Below are positions 1 to 64,000 of a stretch of DNA of 64,000 bases, one piece after another. The stretch lies in the IMG/VR virus record IMGVR_UViG_3300028888_000001; one strand, given 5' to 3'. Source of the stretch: a virus. Its lineage: Duplodnaviria; Caudoviricetes. The notes under the pieces are model-generated. The model ran no database searches and was not told the DNA's origin. It saw only the letters and a program-made list of their open reading frames with translations. Within the stretch, counting starts at the first letter, position 1, and each line of letters starts with the position of its first letter. Position numbers and translations under genes: made by a program.

Positions 1-1
1 T

Positions 2-208
2 CTATTTTTCTGTGAGCAACCGCAGAATTACATGAGCGACGATCTTTATGTAGATCAAGTTACTTCTATTAATGAGGTTGATACTTCTATAGAGATGCTT
101 GAGCTTACTGGAGAAGAAACCAAAGAAGACAAATTGATGGCTAAACTGGAAGAGCTCATGAATAAAGAGAAGGAGATTGAAGATGCAGGTAAGAAATCTG
201 AAGATTAA
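2..208 (+). CDS. 3' end of a hypothetical acidic protein (partial, runs off window)
   Basis: Frame 2 is open from the window edge (LFFCEQPQNYMSDD...) to TAA at 206-208; overlaps the next gene's start. Confidence 0.6.
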   Translation, partial: LFFCEQPQNYMSDDLYVDQVTSINEVDTSIEMLELTGEETKEDKLMAKLEELMNKEKEIEDAGKKSED

Positions 209-653
209 TTCGTGCTTTAAAAATACATCTAAGATTAGTTTTGTCTTAGGCGTTTATAGTGGTTATGGTCATAATAATATGAATGCTAATATGACTCAGT
301 ATTCATATGACGATGTGTGTAGAACTATAATCGAATTTATAGAAGAGAATAAGCAGATAATTGGAGAGGTTAGTTGGACTATTGAGCCTGTTAGATGCTT
401 ATATTCTCCAAAATACGGATGCCCTGAAGTAGGTGAACATGCTTATAGATTATCGAGTGTTTACAATCCGGCGTATGAATCAACTGAAAAAGATTGGTTC
501 GATTCTTGTATTTGTCATGCCTATTATTTAGCTAAACATTTTGGGCAGTCTACTGTAACAATAGAATATATTGAGGGAGAATCAAATAAACCAATGCCAG
601 CACAGCTTGGGGTTATGTATATTAAAATAAATGAAGACGTAATAGAAGAATAA
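183..653 (+). CDS. hypothetical protein
   Basis: ORF track 177..653; AGGAG at 171-175 favours ATG 183; followed by hairpin 663-689. Confidence 0.7.
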   Translation: MQVRNLKINSCFKNTSKISFVLGVYSGYGHNNMNANMTQYSYDDVCRTIIEFIEENKQIIGEVSWTIEPVRCLYSPKYGCPEVGEHAYRLSSVYNPAYESTEKDWFDSCICHAYYLAKHFGQSTVTIEYIEGESNKPMPAQLGVMYIKINEDVIEE

Positions 654-705
654 AAATATAATTCCAGAGAGGTTTTTGACCTCTCTGGATTGTATTGGAG
701 GTACT

Positions 706-2226
706 ATGGATAAAATAGTTTTAAAGCATTCTCGTATAGAGATAAACAATTATGAGCTTGATGACGCTCCACGTATTGAATGGTTGTTTTCTGTATGGAA
801 TCAAATCTATCATACTAATTTTCCAAAGTGTATAGATTATGATAAAGATAGAAAAGTCTTATTTCTCCCTAGAGGAATGGACATAGAAATGCTTAAAAGT
901 ACATTTATGGCTGAGCCTAGAGTTGATACTAAATGTGATCCATATGTAAATACAGATCCAATACCGATTAAGTATTTAACTAAAGACGAACGCCAGATGA
1001 ATATTTTAAGCTTTATTCTCGGTGAGGGTAAATACAAATTCACAAGAACTAAATCACAGCTTGGAATAAACTCAACCACTGGATCTGGTAAAACATTCGT
1101 TACCGTTGCAGCAATATGTTATACTGGTGCTAGAGCTATAATTATTACTAGCTCTACAAACTGGCTGGAACAATGGAAGAATCGAATTTTAGAGTATACC
1201 AGCTTAAAAGAAAAAGACATATATATGATTATAGGTAAACCTCAGATCGATAAATTGCTGGCTAGAGATCCATTACAATATCAGATTTTCTTAGCATCGC
1301 ATTCTACCATAAAATCATATGGAGATAAAAATGGATGGTATGCTGTAGATGAACTATTTAAATATCTTCAGGTATCTATTAAAGTATTTGATGAAGCACA
1401 TCTTTATATAGACAATATGGCTAAGATAGATTTTCATTCTAATACTAAAAAAACACTGTATCTTACAGCAACGCCAGAGCGGTCTAATAAAGATGAAGAC
1501 GTTGTTTACCAAGAATACTTTAAAAATGTACCGCAGATTGATTTATTTGATGAGCAGAATGATCCTCATGTGAATTATGTTTCTTTATTATTTAAATCTC
1601 ATCCTAGCCCATATGATGTGCAAAAGTTTTCTGTTGGACAGTTTAAGTTTGATAGGAATATTTATACATCATACTTGATAGAAAGACCAAACTTTAAGAA
1701 ACTAGTGACTATACTTATAGACATGACTTTACCATTAAATGGAAAAGTATTAATCTATATCGGTACTAATGATGCTATCATTAAAGTCTATAACTATATA
1801 CTCTCTGAGTTTGAATTCCTTGAAGGCCACGTTGGTATCTATACTAGTATATCCAATCCAGCAACTAAAGAACTTGAGTTAACAAAGAAATATATACTTT
1901 CTACTACAAAATCATGTGGCGCGGCTCAAGACATTAGAGATCTTGCAGCGACTATAGTGTTAGCTGAGCCGTTTAAATCTCCAGTACTAGCAAGACAAAC
2001 CTTAGGTAGATGCAGGAATGATAATACTCTGTATATAGATTGTACGGACTTATCTTGCTATAGGACTAAGATTTACATGAAGCAGAAAAAGAATATATTC
2101 TTGCAGTATGCTAAATCATGTAGAGAAGTATTAATGGATGATGACCAGTTAGATTCTGAGGTTGATCGTATCCATGAGAAATATGGTAAAAAGAAAGTAA
2201 TGATGATGAGAGTTTGGAAGGAGTGA
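706..2226 (+). CDS. superfamily 2 (DEAH) helicase, UvsW/ResIII-like
   Basis: Walker A STTGSGKT, motif II FDEAH, motif III TAT, motif VI QTLGRCR; GGAGG before ATG 706. Confidence 0.9.
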   Translation: MDKIVLKHSRIEINNYELDDAPRIEWLFSVWNQIYHTNFPKCIDYDKDRKVLFLPRGMDIEMLKSTFMAEPRVDTKCDPYVNTDPIPIKYLTKDERQMNILSFILGEGKYKFTRTKSQLGINSTTGSGKTFVTVAAICYTGARAIIITSSTNWLEQWKNRILEYTSLKEKDIYMIIGKPQIDKLLARDPLQYQIFLASHSTIKSYGDKNGWYAVDELFKYLQVSIKVFDEAHLYIDNMAKIDFHSNTKKTLYLTATPERSNKDEDVVYQEYFKNVPQIDLFDEQNDPHVNYVSLLFKSHPSPYDVQKFSVGQFKFDRNIYTSYLIERPNFKKLVTILIDMTLPLNGKVLIYIGTNDAIIKVYNYILSEFEFLEGHVGIYTSISNPATKELELTKKYILSTTKSCGAAQDIRDLAATIVLAEPFKSPVLARQTLGRCRNDNTLYIDCTDLSCYRTKIYMKQKKNIFLQYAKSCREVLMDDDQLDSEVDRIHEKYGKKKVMMMRVWKE

Positions 2227-2233
2227 TTTTTAA

Positions 2234-2404
2234 ATGGAATGGATTGTTGAGGTTGCCATAGACAAGAACAACGGCAATGGTTATAGCGCACTTTATACAG
2301 TCGATGGTGAGAATGAAGCTATGGCGAGAGCACAAGCTATAGATATAGCTTTCGCGGTGAAAGATGTATGTAAAGCCGTTGTTCGTTCTATAAAAGCTAA
2401 ATAA
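2234..2404 (+). CDS. small hypothetical protein (56 aa, MEWIVEVAIDKN...; not in ORF track)
   Basis: AAGGAG overlapping helicase stop, ATG 2234, TAA 2402-2404; fills the gap exactly. Confidence 0.65.
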   Translation: MEWIVEVAIDKNNGNGYSALYTVDGENEAMARAQAIDIAFAVKDVCKAVVRSIKAK

Positions 2405-2405
2405 A

Positions 2406-2417
2406 TTATATATTATA
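2406..2417 (+). promoter_or_regulatory. early-type promoter motif TTATATATTATA (first of 13 copies)
   Basis: Other copies at 3803, 6754 (C variant), 10974, 17916 and 19846 (TTGTATATTATA), 24192, 29254, 35503, 37392, 41332, 44597 (+) and 62186-62197 (-); all intergenic and upstream of non-structural genes. Confidence 0.8.
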
Positions 2418-2442
2418 AAAATAAATCATGCGGAGAATAAAA

Positions 2443-2883
2443 ATGTCAAGAAGGTTTTTACAAGATGTTTTAGGTATAGGATATAAATACTATCATTTGA
2501 AAAATAAGAAGAAATTACCAATAAATAACCAATGCTCATTAAGAGCATTGGTTAAGGTTTCCGGTGATGAGGTTAATAACGTATATAAAAATCTGTATAA
2601 GACTGCAGAGAAGTATAATGATTTTCCTGATAACGTAACGATTATCAAGAAGACAGCTAAAAAGTATTATAGAATGAGTGGTTTGAATATGGACGAATAT
2701 CCACTAGTGGCAACATTCTGTTCTGAGCATAAGATGGGTTCATTCATTATATTTATTCAATCTCATTGTTTTGCTTATGTAAATGGTGTAATCTATGATA
2801 GTATAAGCAATGGAGATAAGTGTACCAAAGAGACTATAGAATGGGTACTTACGCAAGATATATTAGATGTAATAAAAAAATAA
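2443..2883 (+). CDS. hypothetical early protein, possible Cys-His-Asp peptidase-like fold
   Basis: QCSLRAL ... SHCFAYVNGVIYDS pattern; GGAG before ATG 2443. Confidence 0.55.
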   Translation: MSRRFLQDVLGIGYKYYHLKNKKKLPINNQCSLRALVKVSGDEVNNVYKNLYKTAEKYNDFPDNVTIIKKTAKKYYRMSGLNMDEYPLVATFCSEHKMGSFIIFIQSHCFAYVNGVIYDSISNGDKCTKETIEWVLTQDILDVIKK

Positions 2884-2928
2884 TATAACAAGCACACTCT
2901 TATAATACCTAAAGGAGGGAAAGATACA

Positions 2929-3753
2929 ATGACAAAACTAGAGGTTGACTTTTTTAGATACTGTTGTAGACAAGCTGATTATGAAAAATCTCTCATGACT
3001 GTATATACTATAACAGATCTTGATCAACAATCAGATGGCTTTAGCTTATTAGTAACAATCATAAATTGGAACGTCAGAATATATTTTCAAAAGCATATTA
3101 CTTTAATGATATTAGATTATGCGTTTAAAAACTCTATATCTAAATCAGAGCTTCTTACTATAGCTAATAGGTGGCTTAATGAAGGTTTATTGGAAAAGAA
3201 TATATGGTGTAATGAAGGAAGCAGTTACAGATACAATTTCTGCTTTGGGAAGATTGGTAAGTATATTAGTAAGTATTATGATATATGCCCCATGCGTGTT
3301 ATTAATAAGCTTAATATCACTAATACTGATAATTTACCATGGTCTAAACCGAGTTATGAATATTTTAAAGCGTCTGTAAGCAACTTAGAGAGAAAATGTT
3401 TCAGATTCTTTGTAAGAAATTGTGTAAAGAAGAAATCTAGATATGATGAGAACGGCTTCTGGATTAAGATAGATGATTTCGATAAACTCTATAAGAACTG
3501 GACTGGCAGAACTCATCATACTGTATGCAGCAAGAACTTAACGAAGAAGTTTATTCATAAATGGAAAAATCTTGGCATCTATAGCACTGAGCAAGAAAAA
3601 GCTTTATACAAAAAAGAGCGTGTTAATAACTATAGCGTTATTAAGCTTAGCGAAGACAATAAAGCTCATGTTAGATATATCAGAATTTTACCTGGGAATA
3701 TCTATAAAGAACTTATTAAGGAGTATACAGATAGCTTTGATGCTAATGAGTGA
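2929..3753 (+). CDS. hypothetical protein
   Basis: 274-aa ORF with AAGGAGG RBS; terminator hairpin at 3761-3786. Confidence 0.75.
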   Translation: MTKLEVDFFRYCCRQADYEKSLMTVYTITDLDQQSDGFSLLVTIINWNVRIYFQKHITLMILDYAFKNSISKSELLTIANRWLNEGLLEKNIWCNEGSSYRYNFCFGKIGKYISKYYDICPMRVINKLNITNTDNLPWSKPSYEYFKASVSNLERKCFRFFVRNCVKKKSRYDENGFWIKIDDFDKLYKNWTGRTHHTVCSKNLTKKFIHKWKNLGIYSTEQEKALYKKERVNNYSVIKLSEDNKAHVRYIRILPGNIYKELIKEYTDSFDANE

Positions 3754-3760
3754 AAAATAG

Positions 3761-3786
3761 TCCGGTAGGGAGAAATCCCTACCGGA
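3761..3786. terminator. GC-rich hairpin terminator with GAAA tetraloop
   Basis: TCCGGTAGGGA-GAAA-TCCCTACCGGA. Confidence 0.7.
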
Positions 3787-3872
3787 GTAAAATGAATTTT
3801 GATTATATATTATAAATGTGTAATCATACTACATGACAACATTTGTTTTATAAAGAAAGAGAGGAAATAAAA

Positions 3873-4895
3873 ATGTTAACTATGAATCAAAAATGGGCAA
3901 TGGCATTTATGATAGCTGAGAGAAATCTGAGAGAACGGCCTGCTGTTCAGATTATAAATATGACCAATAGGTTACCGGCACCAAAACCGATGCCGTATAA
4001 TCCTGTAGAAAAGCCTGTGCGAGTAGTCAAAACTACAGAGCAGAAGAACGTTGTTGGGCAGACTGCATCTAGAGACCTTAATGCTCAGAAAAAACCCGAA
4101 AGCAAAAAGAACGATACAGTAGAGGTTATGCAAGAGCCAGTTATATCTGAAAGAGATCTTCGTGATATGGTTGAAGCTCCGATTGCATCAATCGACTTTA
4201 AGGCGTTTGATGTGGTTAAAAACTTCGTAGCACCACAGCAGCCACAGCCTACAAACGCAAAAACAATCTTGCACAATGTGATTAATAATGGAGAGCAGAA
4301 TACTCAGACTATGCAGGCGCAGATGCAGCAGCAGGGCCCTGCAAATATCGAGGCTGAAGTTGTACCTCAGATTGATGTGCGTGCTATTAACAATAGCATC
4401 ACATCATTACGGACTTACGAAGAAAAAGCTAACTTCGTGAGGGAATGCCTTGCAACCGATAAGTTTCCGATTATCGATGGGTTGTATAACATAACGCCTG
4501 CTGATAAAAAAGAACGTCTGAAAAAGAGCGTCAATTTCTACACAGACGGTAACAAGCGTGAGATATATGATCTCGAAGCTACAGCTTTGCTGGCAGTGTT
4601 GTTTCATGGCAACACCAGAAGAGAGATCGAAAGGCGTTTTGGAACTCCAGATCGTGTAGTTGGGCTGAACAAGTATTACAAGTTCGTCGAAGTAGAGCCT
4701 ACGAAATATCCTGAATTAAGAAGAGAGGGGTATTCATGGATCTTTGAAGTACCAAGTGAAAATGGGACTCCGGTTGTTATTGCGGTAGATCCCGTGCCGG
4801 TGCTTTATGAGTATATCGACAATAAGCAGACCGGCAAAAAGAAATATAGCTGGAACTTCAAGAAGAAAGTGCTTACTGGAAATGAAGCCAAGTAA
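3873..4895 (+). CDS. hypothetical early protein (Q/P-rich N-terminal half)
   Basis: Early motif at 3803; GAGG RBS before ATG 3873; terminator at 4921-4962. Confidence 0.75.
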   Translation: MLTMNQKWAMAFMIAERNLRERPAVQIINMTNRLPAPKPMPYNPVEKPVRVVKTTEQKNVVGQTASRDLNAQKKPESKKNDTVEVMQEPVISERDLRDMVEAPIASIDFKAFDVVKNFVAPQQPQPTNAKTILHNVINNGEQNTQTMQAQMQQQGPANIEAEVVPQIDVRAINNSITSLRTYEEKANFVRECLATDKFPIIDGLYNITPADKKERLKKSVNFYTDGNKREIYDLEATALLAVLFHGNTRREIERRFGTPDRVVGLNKYYKFVEVEPTKYPELRREGYSWIFEVPSENGTPVVIAVDPVPVLYEYIDNKQTGKKKYSWNFKKKVLTGNEAK

Positions 4896-4977
4896 ACAAT
4901 TAAAAGTATGATTACAAATAAATAAACCCGGCTTAGACGAAAGTTAAACCGGGTTTATTTTTTGTTAGGAGAATAAA

Positions 4978-5673
4978 ATGAGCAAAGAAATGATACAGGA
5001 TATAACTGACTACAAGAGAGTAATATTAGATTTAATGTGGATATCGAATAATCATAGTTTAAAGTTTATTGCGGATCTATATAAAAGCGATGGTTTAGCT
5101 ATTAAATGCTACCACACTAATGTATATATGAGAATAAACTGGAATTTAGCCATAATGGGAGGTAAAGATACAGAATTTTCAGAGAAAACTAATTTTCTGA
5201 TAAATCAGTCTAATATACAACAGTTTAGATTATTGATAAAGAATATAGTCTTATTATTTACATCTAGTGAGTATAAAAATCTGTTCTATAAGTCTGGCGA
5301 GAATGTATATGTGAATAAAAATATTACAGTTCCAGACTTAGCGATACTAGATAGATTCAGCGAGCATAAACTAACAGTTTTCCCAGCGGTAAATGATAAT
5401 AGAGAAACTGGAGTTATATTTATATTTGATAAGGGTGAGCCTATATTTGTTATATCGCATGTGATATTGAATATGGACTATATATTGTCTACATTTAATC
5501 CATATCAAATGGCTATGGAATTAATAAATTATGCCACTATGACATCTATGGTTAATGATAATGTATCTGGAGATATAAAGCCATTACCAAAGAAAAATCT
5601 TAATGGCTATAGTAATTCTAATTCATTCTTAGCAAAAACACATGCTGTGAAAAGAGTTGATGATTCTCTATGA
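4978..5673 (+). CDS. hypothetical protein
   Basis: 231-aa ORF, AGGAG RBS. Confidence 0.75.
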   Translation: MSKEMIQDITDYKRVILDLMWISNNHSLKFIADLYKSDGLAIKCYHTNVYMRINWNLAIMGGKDTEFSEKTNFLINQSNIQQFRLLIKNIVLLFTSSEYKNLFYKSGENVYVNKNITVPDLAILDRFSEHKLTVFPAVNDNRETGVIFIFDKGEPIFVISHVILNMDYILSTFNPYQMAMELINYATMTSMVNDNVSGDIKPLPKKNLNGYSNSNSFLAKTHAVKRVDDSL

Positions 5674-5864
5674 TTCTGAATATGGATGAAGCACATGAGG
5701 AGCTACTATCATTATATGAATTCTATTTTTCTCCAACTTATTATTCTATTAACGATAAAGAGAAAATAAGAGTAATAAAAAGAATAAGAATGCTGGAGCT
5801 TTATATGAATAGAAGTATCAACCAAGAGTTTCAAAATCAGTTTAAAGATTCGGTAGGCCAATAA
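5670..5864 (+). CDS. small hypothetical protein
   Basis: ATGA overlap with upstream stop. Confidence 0.55.
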   Translation: MILNMDEAHEELLSLYEFYFSPTYYSINDKEKIRVIKRIRMLELYMNRSINQEFQNQFKDSVGQ

Positions 5865-5887
5865 AGCCTACCGAATTTATTTTTTTG
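5848..5887. terminator. terminator between convergent genes
   Basis: ATTCGGTAGGC-N7-GCCTACCGAAT followed by a T-tract. Confidence 0.75.
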
Positions 5888-5889
5888 TG

Positions 5890-6684
5890 TTATACTGTAT
5901 ATATAATTGGTTGATACTCATTTGCTGTCGTTGTATGCGCTTCGTCGAGTTCACGAACAATATCATCATGTTTATTAGTCCATTCTTGCAACGTGTCTAA
6001 TTGTAAAGATAATGTAGCATATGTAGTATCCATATTATCATAATATTTAAGCACTTGCCATATAGCGGTAGCAACATCGCTAATGGCCAATTTTTCGAAT
6101 GACTCCATTAGTGTAGGTGAGATGGTCCAAAGACCGGGGTGTTGTATGAGTACTTTCAATGGGAATGGCCTATGAGCGGAAATAGGAAATCCATTTACAG
6201 ATACCAATTTAATCTTATTAGGATATTCCCACTCAATATAAATTCCCAAATTAAAGAGTGACATCAGGTCATTTCCCACGGAGGTTAATGCGACATCGTC
6301 AACGGCCACCTCTCTGGCGAGGTAATCAAGAGAGAACACCGACATTCCATATCGATCTAATCTTGGATCACTTCTATAAGCTTCCCAATTTATGTCACGT
6401 ACGCCTAAGATTACAGTTCCCTCAGGAAGATCTTGATCTATAAATTGCCACCCATCTTTATTTGGTTGAGGTCTAACTAAAACTGTTATACAGTATGGAA
6501 AATATCTACTAAATGTAGGTATAGTATCTTCCATAATTATATTGGGCCAGTCTTCTTTATGTAGATTATCTGGTAGTGGTATTACAGATAGTCCTAATCG
6601 TCTTTCTATTTTATTTACTAAAAGAGTCATTTGATTGGCATTATGGCCAACCAACCCATACTTATTCATATTATCTTGAGCCAT
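5890..6684 (-). CDS. late virion structural protein (possible neck/head-tail adaptor)
   Basis: Late promoter GACA-ATAAAA-TA at 6724-6713; AAGGAG RBS; function inferred only from size and context. Confidence 0.6.
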   Translation of the reverse strand: MAQDNMNKYGLVGHNANQMTLLVNKIERRLGLSVIPLPDNLHKEDWPNIIMEDTIPTFSRYFPYCITVLVRPQPNKDGWQFIDQDLPEGTVILGVRDINWEAYRSDPRLDRYGMSVFSLDYLAREVAVDDVALTSVGNDLMSLFNLGIYIEWEYPNKIKLVSVNGFPISAHRPFPLKVLIQHPGLWTISPTLMESFEKLAISDVATAIWQVLKYYDNMDTTYATLSLQLDTLQEWTNKHDDIVRELDEAHTTTANEYQPIIYTV

Positions 6685-6829
6685 AATATCAATTCTCCTT
6701 TGGAATAATAATTATTTTATTGTCCGGCTAGCACTTATAAAAAATATTTTTAACTATATATTATATATTTGTAGAGATACTCAAGTATATCTACGTAAAC
6801 TATTGTTTTTAAAAGAAAGGGGCTTTAAA

Positions 6830-7390
6830 ATGAAAAATGAAGAACTGTTAAATGATATCGACGCATTGTTGAAAAAGTACAACGTCGGGGACGAGACAAC
6901 TTTAATGTACATCAAAAATATCGTATCGTATGGAACGAAGATTGATGTAGACTGTATTACTTATCCGGATGCTAAAAAACGATTCCCGAATATTAGAGAA
7001 TGGAACGGTATTCCGGTATCATATCTTGATGATCTCTGTGAATACCATCTGATTCCAATTAGGATAGAAAGTAGATCTATCGATGATATTATATTTACTT
7101 ATCTTGTTTGTGAAGATGAGGACGGTCATAGAGGATATTTAGACATCAGCAATGATGAATACACACAGGCATTTGTAGATCATAGTTTCTTTAATATCGA
7201 TGTGATGACTGACACGTATTTCAGATGGAAGAAGTTTATCTGTAAATGGCTCTTCAGTGTTAGGGCTATAGAATTGCATTGGATGTATGAGCATGCCAGT
7301 GTTGAAGATCGTGAAGATCCAATATTCGAGGATGTGATTAAAAACTATAATGAAGCATCTGAATTCTTTAGGATTGGTAGCAATGAATGA
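6830..7390 (+). CDS. hypothetical early protein
   Basis: Early motif at 6754; AGAAAGGGG RBS before ATG 6830. Confidence 0.75.
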   Translation: MKNEELLNDIDALLKKYNVGDETTLMYIKNIVSYGTKIDVDCITYPDAKKRFPNIREWNGIPVSYLDDLCEYHLIPIRIESRSIDDIIFTYLVCEDEDGHRGYLDISNDEYTQAFVDHSFFNIDVMTDTYFRWKKFICKWLFSVRAIELHWMYEHASVEDREDPIFEDVIKNYNEASEFFRIGSNE

Positions 7391-8168
7391 TAAAAACGCA
7401 ATAAATATTTTCATAGAAAGAGTATTCAATTATCTAAATGGTAGAGTGAATATATTTAACCGCCCGGCTGTTTTGGAGATAGATTGGACACCTTGCTTTG
7501 ATAGCTCTGTTGGTGCTGCAGCTAGAAATCCAAACAGAGTAATTATATTTCCTGAGGTGATAAAGCGATTCTTTCCAAATGAATATGATTTCTATTATAA
7601 TATAATAATTTCTTTGATCCATGAGTTGCATCATGTCGATCAGGTTATAGATTATATAGAAATGACAAAGAATCCAAATTATCTGAATGACATAGAATAT
7701 TGCGTAGAGTTTAATAGCTATATGTACATGGCCAATAATCAGATAGCCATAGAACAAGCTATTGGATTTCGCGATATTCATGAGTTTACAGAATATATGC
7801 CAAATATAACAAAATATGAGGTTGGTCATATTTTCCATAGAAGAGATTATCCAACTCATATCATATCAATGATGCAAGACATGGTAAGACAGCATAGATG
7901 CCAATTTTATGATGATATCATGTCTACATTTATGATTCCAGATTCTATTATATCTCTTATTATCAATGATAAGATGCTAGATATAAAGATAGGATTGGAG
8001 TGTTGTCCTCTAACGTTGTTAAACAATATTCTAGAAGAAGAGTATTATAAATACAACTATCGAAGGGCATCTGTAAAATATAACTTAGTTACTAACCCAG
8101 TACAGAAGATGGTTATAAAAATCGACTGCTGTGGGAAAAATATCTTAGGATACAAGAAAGGAGAATAA
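7383..8168 (+). CDS. HEXXH zinc-metalloprotease-like protein
   Basis: SLIHELHH motif followed by a downstream Glu (IEYCVE). Confidence 0.55.
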   Translation: MNDKNAINIFIERVFNYLNGRVNIFNRPAVLEIDWTPCFDSSVGAAARNPNRVIIFPEVIKRFFPNEYDFYYNIIISLIHELHHVDQVIDYIEMTKNPNYLNDIEYCVEFNSYMYMANNQIAIEQAIGFRDIHEFTEYMPNITKYEVGHIFHRRDYPTHIISMMQDMVRQHRCQFYDDIMSTFMIPDSIISLIINDKMLDIKIGLECCPLTLLNNILEEEYYKYNYRRASVKYNLVTNPVQKMVIKIDCCGKNILGYKKGE

Positions 8169-8169
8169 G

Positions 8170-9165
8170 ATGAATAATACAACTAAAATGATCGGTTATC
8201 TAGAAAGTGCCGGTATTGGATTCTATGCAACATACAGTGTTGCTGTACTGAGACATATGATATGCATGGGTATTAATCCAGTAGATGCAGATGTTAACAA
8301 AGACACAATAGTTTTTGTCAAAGGCAATATTAAAAAGACAGCTAAGAGCCCGACAAATCTCGGAAAGCTTTCTGCTGATATGTTTTATGAAAGCATGCTG
8401 TCTAAACCAGAAGCGCTGGAAGCATTCAAGGAAGCCGTCAACTCACTGTCCAAAGGGCAATTCAAGATCAGGAAAATTGTTGACGAGCATGATCAGTTTG
8501 CCATTACCAATATATATTTCTACAGGCTGTTCTCCAATGGAGAGATGGGATTACTTAGAGAGTTCTATGGAGACTTTATAAAGCAGTTTTCCTTAAGAGT
8601 AGAAGCAGATGCAACCCGTAACGGTCTTGGAGTAGATTCACCAACTAACAATGATGAAAATCTTCTTCTTAAAAATAAGACAGATAAGACGGAAGAGTTT
8701 CTGAAGAAAGATGACTTTGAGTGGCTAAAGAAGAATAAAGAGGCTTATAATGGAACCAGAGAAAATCAAAAGGATTCTGAGATTCGTGGATTTAGTGTTA
8801 ATGATATTGATATTCCTTCGGTTGCTCAGTTTGTTACACAGCGTTATGATGTTAATATAGACGAAGACAAGCTGAAAGAGTTGACCAAGAAATACAAGAA
8901 CAATCTGTACAGCTCTATCAAGTGCAGTAATCCGCCAGATCAGGTTGATTTTAGCGAATATCGGAATACCGCCGTTAAAATCACATTCAATCATATAGAT
9001 AAACCCACCGTAAGATATTTTACATATGGGTATATTGATAAGGATGGAATTCTGTATATCTTTTGCGACGAATCATTCTCATTCATTACCGATGTTGATA
9101 TTGAAATCTTGCCAATGAGTAAGAAGAAGCTCATGAAAATCTTAGGCATCAAGAAAAGTAAATAA
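8170..9165 (+). CDS. hypothetical protein
   Basis: 331-aa ORF, AAAGGAG RBS; hairpin at 9171-9197. Confidence 0.75.
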   Translation: MNNTTKMIGYLESAGIGFYATYSVAVLRHMICMGINPVDADVNKDTIVFVKGNIKKTAKSPTNLGKLSADMFYESMLSKPEALEAFKEAVNSLSKGQFKIRKIVDEHDQFAITNIYFYRLFSNGEMGLLREFYGDFIKQFSLRVEADATRNGLGVDSPTNNDENLLLKNKTDKTEEFLKKDDFEWLKKNKEAYNGTRENQKDSEIRGFSVNDIDIPSVAQFVTQRYDVNIDEDKLKELTKKYKNNLYSSIKCSNPPDQVDFSEYRNTAVKITFNHIDKPTVRYFTYGYIDKDGILYIFCDESFSFITDVDIEILPMSKKKLMKILGIKKSK

Positions 9166-9221
9166 TATATAGGGGAGCGGATTAAATCCGCTCCCTTAAT
9201 TTTTAAGAGGGGAAGAACAAG

Positions 9222-9959
9222 ATGAAACTTAACAAAGCGTACTCAATATTTGAGTCAAATAATTCGCTTATGTTTAACAATATAGTGTCGAAGCCATACG
9301 CTGATCTCATGATAAAATATGAACCAGAAACAGTGTATCGTATTAGAAAGCATGATAGTGCTGTAAGCGTTCTTGAGAAGCGTTACACAACAGATTGGAC
9401 GTATGAATTTGTAGCAACTAAAGAAATACAGAGAGAAGATCTTCATAACGATGAGAACTATATTTTTGTCGATAATGAAATCGTCTATTCTGGTGTTGTA
9501 GCAACAAATATACCATCGAAAAACGCAATGGACAAAATATCAGCATTTGTTTCAGATCCGGAGTTTGATTTCGCTGATCTGATTACATGTAAATCTGCTG
9601 AGGAATATGCTGAAGTCTCTAGATGGCTTGAGTATGATTATTCTTTCCATATTACTGAGGCTGTAGTCGTAAGGGAAGAAAATAAAATCTTAAAAGATTT
9701 ACGCTTACAGCAGATCAATATTCCATATATAAGTCATACTGAAATCGGCGATATGGTATTTGTTGAGTTCAAGCTTAATGATGATACAATCATCACAGGC
9801 GAACGTCTTAGGCAATTCAGGAAAATCGCCAATAAAGCAATATCAGCGTTGTTTAACAAAGTATTCAATACTAGAGCTGTTAGCTTTAGAATATTCTCAA
9901 CAAATGAACCGTATAAAACACCGGCTGTAGTACAAGACAACAAGAAATATATGCACTAA
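9222..9959 (+). CDS. hypothetical protein
   Basis: 245-aa ORF, GAGGGG RBS; terminator at 9976-10012. Confidence 0.75.
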   Translation: MKLNKAYSIFESNNSLMFNNIVSKPYADLMIKYEPETVYRIRKHDSAVSVLEKRYTTDWTYEFVATKEIQREDLHNDENYIFVDNEIVYSGVVATNIPSKNAMDKISAFVSDPEFDFADLITCKSAEEYAEVSRWLEYDYSFHITEAVVVREENKILKDLRLQQINIPYISHTEIGDMVFVEFKLNDDTIITGERLRQFRKIANKAISALFNKVFNTRAVSFRIFSTNEPYKTPAVVQDNKKYMH

Positions 9960-10011
9960 TAAAATCTCAATATTGGCCAGGAGGGGCAAAACCCTCCTGG
10001 CTTTTATTTTT

Positions 10012-10857
10012 TTATCCACAGATATAGTCCATAATGAGATTATCAACATAATCTTCTAATTGTAATTTGAATCTATCACCAAAAGCGTTGGTAAGAACAA
10101 CGTATTTACCATTTTCTGAGAGAGTGATCTTATCTGCAATTTTATTAAATGTTTCTAATACAGCACTAATGTTGGCAGACTCTCTCTGTAATTTATTAAG
10201 AACCATCTGCGCATCAGAACCGGTAAGATTAATAATTCTTCCAGTTTCGTTGTATTTAGTAAAATCCTCATGCTTAACCGTATTAGGATCAATATCACAA
10301 GACAGAGCAGATTCAGAAATAATTTTAGTCGTATATGCGGGGGAGTGGGAGGGGAAGATTACCTGGTCGTATGTAATAATTCGTACTCCTCGGACGTATG
10401 CTTTCCCATTTACGTTCTCGATAGCTCCAAGAGCACGTAGAGAGAATGCTGGTTTTGCACCATCTCTAAGTTCCTGATCAACAAAATTTCCATATTCGTT
10501 TAAGGTTCCTTTATATTGACCCTTGACTAAATTGCCTTCTACCCAAATTTTTAAGAAAGACACACAGGCTAATTTCTTATCAATAGTCTGCTGTCTTACT
10601 AAATCATCCGATAGTGGATGAGACATCTCTCCGTACATCTGTCCGGCTTTAATGAGTTCTTTAAGCCTAGCCCCATTAATTTCTGGCTCTATATCTTTCT
10701 TAGCATAGATACGATGATTTCTATTTTCAACTTCAAGATCTTGAAGTGTGGCTTCAGCTATTACTCTTTTAGAAGTAGATCCACTGATAATCATCGTATC
10801 TTCCGCAGAGTGGTCGATTCCTTCAAGAATAATACTACCAATAACGTTATCATTCAT
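10012..10857 (-). CDS. prohead core protease (T4 gp21-like)
   Basis: ENRNHRIY, MYGEMSHP, AFSLRALG, TYDQVIFPSH motifs; late promoter AACA-TTAACA-TA at 10924-10913. Confidence 0.88.
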   Translation of the reverse strand: MNDNVIGSIILEGIDHSAEDTMIISGSTSKRVIAEATLQDLEVENRNHRIYAKKDIEPEINGARLKELIKAGQMYGEMSHPLSDDLVRQQTIDKKLACVSFLKIWVEGNLVKGQYKGTLNEYGNFVDQELRDGAKPAFSLRALGAIENVNGKAYVRGVRIITYDQVIFPSHSPAYTTKIISESALSCDIDPNTVKHEDFTKYNETGRIINLTGSDAQMVLNKLQRESANISAVLETFNKIADKITLSENGKYVVLTNAFGDRFKLQLEDYVDNLIMDYICG

Positions 10858-11043
10858 AAGGATTAAAATCTCCTTTCGCTTTAATTTTAATGAAATTTTG
10901 TTTTAAAAATATTATGTTAATGTTCTGGGTTATTGAATAGATAATCAAGCTTAGGATGCAAATTATTTTTTAATTATATATTATAATTATGAAAGCATAC
11001 AGTAAAGCTTTCAAAAATATTTTATTTAAAGGAGAATAGAAAT

Positions 11044-11547
11044 ATGATAAACATTGAGACCGAGGAGAAATCCAAAAAATTTGATCTGCATGATATATTC
11101 GATGATCCGAATGCAGCTATTGTGAAGATTAAAGTGAGGCATAAAAACAAAGAATATGAGTTTTTCGTTAATCTTGTAACTCGCGTTTCATGGCCAGATT
11201 ATCCTGAGCTTATTGAAGATCTTGCAGACCCGGATGACAATGTAACATATAAATTCATTGAGCGTGTCGACGAGATTATCGATCTTCAATGTATCTGTGA
11301 TGTTTTTGATTTCACCAATGAACGATTGAACTTGATCAAGAATATTATGAGCGTGGAAAATTGTGCAATAGAACTCGATGATGTCAATTATGTAAAGTTT
11401 AATAAAACACTGTTCATCATCCAGGACAAAGACATCGATGAAGATAACCTGGGAGACATGGTAGATATCAATTTCGTTGCTACAGCAATTATGCTGTCAC
11501 CGAGACCTATAACGCTTAAACTTTACAGCAGAGAAACGGTATACTAA
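11044..11547 (+). CDS. hypothetical early protein
   Basis: Early motif at 10974; AAAGGAG RBS; hairpin at 11581-11599. Confidence 0.75.
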   Translation: MINIETEEKSKKFDLHDIFDDPNAAIVKIKVRHKNKEYEFFVNLVTRVSWPDYPELIEDLADPDDNVTYKFIERVDEIIDLQCICDVFDFTNERLNLIKNIMSVENCAIELDDVNYVKFNKTLFIIQDKDIDEDNLGDMVDINFVATAIMLSPRPITLKLYSRETVY

Positions 11548-11698
11548 ATATATCATTTTAGTTATTGCGGTTAGAGATTGGGGGCTAGAAATAGCCCCCG
11601 TTGTTATTTCTATTATTATTTTTTGCTCATAAAATAATATAATTAAGCGAACTTTATAATAATGCAATAAAAATCTTAATGGGAGGTTATAAAAAGCG

Positions 11699-14116
11699 AT
11701 GTCTATTACACTTGAGAAAATAAATCGTAGATTGTTTCAGCTCAACTTAAGTAGCGGTTCTAATCAAGTGAAGAATCTAAGCGGTATTCGACTCTTAGAT
11801 GAGTCGAATAATATTTTTTTCGAAAATAATGCTTTAAATTTAATTAAAAATTGGGAAGGTTTAGATATTGACATCGATAGAGCTTTCGAAACCTCCCTTG
11901 AGACTTACGATCTTTTATTAAAATATGGTTCAAAAAATGCTATAAACAAAGCGACTGATATTCTCATTGAGGGCACAAATAAACTAAGAAATGCTTCTGA
12001 GCTAAAACGCTCGCTCAAAGTGAGACTTGGAAGACTTAAGAAAGGCACGAAGATAAGCAAAAATATCGACATTGATAGCAGCACGAACAATATCCAAAAA
12101 GCAATGGATAACATAAAAAATGCTTTGGGTTCTGCTACTGCAAATATTGTCAAAAACGATGAGCCAGATTATTTAGAAGAGAATTATAATAGAATTATAG
12201 ATAAAGTCTCTGAGGTCGCTGAGATCGATCGTATAGTCAAGCAATATTCTAATATTCATAAGCGTTTTAATATAGACAGATTATTTTCAGAGTGCGGAGC
12301 TGATAGAGAATCCATATATAATACTATATATGAGACTGCAAAATATATTGATACTTTCAATTCACCGTTTAAGAATAAATATAACGCTACATTAGAAAGT
12401 GCTTGGTATGCTTTGCAGAAATACCATATAGTGTGTGAAAATAGTACTATTATAAATACAGTAACAGATTATTATTTATTTAATGATTTTATCCCAGACA
12501 TGATTAGTTTTGCTGAAGAAACAGCAGTCTTAGCAAATATTTCCCCAATATTTAATAAGAAAGATTTTTCTTGTCTAGATTATATAAGTGAATCAAATAT
12601 AAAACAATTCAATGTTAATAAAGAATTAGACTATAGAAAAGTCGTAGAGAATTATATGCTTGACGGGAAGCTTAAAGAGATTGTTAGCTATGAAGATCAA
12701 GAGCAACAATCTATAGAAAAATCTGATAGAGATGATAATATTATAGACTTTATTAAAGACTTTAGAAAACGCTGTGCTGAAGAAGAAAATCCTAGCAATT
12801 TTATTACATTTAAAGCTTTAATAGATCAGATATTAAATCATCAAAAATCTCAGATTATATTTAACGTATCGTCTATATTTAATCTTCTTAGCGTTGTTTT
12901 TCTTAATAATGAAGATCATGATATTAAAGCTATAATTAAAATTGTAGATGATATCACTGATACTGTTTTAGAGCTCCCGTTAAAAGAAACCCAAGCTAAT
13001 GAGATTTTAAACACATACAAATCTCAAGTCGATACATTATCTAAGAAAGAAAATATTAATGCTAGAGAGCAAATTTATCTTGATACAGTTGAGGTTAATG
13101 CTGGCAAAATAGAAAATTTCATTAAGGACAATTTTACAGAAGAGCAAGAAGAAGATGAAAATGCTTCAGATGATGAGTTAACAGAAGCAGCGGAAATTGT
13201 TCTTATAGCTAATTTATTAGATAGCCTAACTGAAGGTGGCACTATTGATCCAGATATTCCAGTTATAATAAATGGCAATGTAGCAAAGTTTACAAATGAC
13301 ACATTAGATGCTCTAACAGATTTTTCTGTTACTGTACCTAAGATATTAGATAAAGATTCTTTAAAAGAGTGCTTTATAAATTATAGAAACGAATTAAGAA
13401 AAAATCAAGCTAAGAAATCTGTAGAAGATTATATGAAGATAGATTGCTTGACTAACAATATAGCTAGGCTTAATGAAGACGCTACAATATACAGCACACA
13501 TAATAACACTAGAGCTTGTATAGGCTATCTAATGTGTATGAACGAAATAAAGAATTTTCATACAGATATAAATAATGAGATTTATTTTACAGAAGCAATG
13601 AGCTTTTCTAATAAACTTAAGCTTGCTGTAAATAATCTTAAACGAGCAGCGATAAATCTTTCATCTAAAGAGAAAAGCGCTAGTAATGCTATAGACGCTG
13701 CTATAAATTCTATAGCTCGTAATATGGATAAAGAGATGTCTGCTGAAGACAGAGAACGTGTTGTTCGTGGTTCTATTTTACCATCTGCAACAAAGTGTAT
13801 TAAGTTAGCATTGATGTTTGCTGCTGTTGGTAAATTCATAGATCCTGCTGTTGCTGTAATTGGTGCCTTAGGCATGTTCTTCTCTAGAAAGAAAGCGCAA
13901 AAGAGAGAACGTCAATTAGCTTTGGATGAAATTGAAATCGAGCTTAAAATGTGTGAACGCTATCTTCGTATGTATGAGGATCAACAAGACATGGATAAGA
14001 TAAGAAAAGTTGAAATTATCCAAAGGAATCTTCAAAGACAAAGACAGCGCATTAAATATAAAATGGCAGTAGACTTTAAGCAAGCTAGCACTGCTTCTAT
14101 TGAAGATCCATATTAA
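11699..14116 (+). CDS. large late virion/head protein
   Basis: Late motif AACT-TTATAA-TA at 11650-11661; lies in the capsid cluster; several x-x-E-(A/S/G) putative protease sites. Confidence 0.65.
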   Translation: MSITLEKINRRLFQLNLSSGSNQVKNLSGIRLLDESNNIFFENNALNLIKNWEGLDIDIDRAFETSLETYDLLLKYGSKNAINKATDILIEGTNKLRNASELKRSLKVRLGRLKKGTKISKNIDIDSSTNNIQKAMDNIKNALGSATANIVKNDEPDYLEENYNRIIDKVSEVAEIDRIVKQYSNIHKRFNIDRLFSECGADRESIYNTIYETAKYIDTFNSPFKNKYNATLESAWYALQKYHIVCENSTIINTVTDYYLFNDFIPDMISFAEETAVLANISPIFNKKDFSCLDYISESNIKQFNVNKELDYRKVVENYMLDGKLKEIVSYEDQEQQSIEKSDRDDNIIDFIKDFRKRCAEEENPSNFITFKALIDQILNHQKSQIIFNVSSIFNLLSVVFLNNEDHDIKAIIKIVDDITDTVLELPLKETQANEILNTYKSQVDTLSKKENINAREQIYLDTVEVNAGKIENFIKDNFTEEQEEDENASDDELTEAAEIVLIANLLDSLTEGGTIDPDIPVIINGNVAKFTNDTLDALTDFSVTVPKILDKDSLKECFINYRNELRKNQAKKSVEDYMKIDCLTNNIARLNEDATIYSTHNNTRACIGYLMCMNEIKNFHTDINNEIYFTEAMSFSNKLKLAVNNLKRAAINLSSKEKSASNAIDAAINSIARNMDKEMSAEDRERVVRGSILPSATKCIKLALMFAAVGKFIDPAVAVIGALGMFFSRKKAQKRERQLALDEIEIELKMCERYLRMYEDQQDMDKIRKVEIIQRNLQRQRQRIKYKMAVDFKQASTASIEDPY

Positions 14117-14144
14117 AATGGTATTCTGAAAGGAGAGCGAGACT

Positions 14145-15323
14145 ATGAGATTTGATGATCCTATAGATGGTAAGACTAAAATCTTTAATGAATTAAGGAT
14201 TAACACTGTAGAAGAAAACGATGACGATGATCTCGAAGATTATACAGACGATGAATTTGATGATGATATAGACGTAGATGCTGATGATATGGATCTTGAC
14301 GACGCTGATCTAGAAGACTATACAGATGATGAATTTGTATATGACGATGATACAGACACAGATACTGCTGATGTGGCTGACGATACAACTGAAGCAGATG
14401 CTGATGCACCAGCTGCAGAAGATGATACAGCAACTGCTGATACTGGAGATGCCGTAACTGACGATGCTGGTGGTGAAGATGTTGCAGCTCCAGATGATAC
14501 TACAGATGATGTCACTGTAGATGATGATACTGAAGACTATACAGACGCAAATCCTGAAGAAGATACTGGCGCTACAGATGCTGGTGGTGACGCAGCAACA
14601 GAAGAACCTACAGGCGATGCAGGCGGAGACGCTGGAACTGATCCAGCCCCAGCTGACGCTGGTGGCGATGCTGATACTAATATAAATATTGGAGCAGATG
14701 CTGGAGCTGGTGGTGAAGATGCTCCAGCTGATGATGCAGGAGCTGATACTGGTGGTGAAGATGCAGGTGCCGATGCTGGAGGAGACGATGCAGATATAGA
14801 TGCCGGAGGCGATGACGCTGCTGTAGATGACTTTACAGATGAAACCGAAGGTGACGGCGAAGAAGGCGCAGATGGAGAAGACGGTGGTGATGGCGGTTCT
14901 TCTGATTCTGGTGGCGGTGGAGATGACTCTCCTGAAGTAGGTTCCATGGATGGAGATTCCAATCCAAACTCTCTTAAATCCATGGAAAAAGATCTATTTG
15001 CAGATCTAAACCCTCAACAGCTAGCAATAAAAGATGGTGAGCTCTTACAAAATTATATAGATCTATACGATACTATAAATACTATATTAGATAACGTGAA
15101 TAAAATACCTAAGACATATTATAATACAAGAGCTATAGACTTTATAGCCGACAAAATGATAGAACTTAAAGATATGGTGAATTATACCATAACAGTGACG
15201 TATTCAACTAGAACGTATATAGAGAATCTTACTATATATAAGCAATGTCTTTTAGTTCTTCAACAAATCAATACAATGCTTAAAGGGTTAGTCCAAAAGC
15301 CATCGGAAGAAAAGAAAGAATAA
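14145..15323 (+). CDS. extremely acidic low-complexity protein, probable scaffold/internal head protein
   Basis: D/E/A/G-rich ~270-aa region plus helical C-terminal domain; directly upstream of the capsid gene. Confidence 0.6.
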   Translation: MRFDDPIDGKTKIFNELRINTVEENDDDDLEDYTDDEFDDDIDVDADDMDLDDADLEDYTDDEFVYDDDTDTDTADVADDTTEADADAPAAEDDTATADTGDAVTDDAGGEDVAAPDDTTDDVTVDDDTEDYTDANPEEDTGATDAGGDAATEEPTGDAGGDAGTDPAPADAGGDADTNINIGADAGAGGEDAPADDAGADTGGEDAGADAGGDDADIDAGGDDAAVDDFTDETEGDGEEGADGEDGGDGGSSDSGGGGDDSPEVGSMDGDSNPNSLKSMEKDLFADLNPQQLAIKDGELLQNYIDLYDTINTILDNVNKIPKTYYNTRAIDFIADKMIELKDMVNYTITVTYSTRTYIENLTIYKQCLLVLQQINTMLKGLVQKPSEEKKE

Positions 15324-15331
15324 TAAAAACC

Positions 15332-15343
15332 AACAATATAATA
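15332..15343 (+). promoter_or_regulatory. late promoter AACA-N6-TA (representative of more than 20 copies)
   Basis: (+) copies at 11650, 15332, 18382, 26487, 29702, 42499, 43915, 44095, 46691, 62243; (-) copies at 6724, 10924, 37366, 41260, 46646, 49943, 52871, 53006, 53131, 56695, 59078, 61686; matches the AR9 late consensus. Confidence 0.85.
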
Positions 15344-15449
15344 AATATTTAGGAAATACGATAGCCTAATTATTTATATAAGTAATTAATATATATCGTG
15401 CTAAATAAGAAAAACTTTCTTTAAAAGAAATTATAAGGAGGAATATACA

Positions 15450-17489
15450 ATGCCAAGTGTAGGTATTAGAAAGTCTCCCAGTATGGGAAACTTTAGCAAA
15501 GACCCCATGTATGCGTATGCTGCAAGCTTCTGCGATGTGCAGAAGAACATTTTACGTGAGTCTCAAGTAGACTATGCTATGGAACCGCAGCGCGCTCTGG
15601 CTTTCAAGGGTAATGTTGATGCTCTTAAGAGCTTCTTTATTGAAAATTCTGTTATCGGAGATTCCAAGACTATTACACAGGAAGAGTATCAGGATCAGCT
15701 TGACATGATGTCTGAGGCTTTCCAGAATGATATCCAGGCAGTTCGTGAGAACGCCGTTGCCGGTATTGCTTCTTGGAATCCTATGATCGGTCTGTCTCTG
15801 CCTATGCATAAATATCTTATGCTTAATACCGTATTTGCACAAGCCGTTCCGCGTTTTGTTGCTAAGGCTCCGGCATGGACAGAATCCATCGAGACCCGTT
15901 ATATGGTTTCTCCTACCGGCGAAAAGATTGATATTGCAAATCAACAAAATCAGATTTATCGTATTTGGAGATCTGCTAATCAGCCTGTTGAAGTTCCTGT
16001 TGCACTTCCTGAGCTGCAGTCCATCGATATTCTTGACAAATATTTCTCTGTTTCTCGTGTTTCTCATAATCTTTCTGTTGCTACTCACATTTCCGCTATT
16101 CTTGTAGAAGACTTTGCTAAGGCTGGCGATACTGTAGTAACCATGACTCAAGGAACAGATGGATATGAATTTACTGAAGCTGAAGCTACCGCTGATGGTA
16201 AAGCTCTAGTTTGGAAGCCTTGGAAGGCTGAATTCACTCCTGGATATGGCGATGCTAATCGTATTATCGTTTCTCCTGTAGATATTCTTGTTACCACTGA
16301 TGGTACCGAAGCTACTGAAACTGCAGTTCATGATACGATCTTTGCTTCTCAGCGTGAGAACATGTTTGAGATTAACTCTACCTCTGGTGCAGTTAAAGCT
16401 GTTAAGATCTGGGCTCGCTATGATGCATCCTCTAGAACACGCAAGACACCTCGTGTAGAGTGGGGTGAGAAGACTATCTTCGTACAGGTTCCTGAAAACG
16501 ATGGTATTACTGTACCTGTAACTCCTGAGGAAGTTAAGGATATTGGAGCTCTGTATGGCATTAACCAGGTTACCAAGTACATGAGCATGATCAAAGACGT
16601 TATGGAGAACGTTAAGGATGATGATATTCATGAGCAGCTTGACCTGAGCTTCGAGCGTCTTGATGACGAGCATAAGCTTGCTAAGACTATTGACTTTGCG
16701 CCTCGTGTAGGATATTACAGCGATCATCTTGAATGGCTGCAGAAGACCTTCATGAACTCATTAGATCAGTTCATCACCGGTCTACTTACAGTTCTGAGAG
16801 ATCCTAACATGGAAATCAGTCTTATTGCAAGGCCTGGCATTATCCGTCAGATCACTCCTATCGAGTACACCTATCAGACTTCTGATTCTGTTGGCCCGAT
16901 CCAGCTTGATTTCAAGAAGACTGTTGTTACTAGCGATCATCGTGTATACAACTTCATTAGCTCCGATAAGCTGTTTGGTAATGACAACATCATTATCCTG
17001 CTTAACCCGAAGAATACCAATCGTATAGTCTACAGACTGTATGATTATCAGATGTATCTTTCCAATGAGATTCGTGACGCTGAGAATCCGCAGCTTCCCG
17101 CTCTGACTGCATTCGAAAGATATAAATTCTTTGAACTGTTCCCGGTTCAGGGTAGAATGTTTGTTGCAAATCCGTCTGGGCTTAGAGAGCATCTTCCGAA
17201 CGTTGATCCTATCGGTCGTCCGGCTGATGGTAGCCTGTATGCAAATAATGATTTGAATAGTACTTTCAGTCATTGGTCGGATCTCACCGGACGTAATGCT
17301 ATTACCGAGAACGTTCTACCTGAGACTGACGCCACTGGTAATAGTGGTCAAGGCGGTACTACTGGCGGTGGCACGACTGGTGGCGGAACTACAGGTGGTG
17401 GTACAACTGGTGGAGGTACAACTGGCGGTGGAACCACTGGAGGCGGTACGACTGGTGGAGGTACAACTGGCGGTGGTACTACTCCGTAA
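15450..17489 (+). CDS. major capsid protein precursor
   Basis: 679 aa, strong high-expression codon bias, own late promoter, AAGGAGG RBS, strong terminator, adjacent to scaffold-like and protease genes. Confidence 0.8.
   Translation: MPSVGIRKSPSMGNFSKDPMYAYAASFCDVQKNILRESQVDYAMEPQRALAFKGNVDALKSFFIENSVIGDSKTITQEEYQDQLDMMSEAFQNDIQAVRENAVAGIASWNPMIGLSLPMHKYLMLNTVFAQAVPRFVAKAPAWTESIETRYMVSPTGEKIDIANQQNQIYRIWRSANQPVEVPVALPELQSIDILDKYFSVSRVSHNLSVATHISAILVEDFAKAGDTVVTMTQGTDGYEFTEAEATADGKALVWKPWKAEFTPGYGDANRIIVSPVDILVTTDGTEATETAVHDTIFASQRENMFEINSTSGAVKAVKIWARYDASSRTRKTPRVEWGEKTIFVQVPENDGITVPVTPEEVKDIGALYGINQVTKYMSMIKDVMENVKDDDIHEQLDLSFERLDDEHKLAKTIDFAPRVGYYSDHLEWLQKTFMNSLDQFITGLLTVLRDPNMEISLIARPGIIRQITPIEYTYQTSDSVGPIQLDFKKTVVTSDHRVYNFISSDKLFGNDNIIILLNPKNTNRIVYRLYDYQMYLSNEIRDAENPQLPALTAFERYKFFELFPVQGRMFVANPSGLREHLPNVDPIGRPADGSLYANNDLNSTFSHWSDLTGRNAITENVLPETDATGNSGQGGTTGGGTTGGGTTGGGTTGGGTTGGGTTGGGTTGGGTTGGGTTP
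17352..17483 (+). repeat. 15-bp coding repeat encoding GGTT-(GGGTT)8 at the capsid C-terminus
   Basis: Direct reading; synonymous codons vary between units. Confidence 0.95.
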
Positions 17490-17520
17490 TAAACAATTAA
17501 ATATAATACTAGCAAGTATT

Positions 17521-17556
17521 AAACCCGTAGGGAGAAATCCCTACGGGTTTTCTTTT
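17521..17556 (+). terminator. Rho-independent terminator of the capsid gene
   Basis: AAACCCGTAGGGA-GAAA-TCCCTACGGGTTT plus T-tract. Confidence 0.9.
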
Positions 17557-17586
17557 GATTAATTGTTTATGATTTTAACATTGATT

Positions 17587-17922
17587 TTAGCATTCGTTCT
17601 TTTTACTTGTATCCATTAAAACATATAATGATTTATTTTTTGAAGGTCGTTTACCTTTTAACCGATGCTCCATAATTTCATCTATTTCCATTTCTCGTTC
17701 ACCCAGATCATTCAAATACTCTTCAGGATAATTACGTTTTCTGCATACTTTATTATACATACTAGCTGCAGCTTCTGCATCATCAAATGTAAAATAATAA
17801 TCCCCATCTACTCTACAGAAATAGTTATCTGATTTATTTGGGAATACGCCAAAATATCCTGTAGAATTTAGATTTTCTTTTGTTTTTACAGACGTGGAAA
17901 ATTTGTTTATTTTGATTGTATA
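17587..17922 (-). pseudogene. orphan AP2 DNA-binding domain, remnant of an HNH-AP2 endonuclease
   Basis: Open frame NSTGYFGVFPNKSDNYFCRVDGDYYFTFDDAEAAASMYN...LNDL resembles the AP2 repeats of 48289..49455; no ATG/GTG/TTG upstream of the domain before the in-frame TAA at 17925-17923. Confidence 0.65.
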
Positions 17923-17930
17923 TTATAGCA

Positions 17931-18294
17931 GTAGATAGAAGACAATAGTCTCTATTAGCCGGCCTTTTGGCGTGCTTGAAATAGTACGAACAAGCAAAAC
18001 TTGTTCTCAAAAAGGTCAGGTAAAATAAGATGGTAACGCTTTTGATAGCGTCTATTAGTTTATCATTAAGTAACACGAAAAGACTAATAGCGGAGCACAT
18101 ATATTTTATCTGGTCTGTCGGGAGTACGATAGGGGATACTCGTGCAAAACGACTAAAAGGCAAAAGAATAGATTATTCCCGTTTATACTAACCTATCAAT
18201 AGTATAAAAGGTTAAGCTTGTCAACTTGACCTCGCTCTGCATACTATAGGTGACAATCTATAGTATGAACAAAGCAATCGTAATTTATTTTTTT
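17931..18294 (+). ncRNA. large structured non-coding RNA of unknown class
   Basis: Early motif at 17916-17927; nested helices with G-U pairs that work only on the + strand; ends in three hairpins and a T-tract; no plausible + ORF. Confidence 0.7.
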
Positions 18295-18442
18295 GTAAGA
18301 TATTACCGTTTAATTTCGATGGGAGCTTCGGCTCCCACACCTTCGGGCGGTTTTATTTTTTCTTCTTTTTCTCATTATTTGGACAATCAAATAATGAGAA
18401 AAACAAACTTTACTTTATATTTTTTAAGGAGATAAACAAGAC

Positions 18443-18640
18443 ATGTATAATTATTATAAGTCTCCTGCGGAGGTATATCACGAATCTAATATATTAAGTA
18501 AAGCTTTAACTCGTGGTACAACTAATAGTTTATATCCAATGACGGATATCAATTCAGTATTCACTCATTTTGATCCATCGGTTGGTAAAAATGTACCGAC
18601 GGCAAATGTTTTATCAAAAAATAATTTAAAGGAGAGTTGA
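18443..18640 (+). CDS. small late protein
   Basis: Late motif at 18382; AAGGAG RBS. Confidence 0.65.
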   Translation: MYNYYKSPAEVYHESNILSKALTRGTTNSLYPMTDINSVFTHFDPSVGKNVPTANVLSKNNLKES

Positions 18641-18643
18641 ATT

Positions 18644-19792
18644 ATGGAACGAGTCCCAACAAATTTTGATTTTTCTGTTTTAGGGCATCTTCTTGTGAAT
18701 TTAGATGAGGATCATTCTTCAACGACATTGTCTAAAATCCAAGCAGAGCTGAATAAATTCTTTATAAAAACAAAATGTAAAGGCGTTTATTTTACACGTA
18801 ATACTGATAAGCTTTTCTTTGGTATGAAAGTTTATCCTATAATATCTGGAGATGAAGCGATTAAAGTACTAACTGTAGATTCTCCATCTGTATTTGATGG
18901 ATACTATGTAGAGATCGATTCTAAGCTATGTGATCCAATGCTCTATATCAATGATAAAGAATGGGTCGCTTTAATGCTTCATGAGGTTGGTCATATTGTA
19001 TATGATACATCAACAATCGATGAAGTGAGAAATCATATTGATGCATATTTTGCTAGAAGCGGAGAAAGTATAGATCTTAAATCTTCTAGAGGATTTAGAG
19101 AATTATTAGCATGGGCTCTTAAAGATGCGTGCGTTAAAGCAGCTTCTATTTTTGCTAAGCATGGTAATAGTGAACTGATTGCTGACGCTTTTGTCGCTGG
19201 ATGTGGTTTTGGGCCAGAACTTGAATCTGCAATGAAGAAGATTGTTGCTGGGATCTCATATATGCAAAAAGATATCGATGATAGATTTATAGCTCTATCT
19301 TGGGTACTGCGAGTTGGTAGAGAGTTTGAGCTTTTTAGAATACCGGCTGTAAAAACTCTTAATAAAGCATCTATGCTTACCGGCTCTTCAATGGAACGTA
19401 AAGAAATTCAATATGCGTCTAAAGTATTAGCCACAATGAGTGATCCTATGTCTGAGGGAGTATTTGAAAATATTGGTAACGCATGGAATGCTGCTATGAA
19501 TAGATTCAAGCAGAAATCTATACGTGGTGTTAAGCAAGATGTTTATGAATTACAGCTTAGGCTTAGGACTGCTGAAGAAATGGATGAACTAATGACGATT
19601 ATTAGATCGTGTAATAACTATATTTCAATTCTTCAAGATTATATGACAGAAAATATTTCTGATAGCGAAAGAGAAGATTGCTGTAATGTGTTGCAAGATC
19701 TGTATGCTATACGTCAGCAAGCTGCTAAAGACAAGAATGTTAGAGCACGCTATTCTGGTTATATTCAAGTTGTATACCCATCAGCAGATTAA
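18644..19792 (+). CDS. late HEXXH metalloprotease-like (probably virion) protein
   Basis: LMLHEVGH plus ELIADAF...GFG motif typical of zincins. Confidence 0.65.
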   Translation: MERVPTNFDFSVLGHLLVNLDEDHSSTTLSKIQAELNKFFIKTKCKGVYFTRNTDKLFFGMKVYPIISGDEAIKVLTVDSPSVFDGYYVEIDSKLCDPMLYINDKEWVALMLHEVGHIVYDTSTIDEVRNHIDAYFARSGESIDLKSSRGFRELLAWALKDACVKAASIFAKHGNSELIADAFVAGCGFGPELESAMKKIVAGISYMQKDIDDRFIALSWVLRVGREFELFRIPAVKTLNKASMLTGSSMERKEIQYASKVLATMSDPMSEGVFENIGNAWNAAMNRFKQKSIRGVKQDVYELQLRLRTAEEMDELMTIIRSCNNYISILQDYMTENISDSEREDCCNVLQDLYAIRQQAAKDKNVRARYSGYIQVVYPSAD

Positions 19793-19972
19793 AATCACTG
19801 CAGCTGGGCTTAAAGCCCAGCTGTATTTTTTAAAATTTATAATGGTTGTATATTATAAAAACGATAGCAAAGAAAAGCTATCTAAAGAGAAATAACAAGC
19901 GGTAATAATTTACAATAACGCAAACAGAACAGTAACCCGTATTACGGCATTATCTAAAGGAGGAATAATATT

Positions 19973-20773
19973 ATGGCATTCAACAGCTATAATCAGAACA
20001 ATAATGACAAGAGACCGACTGTTAATACATATACACCGATATCGTTTACCAATCAAGATAGTAAGATAATGGACACCAGATTATCCATTTCTTATTTTAA
20101 TAAATTAATGTGTATTACCATCGCTGCGAGAACTAATGCTGGTAGTAGCGATTTCGCTACATATGATACGGATAACCCCGTGTCTATTTATATTTCTTAT
20201 TCCAAAGCTAAGATCTTGCATGATGCAATTCTCAATATGCTTTCCAAGCCAAATGAAATCCATAATGTCTGTGTGGAGCTTAAGAACGGCTTGCTAAAAA
20301 TTTCCGATGGTGTAGAGTATGGTTCATCCAATCCATGCATTGCTATTTTGTATGCTAAAGATAATGCTGGTGTGAATGAGATTATCTATGAAACCAAATC
20401 AGACATGTACTACGCTGCTTATAATTATGATAATGAGCAGTATAGTTCTATGCCGTTCCCGAAATTTGAGATCGAGACATTTGCTATGATCTTGGAACAG
20501 TATTATATAGCATCAAGCTATGCATACGCTGCGATGAATCGTGAAGCAAATATGTATGCGTCTAAATTTACCAGTGACATTCTTAAAGGTATCGCTGGTA
20601 AGGTAGGATATCAATATAGCAGCAGTAGCGGATCTGGAAACTTTAACAATAAGAGTTTTTTGAGTGGCAATAATAGTTCTTCTAGCAGCAAACCGCAGTT
20701 CAATGGAGATGTTCCAACAGAGTATCAGCAGTCTACATTTAGCGACATTGCTAATTCACTGCTTGACGAATAA
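19973..20773 (+). CDS. putative single-stranded DNA-binding protein
   Basis: Early motif at 19846; beta-rich core, S/N/G-rich linker and acidic end (LLDE); long A-rich leader; function is inference. Confidence 0.4.
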   Translation: MAFNSYNQNNNDKRPTVNTYTPISFTNQDSKIMDTRLSISYFNKLMCITIAARTNAGSSDFATYDTDNPVSIYISYSKAKILHDAILNMLSKPNEIHNVCVELKNGLLKISDGVEYGSSNPCIAILYAKDNAGVNEIIYETKSDMYYAAYNYDNEQYSSMPFPKFEIETFAMILEQYYIASSYAYAAMNREANMYASKFTSDILKGIAGKVGYQYSSSSGSGNFNNKSFLSGNNSSSSSKPQFNGDVPTEYQQSTFSDIANSLLDE

Positions 20774-21456
20774 TGGTCAAAGGTAAAGATAATACATTGC
20801 TAGTCGAGTTCGATTTTTTAATCGATCTCGATTTAGCAATGTATAGATTTGTCGCTAAAAATTTTTTGAACTCTCCATTGCTAAATAGAGATGTTATGTC
20901 TCTAAATAATGAGAATAAAATCAAATATATAATGCTAGCTAGAAAACACATAAATCCGCTAGAGATAATGTTTAAAGAAGAGTACAATGTTGGGCCTTCT
21001 TATTATGAATTACTAGATACAAGTTTATATTTGGAAATACTTAAAAATGCTACTGCATATGATACATTTGCTTTAATGGTAACGTTTCTACGGGAAGCGT
21101 CAAGCGTATCTATAGACGTTTTATGTAAATCCGATGTAGAGGCTGATATTATTAAAGCAATGAATCCAAAACTTTCTACAGTAAGATTCCCTGTAAAGAG
21201 AGAGATAAATCTTAAACCTTATACTGCGTTGTATCTTAAATATTTTGTAAATGCAACCCAGTATGATAATCTTAATGGTAAGCATATCTATATTCCATGT
21301 GCTAAGTTTAATATGGAAGATGAGGAAGATATTGTAGATCATAAGATGCTTGAACTATTTGGGCACTCAAATGAAATTCATCTTATAGATCTATATACTA
21401 ATATCAAATATATTCCAAAAAGAAAGGGCAAGATTGATGATGAAGATGTATTCTAA
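20773..21456 (+). CDS. hypothetical protein (weak HAD-like N-terminus)
   Basis: TAATG coupling to upstream gene; LLVEFDFLIDLD. Confidence 0.65.
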   Translation: MVKGKDNTLLVEFDFLIDLDLAMYRFVAKNFLNSPLLNRDVMSLNNENKIKYIMLARKHINPLEIMFKEEYNVGPSYYELLDTSLYLEILKNATAYDTFALMVTFLREASSVSIDVLCKSDVEADIIKAMNPKLSTVRFPVKREINLKPYTALYLKYFVNATQYDNLNGKHIYIPCAKFNMEDEEDIVDHKMLELFGHSNEIHLIDLYTNIKYIPKRKGKIDDEDVF

Positions 21457-23194
21457 TATCGTCCCACAAGATATAGTTAGAAAAACTCAAAGAGAAACAT
21501 TAACTATCATCGCTGATGCATTGAGTAATTCATTTGGTCCTAAGGGATCTACTACAGCTATAGTGAAGCATTTAGATCCTAACGAGGCAAATATTTCTAT
21601 AGAGTATACCAAAGACGGCCATACGATTGTAAAATCTATGATGTTTATGGGTACCATTGAAAGATCTGTACAAGATCTTCTTACAGAATTAACAAGATAC
21701 GTTGTTAAAGAAGTTGGCGATGGCACGACTTCTGCTGTAATTCTGTGCAAGACTGTATTCGATGCTCTGTGTGATAATGATAGAATTAATGCATGCTCTC
21801 CGTCTGATACATTACATAGATTCCATGAAGTAATCGAGGAAGTTAATAAGCGTATTCTTAAACTAGCAAAAGAATGTACTATAGATGATATCTATAATAT
21901 AGCTCTCATTTCTACCAACAATAATGAAGAAATATCTAAAACACTCTTAGGCATCTATAAGAAATATGGATTAGATGTCTACATCGATGTTGGTATTTCT
22001 AATGAAACAGAAAACATAGTAAAAGAATATGATGGAATGACATTAGACACCGGATTTACAGATATCTGCTTTGTTAATGATAAAGCCAATAATACTGCAA
22101 AAGTCGTAAATCCAAGTGTTTATTGTTTTAATGATCCTATCGACACACCAGAAATGCTAGGGCTGCTGGATGCAATATTGGAGCATAATATTCTTCGCTG
22201 CTATAGACCAAATTCTGTATATGAGCCAATCCCTACAGTTATATTAGCCAAGAAAATCACTCCAGATTCTTCTTCTTATTTTGAAACTGTAGTAAAGCTC
22301 ATGAATCAGTATCCTGGAAAGATTCCGCTTCTTATAGTGTCTGACATTCATCAGGATTATTTATATGAAGACATAGCTCAAATGTGCGGAGCTAAATTCA
22401 TTAAGAAATATATCTCTCAGGAGATTAAACAGAAAGACGTTGAAGCAGGTATTGCTCCTACAATAGAAAATGTATGGGAATTCTGTGGCCACGCCGATGA
22501 AATTAGAGCAGATCAGCTCAAGACTCAGGTTATCAGACCAGCAAAAATGTTTAACGAAGACGGTACTAAGTCTGAAGAGTATAATACTATGCTTACATAT
22601 TTAGAGACTCAGATTACCAAAGCTATTAAAGAAGACGCTGGTGTAAATGAGATTGCTAGAACCAAGAGAAGATACAATTCATTCAAGGGTAATATGATTG
22701 ACTTCTTGATTGGTGGATTAACTTTAGCCGATAGAGAAGCTTTAAAGTCCTCTGTTGAAGATGCTGTGTTAAACTGCAGATCCGCTGCTGTAAATGGTGT
22801 TGGATACGGTGCAAACTATATGGCATTTAAAGTCTTATCTGATATGATTCATGAACCTAAATGGGAATCTAACGTCATAGTAGATATTCTTTATACGGCA
22901 TACTATGATCTCATTAAGATTCTTTATACTAAGAGCTTTGGTATTGATGAGATTATTCCTATAATTAATAATAGCATTAAGTATGGTTGCCCATTGAATA
23001 TCAGAACCAATGAATATGATCATGACGTACTGAGTTCTATTAAGTCTGATATTATAGTTCTCGAAACTATAGATAAAATTCTAGCCCTTATGTATACAAC
23101 AAATCAATATCTTGTACCTACACCAGCTCATAATATGTATATAGAGGCTAAGGAAAATGAAAATGCTTCCACTAAAAAATCCTCAGAATCTTGA
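21434..23194 (+). CDS. groEL: phage chaperonin (GroEL/Cpn60-like)
   Basis: NSFGPKG, TKDG, VGDGTTS, SVEDA and GVGYGA motifs; no groES nearby. Confidence 0.92.
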   Translation: MMMKMYSNIVPQDIVRKTQRETLTIIADALSNSFGPKGSTTAIVKHLDPNEANISIEYTKDGHTIVKSMMFMGTIERSVQDLLTELTRYVVKEVGDGTTSAVILCKTVFDALCDNDRINACSPSDTLHRFHEVIEEVNKRILKLAKECTIDDIYNIALISTNNNEEISKTLLGIYKKYGLDVYIDVGISNETENIVKEYDGMTLDTGFTDICFVNDKANNTAKVVNPSVYCFNDPIDTPEMLGLLDAILEHNILRCYRPNSVYEPIPTVILAKKITPDSSSYFETVVKLMNQYPGKIPLLIVSDIHQDYLYEDIAQMCGAKFIKKYISQEIKQKDVEAGIAPTIENVWEFCGHADEIRADQLKTQVIRPAKMFNEDGTKSEEYNTMLTYLETQITKAIKEDAGVNEIARTKRRYNSFKGNMIDFLIGGLTLADREALKSSVEDAVLNCRSAAVNGVGYGANYMAFKVLSDMIHEPKWESNVIVDILYTAYYDLIKILYTKSFGIDEIIPIINNSIKYGCPLNIRTNEYDHDVLSSIKSDIIVLETIDKILALMYTTNQYLVPTPAHNMYIEAKENENASTKKSSES

Positions 23195-23365
23195 ATTTGA
23201 AAGGTTATATGCTAATAACTCTAAGCGATGGGGATATACCAAGATAGGCGTATGTCCCCATTGTGGGCATTATCGAAAGATATAAAAATGCTTGAATTTC
23301 ATTGTAGAGTATGTGATAAAGATTTGAAATATTGGCTAGATGAAGATGCTATTAATAATTTTTAA
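23163..23365 (+). CDS. small zinc-ribbon protein split across two frames (CPHC...CRVC)
   Basis: Frame 0 ends at TAA 23283-23285; the -1 frame continues KDIKMLEFHCRVCD to TAA 23363-23365; CGA AAG at 23274-23279. Confidence 0.5.
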
Positions 23366-23393
23366 AATAATTATTGGGAGGAGGTGAAAAATA

Positions 23394-24179
23394 TTGGCTG
23401 ATGGAATGTCTTTTGATAAATATATAGATAATCCTTCTGGAGGTCAAGTATTCACTAACCGCCAAATGTATAAAAGTATGTATAAGCGTAAGTTCGACAT
23501 TTTGATGGTGCGAGAACAAAATCACGTAGCTTATAAAATATATAAAGCTGATGATACTGTAGACGCTTATTATATTCATTTTAAGATACCATCTGAAGTT
23601 GTGCCTAATTTCTACTATGATGTAGTCATTAGATTATTCACAACCGAAAATGTGAAGAAAAACCAAGCCAATTTAAGAAATTACGCTGTTAATTTCTATT
23701 CAAATGACCCGGCTTTCGTTTATACATTTGCTCATGCATTTAAAAAGAATAAACTTTTCATACCAGATTTAGAGCCTAAGATGTCTAAAAGAGCATTAAG
23801 GGAAAATGCTGATGTTAGAAATCCTAAAAATAATGTCTGGTACGTAAAATCATTATTCTTTGCTTATCTAGCGATGGAGAAATATAATCTATTTTCTAGA
23901 TCAATGCTAAATCAAAATTCTTCTAAGTATAATAAAAAAGAATTACTTAAAAATATAACTGACGCTGATACTAAAGTTGCCGCAAGACAGTTTGAAGAGA
24001 GCAAATTAAAAGAGCAACAGAAAAAAGAAAAAGACGATGCGGAGAGAGAACGTCATAGAAAATATTTATCTGCTTATCCAAGAAACAACCTAACTAAAGT
24101 TTCTAAAGTCACTACAACTTCTAAGGTCTCCAAGGTTACAAAGACCTCCAAAGTTTCAAAAAGAACAAAAATAACATAA
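23394..24179 (+). CDS. hypothetical protein with basic KVSK-repeat tail
   Basis: GGAGGAGGTG RBS with TTG start; 261 aa. Confidence 0.8.
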   Translation: MADGMSFDKYIDNPSGGQVFTNRQMYKSMYKRKFDILMVREQNHVAYKIYKADDTVDAYYIHFKIPSEVVPNFYYDVVIRLFTTENVKKNQANLRNYAVNFYSNDPAFVYTFAHAFKKNKLFIPDLEPKMSKRALRENADVRNPKNNVWYVKSLFFAYLAMEKYNLFSRSMLNQNSSKYNKKELLKNITDADTKVAARQFEESKLKEQQKKEKDDAERERHRKYLSAYPRNNLTKVSKVTTTSKVSKVTKTSKVSKRTKIT

Positions 24180-24242
24180 AGCAGGAAATAGTTATATATT
24201 ATAAATTCGTAGCAATGAAATCTTAGGAGGAGAAAAACAAGC

Positions 24243-26182
24243 ATGAAGATGTATGATTTAGTAAATAAGGAGGGATTTATCCATGTTGATGATTGGGACA
24301 CTGAAGAAAACCCGGCCCCGGAAGAAGATCGAATATTCAAAAACATTAAGGGAGAGATAATATTACCAATACATGAGCTGTTTGGTAATCCAAATGACTC
24401 AGCGGATGCACAACAATTAGATTATTTTGCTATGTCACCAAAACGTTCATATAATTCAGATGAGACTAGAGAACATATTTGCCGTTATCTGAATTATTTT
24501 GAAAAGTTTTATGATACTGACAAAGAATTGTTAATGGTTTTGTATGAAATCAAGATAAATATAGACTACATTCATAGTTATTCTATTCAGAACTTCATGG
24601 ATGATGTCAATAGATACATCATACGAAATCTCAATATAACGCTGAAGATTAGGCATTTTGTAGATGATAATTATTTGATGCATCTAACGTCGAACAATAG
24701 AACTCCGAATCTTCAGTTTAACAATGTACACGCAAAGATACTTTACGAAATTTCTCTTTTGAGCAATATGTATATACCATTAGCTTGCCACTATATGTAT
24801 ATACATTTCATAAAAAATGAAAAAATAGCAGAATTTATGTTGCAACTATTTGATATGGCTATGGTAAAATATGAAGAAGAGCGAGGTGTGTATATATTTG
24901 ATAAGCTATTAGAGACAGCCATTTCAGTTGTAAATAAATCTAAGAATCCAGATCAGCTATTATGGGAAAAGAATCTTATTCGTGGTAATAATACAACAAC
25001 GCATGCAAGAGACAGCGTTAATGATATTATCCTTCAAATTCTTCCCAAATATAAGTATACTGCAAACGTTGTATCATTTAATTATTATTCAAGTAGAAAA
25101 ACTTTGCAGTATAAAATTACTGATAATTCGTATGAATTTAATTTTTCTAAGTTAAGTTCATCGAAAAGAGATAGTGATCAAAACAGCGAATACGATAAAA
25201 TATCTTGTCGCCTCATTGTGGTAACACAGTGTTGAATAACTCTTTTTAATTGCTGGGAAGTGCTAAGAGCCTCTATGCCTAAATGGAGACGAAAGTCAGA
25301 AATAAGTTAGAGGATGGCTCATGCTGAAATAAAAGCTTCACTTATGTGAGGTGCTAAAAGCCGTTAACAATGTATAATCAGCAACCAAGCTATATTTATA
25401 CAATATAGAAGGTTCAACGACTATCTTAGGAATAAGATTAGAGCTCAAGTGAGTTCAAAATGGAAGAGCATCCTATACGACATAGGATGGTGATATAGTC
25501 TGAGCATCCAGAGAAATACTGGAGAAGTTCATAAGAGAACTGCTAGGATTAACGACCCTAGTGAACATAGCTGAGGTATGAGGCCCGATTATCGAAGAGA
25601 GACGAAGCTCTGTATCTTCAGAATAAAGTTGCAGCTGAGCAAACTGTAAAAGTTATAGAGCAATTATATGGGCCATTTGAACAAGAAGAAATCAATCACT
25701 ATAAAGCTAAACTTATAGTAGATGGATCTCCACTAATTCATCCACTACAAAGACAGCTTATAGGATATCTTTATTATAAAGACTTCTCAGATCCGATAAC
25801 ATACATGAGTATACATAACTCGACAGATTATATTAAACTCATTATTGCGGCTAAGAGAATGTTACTTAATACTGGCATGGTATTATTACCATATATAATG
25901 AGTTCTAAAGTTACTCGATTGGCAACTAGAAAAATTATATCTAAAAGAGACATCACTAAGCAAGAGAATTCCGTTATATATGAACAGCTTAAAGAAAAAT
26001 ATAATAATGAAAAAGTAATTCAAAAGATATGGGAATTTATAGGAATGGTATGCTCTTCTTCATTTCAGATTATTGATTATGATATTAATAACCATTGCCC
26101 TACTCAATATGATGGAAAAATGGTTCCAATGATTAACGATATTTTGAATGAGGAATTGTTATTCTTTATAATTTCAATTTGA
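24243..26182 (+). CDS. intron-split gene, join(24243..25196,25574..26182), 520 aa; probable non-virion RNAP promoter-specificity (sigma-like) subunit, AR9 gp226-like
   Basis: Splicing restores a continuous frame (...NSEYD|RYEARLSKRDE...); early motif at 24192; size and position near the chaperonin mirror AR9 gp226/gp228. Confidence 0.6.
25197..25573 (+). mobile_element. group I intron (IA-like), 377 nt, no homing endonuclease ORF
   Basis: P AATTGCTGGGAA 25248, Q AATCAGCA 25376, R TTCAACGACTAT 25413, S GATATAGTC 25492; P1 CGAUA/UGUCG with U-G at the 5' splice site; P10 AUAUCU/AGGUAU; terminal G 25573. Confidence 0.92.
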
Positions 26183-26194
26183 GAGGAAAATATA

Positions 26195-26488
26195 ATGGCG
26201 ATCCATCATAGCTCGTATGATAAAGTCGAAACGATTAATCTTACAAATACAGATGTTCTGGTTGCAGATAAATTGCTTAGATTACAATTAAGCAACATCA
26301 GGAAAGCCAAACATCTTACACAAAAAGAATTGAGCGATATTTGCGGATTATCAGAGAGTACAATCTCTAGCATTGAATCTGGTGCTGGAGAATCTTCTCC
26401 AACATTGAGAAGTCTTACCAGATATGCTTTAGGAGTTGGAGCAGAAATAGACATTCGCATTATAGATAAAAATATACTTAATGAGTAA
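26195..26488 (+). CDS. XRE-family HTH transcriptional regulator
   Basis: LSNIRKAKHLTQKELSDICGLSESTISSIESG...PTLRSL. Confidence 0.88.
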   Translation: MAIHHSSYDKVETINLTNTDVLVADKLLRLQLSNIRKAKHLTQKELSDICGLSESTISSIESGAGESSPTLRSLTRYALGVGAEIDIRIIDKNILNE

Positions 26489-26596
26489 CACTTAAGTAAG
26501 GGTTGATTGCCTTTCTTTTTATCATATAAAACAGAATTCGGAGTGGTACCGCTAGCCACTCCGGATATGTTTTGCTATCTTTTAAGGAGAAAAATA

Positions 26597-27769
26597 ATGA
26601 TTAGAAAAATTCATATTTATCATCATAACGATAATGATGGAAAGTTTGCTGCTGCGTTAATGTATCAATATTTTAAGAGATACGACAAGCGATATAGAAA
26701 AACATTATTTTATTCAATAGATTACATCACAGAGATTAATCTAGAGAATATTCCTATGGAAGATTGTTTAATATTTGTAGATTACTCATTCTCCAATCAG
26801 CATAATGCTGATCAATTGCTTAAAGCTCATGAGCGAAATATACCGATCGTATGGATCGATCATCATAAATCTTCTGAGCATTTCTTATGGAATGTTCTTG
26901 GTAGAGACGTATATGGTATACAAGAGCAAGATAATCTAGTCACATATTATGATACAACATTCAGTGCTACTAGATTATGCTGGAACTATTGTCGTTCTAG
27001 AGCTATAGTTAAATCTGAGGTTGAACCATGGGATAAAGTTAAGACATACACTGAAGCAGAATATATTGCTAATAATATTCCTAACTTTATTAAGTACGTA
27101 GATGATTATGATCTGTGGAAATTTTCTAAAGGCGATAATGCTCATCTATTCCACTATGGTGTTAACGTACAAGAATATAATCTTAAAACGCTTATCAATG
27201 ATATATTATCAGAAAGAGACGTAGCAATGTCAGACTCTTATAATATTTTCGAAGACCAGATTGATAGTATTAATAAAAAATCATTTAAATTCATTCAAGA
27301 TGTTCTTGGCGTTGGAGGAAATATTTTAAAGTATAATGACGTCAGATACAATCTTGAAAGAGAATTTGGAGCTTTCCAATTTAAGATTGTAGATACATTC
27401 ACTACAAAGAATAAATTGACATGGACAGGCGTTGCCATGAATATTCATTCCAATTCAGAATCATTTGGAGATCTATACAATAAGTATGATATAGTTTGCC
27501 CGTTTGTTATGAGCAAACATGGACTATGGAAATATAGCCTATTCTCTAAAATGAAAGATCCTAACTTAGATCTTTCAAAATATGCTGAGATTCTAGGCAG
27601 CACTAAAGGCGGGTCTGGAGGCGGCGGGCATGCTAAAGCTTCAGGATTCCAGCATTATGATCTGCTGTTAGCACCAAATGTAGTCATTTACATTAAACCA
27701 AAAGCATTTAGCAAAAAACCTGTCGTTTCATATGAAATTTTAGATACAGATTTATTTGAAAAGGCTTAA
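26597..27769 (+). CDS. DHH/DHHA1 family phosphoesterase
   Basis: HHNDNDG, FVDYS, WIDHH, DDYDLW, GGGGHAKASG; AAGGAG before ATG 26597. Confidence 0.9.
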   Translation: MIRKIHIYHHNDNDGKFAAALMYQYFKRYDKRYRKTLFYSIDYITEINLENIPMEDCLIFVDYSFSNQHNADQLLKAHERNIPIVWIDHHKSSEHFLWNVLGRDVYGIQEQDNLVTYYDTTFSATRLCWNYCRSRAIVKSEVEPWDKVKTYTEAEYIANNIPNFIKYVDDYDLWKFSKGDNAHLFHYGVNVQEYNLKTLINDILSERDVAMSDSYNIFEDQIDSINKKSFKFIQDVLGVGGNILKYNDVRYNLEREFGAFQFKIVDTFTTKNKLTWTGVAMNIHSNSESFGDLYNKYDIVCPFVMSKHGLWKYSLFSKMKDPNLDLSKYAEILGSTKGGSGGGGHAKASGFQHYDLLLAPNVVIYIKPKAFSKKPVVSYEILDTDLFEKA

Positions 27770-27772
27770 ATT

Positions 27773-28834
27773 ATGTATAATCTTATAAGGCAAGAATTTA
27801 TAGAGATGGTACGTTCATTCTACCCATCTGTAAAAGTTGCTTCTGGTGGTACTGAAATCGTAGTAAGATGTATGTTATGTGGAGATTCAGAAAATCGAAA
27901 TCATGCTCATATGTATATTTCAGTACCACAAAACTATGATGAGATACCATTTTATCATTGTAAAAAATGTAACGCCTCAGGAATTGTAGACGACATATTT
28001 TTACGTAAGCTTGGATGTGAAGACTCTAGAGTTTTAATAGATCTACTTAAGCATATAAACGATATTAAGAGATCCCCTAAATATTCTAAGCTTTACCAAG
28101 TAGACATTTATCCATTAAAAAATCAATTCATTTCAAATCAAGCTTGGAATCAACCCAAGCTTGATTATATTAACAAACGTATAGGGTCTAGTTTTAGTAT
28201 ACAAGATCTAATACAGCTAAAAATATTTCTAAATATTGGCGATATTATCGTACAGAATGATTTACTACTTACAAGACATGAGTCTATTGTTAAAGCATTA
28301 CACGAGCATTTTATTGGGTTTATATCATATGATAACTCTTATTGCATACTCAGAAAATATGATAATGCTGAGTTATATCAATCTATAAATAAGAGATACG
28401 TTAATTATAACCTGATAAGCAAGAATGATAACAATAAAGATTTCTATGTCATACCAACAACCATAGATATTCAATCAACCACTCCTGTAAAAATACATAT
28501 CGCAGAGGGAGTCTTTGATATACTATCGATATTTTATAATCTCAATAGGTGTAATAATACACAGAATATCTATATATCAGCTTCAGGCAAATCATACTCT
28601 CAAGCTTTAAGTTTTATACTAAAAGAGACTAGAGTTATAAATTATGAATTACATATATACCCAGATAATGATGTAAGCGATTATTCTCTTAAAAAACTCA
28701 TGCTTAATTCAATAGCGGCGCTCCCAACAGACATCTATATACATAGGAATATCTATACTGGAGAAAAAGATTATGGTGTTCCGTTAAGTAGAATAACAGA
28801 CTCTGTTGAGGTTATATATGAGGAAAAGCTATAA
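27773..28834 (+). CDS. DNA primase (zinc-binding domain plus TOPRIM)
   Basis: RCMLCGDS...H...CKKC; AEGVFD, YPDND, KDYG. Confidence 0.85.
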   Translation: MYNLIRQEFIEMVRSFYPSVKVASGGTEIVVRCMLCGDSENRNHAHMYISVPQNYDEIPFYHCKKCNASGIVDDIFLRKLGCEDSRVLIDLLKHINDIKRSPKYSKLYQVDIYPLKNQFISNQAWNQPKLDYINKRIGSSFSIQDLIQLKIFLNIGDIIVQNDLLLTRHESIVKALHEHFIGFISYDNSYCILRKYDNAELYQSINKRYVNYNLISKNDNNKDFYVIPTTIDIQSTTPVKIHIAEGVFDILSIFYNLNRCNNTQNIYISASGKSYSQALSFILKETRVINYELHIYPDNDVSDYSLKKLMLNSIAALPTDIYIHRNIYTGEKDYGVPLSRITDSVEVIYEEKL

Positions 28835-29216
28835 ACGAATAAGAGAATTTAATTATTATAAAACAAAAGAAAAATTAATAAATGATATAAATGTAAATTA
28901 TATAGAAAACTCAAGATCAATTTTTGATAATGCTTCAGAGCATTCATTTTGGGCATCTGACGATAAGTTAGAATACAAAGAACGAGATTTAAAGCGAATC
29001 ATGGTGAATAACATTCGACATACACAATGTGAGTATGATAAAGCATTAAATAAATTAACTAGAGTTTCTAGAAAAGCAAGACAAGATTCTCAAATAGCGT
29101 ATCATTTATATAAAAACGCTACACTGAATGCCATTGGTAAACAATATCCGTATTTGGAAGAAGAATGTGCTAGACAAAAACATAAGGTGCCAATGATGAG
29201 AATTGTAAAACCCTAG
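28818..29216 (+). CDS. hypothetical protein
   Basis: GAGG RBS; overlaps primase end; hairpin at 29211-29234. Confidence 0.65.
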   Translation: MRKSYKRIREFNYYKTKEKLINDINVNYIENSRSIFDNASEHSFWASDDKLEYKERDLKRIMVNNIRHTQCEYDKALNKLTRVSRKARQDSQIAYHLYKNATLNAIGKQYPYLEEECARQKHKVPMMRIVKP

Positions 29217-29336
29217 AGGATTGCTCCTCTAGGGTAATCTTGCGTGATTATAATTATATATTATAAATATGATTATTAATAACTCTTAGGACTTATTAAT
29301 AATCAAATATATCCAAGGGGGTAAATAAGGGGAATT

Positions 29337-29627
29337 ATGATGTGTAAAATCAAAATTGAATCTTCATCTATAAACGGCTGGGTAGATGAAGAGAGTCTAG
29401 AGCTGTTACCAGTCGATAGCAACGCAACTTTGTTCTTCTCTAAAGGGGAGGCTGAAAGATTTTTAGCTATGACGAAAAACAAAGCTGCAGAATATAATAA
29501 ACGTGTATCTGCTATTGAGAACGATAATAGCAGAAGTATTGTTGCTTCATTTGTCAAAGCATCGGTTAGCGGTAATCTTATCGACGCACTGATGAGTGGA
29601 GCATCAGTCCACTATATTTGCGTATAA
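29337..29627 (+). CDS. small early hypothetical protein
   Basis: Early motif at 29254; AAGGGG RBS; terminator at 29633-29662. Confidence 0.7.
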   Translation: MMCKIKIESSSINGWVDEESLELLPVDSNATLFFSKGEAERFLAMTKNKAAEYNKRVSAIENDNSRSIVASFVKASVSGNLIDALMSGASVHYICV

Positions 29628-29752
29628 AAATAAGGGGGAGAGCTTATGCTCTCCCCTCTTTATTAACATTTAAATTTTTTTATCTTAAATTAGCCCTATC
29701 GAACATTTCATTAAATTTATAAAAAATATAAAAGAAAGGAGGATTATTATAG

Positions 29753-31063
29753 GTGGCTGGTAAATTCTTTAATACGACGACAGCTTATACTCAAATGGTT
29801 AATCAAGCTGCTCAGACTATGAAGGGATTAATGGATAATCCTTACTATCTTTTTACAGATAAAAAAGCATCTGAGTGCACTTACTATAATTTAAATACTA
29901 CAATGACTACATTAGATGAAGCTACCAGAGGTAATTACAGCGAGATATCTAATAGTAGCCCATTGAGATTTAATAAGATAAAGAATTTTCTTTTATATGG
30001 AGTCACTAAAATAGACATAAATCTTGAAGTTGCCGAGTTTGGTCTTGAAACTACAGATGTTACTGGAGAAGCTTTAGTTTTACCAAGAACTATAATACCA
30101 TATCCAGGAGATAGATTTATACTAACTCAAACAAAAGAAAATCTTTTATTTAGAGTAACCGCTGTAAATCCTAATACTCTGGATACTGGAGCTACTCTAT
30201 ACAGAATAAATTATGTGCTTGAATCTTCAGACGGAATCAAAAAAATTGACCCTCAGGTGGTCAAGATTTTTAATTTTGTTTTGGACAACACTGGTCTTGG
30301 TAGCAATGCCGCTGCTTCATTAATTGAAGAAGATCAATTTAATGATTTAAGCGATCTTCAAGATATGGCAACAGAGCTTAAAGATTTTTACATCTCGATG
30401 TTTTACGATACCAAAGTCCAATCATTCACATATCAACACAATCCATTTACTAAAGAATGGGAAGATATGAATGGTGGTCAGCATCATTTACATCTAGCAA
30501 ATATGCATAAAGTAGACTGTAGAAACCCATTAGGTTTTAAAGTTTACGACCCGTATCTGATTGAATTCATGATTCGCAATAAGATATTAACCGGAGCCAC
30601 AGATTATATCTATGTATCTCAACAAATGTTCTTACCATCTACATTTGCTATGGATTATAATAAAACTATTTTTGCTTCATTAGAAGATAGATTTATTAAT
30701 AAACACTATGGCAGATCAGTTGGTAATTTATTATATTGTGACCAGCAATTGTCTTTGCTTTATGCTTATCCGTTGGATTATTATTATATGACGTATCATA
30801 ATCTAGATGCTAGATTCTATTATATTTCTATATTTGATGATCCTGACTTTAAGAATAAAATTATCGAGAATAAATACGATTCTACAGATAATTATCTTAA
30901 GCAAGTCATCATTAAATATTTTAATTCTGAGGATATAACTTCAGAAGATATAGAGCATCTTAAGCATGTAGATTATTTAGATAATAAAACGTTCTACTAT
31001 CAAATTCCAATGGTTATTTTCTGCATAGAACAACAGATAGCTGGGGCTATGAAGAAAGGGTAA
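29753..31063 (+). CDS. late virion structural protein
   Basis: Late motif at 29702; AAAGGAGG with GTG start. Confidence 0.7.
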   Translation: MAGKFFNTTTAYTQMVNQAAQTMKGLMDNPYYLFTDKKASECTYYNLNTTMTTLDEATRGNYSEISNSSPLRFNKIKNFLLYGVTKIDINLEVAEFGLETTDVTGEALVLPRTIIPYPGDRFILTQTKENLLFRVTAVNPNTLDTGATLYRINYVLESSDGIKKIDPQVVKIFNFVLDNTGLGSNAAASLIEEDQFNDLSDLQDMATELKDFYISMFYDTKVQSFTYQHNPFTKEWEDMNGGQHHLHLANMHKVDCRNPLGFKVYDPYLIEFMIRNKILTGATDYIYVSQQMFLPSTFAMDYNKTIFASLEDRFINKHYGRSVGNLLYCDQQLSLLYAYPLDYYYMTYHNLDARFYYISIFDDPDFKNKIIENKYDSTDNYLKQVIIKYFNSEDITSEDIEHLKHVDYLDNKTFYYQIPMVIFCIEQQIAGAMKKG

Positions 31064-31197
31064 TAGTATAGACTTTTTTGAAGAGGAGGCTGTAAGAATT
31101 AATGAGTGGTTCTTAGACCCATTCAAAAAGAAAAAGCGAGTAAATAATAAAAAGATGATAAATCTACCAAAGAAAAAATTAATTGAAGGGAGTTACT

Positions 31198-31470
31198 ATG
31201 AGGCCTGAAGTAAATGTAGATAAGCTTAGAAGAATGAATACGAATAAAAATCGTACTGATGTAGAAAACGTTCTTCTTAAAGAAATGGTTGAATATGATT
31301 TAGGTGAGCTCTTACATGAAGCAGATGAATCTGGCATCGATGCTATCATTCCTGATAATGTGCAGGGCGATCATCTTTTTGGAGATGTGTCTAGTGATAA
31401 TACATTAGATTCTGCTTTTATAGATGACGACGATGATCTCTTAGGAGATTTTAATATGGTTGAAATATAA
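31198..31470 (+). CDS. small acidic late protein
   Basis: AAGGGAG RBS before ATG 31198. Confidence 0.65.
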   Translation: MRPEVNVDKLRRMNTNKNRTDVENVLLKEMVEYDLGELLHEADESGIDAIIPDNVQGDHLFGDVSSDNTLDSAFIDDDDDLLGDFNMVEI

Positions 31471-31488
31471 AATAGGAGGAAATATCCA

Positions 31489-33195
31489 ATGAGTGTTCTT
31501 TTAAATTTTGTTTTAGAAGATGCTATTGATGATATGGTAGATGATGTTATTGATAGCGGTGAAGTTGAAATCATAGACGACGAAGAGGATGGTATTTTTG
31601 CTCATCCGCAGATGCAAGAAGAAGAACCTGAAGAATATGAAGATCCATATATTCAGGATAATTATTCTGATGATGAAAATGAAGAAGACGAGTATGTCGA
31701 ATATCCAGTTCAAGCGACAGATGATGACAATGATTTAGATACCATCATAGATCAGCTCGATGGACAAATCGAAGGCGAAGATGATGATGAGTATGAAGAA
31801 GATGATAGTGATGATGAGGAAGATATTTTTGTTGAAGAATCAGCAAAAATTAATTCTGAGGGATCACTTTATACATTAGAAGATTCTTCATATGCATTTT
31901 ATGAATATGAGAAATTTATAAATGAGTCTTTTTTGCTGAATAATTCTATTCAAATCAGCGAGAGCGTTATCACTGAAGGCTTCTTAGAGACAGCTGTTAC
32001 TAAGATTAGAAAGATAATCGAATGGCTGTGGGATAAAATTGTTAAGCTAGTAACAACCATTAAAGAAAAGATACTTGGATTTGTAACTGGTCAAACAAAA
32101 TTTACAGAACTTGTCAAGAAATTTAGAGCAGAAAGAATTAACCCCGATGAGATTCCAAATCCAGAGGATATAACTGCTGAAGAATCTGCTCTGTTTGAAG
32201 CTACTGGAGGCATATTAACTCAGAACTTATATCATGTTAGAGTTAATCCAGAAAATAGAGCCGCAGCATTTTCTTATATCGATAAGGCGCTAAACTTTAA
32301 CGTTAACAGTGTAAATACTCCTGCTCCAGATCCTAATATACCTTGGTATTTGCAGGTTAGAGAGATAGTTAAAACCAATTGCGGATTTAATGCTGCTATG
32401 AATCTTAATTATGAGCCAGCTGCTGTTGGGACAGAGGTATCATATGAGGTTAAGCAAAATAATAATGAATCTGGCATTTACGTTGTGAATAAGCAATATA
32501 CAAGCGTTAATGAAGCAAAAAGTAAACCAAATCCGCAACAGAATAATGGTATTACTAAAAACATATATGGCGTACAGCAGTCGTTTCCTATCGAGTATAT
32601 TATTCATAATACTTGGTTTGCCCCCGGCAGCCAAATTGAAGTTCCATTCAGAACAATGCTGATTTCTAAGAATGAAATTTGCGATCAGTACGTTTCTTTA
32701 ATGAGATTTATCAGTGATGCATTTAAAGATGCTAATAATAGATTTAAAAAGAAAAAAGAAGAATATAGCAAAAATATCAAAAAATTAGAGGAAGATATCA
32801 AATCATATGCTAAGGATACAGCTAAAGGTAGAGAGATTAAAATTCCGATTGATGGTTCAAACGGTTACCAATCAATTGCAGTTGATGATACACAGGAATT
32901 CACGAATGGAAAATATCTCGATCTGCAAATTTTAAGAGAAGCTGCAAATGTACATACGTTTATTATTGAATCTGAGCTTAATGCTATTAATAGATGTATC
33001 CTTACAGAGTATAAGTATGTAAGAAATACTCTTGTTGATCTTATGACATTCAGTGGGTTCGGTGCTAAATATAAAATTAAGATCAATTCTTTAATATTAA
33101 GGGATACCCCAGTTGGTGCTTCTACAAAAATGGACCCAATGTATGTTAACTATAAAGTTCTTCCAACTGTCACGCGTCGCGATTTTAAAGGTTAA
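31489..33195 (+). CDS. internal head protein paralogue with acidic propeptide
   Basis: D/E-rich N-terminus, ITE-G site, then amphipathic helix IRKIIEWLWDKIVKLV. Confidence 0.65.
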   Translation: MSVLLNFVLEDAIDDMVDDVIDSGEVEIIDDEEDGIFAHPQMQEEEPEEYEDPYIQDNYSDDENEEDEYVEYPVQATDDDNDLDTIIDQLDGQIEGEDDDEYEEDDSDDEEDIFVEESAKINSEGSLYTLEDSSYAFYEYEKFINESFLLNNSIQISESVITEGFLETAVTKIRKIIEWLWDKIVKLVTTIKEKILGFVTGQTKFTELVKKFRAERINPDEIPNPEDITAEESALFEATGGILTQNLYHVRVNPENRAAAFSYIDKALNFNVNSVNTPAPDPNIPWYLQVREIVKTNCGFNAAMNLNYEPAAVGTEVSYEVKQNNNESGIYVVNKQYTSVNEAKSKPNPQQNNGITKNIYGVQQSFPIEYIIHNTWFAPGSQIEVPFRTMLISKNEICDQYVSLMRFISDAFKDANNRFKKKKEEYSKNIKKLEEDIKSYAKDTAKGREIKIPIDGSNGYQSIAVDDTQEFTNGKYLDLQILREAANVHTFIIESELNAINRCILTEYKYVRNTLVDLMTFSGFGAKYKIKINSLILRDTPVGASTKMDPMYVNYKVLPTVTRRDFKG

Positions 33196-33200
33196 ATACG

Positions 33201-34775
33201 GTGGCTGTTATGAATAATGTACCAGAATGCGTGTTAAATTCGTATTATAATGAAAATGAAATTTCTAATTCGAGAGATTTCTTCTATCAAGAAGCCAGAT
33301 TCATTAATGAGTATAGGCCTTTTGTAAGCGAAGAATCAGACGTATTGATAGATTGTCTTGAACGGTATATTCAAGAGGCTAATATTATTGATAGCCTCAA
33401 TAGAGTAGAAATACTTGATGAGTCTTTTAGCCTTAAAGATCTCATTGCTGGTATCAAGAAAGCTATTCTTTCGCTTTGGCAGAAAATCAAAGAATTCTTT
33501 GGTAAGATCTTTAGAGGAATTAAAAATATTCTTAATGGTCATACTGGATTTCTTAAAGACGTTATTTCTTTTAAAGGCTTCATGAGAAATAAAAAGAATA
33601 ATTCTTCTGTGAATGAAGATGCTATCTTTATGAGCATTTTTGGAGAAGAGAGTATTTTAACTGAAGATGTTTCCGAAGATGACGATGTTGAAGAAAAAAT
33701 ATCAAAATTAAAAGAACAAATCGAAAGCATCAAAGATAAGCTAAAAGATAAGCCTGACGATCAAGGTTTAAAAACTATATTGATGACTAAAGAAGCAGAG
33801 TTATCAAAACTTGAGCAGCAATCAGGTGGAGGTAAAAAGAAAAAAGAAAAGAAAGCTAAGAAAAATAAAAATAATAGTGGTGACAGCTCATCAACATCGC
33901 AAAGCAATGTAACCACACCAGAAGATGATAAGAAATTAGTAAAGAAGCTTAATAAAGCAGGCAAGGCTTTGGTAGATGAAGACGTTATGTATGCTTCTGT
34001 AACTGAAGCTGATAGAGAAAAAGCTTGCATGCGTGTTTTGTATGAAAGTGAAATAAGTTCTCAGGACGATAAACTTTTTAGCGTTCACGATTTAAGAGAC
34101 GCTGACAATAAAATTAGCGATGCAAAAGAAGCTAGTACTGCTGCTAGAACAGCTAAATTGTTTGGTATAGATCTACCAGAAGACAAGAGTGCTAGTCAAT
34201 ATATATCTGATTTTGTAGAAAGCACATATTATTCTAAAGGTAAGGCCTCTACAGTTAAATATATTGAACTTGTTAAGAAAGCTGGAGATGTGGCAGATCA
34301 GTTTATTCAATTAAATAGTTTTATGAATGGTAGTTTTTATAACAAAATGCTTAAATGTGCCGATAGGTATGAGCGTTGGTATAATAACTATCTTGGTAGA
34401 TTAGAGAAAGATTATATTGATTATCAAAAATTCGCTGATAAAAGACTCAATAAACATCAGCAAGAAAAAGTTGATGATAATTATCTTACTCGTAAAACAG
34501 ATGACAAGGGTAACTCTGTTTCGACAGATAAAGTTACAGATGATGACATCAAAAGAGTTAGAGCTAAGCTTCAAGCTTTACAATCTATTTGTTCTAACCA
34601 TGTGGCATTTATCAGAACTCATTCTACTGCGTTGACGAACTGCGCAACTAAAGAGTATAGAATGCTTAGACACGCTCTTATTCTTATGATGAACTACGAG
34701 GGCTTCTATAAAAAGAATAGCGGTGAAAAAACTAGCGTTTATAGTAGAATGGATACCAATGCAAATGTAATTTAA
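33201..34775 (+). CDS. internal head protein paralogue
   Basis: LDE-S site, then IKKAILSLWQKIKEFFGKIF amphipathic helix. Confidence 0.65.
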   Translation: MAVMNNVPECVLNSYYNENEISNSRDFFYQEARFINEYRPFVSEESDVLIDCLERYIQEANIIDSLNRVEILDESFSLKDLIAGIKKAILSLWQKIKEFFGKIFRGIKNILNGHTGFLKDVISFKGFMRNKKNNSSVNEDAIFMSIFGEESILTEDVSEDDDVEEKISKLKEQIESIKDKLKDKPDDQGLKTILMTKEAELSKLEQQSGGGKKKKEKKAKKNKNNSGDSSSTSQSNVTTPEDDKKLVKKLNKAGKALVDEDVMYASVTEADREKACMRVLYESEISSQDDKLFSVHDLRDADNKISDAKEASTAARTAKLFGIDLPEDKSASQYISDFVESTYYSKGKASTVKYIELVKKAGDVADQFIQLNSFMNGSFYNKMLKCADRYERWYNNYLGRLEKDYIDYQKFADKRLNKHQQEKVDDNYLTRKTDDKGNSVSTDKVTDDDIKRVRAKLQALQSICSNHVAFIRTHSTALTNCATKEYRMLRHALILMMNYEGFYKKNSGEKTSVYSRMDTNANVI

Positions 34776-34819
34776 ATATATCACTTAGAAGAAAAATAAT
34801 TATGGAGGTTGATATATCT

Positions 34820-35494
34820 ATGAATATTACTCTAAAAAAGAAAGTAAATGTATTTCCTATCAGAGGGCCGATCACTAATGTTAATCCACCTATTAGGGTT
34901 CCTGTGAAAAATATATTACTTCCAATTGCGGATATTCGTAAATGTATTGTTGCTGGAGCTAAAGTAGAAGAGATTCTCACTGATAAGAAAACTATAGTTC
35001 TCAATCTACAGAACTATGATCAGGATAATGGCGGTGCTATTGTTGAAGTTAAGGATACTCAGCCTGCAGTGCTGCCTAAACCGACAGTTAAACCATCTTC
35101 AGCTATCTCTATCAATGGTTCACGCAAAATGTCTAAAGTAGAGATGAAAAATGTTAAAGAGAAGTTTATGAAAAATAACTCTTCTCTTAAAGCAGAACTT
35201 TCTCGTACTGCAGATGAAGCCGATGAAGCTAATAAGAAAATTGCTGAAGAGGCCAAGCAGCCAGTTGAAGAGACTAAAGAGGCTCCAGTAGTAGAAGAAA
35301 AGAAAGAACAGCAGCATCAGCCTTATATGACAAGAAGACAGCTCCGCAAACTTAAAGAACAGCAGATGCAAAAAGAGCAAGCTGAAAAAGAAGCTGCTGA
35401 AGCTACACAGCAGGCTCCTACAACATTAGCTGAAGAGCTTGAAGCTGTTAACGTTGATGACGTTATCGAAACAGTAGACCCGGAAAAACTTTGA
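34820..35494 (+). CDS. hypothetical protein with E/K/Q-rich C-terminus
   Basis: GGAGGT RBS before ATG 34820. Confidence 0.75.
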   Translation: MNITLKKKVNVFPIRGPITNVNPPIRVPVKNILLPIADIRKCIVAGAKVEEILTDKKTIVLNLQNYDQDNGGAIVEVKDTQPAVLPKPTVKPSSAISINGSRKMSKVEMKNVKEKFMKNNSSLKAELSRTADEADEANKKIAEEAKQPVEETKEAPVVEEKKEQQHQPYMTRRQLRKLKEQQMQKEQAEKEAAEATQQAPTTLAEELEAVNVDDVIETVDPEKL

Positions 35495-35581
35495 TGGTTT
35501 AATTATATATTATAATTATAGAATACTAGAGGCAGTGATGCCTCTAGTATATCAATTTGAAAAGAAAGGAGATCAAAATAA

Positions 35582-35614
35582 ATGGATGAACAAGGCATAG
35601 GCTTTGGAGATTAA
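35582..35614 (+). CDS. 10-aa micropeptide MDEQGIGFGD
   Basis: Early motif at 35503, hairpin 35523-35550, AGAAAGGAG RBS, terminator 35628-35656. Confidence 0.5.
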   Translation: MDEQGIGFGD

Positions 35615-35675
35615 TCAAAGCTAATTAAACGAGTAGGGCAATTCGCCCTACTCGTTATCCATGTAAATTTATTTT

Positions 35676-37325
35676 TTATATAGCTATCTTATCTGTAGGT
35701 GTTATTTTATTTTTATCATCATTTAAAACTAATGTCATATTATACATAGCCTGTATAGCTTCTTTATCTGCCACACGGCCATTAGATCCAGATAATGTAA
35801 TAAACTGAGCTTTAGAATCAATGTATTTTTTAAGCTCTTCGTTGGCTTCTACTGTATATGGCATTTTTAATGTAATTTGGTCTCCATCATAATCGGCATT
35901 CATTAGTACGCAATATGGGTTAGCCATAGATAGTGTATCTATGAATTTATTTGATGTATTACTGCCGATATCTTTTTGTTCAAAATCTGGATACCATTGA
36001 TAAAATTTACCATTAATAACCATAGGTTTAGTTTTTATCATAGAAGACACTCTAATCCTAGTATACAACTGATTGAAATATGAATCTATAGGATACCTAG
36101 TGATACATGCTACTTTATCTTCTGTTGCAGCGCATGCTGCTATATAAAACAAATCAACCCATGTCATATCTCTTTCTATTACATTACCAGTTTCTTTTAT
36201 ACCACGTTTAAATTGTTCTGCTGTAATATTATAACCCTTAAAACGTAGATTTAAATCTAATTCATCTGTTGGTATTTTTATAGGTTTTAATCTATTAGAA
36301 TACCCGTGGATAAATTCATTCATTTCAGCATCTAATCTATCATCTGAGAATTCAAGTAATGGGTTATTCAATTCTACAGTTATTAGCCTACCTTGATATA
36401 TTGCAGGGTATCTAGTTTTGCCTCCAAATTCGTTTAAGAACCAATTACGTAGCTCATGCAATACAAACGGATATGCTACAACTAATGCAGCTGATAGCGG
36501 CACAGCAGAATAATCCATATCAACCATAAGGTCTCCAATTGAGTTTACGTTTATATTAGGAGCACTAATAACTAAACGAGCAGCATTATCTGTAGTCTTA
36601 GCCATTACAGATCTACGCATAATGCCAAACTTACCAGCAATGCCAGAGCCAGTATGTTCTCCAGTAGCAGATTTGCCAGTAATAAACCAAGTATATATCT
36701 GAACTAGAATATCTTGTATTCTGCCTCTAGTGCCACCAGACATATCAAACCCGTATAAGTGAGTATCGTTAAGAGTCTTTATAGCATTAAGTAAAGCTAT
36801 ATATAATTTATTTATTTCTCCCATTGATACTCTACCAGATCCACCACCAGTATTTACATCTCTATAGTAAGGCGGTATTACTATAAGTTTATCTGTAAAA
36901 AGTTTATCTTCCTGAGCTGCTTTCATAAGCAAATTCAATAAATTATCTTTTTTAGACTTTTTAAATTTAAGCTTAGTTTGGTTTTTATGCAACCACTCCA
37001 ACCCAGTATTACCATTATCATCTGGAGATAGATATCCATCTTTGTCTATAACAAAATTTTGAGTCTCATAAATGCAAGCTCTAATATTTCTATCAAGCTT
37101 AAGCCAGATTTTATAGAAATATGGCTGAATAAACTTTTCATGTAAATCAATATAAGCAAAAATTCCGGATCTTTCTTCTTGTGTAATACCGAAAATTTCA
37201 TTAGAAAATAATCCATCTGGAGTTGGTCTATTTCCTGAAGCGAATGATATTGGATTGGTTATTTCTTTTAGATCATTTTCTTTAATAAATCTATTCTGAT
37301 CCAAAATTTCAATCTTTAAGGCCAT
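35676..37325 (-). CDS. rpoC: multisubunit RNA polymerase beta' N-terminal/catalytic half (probably virion RNAP)
   Basis: PTPDGLFSNEIFG, VIPPYYRD, ARLVIS, TRYP, catalytic NADYDGDQ; late motif GACA-TTTTGA-TA at 37366. Confidence 0.93.
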   Translation of the reverse strand: MALKIEILDQNRFIKENDLKEITNPISFASGNRPTPDGLFSNEIFGITQEERSGIFAYIDLHEKFIQPYFYKIWLKLDRNIRACIYETQNFVIDKDGYLSPDDNGNTGLEWLHKNQTKLKFKKSKKDNLLNLLMKAAQEDKLFTDKLIVIPPYYRDVNTGGGSGRVSMGEINKLYIALLNAIKTLNDTHLYGFDMSGGTRGRIQDILVQIYTWFITGKSATGEHTGSGIAGKFGIMRRSVMAKTTDNAARLVISAPNINVNSIGDLMVDMDYSAVPLSAALVVAYPFVLHELRNWFLNEFGGKTRYPAIYQGRLITVELNNPLLEFSDDRLDAEMNEFIHGYSNRLKPIKIPTDELDLNLRFKGYNITAEQFKRGIKETGNVIERDMTWVDLFYIAACAATEDKVACITRYPIDSYFNQLYTRIRVSSMIKTKPMVINGKFYQWYPDFEQKDIGSNTSNKFIDTLSMANPYCVLMNADYDGDQITLKMPYTVEANEELKKYIDSKAQFITLSGSNGRVADKEAIQAMYNMTLVLNDDKNKITPTDKIAI

Positions 37326-37465
37326 TAATAAACCTCCCTTCGATTTAGGTAATTTATCAAAATGTCAAAGATTCAGTAAAATAAAGAATAATTATATATT
37401 ATATCATTGTAGCAAAATGATAATGCTATAATAAAGTTCTTATTATATATGGAGGTGATTATAAA

Positions 37466-37768
37466 ATGGGAACTTTAAAAATTAAAAATAAGCAACAAGC
37501 AAAGAAAGCTAACGAAAACAAAATAACCAGTAGAAATATGTTTATGATGATGCAGCAGTTAGCAAATACAGTTTTGCATTCTAAAGCATCATTATCACCA
37601 GCGGTAAGAGAGAAATTCTTAGCAATTCAAAACACTAAGTTTGATCTTGATCATCTTACGCCAGAGGATGAATTGCAGATTTATAAGCTCTACGCTGAGA
37701 GTTACCAAGTACTTGATTATGAGACTAATTTAAAACATCAGGAGGACAAGCAAAATGGATATTTATGA
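37466..37768 (+). CDS. early hypothetical protein
   Basis: Early motif at 37392; GGAGGTG RBS. Confidence 0.75.
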   Translation: MGTLKIKNKQQAKKANENKITSRNMFMMMQQLANTVLHSKASLSPAVREKFLAIQNTKFDLDHLTPEDELQIYKLYAESYQVLDYETNLKHQEDKQNGYL

Positions 37769-37970
37769 ATATGCTGAATCTATTAATTACAACGCTGATT
37801 ATTATGACATGCACACCGGTAGAATTTACCACATTCAGGAATATGGTAAAGCGTTAAAAGAAATGAATTCCGGTATCAAGCAAGAAGCTAATAGAAAAAT
37901 TGTTGGAGCTGGAATCAAGGTATCAGAAGATGGAGTATTTCTTGGATATGCTAGGAGGCATCTATCATGA
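37755..37970 (+). CDS. small hypothetical protein
   Basis: AGGAGG RBS, coupled to neighbours. Confidence 0.7.
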   Translation: MDIYEYAESINYNADYYDMHTGRIYHIQEYGKALKEMNSGIKQEANRKIVGAGIKVSEDGVFLGYARRHLS

Positions 37971-38398
37971 TAAATAGTTTTACCGGAGAACATGAGTTTC
38001 TGAGTAATTTCTATACAGTTACAGTGCCGTATGACGGTATAAACTATCCATCATCGGAGAACGCGTTCCAAGCTCAAAAAGCAGCATCTGATGCTGATAA
38101 GATTAAATATACATCGTGTACTCCATCCAAGGCTAAATACTATGGTAGAAGAGAGCATATAGATAAAGCCTTATGGGACAGTAATAAAGATGAGATTATG
38201 TATGAAATTGTTAAAAGCAAGTTTATACATAATTCACATCTAGTGGTATGCTTATTGAACACTGGTGACGAAGAACTCATTGAAGGAAATACCTGGCATG
38301 ATAATTACTGGGGCGACTGCAAATGCATTAGATGCAGATCTATTAAAGGACAGAACAAGCTGGGTAAAATCCTGATGAGAATCAGATCCAATTTCTAA
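37967..38398 (+). CDS. NADAR (YbiA-like) family protein
   Basis: FLSNFY, SSENAFQAQK, LLNTGDEELIEGNTWHDNYWG, GQNKLGKILMRIR. Confidence 0.92.
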   Translation: MINSFTGEHEFLSNFYTVTVPYDGINYPSSENAFQAQKAASDADKIKYTSCTPSKAKYYGRREHIDKALWDSNKDEIMYEIVKSKFIHNSHLVVCLLNTGDEELIEGNTWHDNYWGDCKCIRCRSIKGQNKLGKILMRIRSNF

Positions 38399-38444
38399 AA
38401 AATAAATGGAGGGGTCAAACGACCCCTCCTGCTATTTTGTTAAT

Positions 38445-38750
38445 TTATTTTTCTACTTCGATACATAGAAGATCACCATTTAAAAATACTTTAGGACGGA
38501 TCTCGTGTCCATATATATTTAATGCCGTAGATGTTCTTCTAAGATTATTTACTAGACTTTCTTTTTGTTGCTCATTTAATACACGTACTGAATAAATAAT
38601 AGATGCCTTATTTATATCAACGCTATTTAATGATACAAAATCCACTCCCTTTAGCATATAATACGCAGCCATATGCTCTTCAAAATAATCTTTGAATATT
38701 AACGCTAATTTTTCTGGAGGGATATTTTTTGAGAATTCAACACTATTCAT
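38445..38750 (-). CDS. hypothetical late protein
   Basis: ATG 38750 immediately after the upstream frame's TAA; terminator at 38407-38430. Confidence 0.65.
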   Translation of the reverse strand: MNSVEFSKNIPPEKLALIFKDYFEEHMAAYYMLKGVDFVSLNSVDINKASIIYSVRVLNEQQKESLVNNLRRTSTALNIYGHEIRPKVFLNGDLLCIEVEK

Positions 38751-38751
38751 T

Positions 38752-39015
38752 TTATAGTACCCCCGCCAGTTCATCCTCCAAAGCTAAAGCTTCAGCTTCA
38801 CCCATTTTAGGTTGCTCTCCTTTAGCTTCGGCTTCTTCTCTTTCTTTTTGCTCAGCCTTTTGCCTATCAATAGCCATCATATAAAGTGTGTTTATATAAT
38901 CAAGCGGCATATTCATCATCTCTAGGAATGACGTTCTGCCACGATAATAAGTACATAGACTTTCTATCTTCTTTATAAACTCTTGATCTGGGCCAACTGA
39001 GCTCGTGAAAAAAGT
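38752..39015 (-). CDS. tail/baseplate chaperone second frame, probably reached by -1 frameshift from the 40811 gene
   Basis: Open -1 frame ...FIKKIESLCTYYRGRTSFLEMMNMPLDYINTLY...; no strong RBS; T6 run at 39013-39008. Confidence 0.55.
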   Translation of the reverse strand, partial: TFFTSSVGPDQEFIKKIESLCTYYRGRTSFLEMMNMPLDYINTLYMMAIDRQKAEQKEREEAEAKGEQPKMGEAEALALEDELAGVL

Positions 39016-40811
39016 AAGTTAAGAATAGAATCAACTGTTTCTTCTGGAATTTTAGCTCCGCATTCTGGGCAGGTCGCTTCCGGGTAAATATAAGTAATCT
39101 TTGGAGGCTGAATAAGATTTGCAAGTTTAGCAATAAGCACATTGTACTGATCGCTAGTAAGACTTTTAAGCAGTTCTGTATAGAACTTAAGCTTATGCAA
39201 TACAGTCTTATTGAAATTTCCAGGCCAGCTCTGCAGCTTAATAGGAACAAGCTCATTATTGCTACGATCGATCTGATAGAATCCATCAATGTAAGCCATG
39301 CTATCAAGCACATCAGAATATTTTTGAGTAATTTCTTGTTTAAGAGTAGAGAATTGAATGAATGTAGAGAACAAAGTTGCAGGACAATAGCTGATAACAA
39401 TATCATCAGATACTTGCATTAGTGTAGATTCAAACTCTTCACTGTCTGTAGTGGTATCGCTCTGTAAAATCTTTTCAAATTCTGCTTTGATTTCTTCTGG
39501 ATCATCATTTTCTCTACCATACTTAACCATGCTCATAATTGGTGTATCAATAAGAGATGTCTTACCACAATTTTTCTTTCTAAGCTCTTCTGTATTTGTA
39601 GGACAAACTCTAGCAATGATATTAGTATTGCTGTAGCAAGCTTTATAAATACCAAAGTACAGAGACTCAATATCTTCTGTTCTAATAAGCTTAGTCCATA
39701 CTTCAAACTTAGGCTTATTAGCGTCTACAATATGATCGTATACAAATCTTAGAGACGCAATTACACCATTAATAGCATTTGAATTGGTGATGGTCTTTCT
39801 AAGATTATCAAGCTCTGGTCCAGAGCATTCAGAGAACGTGATAGACTTCTTAGAATGATATAGAGCCCAATCAGAAGTCTTTGTAGCTTTATGGTTATTA
39901 ATACTAGAAAGAACAAACGAAGACTCAACAGCATTCTTACGAATCTTAAATTCATTGAAATTAATCGGATTGGATGTGATTTTTACAGCATTAAATGTCT
40001 TCTTAAATCTTGCTCTGATTTCTTCAGTAGACTCTTCTTCAGTATCTACTACATTCATAGAATCATCAAGATCATCAAGAAGGCTGTCTAAATCCCCGTC
40101 GCCGTCATCTTGCTGTGTAACCGTCGGAGTGTCTTCCTCCACTACTTTACGCTGCGACTTAACAGACTTTGCTACATTTACATCATCATCTTGTTCCTTA
40201 GCAATCGGAGTAGTACCGTCTGCATTGATATGTATTACTTCTTCTTCAACAATAGTATTTTCTTCTTGCACTGGTTCTTCCACCTTCTGTTCGTTATTGT
40301 TGTTCATATTGCTAAAATGCCGTTCTTCCACTTCAAGAGAATAGTCGGCAGATTCATCATCTAAATCAAACTCATCTTCATCTACTGTAGGAATATTATT
40401 CTGATTCATCATATTTGGATCAGCGCCATCTTGAGCGATTCCATCATTATCATAATCTGGATCTCTACCTTCAAGCTCAGCTAATTCTCGCTCTAGTAAA
40501 ATCTCTTGCTTATTCTTTTCTACAATTGGGTTAACTACATTTGTATAGAAATCTTTTGTTTCTTGAAGACGTTTATTCATTGCTTTAAAAGCTTTATCCA
40601 CTACAGGAGCGTCTACTGTAGTATCCTCATGGGCTTTCATCTTACCAGCTTTGATAAGAGTCTGCTCTACTTGAGAGGGGTTCATAAATACTGGCTTTTT
40701 CGGCTCTTCTTTAACTTCAGCGGTAGGCTTAGCTTCTTCTTGTTGCTGCTGTTGCTTATCTACGCCTCTTGAATTTGCTGCAAGTTCTTCTAACGTGATT
40801 TCTTTACCCAT
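38973..40811 (-). CDS. baseplate hub / tail assembly chaperone-like protein (T4 gp26-like C-domain) with acidic N-terminal extension
   Basis: DIESLYF..Y, VCP...CGK and CPECG zinc knuckles; downstream of a gp25-like gene. Confidence 0.55.
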   Translation of the reverse strand: MGKEITLEELAANSRGVDKQQQQQEEAKPTAEVKEEPKKPVFMNPSQVEQTLIKAGKMKAHEDTTVDAPVVDKAFKAMNKRLQETKDFYTNVVNPIVEKNKQEILLERELAELEGRDPDYDNDGIAQDGADPNMMNQNNIPTVDEDEFDLDDESADYSLEVEERHFSNMNNNNEQKVEEPVQEENTIVEEEVIHINADGTTPIAKEQDDDVNVAKSVKSQRKVVEEDTPTVTQQDDGDGDLDSLLDDLDDSMNVVDTEEESTEEIRARFKKTFNAVKITSNPINFNEFKIRKNAVESSFVLSSINNHKATKTSDWALYHSKKSITFSECSGPELDNLRKTITNSNAINGVIASLRFVYDHIVDANKPKFEVWTKLIRTEDIESLYFGIYKACYSNTNIIARVCPTNTEELRKKNCGKTSLIDTPIMSMVKYGRENDDPEEIKAEFEKILQSDTTTDSEEFESTLMQVSDDIVISYCPATLFSTFIQFSTLKQEITQKYSDVLDSMAYIDGFYQIDRSNNELVPIKLQSWPGNFNKTVLHKLKFYTELLKSLTSDQYNVLIAKLANLIQPPKITYIYPEATCPECGAKIPEETVDSILNLLFSRAQLAQIKSL

Positions 40812-40837
40812 TTTTATTCCTCCAAATTAAGTGATAA

Positions 40838-41230
40838 TTATAATTCATCCAGAACATATGTTGCTGGAGTATTTAGCTCATCGGTAGATCCATTATATAC
40901 TAATTCATAAATAGCATCTTCAGTATTTATAGAGATATGCAATAATGTATCCTGAATGGCTAATGAGACCTTAACATTTACCAACTCAGGAAGAAAGCGT
41001 AATACTTGATCTTGTATTTCTTTTTGTAGATTATATAGAAATCCCTCTTCGTTATTATATCTCCAACGAGAGCGAATTCCTACACCCATTGTAGGGTGTG
41101 ATTGAAATTTACCTGGCTCTAATAAAATTAGATAAATTAAGTTAGTGTACATCGAATGTACACCTTCTAAAACTTTAGGCATACTAAAATCATTTAATGA
41201 CATAAGGTGAGATTTCAAATTTAACATCAC
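40838..41230 (-). CDS. baseplate wedge protein, GPW/gp25 family
   Basis: LLEPGKFQSHPTMGVGI motif, about 130 aa; late motif GACT-TAATAT-TA at 41260. Confidence 0.75.
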   Translation of the reverse strand: MMLNLKSHLMSLNDFSMPKVLEGVHSMYTNLIYLILLEPGKFQSHPTMGVGIRSRWRYNNEEGFLYNLQKEIQDQVLRFLPELVNVKVSLAIQDTLLHISINTEDAIYELVYNGSTDELNTPATYVLDEL

Positions 41231-41582
41231 CTCCTATTTAGCTTGAATTAATATTAAGTCCACCATATAAATTTTTACAAAAATAATACTAATTTAAACA
41301 TAGAATTTTTAAAGAGTAAACTTAAATTCAATTATATATTATAGAGGTGTAAGAGATAAGAAAGGAATCTCTTAAATGAATAACTTATGGAACTGAGAGG
41401 GCACATGAAGTGCTCACAACAATTATTTCACAATAACTTATAAAAAATTTCATTAAAAAAGAAAGGAAAAACTTATAGAAAAACGAAGTAAAACAAAACA
41501 AATTTTAAGACCCATTAAGAAGAATGGGCAACGAATGAAACTATTAAAAATTACAAATTTTAAAAGAAAGGACAAGACAAAA

Positions 41583-42080
41583 ATGAAAACAACAAAAATC
41601 CGCACTATGAAAAGTGCAAAGTTAATGAAACCAGTCCATATTACAGTAGACGTAGACATGGACGCGATCAAATATGATGCAGAAGTTATTGGCATCACAA
41701 TTTCCGTAATGGCAGGAAGAGCCTGGAGATTAGCAAAAAAGATTACAAAGAAAGCGGCAAAGCTTATAAAAGAGGCCGCTACGTTCGTAGCAACGAAAAC
41801 AGCAGAAAACGTGCGATATGATATGGAGTTTTATCCACAGATGGCAGCACAGCTGGCCGACAAATGGAAAACTGAAACATGGCCGGCATTGAAATTTGAT
41901 TGGAACCTTATGATGCTCAATTTTGAGCTCATGTTTGATATGAAGATTCCCAGCATTAACATCAGGGATTCGAAACTCGTTAACAGGTTTATGCAACTTG
42001 TTAACAGCATTCGGCACAATAGCAACAACTGCAATGTCAATAAGCCACTATTATTAACAATGAATATTGAGGAGATGTAA
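41583..42080 (+). CDS. early hypothetical protein
   Basis: Early motif at 41332; AGAAAGGA RBS before ATG 41583. Confidence 0.7.
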   Translation: MKTTKIRTMKSAKLMKPVHITVDVDMDAIKYDAEVIGITISVMAGRAWRLAKKITKKAAKLIKEAATFVATKTAENVRYDMEFYPQMAAQLADKWKTETWPALKFDWNLMMLNFELMFDMKIPSINIRDSKLVNRFMQLVNSIRHNSNNCNVNKPLLLTMNIEEM

Positions 42081-42084
42081 TGTA

Positions 42085-42399
42085 ATGAAAATGAAAGTGG
42101 GAGTAGAAGTCGATAGCAAAATTATGCAGCAGCTACAGACAGATGATACATTCAAAAAAAATAGTCAAAAGGTCTTTGATAAATTATTGGATTGTGCAGA
42201 AGCCGCAGAAACGGATGAAAAACAAAAACAACGACTTGTTGAATTTGTCAGAAGGCAATTCTTCGACGAGCTTGATTTCATGTCCAGACTTAACGGGCTC
42301 CACTTCTTGATGAACCACGAACAGTTTATACGCTGTTTAAAAATTGGGTTCGAAATAGACGCTAAGTCTATTATCAATCAGATTAACCAGAATAAATAA
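42085..42399 (+). CDS. early hypothetical protein
   Basis: GAGGAG RBS; terminator at 42443-42487. Confidence 0.7.
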   Translation: MKMKVGVEVDSKIMQQLQTDDTFKKNSQKVFDKLLDCAEAAETDEKQKQRLVEFVRRQFFDELDFMSRLNGLHFLMNHEQFIRCLKIGFEIDAKSIINQINQNK

Positions 42400-42537
42400 T
42401 GTGCACATTATCCACCTTCAAGCCTGATCAATTTGAGGGTGGGAGAGACCAAGCTAAGCGCGCAGCTTGGTCTCTTTTATTTTTTTATATAATTGCTCGA
42501 CATTTGAGTAATTTGCATATATGGAGGTTATAATATT

Positions 42538-43923
42538 ATGGCCAGAAAATATCATTGCATGTATTGCAATCAGTTGTTTGAACGACCTAAATTAATACAA
42601 CACATTGAAAAGAAACATAGAGAAATGATACCTCAGGGGTATACAGCAGCAAGACTGGTATTTGATAAAATAAACAACACCACTGGAGGTAAATGTAGAG
42701 TATGCGGTAGTCCAACAAATTGGGATGAGAATCTTAATAAGTATAGTGTACTATGCGATAACCCAAAGTGTAAAGAAGAATTAAGAAATAGATATAAACA
42801 AAATATGCTTCGTGTTAGAGGTACTTATAATATTCTTAACGATCCAGAGCAACAGAAGCTTATGCTCTCCCATAGAAAAATTTCTGGTACATATCATCAT
42901 TCAGATGGTGGTGAGATTGGCTATACTGGAGAGTATGAGCGTAAAGCTCTTGAATTTATGGATGTATTTATGAGAATACCATCCAAAGACATTATATCAC
43001 CAGGTCCAACTATGGAATACACCTATAAGGGCAAAAAGCATATTTATATTCCAGATTTTATATATTTACCATATAACCTCATAATAGAGATTAAAGATGG
43101 TGGAGAAAATCTTAATAATAAACAATCTCAATCTATGATTGAATCTAGAGAAAAAACTATAGAAAAAGAACGCTTGATTACCGATAAAGGTCAATACAAT
43201 TATATCAGACTTACAGATAATCAATTCGTTCAGCTAGTAGAAGTCTTCATGGAGATTAAAGAGAAGCTTCTAAATGAAGATGACTCTAAAACAGTTAAAG
43301 TTAATGAAGCAGCGATACATGTACCAGATCAAGTCAATGATTATTTTATTTCTAAAGGCACTTATTCAGAATTTCAGTTTATCCTAGAGATGAATAATGA
43401 TTTTTGTACGACTAAAAAATACGCTGATATATCACCTAATGACGTTATAAAATACAAAACTCTCACTCCAAAACAGTTTGAAAAATATGGCTATGGGGTT
43501 TGTTATGATTATGTATGCTCTGAAGATTTTTGGTTTAGAACTAAAATTTCAGATGTAAGACATGAAACCTGGTATACTATAATGCAGGATGATACAAACT
43601 ACACAGAGACGCATACATATTTAATATTTGAGTATAAATCAAAGTGGTATTGGTTTGAAGCAGCATGGGAAGAATATGCTGGCGTTAGAGGATTCAATTC
43701 TAAAGCAGACTGCGTTAAATATGTAGAGTATCTATTCGCAAAGAGATTTAAAAACCCATCTGTGTTTGCTACAAAGTATGATGCATCTGATAAGCATCTA
43801 ATGGAAATTACTTTAAATCAATTCAATGATTACATGACAGCTCGGATGAGCCATAAAAACAAAGTTAAATGGGAAGATGGCAAGAATATTAAATATATAT
43901 TTAAACAAACTCCTAACAATTAA
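42538..43923 (+). CDS. zinc fingers plus PD-(D/E)XK nuclease (TnsA/T4 gp4-like) fused to a transglutaminase/papain-like domain
   Basis: CMYC..HIEKKH, CRVC..CDNPKC; YIPDF...IIEIKD; GVCYD...HTYL...WYWFE; late motif at 42499. Confidence 0.65.
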   Translation: MARKYHCMYCNQLFERPKLIQHIEKKHREMIPQGYTAARLVFDKINNTTGGKCRVCGSPTNWDENLNKYSVLCDNPKCKEELRNRYKQNMLRVRGTYNILNDPEQQKLMLSHRKISGTYHHSDGGEIGYTGEYERKALEFMDVFMRIPSKDIISPGPTMEYTYKGKKHIYIPDFIYLPYNLIIEIKDGGENLNNKQSQSMIESREKTIEKERLITDKGQYNYIRLTDNQFVQLVEVFMEIKEKLLNEDDSKTVKVNEAAIHVPDQVNDYFISKGTYSEFQFILEMNNDFCTTKKYADISPNDVIKYKTLTPKQFEKYGYGVCYDYVCSEDFWFRTKISDVRHETWYTIMQDDTNYTETHTYLIFEYKSKWYWFEAAWEEYAGVRGFNSKADCVKYVEYLFAKRFKNPSVFATKYDASDKHLMEITLNQFNDYMTARMSHKNKVKWEDGKNIKYIFKQTPNN

Positions 43924-43925
43924 GT

Positions 43926-44090
43926 AAACCCAGATTGAATAATCGATCTGTTCACATATGTTCTTCATGGCTGAGTGTTTAGACCATTCTTGTAGGGCGA
44001 AGTTTGTTTCTAAACATAAAGCACCTCCTTCAACTGATAAAGATAGAAGCAAGAGACTCTAGGGAGTTTTCCCTAGAGTCTCTCTTCTTG
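43926..44090 (+). ncRNA. candidate late sRNA with anti-SD/anti-AUG module
   Basis: Late motif 43915-43926; 5' hairpin CAGATTGA/TCGATCTG; CAT-AAAG-CACCTCCTT at 44015-44030; terminator 44053-44082. Confidence 0.55.
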
Positions 44091-44134
44091 TTGTAACACT
44101 TAATTAAATAAAAAAGCGAAAGGGGGCTATAATT

Positions 44135-44554
44135 ATGTATATTCCTAGATGGAAAAGGCTTATATACTTTAGAAGATTTGCGTTATTTTTGTTGATAGCC
44201 GCCATCATCGCAGTAACGGGCATACATTTTTTAAAAGAAAAAGAAGATAACCATACTATAGAGCGAATGAATATCAAAGCGATTGAATATAAAACTGGCG
44301 GTCCACTTATATTATACGATGAAAATGATAATATTATAGGTTTTTATTTAAATGAGATATCTATACTCTATAATGAATATTTTGAGGAAATACCACTTGG
44401 GATTTTTTCTTGTAAATATAATCAAAATAATAAAAGTTTAGAAATTTATAATTTTGACTATGAATATTTTGGTGAAATAATGATTGATGATAATAATATA
44501 GAATTACAAAATATGTTTCAGGATTCTATAATGGTAGTTTACGATAATTTATAA
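44135..44554 (+). CDS. late protein with a single N-terminal transmembrane helix
   Basis: RRFALFLLIAAIIAVTGIHFL; late motif at 44095. Confidence 0.7.
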   Translation: MYIPRWKRLIYFRRFALFLLIAAIIAVTGIHFLKEKEDNHTIERMNIKAIEYKTGGPLILYDENDNIIGFYLNEISILYNEYFEEIPLGIFSCKYNQNNKSLEIYNFDYEYFGEIMIDDNNIELQNMFQDSIMVVYDNL

Positions 44555-44679
44555 TCCTATAGGGAGTAATCCCTATAGGAGTAAATTGTGATTTAATTAT
44601 ATATTATATATGTGATTGTAACAAAACAATCTGAAACGATAAATCTTGCTTAAATATATTTATAGGAGGTAAAAAACAA

Positions 44680-45837
44680 ATGAAGAAAAAACGCCCAGCA
44701 ACATGTACTTTAGACGAATATCAAGTCGAGGAGATTAAAAATCTCTTATCACTTGGTAAGAAAGAACGAGACATTGCAACTATCTATAAATGCAAGGTAG
44801 GAGACATCTATAAGATCAAGCAAGAAATGAATGACCAGCAAGCTGAACAGCAGAAAAATACTGTAGAAGTTGGAATCGTTAATATCGATGATCTTATTCC
44901 GCTTCCAGTAAAAGAAGAAACAACAAGCGATGACACTTCAAAAGAAGAAGAAACTAAAATTAAGAGAAAGCGCATAACCGCAGCAGAGAAAGAGTCAATT
45001 TGTAAAGATCTGCGTAAAGGTATAACTGCCGCTGTTATAGCGGAAAAGTATAATATCTCTACGTCATCTGTATTCAGAATAAAATCTGAGTATAAAATGG
45101 CGTATGCTAAAACTCTTAAAGAATCATCAGTTAAGCAACAGCAGTTGTTTGATCCCAATAAGCTGGTTAGGATACAAAACGGATCGTATGTGAAACTTGG
45201 GTTAGTTGCCGATAGACACGATATTAGACCAGTAGACACATACATTTTCGAAACGTTTGATCCTGATCTCATGTTTAATTATGAGAAACAAGACCAGATG
45301 GCGAAAGAAGTGCTACTGAAAAAGATTCCATTTAGCTATGGGAAGCCATTAAAAGGCTTAATGCTTTACGTAACAGGCTTACAGTCAGCTCTTGTTTCCG
45401 TTATCAAAGCTTGCCAGGAGTTAAAAATTCCACTTATAGTGATGCACCATAATTCTGATGATGATAGCTATATGCCTCAGTATTATACAGACGACAATAA
45501 GGAAGATATCGTTTCAAAAATACCGGCAGTGCTTGAAAATTATATAAAGCGTGTGAGAACAGTACAGCTGTATAATTGCAGAGCAGAAGACCTGGTGGAA
45601 GCGAAAGAATTATTTGAAATTCGGGAGTGTACATATGATGCTCTTCCCGGAAGCATAACCAGGCAGGTAATTGCAACTGACACTATTATCTTTATCAACA
45701 AATTTGCAGCTTGGGAGTATTTTAGATTGAAAGCTGAAGAGGCTGAACCAAAAAAATCAGTATTTATTAACACAGCTTGCATTGACGATAAAGGTAGATT
45801 CAGTTCTGGCAAAAGCATTGCTAGAATAACAAATTGA
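44680..45837 (+). CDS. early protein with two HTH domains and an alpha/beta C-terminal domain
   Basis: GKKERDIATIYKCKVGDIYKIK and GITAAVIAEKYNISTSSVFRIK; early motif at 44597. Confidence 0.7.
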   Translation: MKKKRPATCTLDEYQVEEIKNLLSLGKKERDIATIYKCKVGDIYKIKQEMNDQQAEQQKNTVEVGIVNIDDLIPLPVKEETTSDDTSKEEETKIKRKRITAAEKESICKDLRKGITAAVIAEKYNISTSSVFRIKSEYKMAYAKTLKESSVKQQQLFDPNKLVRIQNGSYVKLGLVADRHDIRPVDTYIFETFDPDLMFNYEKQDQMAKEVLLKKIPFSYGKPLKGLMLYVTGLQSALVSVIKACQELKIPLIVMHHNSDDDSYMPQYYTDDNKEDIVSKIPAVLENYIKRVRTVQLYNCRAEDLVEAKELFEIRECTYDALPGSITRQVIATDTIIFINKFAAWEYFRLKAEEAEPKKSVFINTACIDDKGRFSSGKSIARITN

Positions 45838-45888
45838 AAAGACAACTCCAGAGGTCACAAGACCTCTGGAGTAATTTGTTATTATTTT

Positions 45889-46596
45889 TTATTTTACAAA
45901 ATCATAGAATTGTTCTATGACCATTTCTTTAGTAATTTGTTTCTTGTTCATGCTCTTAAACAGCTCTATATATTTAGACTTAGAAAAGTCTGCTTTAGAT
46001 ACAAGAGACTGAAGTGCTGAATGAGTTGTGCTTAAAGGTTTACCATTCTTTTCTGCGATCTTGACGATTAGATCGTCTGCTCTGTATTTCTTATTTGTCC
46101 ATGGCTTAATAGATGCCAGAGAAACAATAGCTTTATAACCATATGTATTTGGGTTTATACCCCAATTATCTAACTCTTCAGAGATAATATCTTCCGCAGT
46201 CAGGTTATCAATTTCTTCTTCATCCATATCATATAGATCTTCTACTGTTGGTGGTTCTACTTTATTGGATTCTCTAATACTCTGTTTCGTTTTAGCATCC
46301 TGCTCAGCAGATTGATCTGTGAAAGCTCCAACAGCAGACGGCGATGCTCCAGAACCAACCATAGCGACGAATTTGTTAATCACGTTGACACAATCAAGAG
46401 ACCTAGAGACATAATTCGCTCTTGCTTGCTCATCTAATTTGTTATCCATAATAATCTTCAAGAAATCGTTAGTATGGATAACAATATTGCAGAATTGCTT
46501 AAGCAATTCATCCGGTGCATTATTCTTCAGGTAATTGATTAAAATATTTCTGAGATTAGCATCTTCATTGGTATTCTGTGTAGTGTTGTCCGGCAT
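45889..46596 (-). CDS. Spo0A C-terminal effector-domain-like protein lacking a receiver domain
   Basis: LDNWGINPNTYGYKAI...LIVKIAEKNGKPLSTTHSALQSLV...QITKEMVI aligns by eye with Spo0A_C (IHEIGVPAHIKGYLYL...[24 protein letters not shown]...KPTNSEFI); late motif at 46646. Confidence 0.6.
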   Translation of the reverse strand: MPDNTTQNTNEDANLRNILINYLKNNAPDELLKQFCNIVIHTNDFLKIIMDNKLDEQARANYVSRSLDCVNVINKFVAMVGSGASPSAVGAFTDQSAEQDAKTKQSIRESNKVEPPTVEDLYDMDEEEIDNLTAEDIISEELDNWGINPNTYGYKAIVSLASIKPWTNKKYRADDLIVKIAEKNGKPLSTTHSALQSLVSKADFSKSKYIELFKSMNKKQITKEMVIEQFYDFVK

Positions 46597-46736
46597 TGTG
46601 ATTCCCTCCTGAAATATAGTAATTAACAGATTTTTATTTTTTTGTTATTGAGCATATTAATTTATACAGAAAGATAATTATTTAGCCCAAGACATTTGAG
46701 TAATCTATTAATTTCTCAGGAGGTTTAAATTGTATT

Positions 46737-48266
46737 ATGGGAGATAATAATTCTGAAGAATATATCGATCTTAGTTATCTGCTAGACGATGATGATGAAA
46801 TAGATGATAATTTCTTTTCAACTTCAAATCCGTCTGGAGAGACATATTATAATGATAATAGGCAAACATACGATATCTTCGTTGATGAAAAATTAAAAGA
46901 ATATAATACATATCTCTATCAAGATGACGAACCCTCTTCAGTAGAACCATTATCAGAAGTCGGATCTGTTTCTTATGGTGGTAACACTGGAGATTCTGGT
47001 ATTAATTTCAAGCAAGAGAAAAAGAGAGAATCTAAAGAAATTACTAATAAAGATGATCTAAAAGAAATACTCTCTATCACTCATGATAAAGCAGCACAGA
47101 AAATTACTATAATGGATTACTTCGGAGACTTTGGCGATGGTCCAAGATTTCAACCATACTGGATATTAAAAGTGCCAGCAAATACATATGGCGGTTATTC
47201 TAAAATCAATAAAGAAAATACGACATCGAAACGAACTAACAAAACGCCATTTACTACCACCATAGGCTTATGGATTTTCAACAAGATGTTTATAGAGCCT
47301 ATGTCAGATGTCTTAGGATATGTGAATACTCCAATAACTGCAGGTACGTATAAAGATATAAATCAAAAAGTGACATATGCTTTAATTGAAGATAAAATTA
47401 CAATAAGGCAATTAAAAGATTTTATATCTCAATCTCAGATATTGATGTCATGCTGTTCTGCATTGTCTTCATCGCATACTAATGCTATATTTACGATAGA
47501 AGAGAAAATATCTAAAAAGAAAGAAGAGCTAAAGAAAAAATACGGCGATAAGTTATCAAGTGATAACCCAGATCTAGATACAGCGTCTAAGTATGAAAAA
47601 GAATTGATAGATTATGCTAAAGATTTATTGAAAAACGATCCAGCGTCTGATATGTTTGAGTCTGGTGCTCGTTCATCTTGGGGTAATAATTTTAAAAATA
47701 TGTATTTAACCAGAGGCCCATTAAGACGTACAGATGGGTCTTATTCTTTTTCTTCTGAATCTTATATCGAAGGACTTGATCCTAAAGATTATGTTGCTGT
47801 ATCGGATGCTGCTGTACAGGGACCATTTGCTAGATCTCGTTTGACTGCAACTGGTGGCTATTCAGAAAAGCAGTTTACTAATGCTACACAACATATTAAA
47901 GTTCTTCCCAAAGGCTCGGATTGCAAAACTAAACGATACATTGAAGTTAATCTCACTAAATTAAATATAAAAGATTGGTATTATTCATTTATGATTGGTT
48001 CATCTGGAAATTTGATAGAATTAACTCCAGAGGTAGCGTCTAAATATATCGGTAAAAAAGTAAAAATGCGTTTTTCAGCGTTATGTCATTCTAAAAACGG
48101 CATTTGTGAAGCATGTGCTGGATCATTATTTAACCGTATAGGTATAAATAATATAGGAATGGCCAGCATGATTATGATGTCTAGTGTAAAAAATAAGAGC
48201 ATGGCGCAGTTCCACGATTCCACGCTTAATCTAGCTCATATAGATCCAGAAAAAATATTTTACTAA
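46737..48266 (+). CDS. rpoC: RNA polymerase beta' C-terminal half (probably virion RNAP)
   Basis: TTTIG, SGARSS, SYIEGL, TATGGY, DCKT, RFSALC...ICEACAG, QFH; late motif at 46691. Confidence 0.88.
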   Translation: MGDNNSEEYIDLSYLLDDDDEIDDNFFSTSNPSGETYYNDNRQTYDIFVDEKLKEYNTYLYQDDEPSSVEPLSEVGSVSYGGNTGDSGINFKQEKKRESKEITNKDDLKEILSITHDKAAQKITIMDYFGDFGDGPRFQPYWILKVPANTYGGYSKINKENTTSKRTNKTPFTTTIGLWIFNKMFIEPMSDVLGYVNTPITAGTYKDINQKVTYALIEDKITIRQLKDFISQSQILMSCCSALSSSHTNAIFTIEEKISKKKEELKKKYGDKLSSDNPDLDTASKYEKELIDYAKDLLKNDPASDMFESGARSSWGNNFKNMYLTRGPLRRTDGSYSFSSESYIEGLDPKDYVAVSDAAVQGPFARSRLTATGGYSEKQFTNATQHIKVLPKGSDCKTKRYIEVNLTKLNIKDWYYSFMIGSSGNLIELTPEVASKYIGKKVKMRFSALCHSKNGICEACAGSLFNRIGINNIGMASMIMMSSVKNKSMAQFHDSTLNLAHIDPEKIFY

Positions 48267-48288
48267 ATATTATATTTAAGGAGAAAAA

Positions 48289-49455
48289 ATGAATAATATA
48301 AAATATAATTTCAAAAACGGAGATATTATCGATTCTAATAATTTTGGTAAATTTGAATTTTTAGAAGAGTTTACTAAGATAATAAATGGTAAAAAAGTTA
48401 GATTTGGAAGAGTGAAATTTTTAAATACTGGAACTATAGTTGAATCTAGAATAGTAGAAATAGCATGTGGTAGAGTTAAAGATCCATATGCTCTAACAAT
48501 ATCTGGTGTTGGTTATTTGGGTAATTCATCAAATAAAAAATACACTAAAAGAGAATATGACATGTGGCGTAATATGATATTACGCTGCTATGATAAAAAC
48601 AGCTGTATGTATAAATTTTATGGCGCTTTAGGTATAACTGTCTGCGAACGCTGGCATTGTTTTGAGTATTTCTTGGATGATTTACCAACACTATATGGAT
48701 ATGATAAATACCTTGAAGATAATACCTATCAATTAGATAAAGACTTTTTACAAAAAGATTTACCGGCTAATATGAAAATATATTCTCCTAGCACGTGTAT
48801 ATTTTTAAATCATGATACAAATGCACGAATAGGCTCATACTCAAAATACTGCAATGACAAAACAAGTGATTATCGTGGGGTATATAAACTTTCAAATGGA
48901 AATTTTCAATGTAGAGTCCAAATAAACGGTACTGATTATTTTCTTGGCACATATATGGATGAAATAGCAGCAGCTAATATGTATAATTATGCCATAGTTG
49001 GTATAGAAGATGAATCAACTGTCATAAACGATGTACCGTTTATGACATTACAAGAATGCTTAGAATATAAAACAAGAAATCAACCTATAAAAATGCCGCC
49101 TAATGCAAATTATGATGAAATAGAAAAGTATAATAGTAACGCTAATTTTAAAGGAGTTTTTAAACATAGGAATTGTTTTATAGCTAATTTTAGTACTAAT
49201 GGAAATCAAACACGTATAGGTGCTTTTGATGATAAAATTGCAGCTGCTAATGCATATAATTATTACGTATCCAGATACAGTAATATGGAAACTCATAAGT
49301 TAAATGATGTACCATATATGTCTGTAGATGAGTGGATTCATCATAAACACTATGCTAAAAATAATAAGCCGGTATTAATGACAGAAAGCACTTTAGAACC
49401 AGAAAATGAACGTAAAAATAGATGTTTATCTATTTATGGTATAGAATTCTATTAA
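48289..49455 (+). CDS. free-standing HNH-type homing endonuclease with two AP2 domains
   Basis: WRNMILRCY, YGALGITVCERW, LDKD, YSPSTC; two (Y/F)xGV...G..D..AAA..YN repeats. Confidence 0.8.
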   Translation: MNNIKYNFKNGDIIDSNNFGKFEFLEEFTKIINGKKVRFGRVKFLNTGTIVESRIVEIACGRVKDPYALTISGVGYLGNSSNKKYTKREYDMWRNMILRCYDKNSCMYKFYGALGITVCERWHCFEYFLDDLPTLYGYDKYLEDNTYQLDKDFLQKDLPANMKIYSPSTCIFLNHDTNARIGSYSKYCNDKTSDYRGVYKLSNGNFQCRVQINGTDYFLGTYMDEIAAANMYNYAIVGIEDESTVINDVPFMTLQECLEYKTRNQPIKMPPNANYDEIEKYNSNANFKGVFKHRNCFIANFSTNGNQTRIGAFDDKIAAANAYNYYVSRYSNMETHKLNDVPYMSVDEWIHHKHYAKNNKPVLMTESTLEPENERKNRCLSIYGIEFY

Positions 49456-49503
49456 TAAATAAACCCATAGGGATTGCTCCCTATGGGTTGCTTGTTTGTC
49501 TTT

Positions 49504-49881
49504 TTATCTAAGAGCTATTCTTAAATGCTCATCATCAAAGTTTTTAAATATATATCTAAACCAATGCCCATGCTTATTTTGAAATTTTTCAATTTTCTTT
49601 TGATCTTCTGGTAATGCTATTAATACAGATTTTACATTATGCATATTAAATCTCACATCTTTTACAAGCTGATCAATTAATTCCATACCACTCGCATAAC
49701 CATATCCGTTTAGATTATAATCAACAAATAATATATCTGTATGATTGGTTAATTTAGAACGTACGTCTAATATATCATCAGATATCTCAAAATAGTTTAC
49801 TTGATTTGGATAAATTGTATTTATGCTACGGGTTATTTTATCACATAATTGCCCATGGCTAGAAACAATTAATATATCCAT
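49504..49881 (-). CDS. stand-alone response-regulator receiver (pseudo-receiver) domain
   Basis: ILIV start, DILFVDYNL...SGMELI, IFKNF; acidic pocket replaced by SSH; late motif at 49943. Confidence 0.65.
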   Translation of the reverse strand: MDILIVSSHGQLCDKITRSINTIYPNQVNYFEISDDILDVRSKLTNHTDILFVDYNLNGYGYASGMELIDQLVKDVRFNMHNVKSVLIALPEDQKKIEKFQNKHGHWFRYIFKNFDDEHLRIALR

Positions 49882-49984
49882 AAATATATCCCTCCGTTAT
49901 TAGTTTTTTATAACCATCATAACGTTGGCTATATATTTATGTTACCAAGATACAAGAGGGCGGATTTCTCCGCCCACTTGAATA

Positions 49985-51655
49985 TTATTTTTGCTGATTA
50001 TTATTCTGAGCTTGATCAGTTGCACCTTGCGGATTATTACCAGCTTCTTCTTTATTATTCTCATCTTGTTTAGGTGAGGTTCCATCATATGATTTTACGT
50101 GAGCTGTAACCATATCCATGAAATCTTTACTAATCTGCTGAATAGCCGTAAGCTTACCGGTACAAAACGCTCTACAAACATCGATCCATTTTTTAGTGAT
50201 ATTATTCATATCCTGATCGGCTGTTTTAACTTTCTCTTTTTTCTGTTCTTTATCTTTTGAGCCGTTGCCATCAGAATCACCATCTGCTGTATTTGTAATA
50301 GTAACGCCAGAAGCATCAGCTGGTTTATCATTATCATCTCCGCCTTTTTCATCGGCCTCATTCAAGCTAATCCAATCACTTGAGGAATCATAATATGCTG
50401 ACTCCTGAGTATTTATTTGACCACCAGTACTACCGGTGTCGCCGTTATCAGTATTTTGTCCAGTTGCTGGTTTAGCAGCAGATTGTGCTGTGGGATTTTC
50501 TGTTTGATTAGTTTGAGTCTTTTCTCCGTTCTCTCTATTGACTTCATTGATAGCGTTAATAATTGCATTTCTAGATTGGCCTAGATTTGCTCTATCACGT
50601 TTAACGACATTAGCAAGATTCTGATAATTATATAACCAATCATAAATAGTTTGCATTTTTATTCCATAATTTGAAAGCTTAACGGTACTTTCAACTGGAT
50701 TATTTAGATCGGTTACGCCCATGAAAAACTTTTTAAAATCTTTAGCGACATCATCGCCTTCATTATATTGGAAATTCTTACCAGACATGAAAATATCCAA
50801 TATAGGCTTATAACCATCGGCTCTAAGGGCGTCAGCGTGGGCCTCATAATTAAATGGTATCATTTGAATATTTTGGCATCTGGACATCCCTTCAGCATAA
50901 TCACCGGTATACGTTATCTGAATTGTATCTTTGGGCTCTTTATTAAGAATAATATCTTTATATTTTTCTAGATATTTTCTTTTAGAATTTGAGATATTAT
51001 CTATAGCTTTCCAGAATCTATCTAAGATTTTATCCACAAACTGCATGAATCCATCGAATTTTTTAGCTACTGTATCTCTAAGCTGCTCAGCCTCATTCAA
51101 CACCTGAACAGATTCATTGATTCTATTAAAGATAAAATCTTTAATGATAAATTCGTTATCTATACAATCGGACAAATACTGTTCATAAGCTTCAGAATAT
51201 AGATAAGAATCATCGTCCATAGAATAAATATGACTCTCCATCTTATTCATTATAGGATCACCAGACTGATTAACTTTTAAATCAGTAGATGTATCAGGAC
51301 CGTCTGCATCGCCAGTTGGTAGTTTGGTATCTTCAGCACCATCTTCTCTCTTGAAGTAATAGTCTTTAGCTTTAATACCTCCAAGGCGTTGCTGTCTTGT
51401 AGCTCTAGTTATAGATTTTCTAATCTCAGTGGCGCCCATCTTTAAAATAGGCCCAGCTGCAATTTCATCTTTGCCATCTACTATATTTTTTGCGTAATCT
51501 ACTTCTGAACTGCTATGATCGTGGGTGCTTTGCCCTTGTTGTTCTCCGCTATCTATCGCTCCAGATGCTAAGTCATCACCTTCAGAAATCAGATCTAATG
51601 AAGCTTTTGCTCCTTCACTAAATCCAGATTCCAAATAATCAATATCGAGAATCAC
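49985..51655 (-). CDS. internal head protein paralogue
   Basis: GGAGG with GTG 51655; LNE-A site, amphipathic helix, YLEKYK motif. Confidence 0.65.
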   Translation of the reverse strand: MILDIDYLESGFSEGAKASLDLISEGDDLASGAIDSGEQQGQSTHDHSSSEVDYAKNIVDGKDEIAAGPILKMGATEIRKSITRATRQQRLGGIKAKDYYFKREDGAEDTKLPTGDADGPDTSTDLKVNQSGDPIMNKMESHIYSMDDDSYLYSEAYEQYLSDCIDNEFIIKDFIFNRINESVQVLNEAEQLRDTVAKKFDGFMQFVDKILDRFWKAIDNISNSKRKYLEKYKDIILNKEPKDTIQITYTGDYAEGMSRCQNIQMIPFNYEAHADALRADGYKPILDIFMSGKNFQYNEGDDVAKDFKKFFMGVTDLNNPVESTVKLSNYGIKMQTIYDWLYNYQNLANVVKRDRANLGQSRNAIINAINEVNRENGEKTQTNQTENPTAQSAAKPATGQNTDNGDTGSTGGQINTQESAYYDSSSDWISLNEADEKGGDDNDKPADASGVTITNTADGDSDGNGSKDKEQKKEKVKTADQDMNNITKKWIDVCRAFCTGKLTAIQQISKDFMDMVTAHVKSYDGTSPKQDENNKEEAGNNPQGATDQAQNNNQQK

Positions 51656-51671
51656 ATTTATCCCTCCTTTA

Positions 51672-52817
51672 TTATTTTCTAGCATCATAATATGAAGTTG
51701 GATTATCTAATACTTGTATTGCGTCATACAAACAAGTTCTATATTGCATATACATGTCTTTGATAGCATCCATCTTTGCTGTCATAGCCATGATAATAAT
51801 GTCGGTGTATTTATGCATTTGATCTACTTTTGCTTTGCAGTAAATATCTAAGTTTAGCATCATATCTGACGACATCATCATACCTGATTTGTCAACGTCT
51901 TTTCCATCGATCTTCTCAAGACCAATATCTCCAGGCAGAAGAGATGTAAAAGCTCCGATAGTGAGACCATTGTTATTCTTAGATATAGTAGAAATCTTCT
52001 TAAGAATACCATTAAGAGAATCCTCAATAATCTTATAGTCTTCCTTAAGAGATTTCTTAAATTCATCAAAGCCGAACCATACTTCAGCCATCTTCTTAAT
52101 ATCAGTCTCACATATATCTAACTCTTCAAAGCCATTATTGTTTCTATAAATTAAATATAGCTTACGTGCGAATTCTTGTTCAGAGATATTCTCATCATTT
52201 ATATTAAGAATATGAGCCCTAAACTTCTTATAGTCTTCCTCTAATCTTGAAGTTGGTACAGTATTATGAATGCTATCTGCATTTAGATCTGTAATTTGAG
52301 GATTGTATAAATCGTCAAATAAAGAAGCATTAAAATCATCCAGAGCTCTAATATTGGGGATAGAGCTGTCTATAGTAAATCTGTTAAGCTCTCTATCATC
52401 GCATTGATAAGTTTTCAGCTCTTCCAGTAAAGCTTTCTTATGCTCTGTGATAACTTTATTCTCTTTAATAAAACTCTCCATTGTAGAGCAAAAACTATCT
52501 ATCTTATCTTTAATAAATTTAAGAGCTTTCTGTACTATAGCATCAACTTGCACGTAATAATCTGTAAAGCTTTCTAATAGCATAGTATTAGACTCTGCTA
52601 CAGCCATGCTCTTGTATAGCTTAATTTTAGAATTAGTAAATGATTCGTTGACTTTCTTCAAAAATTGTATAGAGCTATAGAAATAGCTCTCATCCATATT
52701 TACCTTGGACAGAGCATCTAAACTTACAGTCTGCTGTTTATCTATTTCGTCCATGTCTAATATATCAAAACTAGCGCTTAATAAACTATTTGTTGGTACA
52801 AAACTATCCATGCTCAT
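51672..52817 (-). CDS. internal head protein paralogue
   Basis: Late motif at 52871; LLE-S site followed by amphipathic helix. Confidence 0.65.
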   Translation of the reverse strand: MSMDSFVPTNSLLSASFDILDMDEIDKQQTVSLDALSKVNMDESYFYSSIQFLKKVNESFTNSKIKLYKSMAVAESNTMLLESFTDYYVQVDAIVQKALKFIKDKIDSFCSTMESFIKENKVITEHKKALLEELKTYQCDDRELNRFTIDSSIPNIRALDDFNASLFDDLYNPQITDLNADSIHNTVPTSRLEEDYKKFRAHILNINDENISEQEFARKLYLIYRNNNGFEELDICETDIKKMAEVWFGFDEFKKSLKEDYKIIEDSLNGILKKISTISKNNNGLTIGAFTSLLPGDIGLEKIDGKDVDKSGMMMSSDMMLNLDIYCKAKVDQMHKYTDIIIMAMTAKMDAIKDMYMQYRTCLYDAIQVLDNPTSYYDARK

Positions 52818-52884
52818 GTAGGATTACTCCTTTCGATTTTATATATCAAATTAAACAATTATCAAGATGTCCGAGAAATATAAA

Positions 52885-52995
52885 CAAAAAATAATGGCCA
52901 AGGGATAACCCTTGGCCATATTTAGAGTGCATATCGCTAAAGTTACAAGTAAAGAAAACAACGACCAGTCCTAAATCCTAGCCATCGCCCTCTTT
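52885..52995 (-). ncRNA. candidate late sRNA (G-U-rich long hairpin plus terminator)
   Basis: Late motif 53006-52995; terminator 52893-52920 with T-tract; next gene has its own promoter. Confidence 0.5.
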
Positions 52996-53011
52996 ACAAT
53001 TATGTTAAAGT

Positions 53012-53120
53012 GAAAACCCCGGAGGCTATCAACCTCCGGGATGTTCAAAAGGAGAAACAAAGATGAAACTCAAACAAAACTATGATGTGAATCAAAGCGG
53101 GGTCCACCAATCTCCGCTTT
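53012..53120 (-). ncRNA. candidate late sRNA with anti-SD/anti-AUG seed
   Basis: TACA-TAAGAA-TA at 53131-53120; 5' hairpin AAAGCGG/CCGCTTT; U-rich seed CAUCUUUGUUUCUCCUUUU; terminator 53017-53041. Confidence 0.6.
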
Positions 53121-53152
53121 ATTCTTATGTACTATATAATGTAGAATTTTAT

Positions 53153-53434
53153 TTATTTTAACCTTCTTACAGTAATACGAACAGCATATGCTTCATTGTT
53201 TACTTTAACAATTTTTTCTTTGGCTACCCCATCAAAATTATAATTATTGTCATTATCAGAAAGATCCATAATATTATAATTAGGATCACTGCTTACGACA
53301 CCTCCTAGGGTATCTTCAAAATCAAAATCGGATGTTTCTGTTGTATCAATAGTTTCGCCTTTAGCGATAGATACATGATCTCCAACTTCACTTTCAGTAA
53401 AAACGCTTTGAACAATAGCATCGATATCAATCAT
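53153..53434 (-). CDS. small acidic late protein
   Basis: AAGGAGG RBS; FTE-S site. Confidence 0.7.
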   Translation of the reverse strand: MIDIDAIVQSVFTESEVGDHVSIAKGETIDTTETSDFDFEDTLGGVVSSDPNYNIMDLSDNDNNYNFDGVAKEKIVKVNNEAYAVRITVRRLK

Positions 53435-53449
53435 AATAATTTTCCTCCT

Positions 53450-55054
53450 TTAGATATTATCATACCTATTAAATCTATTACTTGTAAGTTTAGAATTTCC
53501 TATAGTATTAGACAGAATATCATATAGCATCTTATCAGCAAGATGCTTACATATATCTGGATCTGATACTCCTTTAGATAAGCTTGTAGCTTTAGCTATA
53601 TTATTCTCACAAGCTTTAATATCTTGCTGTATCATAGCTTTCATCTTAGGATCTAGACTCATTTTACCTAACTCAGCTTTCAGTAATTGAATCTGAGATA
53701 GCTGTAAAGATATACCTGTAGGGCTAGGATCGTAGATATTATTCAATATTTTAGCCGGTGCTGAAATAAGATCAAAAAGAATCCCTACAAATGGAGCTTT
53801 CTTAGTTAGCTTACTTATAGCAGAATTAGTTTTGACCTTATTAGCGTAGCTTATATAATCAGAACCATAGCCATACATCGTACAGAAAGCTGATGCCGAT
53901 TCTTCTTTATCATATCCTATAGGCATCATTATCCAAGTTAATGGATTTTTACTACGTCTAATAAACGACGTAAATGGTAAAAATAATTCAAGAGAAGCTT
54001 GCTTAATGAAGCTACTAATATTAAGAGCTTTATCTTTATTGCTCAAGCTCCAGGTTAGAAGAGAATCAAATGTATTAAGTACTGGAGCTCCTATCTTGTC
54101 TAATGCTACTTTAAGATATGAGAAGAATATATTAATTGGGGTATTAAAGCTTTCATTATTTTCATAGCCATATTGTAATTGGTCTATGGTGTTCTTATAC
54201 TCTTGTGATTGAGTAAAATCGGTTATAAATGGAAATGCCGTCATTCCCAATCCAGCAAGCTTAATGGATTTATTAATAAGCCCTACAATACCACCAGCTT
54301 TAATGAAATGCTCTTCATACTCTTTAGTACCAAATTCTTCTCTAGTTGGTAGCACTTTTGCATTTACAAGAGTCTGAACTGTATTATTATATTCTTCTTG
54401 GCTTATATTATCTGGCACTATTGCTTTCATAAAATTAGCAACAAACTCATCATAGTTTTGAGATAGAAGATTTATCTGATGATCTTTTATAGCTTTACCG
54501 ATGCCTTTAGCTTGGTTATAAGCATGCACAACAGAAGTTATAATATTGCATATGGAAGCAGCACCATATATATTATTTAATATAGCACTACCGCCATACA
54601 TACAAGCGTAAAAGCTATGGCCTATCTCACGTACTATAGCGGCCATTATTTCATCATTTGTAAATACTTCTGGATTGAATAATAGAGCTGAAGAAATATT
54701 TATAAGACAAATATAACCAGCCTCTTTATTAAACCTATATGTATTTTTATTGACAATGAAATTCTTGTCTTTATTGTTGGTAAAATTAAATCCGATTGGA
54801 ACTGTAATAACCCATGGGTCTATATCATAAACTATATTTAACGCAAAGCAGCCAAATCCATAAAAGTTTTCTATGTAACGATTAAACTTAATCATAGATT
54901 TATCTATATTTGCTTTAAAGACATCTGATGGATTATTAGCATATTTTAGTCTTATGACGCCTAAACATTCTTGAGCTTTATTTAATTCTGGAGATCTGCC
55001 AAAATAAAGCTCATTATATGGCATGAGCTTAGATACTATTTTATCCATTGGCAA
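53450..55054 (-). CDS. probable virion protein with degenerate zincin motif
   Basis: AAIVREIGH and EESASAF..MYGYG correspond to HEVGH and ELIADAF...GFG of 18644..19792. Confidence 0.6.
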   Translation of the reverse strand: MPMDKIVSKLMPYNELYFGRSPELNKAQECLGVIRLKYANNPSDVFKANIDKSMIKFNRYIENFYGFGCFALNIVYDIDPWVITVPIGFNFTNNKDKNFIVNKNTYRFNKEAGYICLINISSALLFNPEVFTNDEIMAAIVREIGHSFYACMYGGSAILNNIYGAASICNIITSVVHAYNQAKGIGKAIKDHQINLLSQNYDEFVANFMKAIVPDNISQEEYNNTVQTLVNAKVLPTREEFGTKEYEEHFIKAGGIVGLINKSIKLAGLGMTAFPFITDFTQSQEYKNTIDQLQYGYENNESFNTPINIFFSYLKVALDKIGAPVLNTFDSLLTWSLSNKDKALNISSFIKQASLELFLPFTSFIRRSKNPLTWIMMPIGYDKEESASAFCTMYGYGSDYISYANKVKTNSAISKLTKKAPFVGILFDLISAPAKILNNIYDPSPTGISLQLSQIQLLKAELGKMSLDPKMKAMIQQDIKACENNIAKATSLSKGVSDPDICKHLADKMLYDILSNTIGNSKLTSNRFNRYDNI

Positions 55055-55144
55055 TTTAAACCTCCTCTAGAGAATTAACTAAAAACACAGGGATGGCATT
55101 TAGCCATCCCTGTATCATATACAATATAACTCGCTAAAGGATAA

Positions 55145-55651
55145 TCAAAGATTACCAAAAATATCATTGAGCATGCCGTCGATATCAGCAGCTTCAGCGA
55201 CAGTGCGAGCCTTAATCTTAGCAGACTCTTGAAGCTTCTTAGCTCTAGCACGAGCTACAGACTCTTTATAGATCTTATTAATCTGGTTCTTGCTAGCGGC
55301 AATAACACGAGCTACAGACTCAGTATAGATACCACGAAGCTCATCAGAGGTAAGAACTGCACCTTCAGTAGCAGCAGCGGTTTCTGCACCAGCGCCAACA
55401 TGCGTCTGGATATCACCAAGCTGGGTATCGATAGAACCATCAGCCTTAACATCGCTCATCTCAACGCCCTGAGAATAGCAATCATCATCATATGTAAGCT
55501 TATCAGGATCGTTAGAAACATCTCCATCCTTAACAACGTCAGATGCGATGCTGGTATCTCCTACTCCCTGTGCATCTCCACCCATAGCGGAATCGATAAC
55601 ATCTTCAACATTATCTTCTGCACCTTCAAGAATACTTTCAAACCAATTCAT
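55145..55651 (-). CDS. acidic head/scaffold-like late protein
   Basis: Repeated ES/EG/EA sites (YTESVAR, YKESVAR); high-expression codons; terminator at 55088-55113. Confidence 0.65.
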   Translation of the reverse strand: MNWFESILEGAEDNVEDVIDSAMGGDAQGVGDTSIASDVVKDGDVSNDPDKLTYDDDCYSQGVEMSDVKADGSIDTQLGDIQTHVGAGAETAAATEGAVLTSDELRGIYTESVARVIAASKNQINKIYKESVARARAKKLQESAKIKARTVAEAADIDGMLNDIFGNL

Positions 55652-55675
55652 TATAAATGACCTCCTATTAAGATT

Positions 55676-56656
55676 TTACGAAATTTTCTGCAAGGCAGTG
55701 ATACATATTTGTTTAGCTTGAATATTCATTTTATCTAAATATTCAATCATAATACCAATAGCAGAAATAACATCATTTGTAGCCATCCTAGTATAATTGT
55801 TTAGCATGACACATTGATGTATTAGTGCTTTTGCATTATCTGTCTTGTAAGATTCGAATTTCTTTTTAAGTTTCTCTATTTCTTTTAACTCTACTGCAAG
55901 AGTCTTGGATGCTGATGAATTTAATTTCTTGATAATTGAAGATAGACCATCATATTGCTCAAGAAATTCAACTGCAGCATCTGTGTTGTATATGCGTTTT
56001 TTACGATCACCGAATAGAGCATCATTTAATGCTCTAGCGAAAGTGGTATCGGTAACATCAAGACGGTACCGATTATTGTAATTAAGCTTATCTAAGATTT
56101 TATTTCTTTGTCCAACAATCCAAGAACCATATACATCTAATTCACTGAGATTAAGCACTTGTTCAGCTCTGGTTAGATTCATGAGTCTTTCATAACAATC
56201 AATAACTTGATCATTAGCGAATCTTGCTGTTGTTTCAAGATTAAACATGTTGTCCATGCTATAACCATTATATTTAACATACTTGTCTCTATTAGATAAA
56301 GATATGATTCTAAGCTTATATTTCTTAAGAAACTCTTGATTATTAAGATAAATATCTCTGGCTGAAGCGATGAATTTTTTGGTAATCCCAAAAATGATTT
56401 CTAATACTCGCATTAGAAGCTTTGATAACGCAGACAATAATTTACGCACGCCAGAGAATAAATTTCTATCGCTAAATGCCCCTACAGTATCATCCTTGAA
56501 GTCGAATATATCATATTCAAGCATGATATGAGCATTGATAGTTTCGATAAAATTTCTCTGGCTTTCTGCATATAGTATTGCTGTATCTGTAGATAGATCA
56601 TATGGGGTCGCTTCAGTTGACTCATATAAAACTTTTATCTTTTGTTCTAAAGTCAA
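55676..56656 (-). CDS. internal head protein paralogue
   Basis: Late motif at 56695; GGAGG with TTG 56656; amphipathic helix and FLKKYK. Confidence 0.65.
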   Translation of the reverse strand: MTLEQKIKVLYESTEATPYDLSTDTAILYAESQRNFIETINAHIMLEYDIFDFKDDTVGAFSDRNLFSGVRKLLSALSKLLMRVLEIIFGITKKFIASARDIYLNNQEFLKKYKLRIISLSNRDKYVKYNGYSMDNMFNLETTARFANDQVIDCYERLMNLTRAEQVLNLSELDVYGSWIVGQRNKILDKLNYNNRYRLDVTDTTFARALNDALFGDRKKRIYNTDAAVEFLEQYDGLSSIIKKLNSSASKTLAVELKEIEKLKKKFESYKTDNAKALIHQCVMLNNYTRMATNDVISAIGIMIEYLDKMNIQAKQICITALQKIS

Positions 56657-56773
56657 CTTATAGATACCTCCTTTAATTTTTATTACCAAAATGTTTTGGT
56701 AAAATAAGGCTTAACCATATAAAAGCTAAGCCTTATAATAACTTAAAGGAGAGTTTAAAACCATGAGTATCTA

Positions 56774-57934
56774 TTAAGCAAACCTAATGGACTCAAGAAT
56801 GCTATTAAGATCCATATCATTAAACTTAGCAGATTCAGCAGCAGCGGCAGGTGCAGCAGCTCCACCATTATTGCCCTTTAAGGCATCTTTACCTCTTTGA
56901 ACAGCGCCATCTACTTTATCTTTAGCGTCATTAACGCGAGAAGCAAGTGCCTGCTTGCAGAGGGTTCTATTCTGTGCCATCTCGTTCTTAAGAGCATTAA
57001 TATATGCCGTGCAAAGTTCTTTACACATATCGGCAACGTACTTAACAAGATTTGCCTTAAGCTGCGGAGACTGAGTCTGCACGTTCACAGTTTTCTTAAA
57101 CTTATCGATAGCTGCAGTAGCTCTAGCTTGAATCTTCTCTGCGCCAGTTGTCTTTTTGCCAAATTCTTGAAGACCTTCGAATGCAACTTTTACTGTGCGT
57201 TCTATTGACTCTGTTCTTATTAATTTGTCAATGACAGACTTTGCGCTTTCTGCTCCAAAAAGCTCTTGAAGAAGATCTTTCTGAAGAGATTCTGCACTTG
57301 GATTAGAGCCAGCTTTAGCATCAATCAGCTTATCCATAGCGCTTTCGCAACCTTCGAGCTTGCCGATTGCTTTTTCAACTCCATCTTTATCGATAATAAC
57401 AGCTTCTTCAATTTTAAAGCTCTTATCTTTCATACCGAGCAGCGCAACTTTATATTTAGCGATGAATGCTTTATTAGCTACGTCAAAACTCTTGAACTTC
57501 TCAACTGCAGCTTTCCACAGTTTAAGAATGGTCTGCTTAATCTTCTCAAGAATCTCTTGGACTCTCTTGACGAAATTAGCACCAGCAGCCTTTGCTGCTT
57601 CTTTAGCTTCACCAGCTTTATTCTTAGCGGCGGCCATTGCATTGGAGGCTTTGTCTTTTAAAGACGCTTTCTCTGCAGCGCTGTCTCCATCTTCTTCGCC
57701 TTCTGCGGCTTCAGAGAAGTTAAGCAGCATACCGTACTTATCATAGTACTTAAGCTCAGCAATACCAACCTGCTCCATAAGAGCATTCCATGCCATCTCG
57801 GTTTCAGCAGCATAAATCATAGCTGCACCTTCACCGAAACCATATTCAGATGGAGCAACTTTCTCGCATTCTTCGTTAAACTTTCTAACGAGCATTTCCT
57901 CCTGAAGAGGATCGTTAATAGCAGTTTTAATCAT
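56774..57934 (-). CDS. abundant internal head protein paralogue
   Basis: FSE-A site, ILEKIKQTILKLW helix, FIAKYK; strong codon bias. Confidence 0.7.
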   Translation of the reverse strand: MIKTAINDPLQEEMLVRKFNEECEKVAPSEYGFGEGAAMIYAAETEMAWNALMEQVGIAELKYYDKYGMLLNFSEAAEGEEDGDSAAEKASLKDKASNAMAAAKNKAGEAKEAAKAAGANFVKRVQEILEKIKQTILKLWKAAVEKFKSFDVANKAFIAKYKVALLGMKDKSFKIEEAVIIDKDGVEKAIGKLEGCESAMDKLIDAKAGSNPSAESLQKDLLQELFGAESAKSVIDKLIRTESIERTVKVAFEGLQEFGKKTTGAEKIQARATAAIDKFKKTVNVQTQSPQLKANLVKYVADMCKELCTAYINALKNEMAQNRTLCKQALASRVNDAKDKVDGAVQRGKDALKGNNGGAAAPAAAAESAKFNDMDLNSILESIRFA

Positions 57935-57958
57935 TATTATATTTCCTCCTCTTCTATA

Positions 57959-59011
57959 TTAAAACAGTGGCTGAGACATAGACTCCATAAGTTTAGCCTG
58001 TGACTCATTATGGGATTCAAATGTCGGCACGCGCTCTGGTCCCTTATACATGAGATTCTCAACCGTGCAACCAGTGATAACGCACTCAAGCATATTATCA
58101 ACATCCATTTCAGCCTGCTGAATAGCAAACTCGATGAGGCTAGCTTCACCTTTAGGAGATGCAAGGCAAGCTGTAAGTGCTTTACGCATAGTGCTATAAT
58201 ACTTTCTCATAGCTTGCTGTCTTACAGAAAGCCAATTAAGGCAAATGGTTCTGTAATTCTTATAGCTATTATAAACGTCAAGAGTTTCCTGAGCGCCTTC
58301 TGTACCTTTTGCCATTTTAGCTTGTTTACGATACCCAGCAGCTTTCTTATTAAGGTCTCTCTTGTAATTGACTGCTTCTTTGGCATACTTAGCAAGCCCA
58401 TTACGAGCGTCGCCGTTACCACCAAAAAATCTTTCTACCGTAGCAAATACAGAATCTGCTTTTACGTCTTTTTTCTTCTCTCCAATGAAGTAATCTACAG
58501 TTCTTTTAAGCTTCTGAACGTCCTCGCTTGTATATCTGCGAGTTTCAAGCCATGCTGGAACGGTATCTTTAGCATCAGAAGTTGTAAATGGAGATTTTTC
58601 ATACCATTCTCCAATGGTAATATTAGAAAGATTCTCTCTCTTAACGTCTTTAATTCTCTTTTTAAGAGATTCATAGTCGGAAGTAAGAATCTTGTTAAAC
58701 TGAGCTACAGCTGCAGCGACAGCCTGATTGAACTTTTCACCAAGCCATTCAAGACCAGCAGCAACTTTTTCCATAATGGACTTAAATGCTCCGGATGCCA
58801 TTCTAGCAGCATTCTGAGCTTTATCTTTAACGCTTTCTTTGTTATTATCACCTTCAGCTGCTTCATTAAGCTTAATCTCAATTGCGTCAAGCTTAAGCAT
58901 AGCCTTAAGCATGTTCATATCAGATTCACATGCTTCTAGCATAGCTCCGCCAATGCCGCTATACATTTCAGCAACCGGTTTAAGATTACTATCGAAACTA
59001 GCATAAATCAT
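57959..59011 (-). CDS. internal head protein paralogue
   Basis: Late motif at 59078; LNE-A site and amphipathic helix; N-terminus similar to the 56774 gene. Confidence 0.7.
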   Translation of the reverse strand: MIYASFDSNLKPVAEMYSGIGGAMLEACESDMNMLKAMLKLDAIEIKLNEAAEGDNNKESVKDKAQNAARMASGAFKSIMEKVAAGLEWLGEKFNQAVAAAVAQFNKILTSDYESLKKRIKDVKRENLSNITIGEWYEKSPFTTSDAKDTVPAWLETRRYTSEDVQKLKRTVDYFIGEKKKDVKADSVFATVERFFGGNGDARNGLAKYAKEAVNYKRDLNKKAAGYRKQAKMAKGTEGAQETLDVYNSYKNYRTICLNWLSVRQQAMRKYYSTMRKALTACLASPKGEASLIEFAIQQAEMDVDNMLECVITGCTVENLMYKGPERVPTFESHNESQAKLMESMSQPLF

Positions 59012-59093
59012 AACGGTTTAAACCTCCTATAATTTTTCTTTTATACTTTGTACAAAATATAAAATTTACATTAATGTTTTTAGAATACTTGAT

Positions 59094-60269
59094 TTAAAAC
59101 AATGCAGCATTAGCTGAGTCTGGTATAGACTGTATCACATCGCTATAAACAAACTTTGTTTTACTATCTTTGTCTAAATCTTTAGCTGCTTTAGACTCTG
59201 CCGTTCTATCAGAGACATTAAGCTTATCAGAAAGCTTGTTAAAGAACTGAGCTACACGATTTTGTTTTTCAGCGATAGTCTTTCTTTCTGTTTCATCTCT
59301 AGTGAGATTGTTTTCTACATTATATGCATTCATAACTAAAAGCGCAGATTGAGCATCAAAATAATCAGACGCTTTAGTTCTAGCATAGTAGAAATAATAT
59401 ATAAGTTCTTTAATAATAATTATTAAAAGAACCAGTCCAAATACAACAGTAACTGCTCCAGTTATTATCGGATGAGCAACTGCCGCTTTACCAATTGTAG
59501 TAATTGCTGCACCAATAGTATCAGCAGGAGCTATAATTGGAATCGGAGCTTCTGTCACAACTTCAGCAGATTCATGCTTCTTAGCAAAATTGAATATCAA
59601 ACTATTTTTGATAGCATATTCCATAGTCTGATCAAATTTACCATTTGCGCATAGCTTATTAAAATGGACTAGATTTTTATATAGAATTTTCTGATCACCT
59701 TTAAGACGAGAAGCCTTATCAAATGCGATATTGAAACCCTTATTCTCAGGAAGCTTGATAAATTCAATACTAGATGAAATCATCAAAGATACTGCAGATA
59801 CTATGCTTAGAGCTAGAGTGTTATAAGACATAATAACCATGTCTACATTGCCTCTAAAGCCACGCATAAATAATTCTTTACGATCAACCATATTCTGTAG
59901 TGCTATAGATACTGTATCAACTAGAGAAGTTGGTTGTCTATAATTTGTCAAAATATCTGCAATAACTGAGATACAATCACTAAGCTCTTCATACTTATCT
60001 ATCTTTGTAATATCACCTTTAGAAAGTGGAATATTACCAAAATCTACATCGTCTACTTTAGAGACAATATGAGAATAGAGCTTACTAGCAAGAGCTTGCA
60101 TCATCATATTCTGATCTGCTTCGTTTACCGTAAGAAGAATTTTTCTTGTCATTTCATCTTTAGTATTGAAATATGACATGCATTCATTAAATTCTTTAGA
60201 CCTATAAATAGAGGAGTAGTCTACTGCTCTAGTATTGGAGGCCTCGTCTATCATATAAAAATCATACAT
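59094..60269 (-). CDS. late structural protein with a hydrophobic segment
   Basis: AAGGAGG RBS; ITGAVTVVFGLVLLIIII putative TM helix after a VTE-A site. Confidence 0.65.
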   Translation of the reverse strand: MYDFYMIDEASNTRAVDYSSIYRSKEFNECMSYFNTKDEMTRKILLTVNEADQNMMMQALASKLYSHIVSKVDDVDFGNIPLSKGDITKIDKYEELSDCISVIADILTNYRQPTSLVDTVSIALQNMVDRKELFMRGFRGNVDMVIMSYNTLALSIVSAVSLMISSSIEFIKLPENKGFNIAFDKASRLKGDQKILYKNLVHFNKLCANGKFDQTMEYAIKNSLIFNFAKKHESAEVVTEAPIPIIAPADTIGAAITTIGKAAVAHPIITGAVTVVFGLVLLIIIIKELIYYFYYARTKASDYFDAQSALLVMNAYNVENNLTRDETERKTIAEKQNRVAQFFNKLSDKLNVSDRTAESKAAKDLDKDSKTKFVYSDVIQSIPDSANAALF

Positions 60270-60290
60270 TTAGATTGGAACCTCCTTTCA

Positions 60291-61652
60291 TCATCGAGAA
60301 ATTTTATCCATAAGGTTAACAATTTTCTTATAGTCAGAGTCTTTGTTTTCTCTTGTAAGTGCTTGGTATGTTAAAGCTTCAAATGTATCGTCTCCATCAT
60401 ACAAGAACTTAGCAATTTCAACAGAGTCATCAATAAGAACAATGCCCATAAGATTAAAACTATTAAGAAGCACTCTACAAACTCCCGGTTTCTCAAGATC
60501 CATGTTAGAATATTTACGCATATACTCTACTTCTTCTTGAGATATAACTAGAGTCGTTATTGGGGAAGCATCGTTCTTTCCTAATAGAGAATAAAACTTA
60601 TTGTTTCTTGCTCTACGCTCTAATACTTTAAATAGCCTACTATTGACTGAATCTTTGGCTACATTAATAGCTTCGAATTTAGTCTTTTCAATAGCAAAAA
60701 GAAAATCGCGGAAAAAAGCGCGTTCCTTAGTGGAACAGCGGATTAGATTAAATAATGTATTATTATCTGAGTATTTATTGGTTAGCCTACGAATAAGATC
60801 CATAGATTCTACTGGATATAACTTGGCTTTAACACCAATTACTCCGTGTCTTTGGATAGAATTATTCCCAGCCATCGAAAGAAAATTAACAACCATCATA
60901 GTTGGCTGTAATTCATTAGCTTTCTCTAAATCTTTTTGAGATAAGATCTGAGAACTAAAGAATTTTTCATTATCATTGGATCTAAATTCGTCAGCTGTAT
61001 TTTTGTTATATATTGTTACAGGACTAGCCTTAGGCTCAGCGTCTTTGTTGGTAGATTGTCTTGAAGAAGTATCTTCAAGAGTTACTGTAACGTTGCCATA
61101 CATAGAAGTATTAACGGAATAATCATTAACGGAGCTTTCCCTAAGAAAAGTATTAGCTGCTTCGTTAATTCCTTTCATACATTCCATAACAGCATCGAAT
61201 TCATCTTTATCGATAACTTCAATAGCGCCCTCATGAACACCGGCGTTCATAGCTGTAATAAAGTCATCTAAGCTTAAAGCAGAACCAACTTTAAGATTAT
61301 GATGAAACTTACCGATGTAATCGTATAAGCTTTTGGTGTCTTTGTAATTGGTTAGATTCATTGCAGAGAATAAGATTTGTAATAGAGACACACATTTACG
61401 CTCAATTGCTTTAGTTAAGAGCATAGCAGTATCCCATTTTAATGAAGTTGAGACTAAAACTGGGAAAGTTAGTACTAGATCCGATGCTCGTCTAGAAATT
61501 GAACCGCTGTTGTGCCTTCCAGCCGATAGCCATTTACTCCCAACATCGGCTGCATTTCCAACAGCATTAACGACATCTGCAATACTAGTATCTTCGCAGA
61601 TATTCACAATATCCCGCATGATAGTTTTATTAATTTGCTGGGATTGATGCAT
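60291..61652 (-). CDS. late virion structural protein
   Basis: Late motif at 61686; AAAGGAGG before ATG 61652. Confidence 0.7.
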   Translation of the reverse strand: MHQSQQINKTIMRDIVNICEDTSIADVVNAVGNAADVGSKWLSAGRHNSGSISRRASDLVLTFPVLVSTSLKWDTAMLLTKAIERKCVSLLQILFSAMNLTNYKDTKSLYDYIGKFHHNLKVGSALSLDDFITAMNAGVHEGAIEVIDKDEFDAVMECMKGINEAANTFLRESSVNDYSVNTSMYGNVTVTLEDTSSRQSTNKDAEPKASPVTIYNKNTADEFRSNDNEKFFSSQILSQKDLEKANELQPTMMVVNFLSMAGNNSIQRHGVIGVKAKLYPVESMDLIRRLTNKYSDNNTLFNLIRCSTKERAFFRDFLFAIEKTKFEAINVAKDSVNSRLFKVLERRARNNKFYSLLGKNDASPITTLVISQEEVEYMRKYSNMDLEKPGVCRVLLNSFNLMGIVLIDDSVEIAKFLYDGDDTFEALTYQALTRENKDSDYKKIVNLMDKISR

Positions 61653-61736
61653 ATTCAAGCCTCCTTTCAAATTTTACTCTAATGTTTTATGTAAAAAAAT
61701 AAAGAGATTGAAAGCATTTTAACGTTTTAAGGTTAC

Positions 61737-62135
61737 TTATAGCTCAAAAATATCTTTGAGGAATGCTTCTACTTTACCGCCAGCTGTATTCTGATTTATT
61801 ATATGGTCGACATCGATTTCAAATTGGAATTTTTGATTGATCCAGTTCTTCCTGAATTCTTCATAGCTCATCTTAGTGTTATCCACTGGTCTGCACATAA
61901 GCTCAAGCTTGGTGTCGTTATTATAGATAACAATTGTGCTTCCTGGCGGAACAATTTGTTCTAAGACATACTTAGTTGCTTTCTTCTTAAAGAACTTTCC
62001 AATCTTATCAGCAGCAAACTCAATTGCTCCTAATAATTTGAAATCTGCGTCAGACTCCTCATAATATGACTCAGAATCATCATAACAGTTATTGTAGTCT
62101 ATATAGTCATAATCATTGTAATAACAATCTGTCAT
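61737..62135 (-). CDS. early hypothetical protein (Y/D-rich N-terminus)
   Basis: Only minus-strand early motif (62197-62186); GAGGGG RBS. Confidence 0.7.
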   Translation of the reverse strand: MTDCYYNDYDYIDYNNCYDDSESYYEESDADFKLLGAIEFAADKIGKFFKKKATKYVLEQIVPPGSTIVIYNNDTKLELMCRPVDNTKMSYEEFRKNWINQKFQFEIDVDHIINQNTAGGKVEAFLKDIFEL

Positions 62136-62289
62136 TTTATATCCCCTCTATAGAAATAATCATGCTTTCAATCTCTCCACTAAAATATAATATATAATTA
62201 TAAATATTTTTTCTCAAATAAAGCGTAAAAAGAGCTTCCTGGAACATTCTTATAATTAAAAATATATATGCGGAGAGGGGGTAATTTTA

Positions 62290-63777
62290 TTGGAACCTCT
62301 TGAGGGCAATGGTACAGTAGAATTTACAGAAATAGATGGAAATAGTCCGAAGAAAAGCTTTACTATTCCTAATACGACTTCTGTAATGCATAGAAATGGA
62401 ATATTTTCTACCGGTGAAGATGACTGGTATAATTCTGTAAACAGGTTTAGTTGGGTAGATTTAAGAAATCATATTCAGTATAATAGAGAATATTTATTCT
62501 TCACTAAACCTGATTTATATTTAATGGAAGGCTCTAATCTACAAGATGCCTACCTGAATGATTCATTAAAACATAGCCCATTTTTTGTAGATGCTTTTCA
62601 GAATCATAAAGAAGTTCTTGGGCAGCTACAATATTCAATAAATGATCGTAATGGTAGAGCAACACCATTTATGTTTCTTTTGACTAACTCTGTTAGCTCT
62701 AAGCTAGACTTGCCAGGAATTACAGCGGAATCTCACGAATCCACTACAAATATTTATGGTACATCTATATCATATAGAACTCATTCTCTAAAATCAGATA
62801 ATGGCTATGACTTCACTTTAAGTTTTAATGATACTAAGAACTTAGAGGTATATACACTAGCCAAAGCATATGATGAATATATCAGAATGAGCAAAACCGG
62901 TCAGATAAATATATTAAATGGCGCTCCAAAAGCAGAGATTCATAAAGATTATGTAATAAATAGAGTTCTTCCAGAACAATTTTCTATTTATAAATTTTTA
63001 ATAGCTGACGATGGAGAGACTATAGCCTACTATGCCAAAGCAACCGGTTGTTATTTTACAGATGTACCTAGAGCAGAATTTGGTGATCCGCAAGATGGTG
63101 TTGTTAAATTCTCTTTATCTTTCCATGCTAACTTTATAGAGGACAATAATCCTCTAATACTATCAGAATTTAATAATATAACTTTAGCTTCTAATGAGGT
63201 TGATATTCCTTATTCAGATATATGGACGGCAGACGGGATTAATAATGAGTGGGTTGTATTCCCGTGTATTAGAGCGTATAGCGATATTAGAGCAACCTCT
63301 AAAGCTATGTATAAAGATTATAGATTAAAATGGACTAACAAACCAAAAGCTGGAGTAAATCTAGTTGGCAGCTCAGATAATGGCGGTAGCAGATTCTATG
63401 GGCCATACTCATACCCAGGCGGTGGAATATTATCTGATCTTATGGGAGGTTATACACCTCAATCAGACTTCCAAGCTCCAAGACGACAAATAATACCAAC
63501 AATAGTAGATACAGTTAGAAGCTCTGTAGATACTATAGGTAATGGTCTTGATTGGGTTAGAAATCAAGTTGGCGACGTTGTAAGCAATGTATCTGATATC
63601 GTTTCATCTGCTCAGTCTAATCTAGAGGATAATTTTAGAACTCTATCTTTAAGAATTCAACCAGATGGACAGACTGTTACATTTGGTAATATTCTTGATT
63701 ATGCTGCAGATACAGCTCAAGGTATATACAATAATCTCTTTAATAGAAATAATAATCAACAAAGTCAAAATCCATGA
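62290..63777 (+). CDS. late tail-tube-like / baseplate structural protein
   Basis: Late motif at 62243; GGAGAGGGG with TTG start; function inferred from context. Confidence 0.55.
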   Translation: MEPLEGNGTVEFTEIDGNSPKKSFTIPNTTSVMHRNGIFSTGEDDWYNSVNRFSWVDLRNHIQYNREYLFFTKPDLYLMEGSNLQDAYLNDSLKHSPFFVDAFQNHKEVLGQLQYSINDRNGRATPFMFLLTNSVSSKLDLPGITAESHESTTNIYGTSISYRTHSLKSDNGYDFTLSFNDTKNLEVYTLAKAYDEYIRMSKTGQINILNGAPKAEIHKDYVINRVLPEQFSIYKFLIADDGETIAYYAKATGCYFTDVPRAEFGDPQDGVVKFSLSFHANFIEDNNPLILSEFNNITLASNEVDIPYSDIWTADGINNEWVVFPCIRAYSDIRATSKAMYKDYRLKWTNKPKAGVNLVGSSDNGGSRFYGPYSYPGGGILSDLMGGYTPQSDFQAPRRQIIPTIVDTVRSSVDTIGNGLDWVRNQVGDVVSNVSDIVSSAQSNLEDNFRTLSLRIQPDGQTVTFGNILDYAADTAQGIYNNLFNRNNNQQSQNP

Positions 63778-63800
63778 AAGAAAGGAGTGAGAAAATATAA

Positions 63801-64000
63801 ATGGCCTCTACTAATACAAATACTAATTCTGAAACTCTAATATCGACAGATATATTTGAGATTGCAGAATTTTATGATTATATTAGAGCAAATCATATAC
63901 CTGACTTGGATGAGACTTCATCTATGGTTGGTATATTTGGTTATATGAATGAGATGTTTTCTCAGTCTCTTCAGAATACGCTTATAGCTATAAGCGAGAC
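63801..64000 (+). CDS. 5' part of a late structural (possibly baseplate) protein, runs off window
   Basis: AAAGGAG RBS; ATG 63801; frame open to window end. Confidence 0.6.
   Translation, partial: MASTNTNTNSETLISTDIFEIAEFYDYIRANHIPDLDETSSMVGIFGYMNEMFSQSLQNTLIAISE

Follow-up and report, generated by a model that had tools for sequence, protein, structure and literature searches.

A predicted structured non-coding RNA gene with an early-type promoter behind the capsid gene of an AR9/PBS1-like jumbo phage

The 64,000-nucleotide stretch of phage DNA analysed here (the window) very probably contains a genuine non-coding RNA gene, which lies between the major capsid gene and a pair of genes for proteins of 65 and 382 amino acids (Table 1). 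The first-pass annotation had described a novel, unclassified phage non-coding RNA, and in view of the early promoter, the strand-specific fold, the non-coding codon use and the lack of any Rfam match this is still the best reading, with the correction that one outer helix of the original description is wrong. We regard the RNA as a good candidate rather than an established family. The window belongs to a complete phage record of 313,331 bp with terminal repeats. Its terminase is nearest to those of the Bacillus phages PBS1 and AR9 (34% identity) and its capsid protein weakly matches that of phiR1-37, which together identify an AR9/PBS1-like jumbo phage. The public sequencing run that best matches the phage, among the matches listed, is a sheep gut sample and possibly its source, and the public runs listed include no RNA sequencing run containing the phage.

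Table 1. The predicted RNA unit and its surroundings in the window
Feature	Position	Strand	Details
Major capsid gene and its terminator (context)	15450-17550	+	gene itself 15450-17489
HNH endonuclease-type gene, 564 aa, 3′ remnant (context, outside the RNA)	17587-17875	-	90% identity to L029; PHROG HNH matches
Early (virion RNA polymerase-type) promoter	17915-17932	+	core TATATTAT (17919-17926); start site (+1) predicted at 17933 (or 17934)
Predicted non-coding RNA	17933-18296	+	about 363 nt
P1, 5′-terminal hairpin	17934-17956	+	of the type that opens many early transcripts of the phage; pair probability 0.90
Core domain	17962-18161	+	P2 (17962-70/18153-61) closes a junction from which P3, P4, the P5 arm and P8 branch; z -4.8 alone
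P3 and P4 hairpins	17971-18006	+	P3 17971-88; P4 17988-18006
P5 arm	18013-18116	+	15-bp helix (18013-27/18102-16) that includes three G-U pairs; at its end, a junction leads to P6 (18036-51) and P7 (18052-90)
P8 arm	18117-18153	+	18124-29/18140-45, with an optional GUCG/CGAC extension
3′ domain	18162-18294	+	P9 (18162-76/18280-94) closes P10 (18182-208), P11 (18209-232) and P12 (18240-267); probability 0.93-0.99
Candidate crossing helix a	18091-18239	+	18091-96 with 18234-39, 6 bp, extendable to 7; net -2.7 kcal/mol
Candidate crossing helix b	18119-18181	+	18119-23 with 18177-81 (alternative partner 18132-38); net -3.5 kcal/mol
Candidate kissing loop c	18042-18199	+	P6 loop 18042-48 with P10 loop 18193-99, 7 bp; net -3.5 kcal/mol
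Candidate kissing loop d	18218-18256	+	P11 loop 18218-23 with P12 loop 18251-56, 6 bp; net -2.3 kcal/mol
Double-hairpin terminator-like element with U-tract	18321-18361	+	class seen elsewhere in the genome and in relatives; apparently absent in one close strain
Variant late-type promoter (inferred, GACA-N6-TA) with the 65-aa gene and the conserved 382-aa gene (context)	18382-19792	+	

Promoter, transcript limits and coding potential

The early promoter proposed by the first-pass annotation is real in pattern. The site at 17919 belongs to a class of 35 intergenic sites in the phage genome of the form TATATTAT-N6-A/G, with a purine at that position in 33 of them, and it agrees with the early promoters of AR9, in which AAATATATATTAT is followed by six bases and G at +1 and which are active without protein synthesis (PMC5312081). 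By analogy with AR9, we infer that transcription is early and carried out by the virion polymerase. The predicted +1 falls at the foot of hairpin P1, and nearly all of the other early sites are followed by a ribosome site within about 15-130 bases. The unit as a whole carries the features of an early cassette of AR9-like phages, namely a TATATTAT-N6-purine promoter, a 5′ hairpin and its own terminator. Many early promoters of this phage are followed by a hairpin that begins exactly at +1 or +2 (for example at window position 17934 and in the 19849 region), and such hairpins likely shield the 5′ ends of early transcripts. At the other end, two other studies (X2 and X3) provide contigs of near-identical strains with joints at 18294, which are only a weak hint of the RNA 3′ end because they fall at a T-run.

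The RNA encodes no plausible protein. The sole ATG frame on the + strand has 53 codons; its codon score ranks at the 0.4th percentile among real genes, compared with the 50th for the 65-aa gene, its weak ribosome site is fully paired (probability 1.0), and it lacks a real homologue. Both this frame and one of 109 aa were rejected as proteins, and the phmmer matches are repeat proteins.

Secondary structure and candidate crossing helices

The segment from 17916 to 18294 folds at -110.1 kcal/mol, compared with -77.5 +/- 4.9 kcal/mol for 100 dinucleotide shuffles (z -6.63), and the reverse strand folds less strongly (z -4.61). RNA parameters fit better than DNA parameters (z -6.6 versus -4.7). 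The G-U pairs from which the strand had originally been assigned account for 12 of the 111 pairs in the curated helices and turn into A-C mismatches when the opposite strand is read; they therefore point to the + strand and to RNA. The core alone (17960-18172) reaches z -4.8 (range to -5.7) and the 3′ part z -7.6, and the neighbouring sequence at 17550-17900 is unstructured.

The fold is probably better described by a model in which the 5′ hairpin P1 is followed by a four-way core and by a four-way 3′ domain that is closed by a 15-bp helix. Most helices of the first-pass annotation recur in this model, including P2 (pair probability 0.57), the hairpins P3 (0.82) and P4 (0.97), the long P5 helix (0.87) with its two inner hairpins, the GUCG/CGAC arm (0.44) and the three 3′ hairpins (0.95-0.99). 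The proposed outer helix of 17951-56 with 18167-72 does not: it has a probability of 0.0 and a net cost of +9.3 kcal/mol, and its strands have other partners, the first in P1 (0.90) and the second in P9 (0.97). P9 itself had been overlooked; the U-tract that was seen at the end of the RNA is its 3′ strand (15 bp, pair probability 0.97). The duplicated segments reported earlier are present in the sequence. The fold rests on one sequence, and no diverged homologue was found, so no compensatory change backs any helix.

Three small features of the sequence can be recorded here. The P8 loop (window 18131-18156) contains a ribosome-site-like run followed by a four-codon GTG frame, probably by chance. 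The RNA contains three copies of the word GCAAAA. Positions 18181-210 have what we take to be a resemblance to CRISPR repeats, for which Rfam gave no match.

Four candidate crossing helices, also missed in the earlier description, are mutually compatible, and each is predicted to be favourable by 2.3-3.5 kcal/mol after the cost of opening has been paid. A partner is available for nearly every free strand of the 3′ domain, and kissing loop c has an alternative partner in the P8 loop (18128-33). On the curated scaffold the crossing helices total -20.8 kcal/mol versus 6.7 +/- 3.7 in scaffold-keeping shuffles (0 of 400), and the excess has P 0.005 when two flanking bases are allowed to open and P 0.04 when the scaffold is chosen automatically by pair probability. 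On a plain minimum-energy scaffold the excess is absent (P 0.53), in a version of the test that also misses the known pseudoknot of true group I introns. The RNA model predicts three junctions and four crossing helices, with a significance for the latter that varies with the scaffold. Within this model the four crossing helices are likely to form, and they may lock the core and the 3′ domain together; their excess over chance is moderate and scaffold-dependent.

Comparison with known RNAs and distribution among relatives

At gathering level, Rfam yields nothing in the window, and the single match within 17925-18300 (12.9 bits, E 9.2) is a chance one. No family in Rfam matches, including RNase P, SRP, 6S, raiA, OLE, ARRPOF, the riboswitches and the small ribozymes. 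The first-pass annotation had seen no hallmarks of tRNA or tmRNA, and ARAGORN agrees, finding neither a tRNA-like domain nor a tag frame; a tmRNA-like reading of the sequence from 18144 onward was ruled out for want of the tRNA-like domain. The phage genome gives no match to the reverse transcriptase family PF00078, a member of which would accompany a retron or DRT non-coding RNA, and none to the TROVE family PF05731, a member of which would accompany a Y RNA, for which a tRNA-like domain is also absent.

The closest likenesses are to the ornate phage RNAs ROOL (RF03087) and GOLLD, which the RNA resembles without being a member of either family. All three are phage-borne, free of open reading frames and found in ruminant gut samples, and the present RNA is predicted to resemble the other two in its multiple junctions and its pseudoknots or kissing loops. 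ROOL averages 581 nt, contains six junctions as well as three pseudoknots and is located close to tRNAs (PMC5737381), and both ROOL and GOLLD build cages via kissing loops (bioRxiv 10.1101/2024.12.08.627333). The present RNA, in contrast, has 363 nt (GOLLD has over 800), has its own early phage-polymerase promoter and is known from one lineage only. It has no tRNA alongside, since ARAGORN finds none in the 64-kb window, and no sequence or model match: cmscan of the region with the ROOL and GOLLD models gives nothing at E 10, and neither does a search of the whole genome with RF03087, which was made without a positive control. A further likeness is to the raiA motif RNA, which is compact, pseudoknotted and of a similar order of size and folds as a monomer, but raiA is a widespread bacterial chromosomal RNA, whereas the RNA described here has no Rfam match and belongs to an accessory phage cassette. 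The early promoter-hairpin-gene-terminator cassettes of AR9-like phages share its promoter class, 5′ hairpin, terminator class and variable location, and differ in that their payload is a small protein instead of a structured RNA.

What follows the capsid gene varies. In distant relatives a spacer of 130-300 bases occupies this position. Closer relatives, whose 382-aa protein is 79-88% identical, have either three HNH-type genes or one 564-aa HNH-type gene in reverse orientation together with a 70-aa gene. None of the relatives found by protein-anchored look-ups carries the RNA there, and since the closer ones hold other genes at the site the RNA unit is accessory. In the window, just the last 97 codons of the reversed HNH-type gene are left (the intact gene of a relative is L029 7836-9530); its nuclease part is deleted, and a deletion of ~1.45 kb between two copies of a 10-base word apparently removed the rest of the gene. 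The 564-aa protein, annotated as HNH in PHROG, presumably also has AP2-like repeats. The statement that the RNA lies next to the capsid gene stands only loosely: the capsid terminator and the broken HNH gene intervene, and an early promoter of its own precedes the RNA. Given the early class of that promoter and the hot-spot nature of the slot, the closeness to the capsid gene is probably a coincidence.

In the near-identical strains of X2 and X3, low-depth contigs span most of the RNA and differ from it by 0-8%; these contigs have a depth of 2-4 and were placed at 80% likeness, and differences inside the RNA are about as many as in coding DNA. The upstream sequence in X3 resembles the start of an intact HNH gene, the extra terminator seems to be missing in X2, and in run X4 the RNA has no coverage; a further run, X1, may be the source sample. 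That the RNA persists while both flanks change mildly favours selection on the RNA. Beyond these strains, blastn against phages and plasmids gives no homologue, pattern scans of viral contigs and metagenomes are negative or at chance level, and a scan of GTDB gives a single match, which falls within a gene resembling pyrimidine phosphorylase. Covariance models built on the one sequence (R1 and R2) find nothing in 15 related IMG/VR records, AR9, BpSp, LPJP1, phiR1-37, AH12 and the fetched loci; the models are insensitive and many of the records are fragments, so that the absence of homologues is unproven. The narrow distribution could be that of a recent, decaying element.

Possible roles

The roles suggested at first were switch, ribozyme, scaffold and protein decoy. 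The tests lend no support to the first two, and scaffold or decoy is what remains. The reading we prefer, reached by elimination and held at somewhat below an even chance, is that the RNA is an accessory, self-contained early gene that acts by shape as a decoy or scaffold. To judge from AR9, the virion RNA polymerase would start at the gene's early promoter and transcribe it within the first minutes after infection. The product of ~363 nt would have its 5′ end in a hairpin and its 3′ end in a 15-bp helix, and with both ends hidden it should be stable. It would fold into two multi-branch domains, with the free strands of the 3′ domain predicted to dock on the core through three crossing helices and the domain held by one internal kissing loop. 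The compact RNA could capture a host protein, either an RNA-binding or a defence protein, at an early stage of infection, and it might form an oligomer if some of the kissing loops are intermolecular, as in ROOL and GOLLD. Like the small early cassettes of this phage family (promoter, payload and terminator), it would be carried as a unit, here in the variable slot that follows the capsid gene. A more far-reaching proposal, which we consider rather unlikely, is that a new class of knotted RNA serves as an immediate-early effector: made by the injected polymerase, it would disable a host defence or RNA-processing protein (or be catalytic), alone or as a kissing-loop oligomer, before phage translation.

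The structures of ROOL and GOLLD have been solved and their job is obscure, and their setting in tRNA clusters is uninformative on timing. The present RNA is small enough for routine probing or cryoEM, offers four specific long-range pairings and has an early promoter to itself. Confirmation would make it a candidate for an early effector that consists of RNA only, and would show AR9-like phages to swap RNA genes through the same cassette slots as small proteins.

A ribozyme, such as a circularly permuted or degenerate group I-like core that acts in trans or on itself, is improbable. The phage genome carries about ten group I introns of the AR9/PBS1-like kind (RF00028), the size and knotting of the RNA are suitable, and a few short motifs are similar: P7-like strands whose order is reversed (17946-51 with 18081-86 or 18149-54), strands that pair like P4 (17973-78/17991-96), and P12, which resembles the P9 hairpin of the phage's introns. 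However, RF00028 at E 10 misses the RNA and finds true introns, an HMM of the phage's own introns recovers true introns and detects neither the RNA nor either of two permuted forms of it, and no other Rfam ribozyme matches. P6 is absent, the conserved joiners are lacking (J6/7 and J3/4 are wrong), the motif order is reversed, with the S-like strand 5′ of the R-like strand, and the P7-like pairing has a net cost of +4.1 kcal/mol. The RNA also interrupts no gene, standing between complete units under a promoter of its own. The first-pass view that this is not a canonically ordered intron is borne out, and a permuted group I core was rejected as well, on the negative profiles, the missing P6 and joiners and the unfavourable P7-like pairing.

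A functionless cluster of hairpins, or an mRNA for the 53-aa protein, has a similarly low probability. No homologue is found beyond the near-identical strains, and other intergenic gaps of the phage genome also fold strongly, owing to their terminators. The nested two-domain architecture, the G-U bias and the strong folding of the core by itself are, however, not those of isolated hairpins, and the codon score and the buried ribosome site oppose translation.

The early timing and several exposed loops would suit host takeover by a small RNA that pairs with host transcripts, or by a precursor that is cut into smaller RNAs. This is quite improbable: the free strands pair with each other, and in the phage genome, to which the search was confined, there is no antisense target of at least 15 nt. 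Pairing with the phage's 620-nt RNA is not special either (-23.3 versus -20.4 +/- 1.7, best shuffle -23.8).

It is very unlikely that the RNA is a guide or partner of the neighbouring HNH endonuclease in the manner of HEARO or omega-RNA. The two lie head to head, and one close strain seems to retain the 5′ end of the gene beside the RNA, but the HEARO/omega-RNA model gives no match, the adjoining gene is divergent and broken, and a 90%-identical intact gene occurs without the RNA in L029, L030, L191 and L192. Here the RNA is kept despite the deleted nuclease part, and the two are on opposite strands. No better placed is a cis-acting leader or attenuator that switches between alternative folds for the 65-aa and 382-aa genes, for which the duplicated segments would permit alternative pairings, P9 ends in a U-tract and the extra terminator seems to be missing in one strain, but the downstream genes have their own late-type promoter and are conserved in all relatives examined, where the RNA is missing. 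P9 and the 3′ hairpins each keep to a single state (0.93-0.99), and no riboswitch family matches.

Several observations concern the rest of the genome. A Gly/Thr repeat tail at the end of the capsid gene (window 17352-17489) is missing in most relatives, whose capsid proteins have 615-640 aa, and the capsid C-terminus (about 17200-17330) has a motif in common with the 65-aa protein (window 18443-18640), also in relatives, which suggests a duplicated capsid-tail module. A group I intron at window positions about 25174-25600 (+), or 80367-79942 of the whole phage genome (G000), scores 50.1 bits in the genome search and was missed by the window-wide Rfam scan at gathering level; the same gene also bears an intron in L029, L031 and L032. 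A terminator family with a shared GGGAG(A/C)AATCCC centre and a varying outer stem is repeated in more than a dozen copies in G000. Between tRNA-Gln and tRNA-Leu (G000 166390-167094, - strand) lies a second large structured region that is free of open reading frames and has no Rfam match; it is without similarity to, or special pairing with, the capsid-side RNA, and the phage may therefore carry two unclassified large RNAs.

Follow-up and report, generated by a model that had tools for sequence, protein, structure and literature searches.

Anti-RBS modules of an AR9-like jumbo phage: candidate late small RNAs and a predicted cis-acting arm

Background

Three short non-coding stretches of a jumbo phage genome read as the complement of a Shine-Dalgarno (SD) sequence, a spacer and a start codon, which raises the question of whether they belong to small RNAs that silence particular messengers in trans. 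The window considered here is a 64,000-nucleotide stretch, the reverse complement of positions 41541-105540 of the 313,331-nt record IMGVR_UViG_3300028888_000001; loci beyond its ends carry offsets in the window frame, where 105541 minus the offset yields the record position. A first-pass annotation described the modules, which lie at 44015-44030 (+), 53065-53049 (-) and 56765-56746 (-), hereafter sites 1, 2 and 3, and read them as one family of antisense RNAs deployed late in infection. All three are found at these places, with 7, 8 and 11 nt, respectively, between the anti-AUG and the anti-SD element and with a hairpin behind each, and the opposite-strand frames do comprise 12, 32 and 4 codons as reported.

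The phage genome and its relatives

The genome (G+C 32.5%) encodes RNA polymerase subunits, a dUTPase and a DHFR, and its endonuclease matches those of AR9, PBS1, phiR1-37 and staphylococcal jumbo phages; on its sequence, we class the phage as an AR9-like jumbo phage of 313 kb. Close relatives (designated by L numbers) were found in ENA and JGI assemblies, which we take from their study names to be rumen samples. The host is probably a member of the Lachnospiraceae, since the phage dUTPase is ~50% identical to enzymes of this family, a weak and loose pointer. Sites were compared at the syntenic loci of relatives with 75%, 69% and 53% protein identity; these orthologs are few and mutually non-independent, and the gene-less units described below were partly selected by eye. 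IMG/VR held distant relatives only, and these carried neither units at the three sites nor the seed of unit S6 (see below).

Enrichment and conservation of the modules

A strict form of the module was counted 6 times on the sense strand of intergenic segments, where dinucleotide shuffles give 0.49 (maximum 3 in 300); two of these six are non-members, which leaves four true members. Within the window it occurs 4 times against 0.17 in shuffles, and a single occurrence was found on the coding strands in ~270 kb. These counts carry the caveat that any terminator-RBS-ATG junction (RBS, ribosome-binding site) viewed from the other strand presents the same pattern. The stretch 35494-35676 has a like anatomy but consists of an early promoter, a hairpin, an RBS and a 10-codon ORF, and the candidate module at 42399-42435 was rejected as a hairpin arm.

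Upstream of genes, the motif ACA-N6-TA has 107 matches, against 27-60 for other spacings, and it equals the late promoter consensus of AR9 (PMC7598289); because of this enrichment and identity we take it to be the late promoter of this phage. At sites 1 and 2 it lies ahead of the 5' hairpin on the module strand, as had been claimed. The accompanying statement that the opposite strand has no promoter holds for sites 2 and 3; at site 1, ACA-N6-TA occurs at 44138-44127 (-), overlapping the start of the next gene. A heptamer noticed behind the 5' hairpins is indeed common to the two window units, sites 1 and 2, but no orthologous unit carries it, so we discarded it as a mark of the family.

The trans-acting proposal had looked to relatives for confirmation, and the modules do recur there at orthologous positions, at 53-75% protein identity. 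Spacer letters differ between lineages while the modules stay, and the opposite-strand peptides (3-32 aa) are unconserved in length and sequence. Because the modules recur while their spacers and the opposite-strand peptides turn over, we regard them as selected RNA features, neither micro-ORFs nor relics. The features of the three sites are collected in Table 1.

Table 1. Positions of the features of sites 1, 2 and 3, of the tandem unit S2b and of candidate target regions (window coordinates)
Feature	Position	Strand	Basis or remark
Late promoter motif, site-1 unit, predicted +1 at 43926	43916..43927	+	kept in L010 and L012 orthologs
5' hairpin, site-1 RNA	43931..43950	+	predicted fold
Second anti-AUG box, 5' of central hairpin, site 1	43961..43969	+	alignment by eye
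Central hairpin, site 1	43970..44022	+	predicted fold
Anti-AUG and anti-SD module, site 1	44015..44030	+	sequence, predicted fold
Terminator-like hairpin closing site 1	44052..44083	+	predicted fold
Own late motif of the gene after site 1	44096-44107	+	motif
Late promoter motif, site-2 unit, predicted +1 at 53120	53119..53130	-	kept in L007, L008, L010, L012, L020
5' hairpin from predicted +1, site 2	53094..53120	-	predicted fold
U-rich seed, site 2 (anti-AUG 53065-53063, anti-SD 53054-53049)	53045..53085	-	52% U
Terminator, site-2 unit	53016..53042	-	sequence; U-tract on minus strand only
S2b, second tandem gene-less unit directly behind site 2	52894..53005	-	missed in first-pass annotation
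S2b late motif; S2b terminator	53005-52994; 52919-52894	-	long 5' hairpin and variable tail between
Cis anti-RBS arm, 3' UTR of 386-aa gene, site 3	56743..56785	-	predicted fold
Site-3 helix pairs	56751-56743 with 56668-56676; 56773-56767 with 56661-56667	-	predicted fold
Terminator-like hairpin enclosed by site-3 helix	56704..56736	-	absent in L020, L021
Late promoter of 326-aa gene	56683..56694	-	between helix arms in 6/6 lineages
SD, spacer and TTG start (56656) of 326-aa gene, predicted cis target	56650..56676	-	predicted fold
Start region, 245-aa gene of unknown function (gene 9222)	9200..9245	+	best phage match of site-2 seed, -38 to -41 kcal/mol
Start region, 556-aa gene (gene 51655)	51625..51680	-	second-best match of site-2 seed, -36 kcal/mol
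Start region, head maturation protease	10825..10885	-	best match of L042 S6 ortholog

Site 3: a predicted sequestering arm

Site 3 is without a promoter of its own and begins at the 386-aa gene's stop codon; its module is kept in L008, L010 and L012. In folds of read-through RNA from the window, L008, L010, L012, L020 and L021, its arm is paired with the SD and spacer that belong to the following gene. Identity between the downstream proteins of these lineages goes down to 25%. In these six orthologs, the downstream SD pairs with a distant upstream partner at probabilities of 1.0, 1.0, 1.0, 1.0, 1.0 and 0.8, against a background in this genome of 10 tandem junctions out of 79 that reach an SD pairing of at least 0.8. 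The L012 site forms a perfect 12-bp helix plus 9 bp across the AUG, and pairs at -30 kcal/mol with its own partner versus -17 to -21 kcal/mol with swapped ones; over the whole swap matrix, the own partner was best in three of the six rows (L012, L020 and L021) and not in those of the window, L008 and L010. The downstream start of the window is a TTG and the anti-AUG is looped out there. Because the window arm pairs better with the start region of L008, which retains ATG, this anti-AUG looks like an ancestral remnant.

On these predicted folds, site 3 probably acts in cis, muting the 326-aa gene on read-through mRNA. In transcripts running from the 386-aa into the 326-aa gene, the 3' UTR arm would fold onto the downstream SD and spacer, and the 326-aa gene would be translated mainly from its own late promoter, initiating between the arms; ribosomes stopping on the 386-aa gene may open the helix too. 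The idea of a single trans-acting family finds no support at this point, site 3 being apparently a sequestering arm for the next gene: the three sites are not all of one kind, with site 3 read as cis-acting, site 2 as a free unit and site 1 as ambiguous.

A comparable arrangement exists in T4, where the RBS of e, soc, 49 and I-TevI is sequestered on long transcripts and freed by an internal late promoter (PMC3014915). As in these genes, the predicted site-3 helix covers the SD and start region on upstream-initiated RNA, and the late promoter is located between the arms. Unlike in T4, 60-100 nt separate the arms, with a strong terminator between them in four of the six lineages (none in L020 and L021), and the upstream transcript is probably itself late; for this last reason, the role of site 3 may be virion protein dosage or translational coupling rather than timing.

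Free units at site 2 and elsewhere

The site-2 unit comprises a late promoter motif, a 5' hairpin, a U-rich seed and a terminator, and its anti-SD is unpaired at 0.73 in the predicted terminated RNA. The number of different seeds at this locus ranges from zero to three among relatives: none in L008, where promoter and hairpin are present; one in L007 and L012, each with promoter and 5' hairpin; two in L010; and three, spread over two tandem units, in L020. The window too has a second tandem unit here, S2b, for which 100% of cells are paired (slide +2), with 6 further pair types, in a comparison of three sequences only.

Other units lie outside the window. S5 (at -86.4 kb) is antisense to both of its neighbour genes, and S6 (at -6.7 kb) has no cis target, because it is situated between convergent genes. 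The S6 seed, a 19-nt anti-AUG/anti-SD with a non-canonical anti-SD, is identical in three phage types while its flanks diverge, and the 5' stem is compensated across the three. S7 (at -2.3 kb) keeps its module; it was rejected as a cis arm, the pairing holding in this genome only. Late-promoter gene-less units with exposed anti-RBS seeds, as originally proposed, do exist, and beyond the three places listed. Of 15 units, 10 have a stable hairpin that starts no more than 3 nt from the predicted +1, versus 6 of 65 late-motif protein genes, and the seeds of free units are unpaired at 0.6-0.99 in predicted folds.

Site 2, S5 and S6 would be independent late transcripts of ~110-190 nt, in which the 5' hairpin at +1 would cap the RNA, the terminator would close it and single-stranded U/C-rich seeds would be displayed. 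These seeds would repress particular mRNAs in trans, covering SD and AUG to block initiation, and their targets would most plausibly be some of the phage's own mRNAs. That these three units are late trans-acting sRNAs of this kind is, in our judgement, somewhat probable.

Site 1 shares with site 2 its own promoter and terminator at motif level and the lack of a sense ORF, a layout conserved in orthologs of both. L010 and L012 keep the promoter, the anti-SD and a hairpin with the same G-rich 6-nt loop motif (43995-44000 in the window), which is invariant in the three while the stems differ; in L008, promoter and module are lost together. A hairpin separates anti-AUG from anti-SD in L012, and the second anti-AUG box of the window is probably homologous to the L012 anti-AUG position. 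The site-1 anti-SD is unpaired at 0.91 in the predicted terminated RNA and finds a partner in the SD of gene 44135 when the read-through RNA is folded. Site 1 thus combines the anatomy of a free sRNA unit with a cis action on the next gene that could occur too.

Searches for targets

Among 231 phage start regions, only the site-2 seed stood out, with a best match at gene 9222 that falls at 2-5% of the null, and the site-1 seed gave no outstanding match. The gene 9222 lead showed no covariation, L010-type seeds at the site-2 locus failing to pair with the 9222 ortholog. One L020 seed pairs over 40 bp, at -46 kcal/mol, with the start of the 386-aa gene's ortholog, which lies on the same contig and ranked first among 380 start regions, 8 of them from that contig; this is the only pair that gains from own-genome placement, at an estimated p of roughly 0.06 over the three L020 seeds. 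The head protease match is strong only across genomes, with S6 of L042, and weak with this genome's own S6. A match of S2b to a 115-aa HTH gene (z -5.2) was set aside, as it is not echoed by relatives' tails, and gene 2929 was rejected as an S6 target, its start region being unconserved while the seed is conserved.

For most seeds, phage-target ranking lay within the null. Five of 22 seeds reached a z of -4.4 or lower versus six of 22 in the strand-reversed control, so that the trans targets as a set are not significant, and an excess of strong matches relative to pseudo-seeds vanished against the same control. The view that early phage or host mRNAs are addressed is unsupported, since the searches established no target and the best leads include late virion genes; phage genes, late ones among them, are the best leads for trans targets, as yet unproven.

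Alternative explanations

The free units could instead be trans-acting sRNAs directed mainly against host mRNAs, for defence or metabolism, or against co-infecting relatives, a reading that overlaps the free-unit part of our own explanation and differs in target only. The paucity of phage matches beyond the null would be expected from it, rapid seed turnover fits a changing host, and for several seeds a start region from a relative is an equal or better partner than one of their own. We nevertheless think it rather unlikely: the dUTPase points only loosely to Lachnospiraceae and to no host species, the invariant S6 seed gave 23 matches in unrelated genes of 301 Lachnospiraceae genomes and no recurrent host gene, and the plasmid search yielded matches at chance level only.

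It is also conceivable that all modules, sites 1 and 2 included, act only in cis on the SD of the next gene in read-through transcripts, the mechanism apparently in use at site 3. Read-through folds pair the site-1 anti-SD with the next SD at 0.99-1.0 in the window, L010 and L012, and site 2 with its next SD at 0.94 in the window. However, any anti-SD pairs so in such folds, the L012 site 2 reaches just 0.1, and the next gene comes only within the best 15-60% of start regions for pairing with sites 1 and 2, without own-versus-swapped preference. Own promoters and 5' hairpins would moreover serve no purpose, no gene follows S5 or S6 on the same strand, and stacked seeds differ among themselves, all of which makes an exclusive cis action improbable.

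Generic decoys without any particular mRNA as target, resembling the tail of 16S rRNA or titrating an RNA-binding protein, are more doubtful still. Site 1 includes 9 nt that we take to copy the 3' tail of 16S rRNA, its G-rich loop is conserved and the searches yielded no specific target, but the anti-AUG kept at SD-like spacing, the non-canonical anti-SD of the invariant S6 seed and the stacking of unlike seeds at a single locus speak for addressing and not for a generic sink.

Opposite-strand micro-ORFs or relics of deleted genes are very improbable and largely refuted by the sequence comparisons, for although 35494-35676 is an early micro-ORF unit of this genome and terminator-RBS-ATG a normal gene junction, sites 2 and 3 lack an opposite-strand promoter, the peptides are unconserved, the L012 site-1 hairpin splits SD from AUG, and a relic's geometry would not persist across 53-75% protein identity. 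For the same lack of peptide conservation (3-32 aa) and of a promoter at sites 2 and 3, a type I toxin-antitoxin or leader-peptide locus was rejected.

Our preferred explanation remains RBS masking in two modes, in cis at site 3 and in trans by the free units. Anatomy, enrichment, conservation, predicted folds and, in three of the six lineages, cis covariation argue for it, and from these we infer transcription, repression and trans targets; as a whole we hold it to be reasonably, by no means overwhelmingly, probable.

Comparison with known systems

The C-rich-seed sRNAs RsaE and RoxS of Firmicutes (PMC6158497) have a similar layout: between their 5' hairpin and terminator they display unpaired pyrimidine seeds, at times two in one RNA, that can pair with SD regions. 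Unlike them, the predicted units are phage-encoded, have a phage-RNAP promoter, include an anti-AUG and exchange seeds between lineages; no Rfam match was found in the window, L020, L025 or L029, and the units are not RsaE/RoxS members. A search of annotated phages gave no match.

Late gene-less or antisense transcription is described in the same broad phage group, in the accessible parts of the reports on the phiR1-37 non-coding RNAs misc_1-10 (PMC4848604), the AR9 late antisense transcripts (PMC5312081) and the phiKZ ncRNAs (PMC13282480); as presented in those parts, these RNAs are mostly cis-antisense to genes, with no described anti-RBS repertoire or validated target. The temperate-phage trans sRNAs PreS of lambda and VpdS of VP882 (PMC12197685) are phage-encoded base-pairing regulators, as is predicted here. 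They are single Hfq-dependent RNAs of temperate proteobacterial phages, whereas the present set spans several loci of a lytic jumbo phage. Within the limits of our literature search, we found no description of such an anti-RBS seed repertoire, and no validated sRNA target for jumbo phages equipped with RNA polymerases of their own.

Conclusions

We tentatively suggest, as an idea that may well prove wrong, that AR9-like jumbo phages possess a modular late sRNA repertoire, built on a constant chassis of late promoter, 5' hairpin and terminator in which anti-RBS seeds could be exchanged and stacked. Every seed would address a single start region, whether in the phage itself, in the host or in a co-infecting relative, and the repertoire may derive from cis arms like that of site 3. 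Look-alike anti-RBS motifs need to be sorted into cis and trans before they are labelled as sRNAs. How translation is tuned in jumbo phages with their own RNA polymerases becomes directly testable through a conserved set of several loci whose promoters and seeds are defined. If true, the modular seed repertoire would be a natural counterpart of programmable antisense oligomers.

Additional gene-less units and small reading frames

The 10-codon reading frame (listed below with the other features) is a candidate early micropeptide gene. A two-codon frame, at a proper distance from its Shine-Dalgarno sequence, overlaps the TTG start of the orthologs of the 326-aa gene in the loci L008 (6237-6245) and L010 (6129-6137), but is missing from the window. 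Among the orphan anti-AUG/anti-SD modules, S8 immediately follows a tRNA-like sequence.

Features within the window and elsewhere in the phage genome or its relatives (window-frame positions lie outside the window).
Feature	Position	Strand	Remarks
Early promoter, 5' hairpin, RBS, 10-codon ORF, terminator	window 35494-35676		flanking genes convergent
85-90-nt element copies	window 70918-71010, about 77780-77860; window-frame -190.8 kb, -167.3 kb, -161.4 kb, -21.2 kb		
Group I intron-like gaps	window 25235-25805; L027:4279-5484		
Pair of neighbouring hairpins	window 42399-42483		upstream of endonuclease gene
236-aa gene start region	window-frame -40548 (L146:380-1090)	minus	RNA polymerase cluster
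Late promoter, 5' hairpin, terminator	window-frame -153738 to -153615		without anti-SD module; L032
Two additional orphan anti-AUG/anti-SD modules (S4 and S8)	window-frame -47307 to -47200, -60790 to -60698		

The start region of the 236-aa gene is among the top matches of four differing seeds, those of S4, of S7 in the loci L041 and L042 and of site 2 in L010, and these matches do not exceed the strand-reversed control. At the 137-aa gene, L012 (14567-14700, minus strand) carries a perfect promoter of the host sigma-A type, whereas the window and L010 have the phage late motif at the same place.

Conserved hairpins, intron-like gaps and a repeated element

The hairpin pair is kept in L010 with compensatory changes, and one of the two group I intron-like regions contains a TnpB gene. 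The 85-90-nt element, bordered by inverted repeats, occurs in six copies (97.6-100% identity, both orientations) at the starts of large paralogous genes, often divergent, and possibly marks gene cassettes that can be inverted or have been shuffled.

Follow-up and report, generated by a model that had tools for sequence, protein, structure and literature searches.

The intergenic gap at 52818-53152 of the window (the whole stretch of 64,000 nucleotides analyzed here, part of one 313-kb contig of an uncultured jumbo phage from gut) very probably contains a real RNA gene, termed unit 1; the favored interpretation of its motifs and pairing pattern is a late, trans-encoded antisense small RNA that would repress gene 9222. 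The contig carries genes for RNA polymerase beta/beta' subunits, a major head protein, a prohead protease and GroEL, and its closest cultured relatives are AR9, PBS1 and Staphylococcus jumbo phages, at ~34% identity; judged by its sequence, the phage is an AR9/PBS1-like jumbo phage, and strong AGGAGG-type ribosome sites suggest a host within the Bacillota. Relatives of this phage were not found in the IMG/VR and GTDB collections. In the window orientation, the final ~13 kb of the contig contain almost no table-11 genes >115 aa according to the ORF caller.

The timing of expression is predicted from two promoter classes. The early motif TATATTATA is enriched in regions upstream of genes of this genome, and ACA-N6-TA is enriched upstream of genes at a gap of 6 nt only (AACA, 40 occurrences vs. 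18.5 in shuffled sequence; TACA, 27 vs. 16.7); both agree with the early and late consensus sequences of AR9 (PMC5312081), and by this sequence evidence ACA-N6-TA is the late motif of the genome. Three late-type motifs occur on the minus strand of the gap, at 53131, 53006, and 52871, together with two minus-strand terminators (53042-53016 and 52919-52894). The features of the gap are as follows:

52818-53152: intergenic gap between two minus-strand genes
53120-53131, minus strand: late-type promoter TACA-N6-TA with predicted +1 at 53120, from motif enrichment and the AR9 consensus
53008-53120, minus strand: predicted small RNA of ~113 nt (unit 1), from promoter and terminator motifs
53094-53120, minus strand: 5' region that in computed folds forms a local hairpin, or pairs with ~53047-53056 and masks the anti-Shine-Dalgarno (anti-SD) sequence
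53071-53077, minus strand: seed extension, complementary to codons 7-8 (Tyr-Asp) of 9222 orthologs and not of the window's own allele
53044-53070, minus strand: antisense seed with anti-codons 2-6, anti-AUG and anti-SD, pairing with window 9202-9238
53008-53042, minus strand: intrinsic terminator; its CCGGAGG/CCTCCGG stem is retained in two sister lineages
52885-53006, minus strand: tandem unit 2, with a late promoter (53006-52995), a conserved G.U-rich hairpin and a terminator (52919-52894)

At the motif level, unit 1 combines its own promoter and an intrinsic terminator (the stem at 53042-53016 plus a U-tract, on the minus strand only) with the lack of a conserved ORF, as expected of a trans-encoded small RNA. 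The first base of its promoter deviates from the consensus (TACA); the aligned promoters of sister phages are canonical (AACA-N6-TA). The stretch from 53153 to unit 1 is free of terminators, and the RNA may therefore alternatively derive from the 3' end of the late mRNA transcribed from upstream. The whole RNA folds better than shuffled sequences (z=-3.6), into two near-equal structures, one with a 5' hairpin (-34.9 kcal/mol) and the other with the 5' GGAGA on the anti-SD (-37.0 kcal/mol); the latter is better by ~2 kcal/mol, so that the seed is only partly single-stranded and partly caged, and opening it costs ~8.7-8.9 kcal/mol, the 5' end of the RNA covering part of the anti-SD. The initial annotation of this DNA had described a minus-strand order of promoter, 5' hairpin, U/C-rich tract, and terminator; promoter, tract, and terminator were recovered, whereas the open hairpin fold is one of the two near-equal alternatives. 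A blastn search of the locus against cultured phages returned chance matches only, Rfam yielded no credible family for unit 1 at the gathering score or at E<=5, and a degenerate version of the seed had no match in viral contigs; the seed 21-mer matched once in 596 Gb searched, at a Solobacterium gene start, which was treated as chance.

The predicted target lies in the opposite orientation, in the first part of the window:

6755-6765, plus strand: early-type promoter motif heading the gene run that ends in 9222, by the AR9 early consensus (PMC5312081)
9170-9198, plus strand: strong terminator-like hairpin directly before the Shine-Dalgarno sequence (SD) of 9222
9202-9238, plus strand: predicted target site, comprising SD, AUG, and first codons of gene 9222
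9222-9959, plus strand: target gene of 245 aa, with matches in this phage group only

Gene 9222 had been placed in an early-gene island 44 kb away from the seed. It is indeed the fourth and last of the plus-strand genes after the early motif at ~6755, but the strong hairpin at 9170-9198 intervenes; this hairpin shows compensating changes in the orthologs, and the gene upstream of it differs between lineages. The early motif and the conserved hairpin before the SD make 9222 probably an attenuated early gene, expressed probably by read-through of the hairpin. Function searches with 9222 gave no Pfam or PHROG family, no atlas match and an empty fold search; its structure model has a pLDDT of 42, and only 3 cluster representatives are available. 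The preceding orphan gene at 8170-9165 (plus strand) has a start that shares a 13-mer across the ATG with a module of sister lineage B (module 2, -29.2), which would make a lineage B ortholog of this gene a candidate target of that module; the homolog search with the 8170 gene gave no match.

The pairing between seed and target is more extensive than the exact 11-mer on which the 9222 assignment was originally based. This 11-mer occurs exactly twice in the 313 kb, at 53060 and 9219, and it is embedded in a 35-bp duplex, with 5 G.U pairs, no mismatched pairs, a one-base bulge and a 1x2 loop, that spans the SD, the AUG, and codons 2-6 of 9222. In a comparison of duplex energies between the 50-nt linker and each of the 264 predicted start regions of the genome, 9222 ranked first at -38.2 kcal/mol (next -31.9; mean -16.9, sd 4.9; z -4.3), and it was the best non-self site in 20,878 genome windows on both strands; with a longer coding window, the runner-up start reaches -36.3 and the gap to 9222 becomes smaller. 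Net of the cost of opening both RNAs, 9222 remains first (-25.2 vs. -19.2 for the next start). Because any gene start resembles any other, two null models were used: shuffles with fixed SD and ATG did not reach -38.2 in any of 300 cases, and of 264 antisense copies of real starts, 8 attained this value, seven of these being duplicated leaders, which leaves 1 of 257 unrelated starts. Among 81 look-alikes of SD plus start in non-coding DNA, unit 1 ranked first or second, and no other high scorer was backed by a late motif. About three such modules had been examined for the initial annotation, which gives a corrected chance of ~1-2%. As a caveat, a foreign module, from lineage B, attains -37.6 against starts of this genome, and values near -38 are thus within reach. 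The imperfect complementarity to a distant SD and AUG exceeds chance, as expected of a trans-encoded small RNA, and overall the interpretation of 9222 as the target is supported.

The 9222 orthologs of sister phages (55-58% identity) provide an out-of-sample test. With the start of the L009 ortholog, which belongs to another lineage, the window seed forms 40 bp at -40.5, and with the lineage B ortholog it reaches -33.4. At all five ortholog loci the duplex gains six pairs at codons 7-8 (Tyr-Asp), whereas in the window's own 9222 these codons are Tyr-Ser and the six-pair extension is missing; the hexamer occurs at that position in only 1-2 of 264 genes. Since this match could not have been selected in the initial annotation, it ties the seed to the start region of the 9222 family, and the seed would most simply be an inverted copy of the start region of an older 9222 allele.

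The same comparison bears on two other readings. One, which is rather unlikely, retains a real small RNA and moves its working targets elsewhere, to several phage starts, host mRNAs, or the 9222 ortholog of co-infecting sister phages; the match to 9222 would then be a record of origin or of inter-phage conflict, and not of self-regulation. The seed prefers the L009 ortholog (-40.5) over the window's own gene (-38.2), second-rank starts lie at -32 to -36, an 18-mer is identical with the SD region of gene G133070, and two other modules of this genome, at 56763 and 44017, have no stand-out target among phage starts. Against this stand the lead of 9222 by 6 kcal/mol after opening costs, and Watson-Crick pairing of the seed at three C positions of the window's 9222 allele where lineage B has T, with the lineage B ortholog pairing more weakly. 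The second reading, a dead 5' fragment of a 9222 paralog in a 3' UTR, transcribed passively or not at all and without regulatory effect, has a small probability. Colinearity between the seed and the gene family extends from -20 to +24, in a common frame (MKL..YD), and genome-wide such anti-start tracts are not enriched in co-directional gaps (4 of 105 vs. 2.2 +/- 1.5 in shuffled sequence). All five substitutions of the seed relative to the target yield G.U pairs, although those from G to A, which create U.G pairs, are equally compatible with a dead copy decaying under AT bias. Pair-breaking C-to-T changes, in contrast, do not occur in the seed, the similarity ends at the edges of the ribosome footprint, and four other lineages have different modules at this gap, in each case antisense and flanked by promoter and terminator.

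These other lineages were gathered through homologs of the downstream 381-aa gene, which led to five in total (B-F). In lineages B and C (75%), late promoter, terminator stem and unit 2 are all retained, and the seed is absent; lineage C has a single hairpin with an anti-SD loop, and lineage B has a hairpin of this type and two more anti-AUG/anti-SD modules in tandem. Lineage D (69%) has a promoter, a 5' hairpin, two modules, and a terminator; lineage E (54%) has a promoter, one anti-SD tract, and a terminator; and in lineage F the gap shows no more than a weak tract, located at the upstream stop codon. Four of the five lineages, B to E, have in common a unit of late promoter and terminator at the same gap, with one to three differing anti-SD modules each. 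The three modules of lineage B follow in a row (L068:3593-3722, L071:9648-9780); between two strains of this lineage, an A-to-G change in module 3 still pairs with U, and small indels occur besides. The sequencing run of lineage B includes its 9222 ortholog, and this is the only lineage in which pairing with its own ortholog was examined: all three modules pair with it poorly (-13 to -23), and the proposal that module 3 covaries with the lineage B 9222 start was rejected (-17 to -23). The seeds of sister phages have been replaced wholesale and not co-mutated with 9222; the conserved frame, the exchanged seed and the poor fit of the lineage B modules to 9222 together indicate that the predicted targeting of 9222 is specific to the lineage of the window. 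No targets were found for the modules of the other lineages, with lineage B sequence covering ~35 kb. In more distant relatives, an RtcB gene and an RF-1-domain gene form a pair near the locus (L072:12875-14655, L005:7442-8284).

The sister lineages also bear on a protein-coding reading of the plus strand:

53063-53161, plus strand: 32-codon frame opened by the mirror SD and ATG, judged not to be a gene

If this frame were a 32-aa gene with a good SD, as its opening by AGGAG-N8-ATG allows, the 9222 match would reflect resemblance between starts and the minus-strand RNA would be a cis-antisense partner in the manner of type I toxin-antitoxin systems. This is very improbable: the plus strand has no early or late motif within 330 nt, the coding score is small beyond its SD and ATG terms, and the minus strand is predicted to be transcribed across the whole region. 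The counterpart plus-strand frames of the sister modules are 3-6 codons long and unrelated, which removes the small-protein reading. Membership in the type I toxin-antitoxin class was likewise rejected; the overlapping small ORF lacks a nearby promoter and is absent in relatives.

For the favored antisense RNA, a mechanism can be proposed. Late in infection, the non-virion RNA polymerase of the phage would transcribe the ~113-nt RNA, as its promoter motif suggests. The 5' end of this RNA would partly shield the anti-SD and, in the computed folds, leave the anti-AUG and anti-codon part free as a toehold; the exposed anti-AUG region would nucleate pairing, and the anti-SD would then be freed from the 5' end. 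The resulting 35-bp duplex would cover the translation start of the early-operon gene 9222 from the SD through the AUG into the first codons, would block 30S binding and would probably be cleaved by RNase III; a chaperone should be unnecessary because the duplex is so long. The seed may have arisen when an earlier version of the 9222 start region was copied in inverted orientation into an existing promoter-terminator frame, and the filling of the same frame with other anti-start modules in sister phages would make the locus a re-targetable silencing slot. As a tentative extension, AR9-like jumbo phages may possess a fixed late promoter-terminator frame that captures antisense copies of gene starts, can stack them (lineage B has as many as three) and exchanges them for others. 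If true, the frame would amount to an RNA silencing cassette that is re-programmed naturally and is directed against early genes of recent acquisition or against their counterparts in competing sister phages. Unit 1 itself would offer a possible route for a phage with two RNA polymerases to silence leftover early mRNA late in infection, and wholesale seed replacement in a conserved frame would show new regulatory RNAs arising from copies of their targets.

The c4 RNA of P1/P7 is a processed RNA with short loop seeds, and the P22 RNA sar overlaps the leader region of ant. Like unit 1, c4 is a phage RNA that acts in trans on the phage's own mRNA around the ribosome-binding site, with sequence differences that give specificity between sister phages (PMC12197685); it differs in controlling an antirepressor operon of temperate phages, whereas unit 1 combines a jumbo phage, a late promoter of the phage's own polymerase, a single 35-40-bp duplex and a seed replaced wholesale between lineages. 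Membership of unit 1 in the C4 family was rejected, since C4 was not among the Rfam entries at E<=5, the target has no Pfam or PHROG family and the phage is AR9-like. The P22 RNA sar also pairs with a phage mRNA and blocks translation initiation (PMC12197685); it serves lysogeny, whereas the target of unit 1 lies 44 kb away and is paired imperfectly. Small RNAs of phiKZ, 201phi2-1, and phiR1-37 (misc_4) are, like unit 1, short ORF-less jumbo-phage transcripts, but they are without validated targets, mostly derived from 5' UTRs, and none is described as an antisense copy of a phage start (PMC10914365, PMC11512511, PMC4848604). SviR of the satellite PLE, as cited in PMC10884466, is a small RNA acting in trans on lytic-phage transcripts; it is encoded by a parasite against ICP1 and not by the phage. 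In reviews up to 2026, the non-coding RNAs listed for lytic phages, jumbo phages among them, are without validated targets. Unit 1 and 9222 constitute a specific, testable candidate RNA-target pair; what this case adds is one target that ranks first, a connection to the target family that was tested out of sample, and, within a conserved frame, seeds that are replaced and stacked.

The closest structural counterparts occur in AR9 itself, where the late starts at 75478(-) and 115851(+) both lead into an anti-SD tract and then a strong hairpin. These starts come from dRNA-seq and are annotated in Table S3 of that study only as antisense to neighboring genes, with 75478(-) having the greatest step height (3757) among the Table S3 entries listed (Lavysh et al., 2017, PMC5312081). 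They resemble stand-alone anti-SD small RNAs (L075:560-679, minus strand; L076:552-640, plus strand). Both share with unit 1 the promoter class and the build of anti-SD tract and hairpin, but they have no sequence similarity to it and no target or function in the tabulated entries (PMC5312081); by analogy, they set a precedent for a cultured relative expressing units of this build, and do not count as evidence on unit 1 itself. With similarly built, highly expressed units in AR9, the class becomes directly testable.

Several neighboring elements share features with unit 1. The hairpin of unit 2 has 19 bp, is G.U-rich and is kept in lineages B and C; in an alignment of four sequences, 98.7% of cells are paired, with six one-sided changes and one two-sided change. 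Its 5' arm resembles an SD and ATG, and its loop contains a 4-codon frame. No clear target was found for unit 2, and a scan with its pattern gave short matches only, which are probably due to chance. An anti-SD, mostly accompanied by an anti-AUG, occurs in the 3' UTR of a 386-aa gene (window 56735-56773, minus strand) and is retained with a changed spacer in four other lineages (L071:6027-6134, L001:132-242, L004:90-226, L072:3663-3789). A late-promoter unit with anti-AUG and CCUCCU at window 43915-44090 (plus strand) is conserved in lineage B (L068:12812-13060, minus strand), where its version reaches -37.6 with the start of a gene that lies 18.5 kb ahead of the window. Further out, ~47,230 bases ahead of position 1 of the window, a co-directional gap contains a fourth anti-start tract, which reaches -34.1 with the start two genes upstream.
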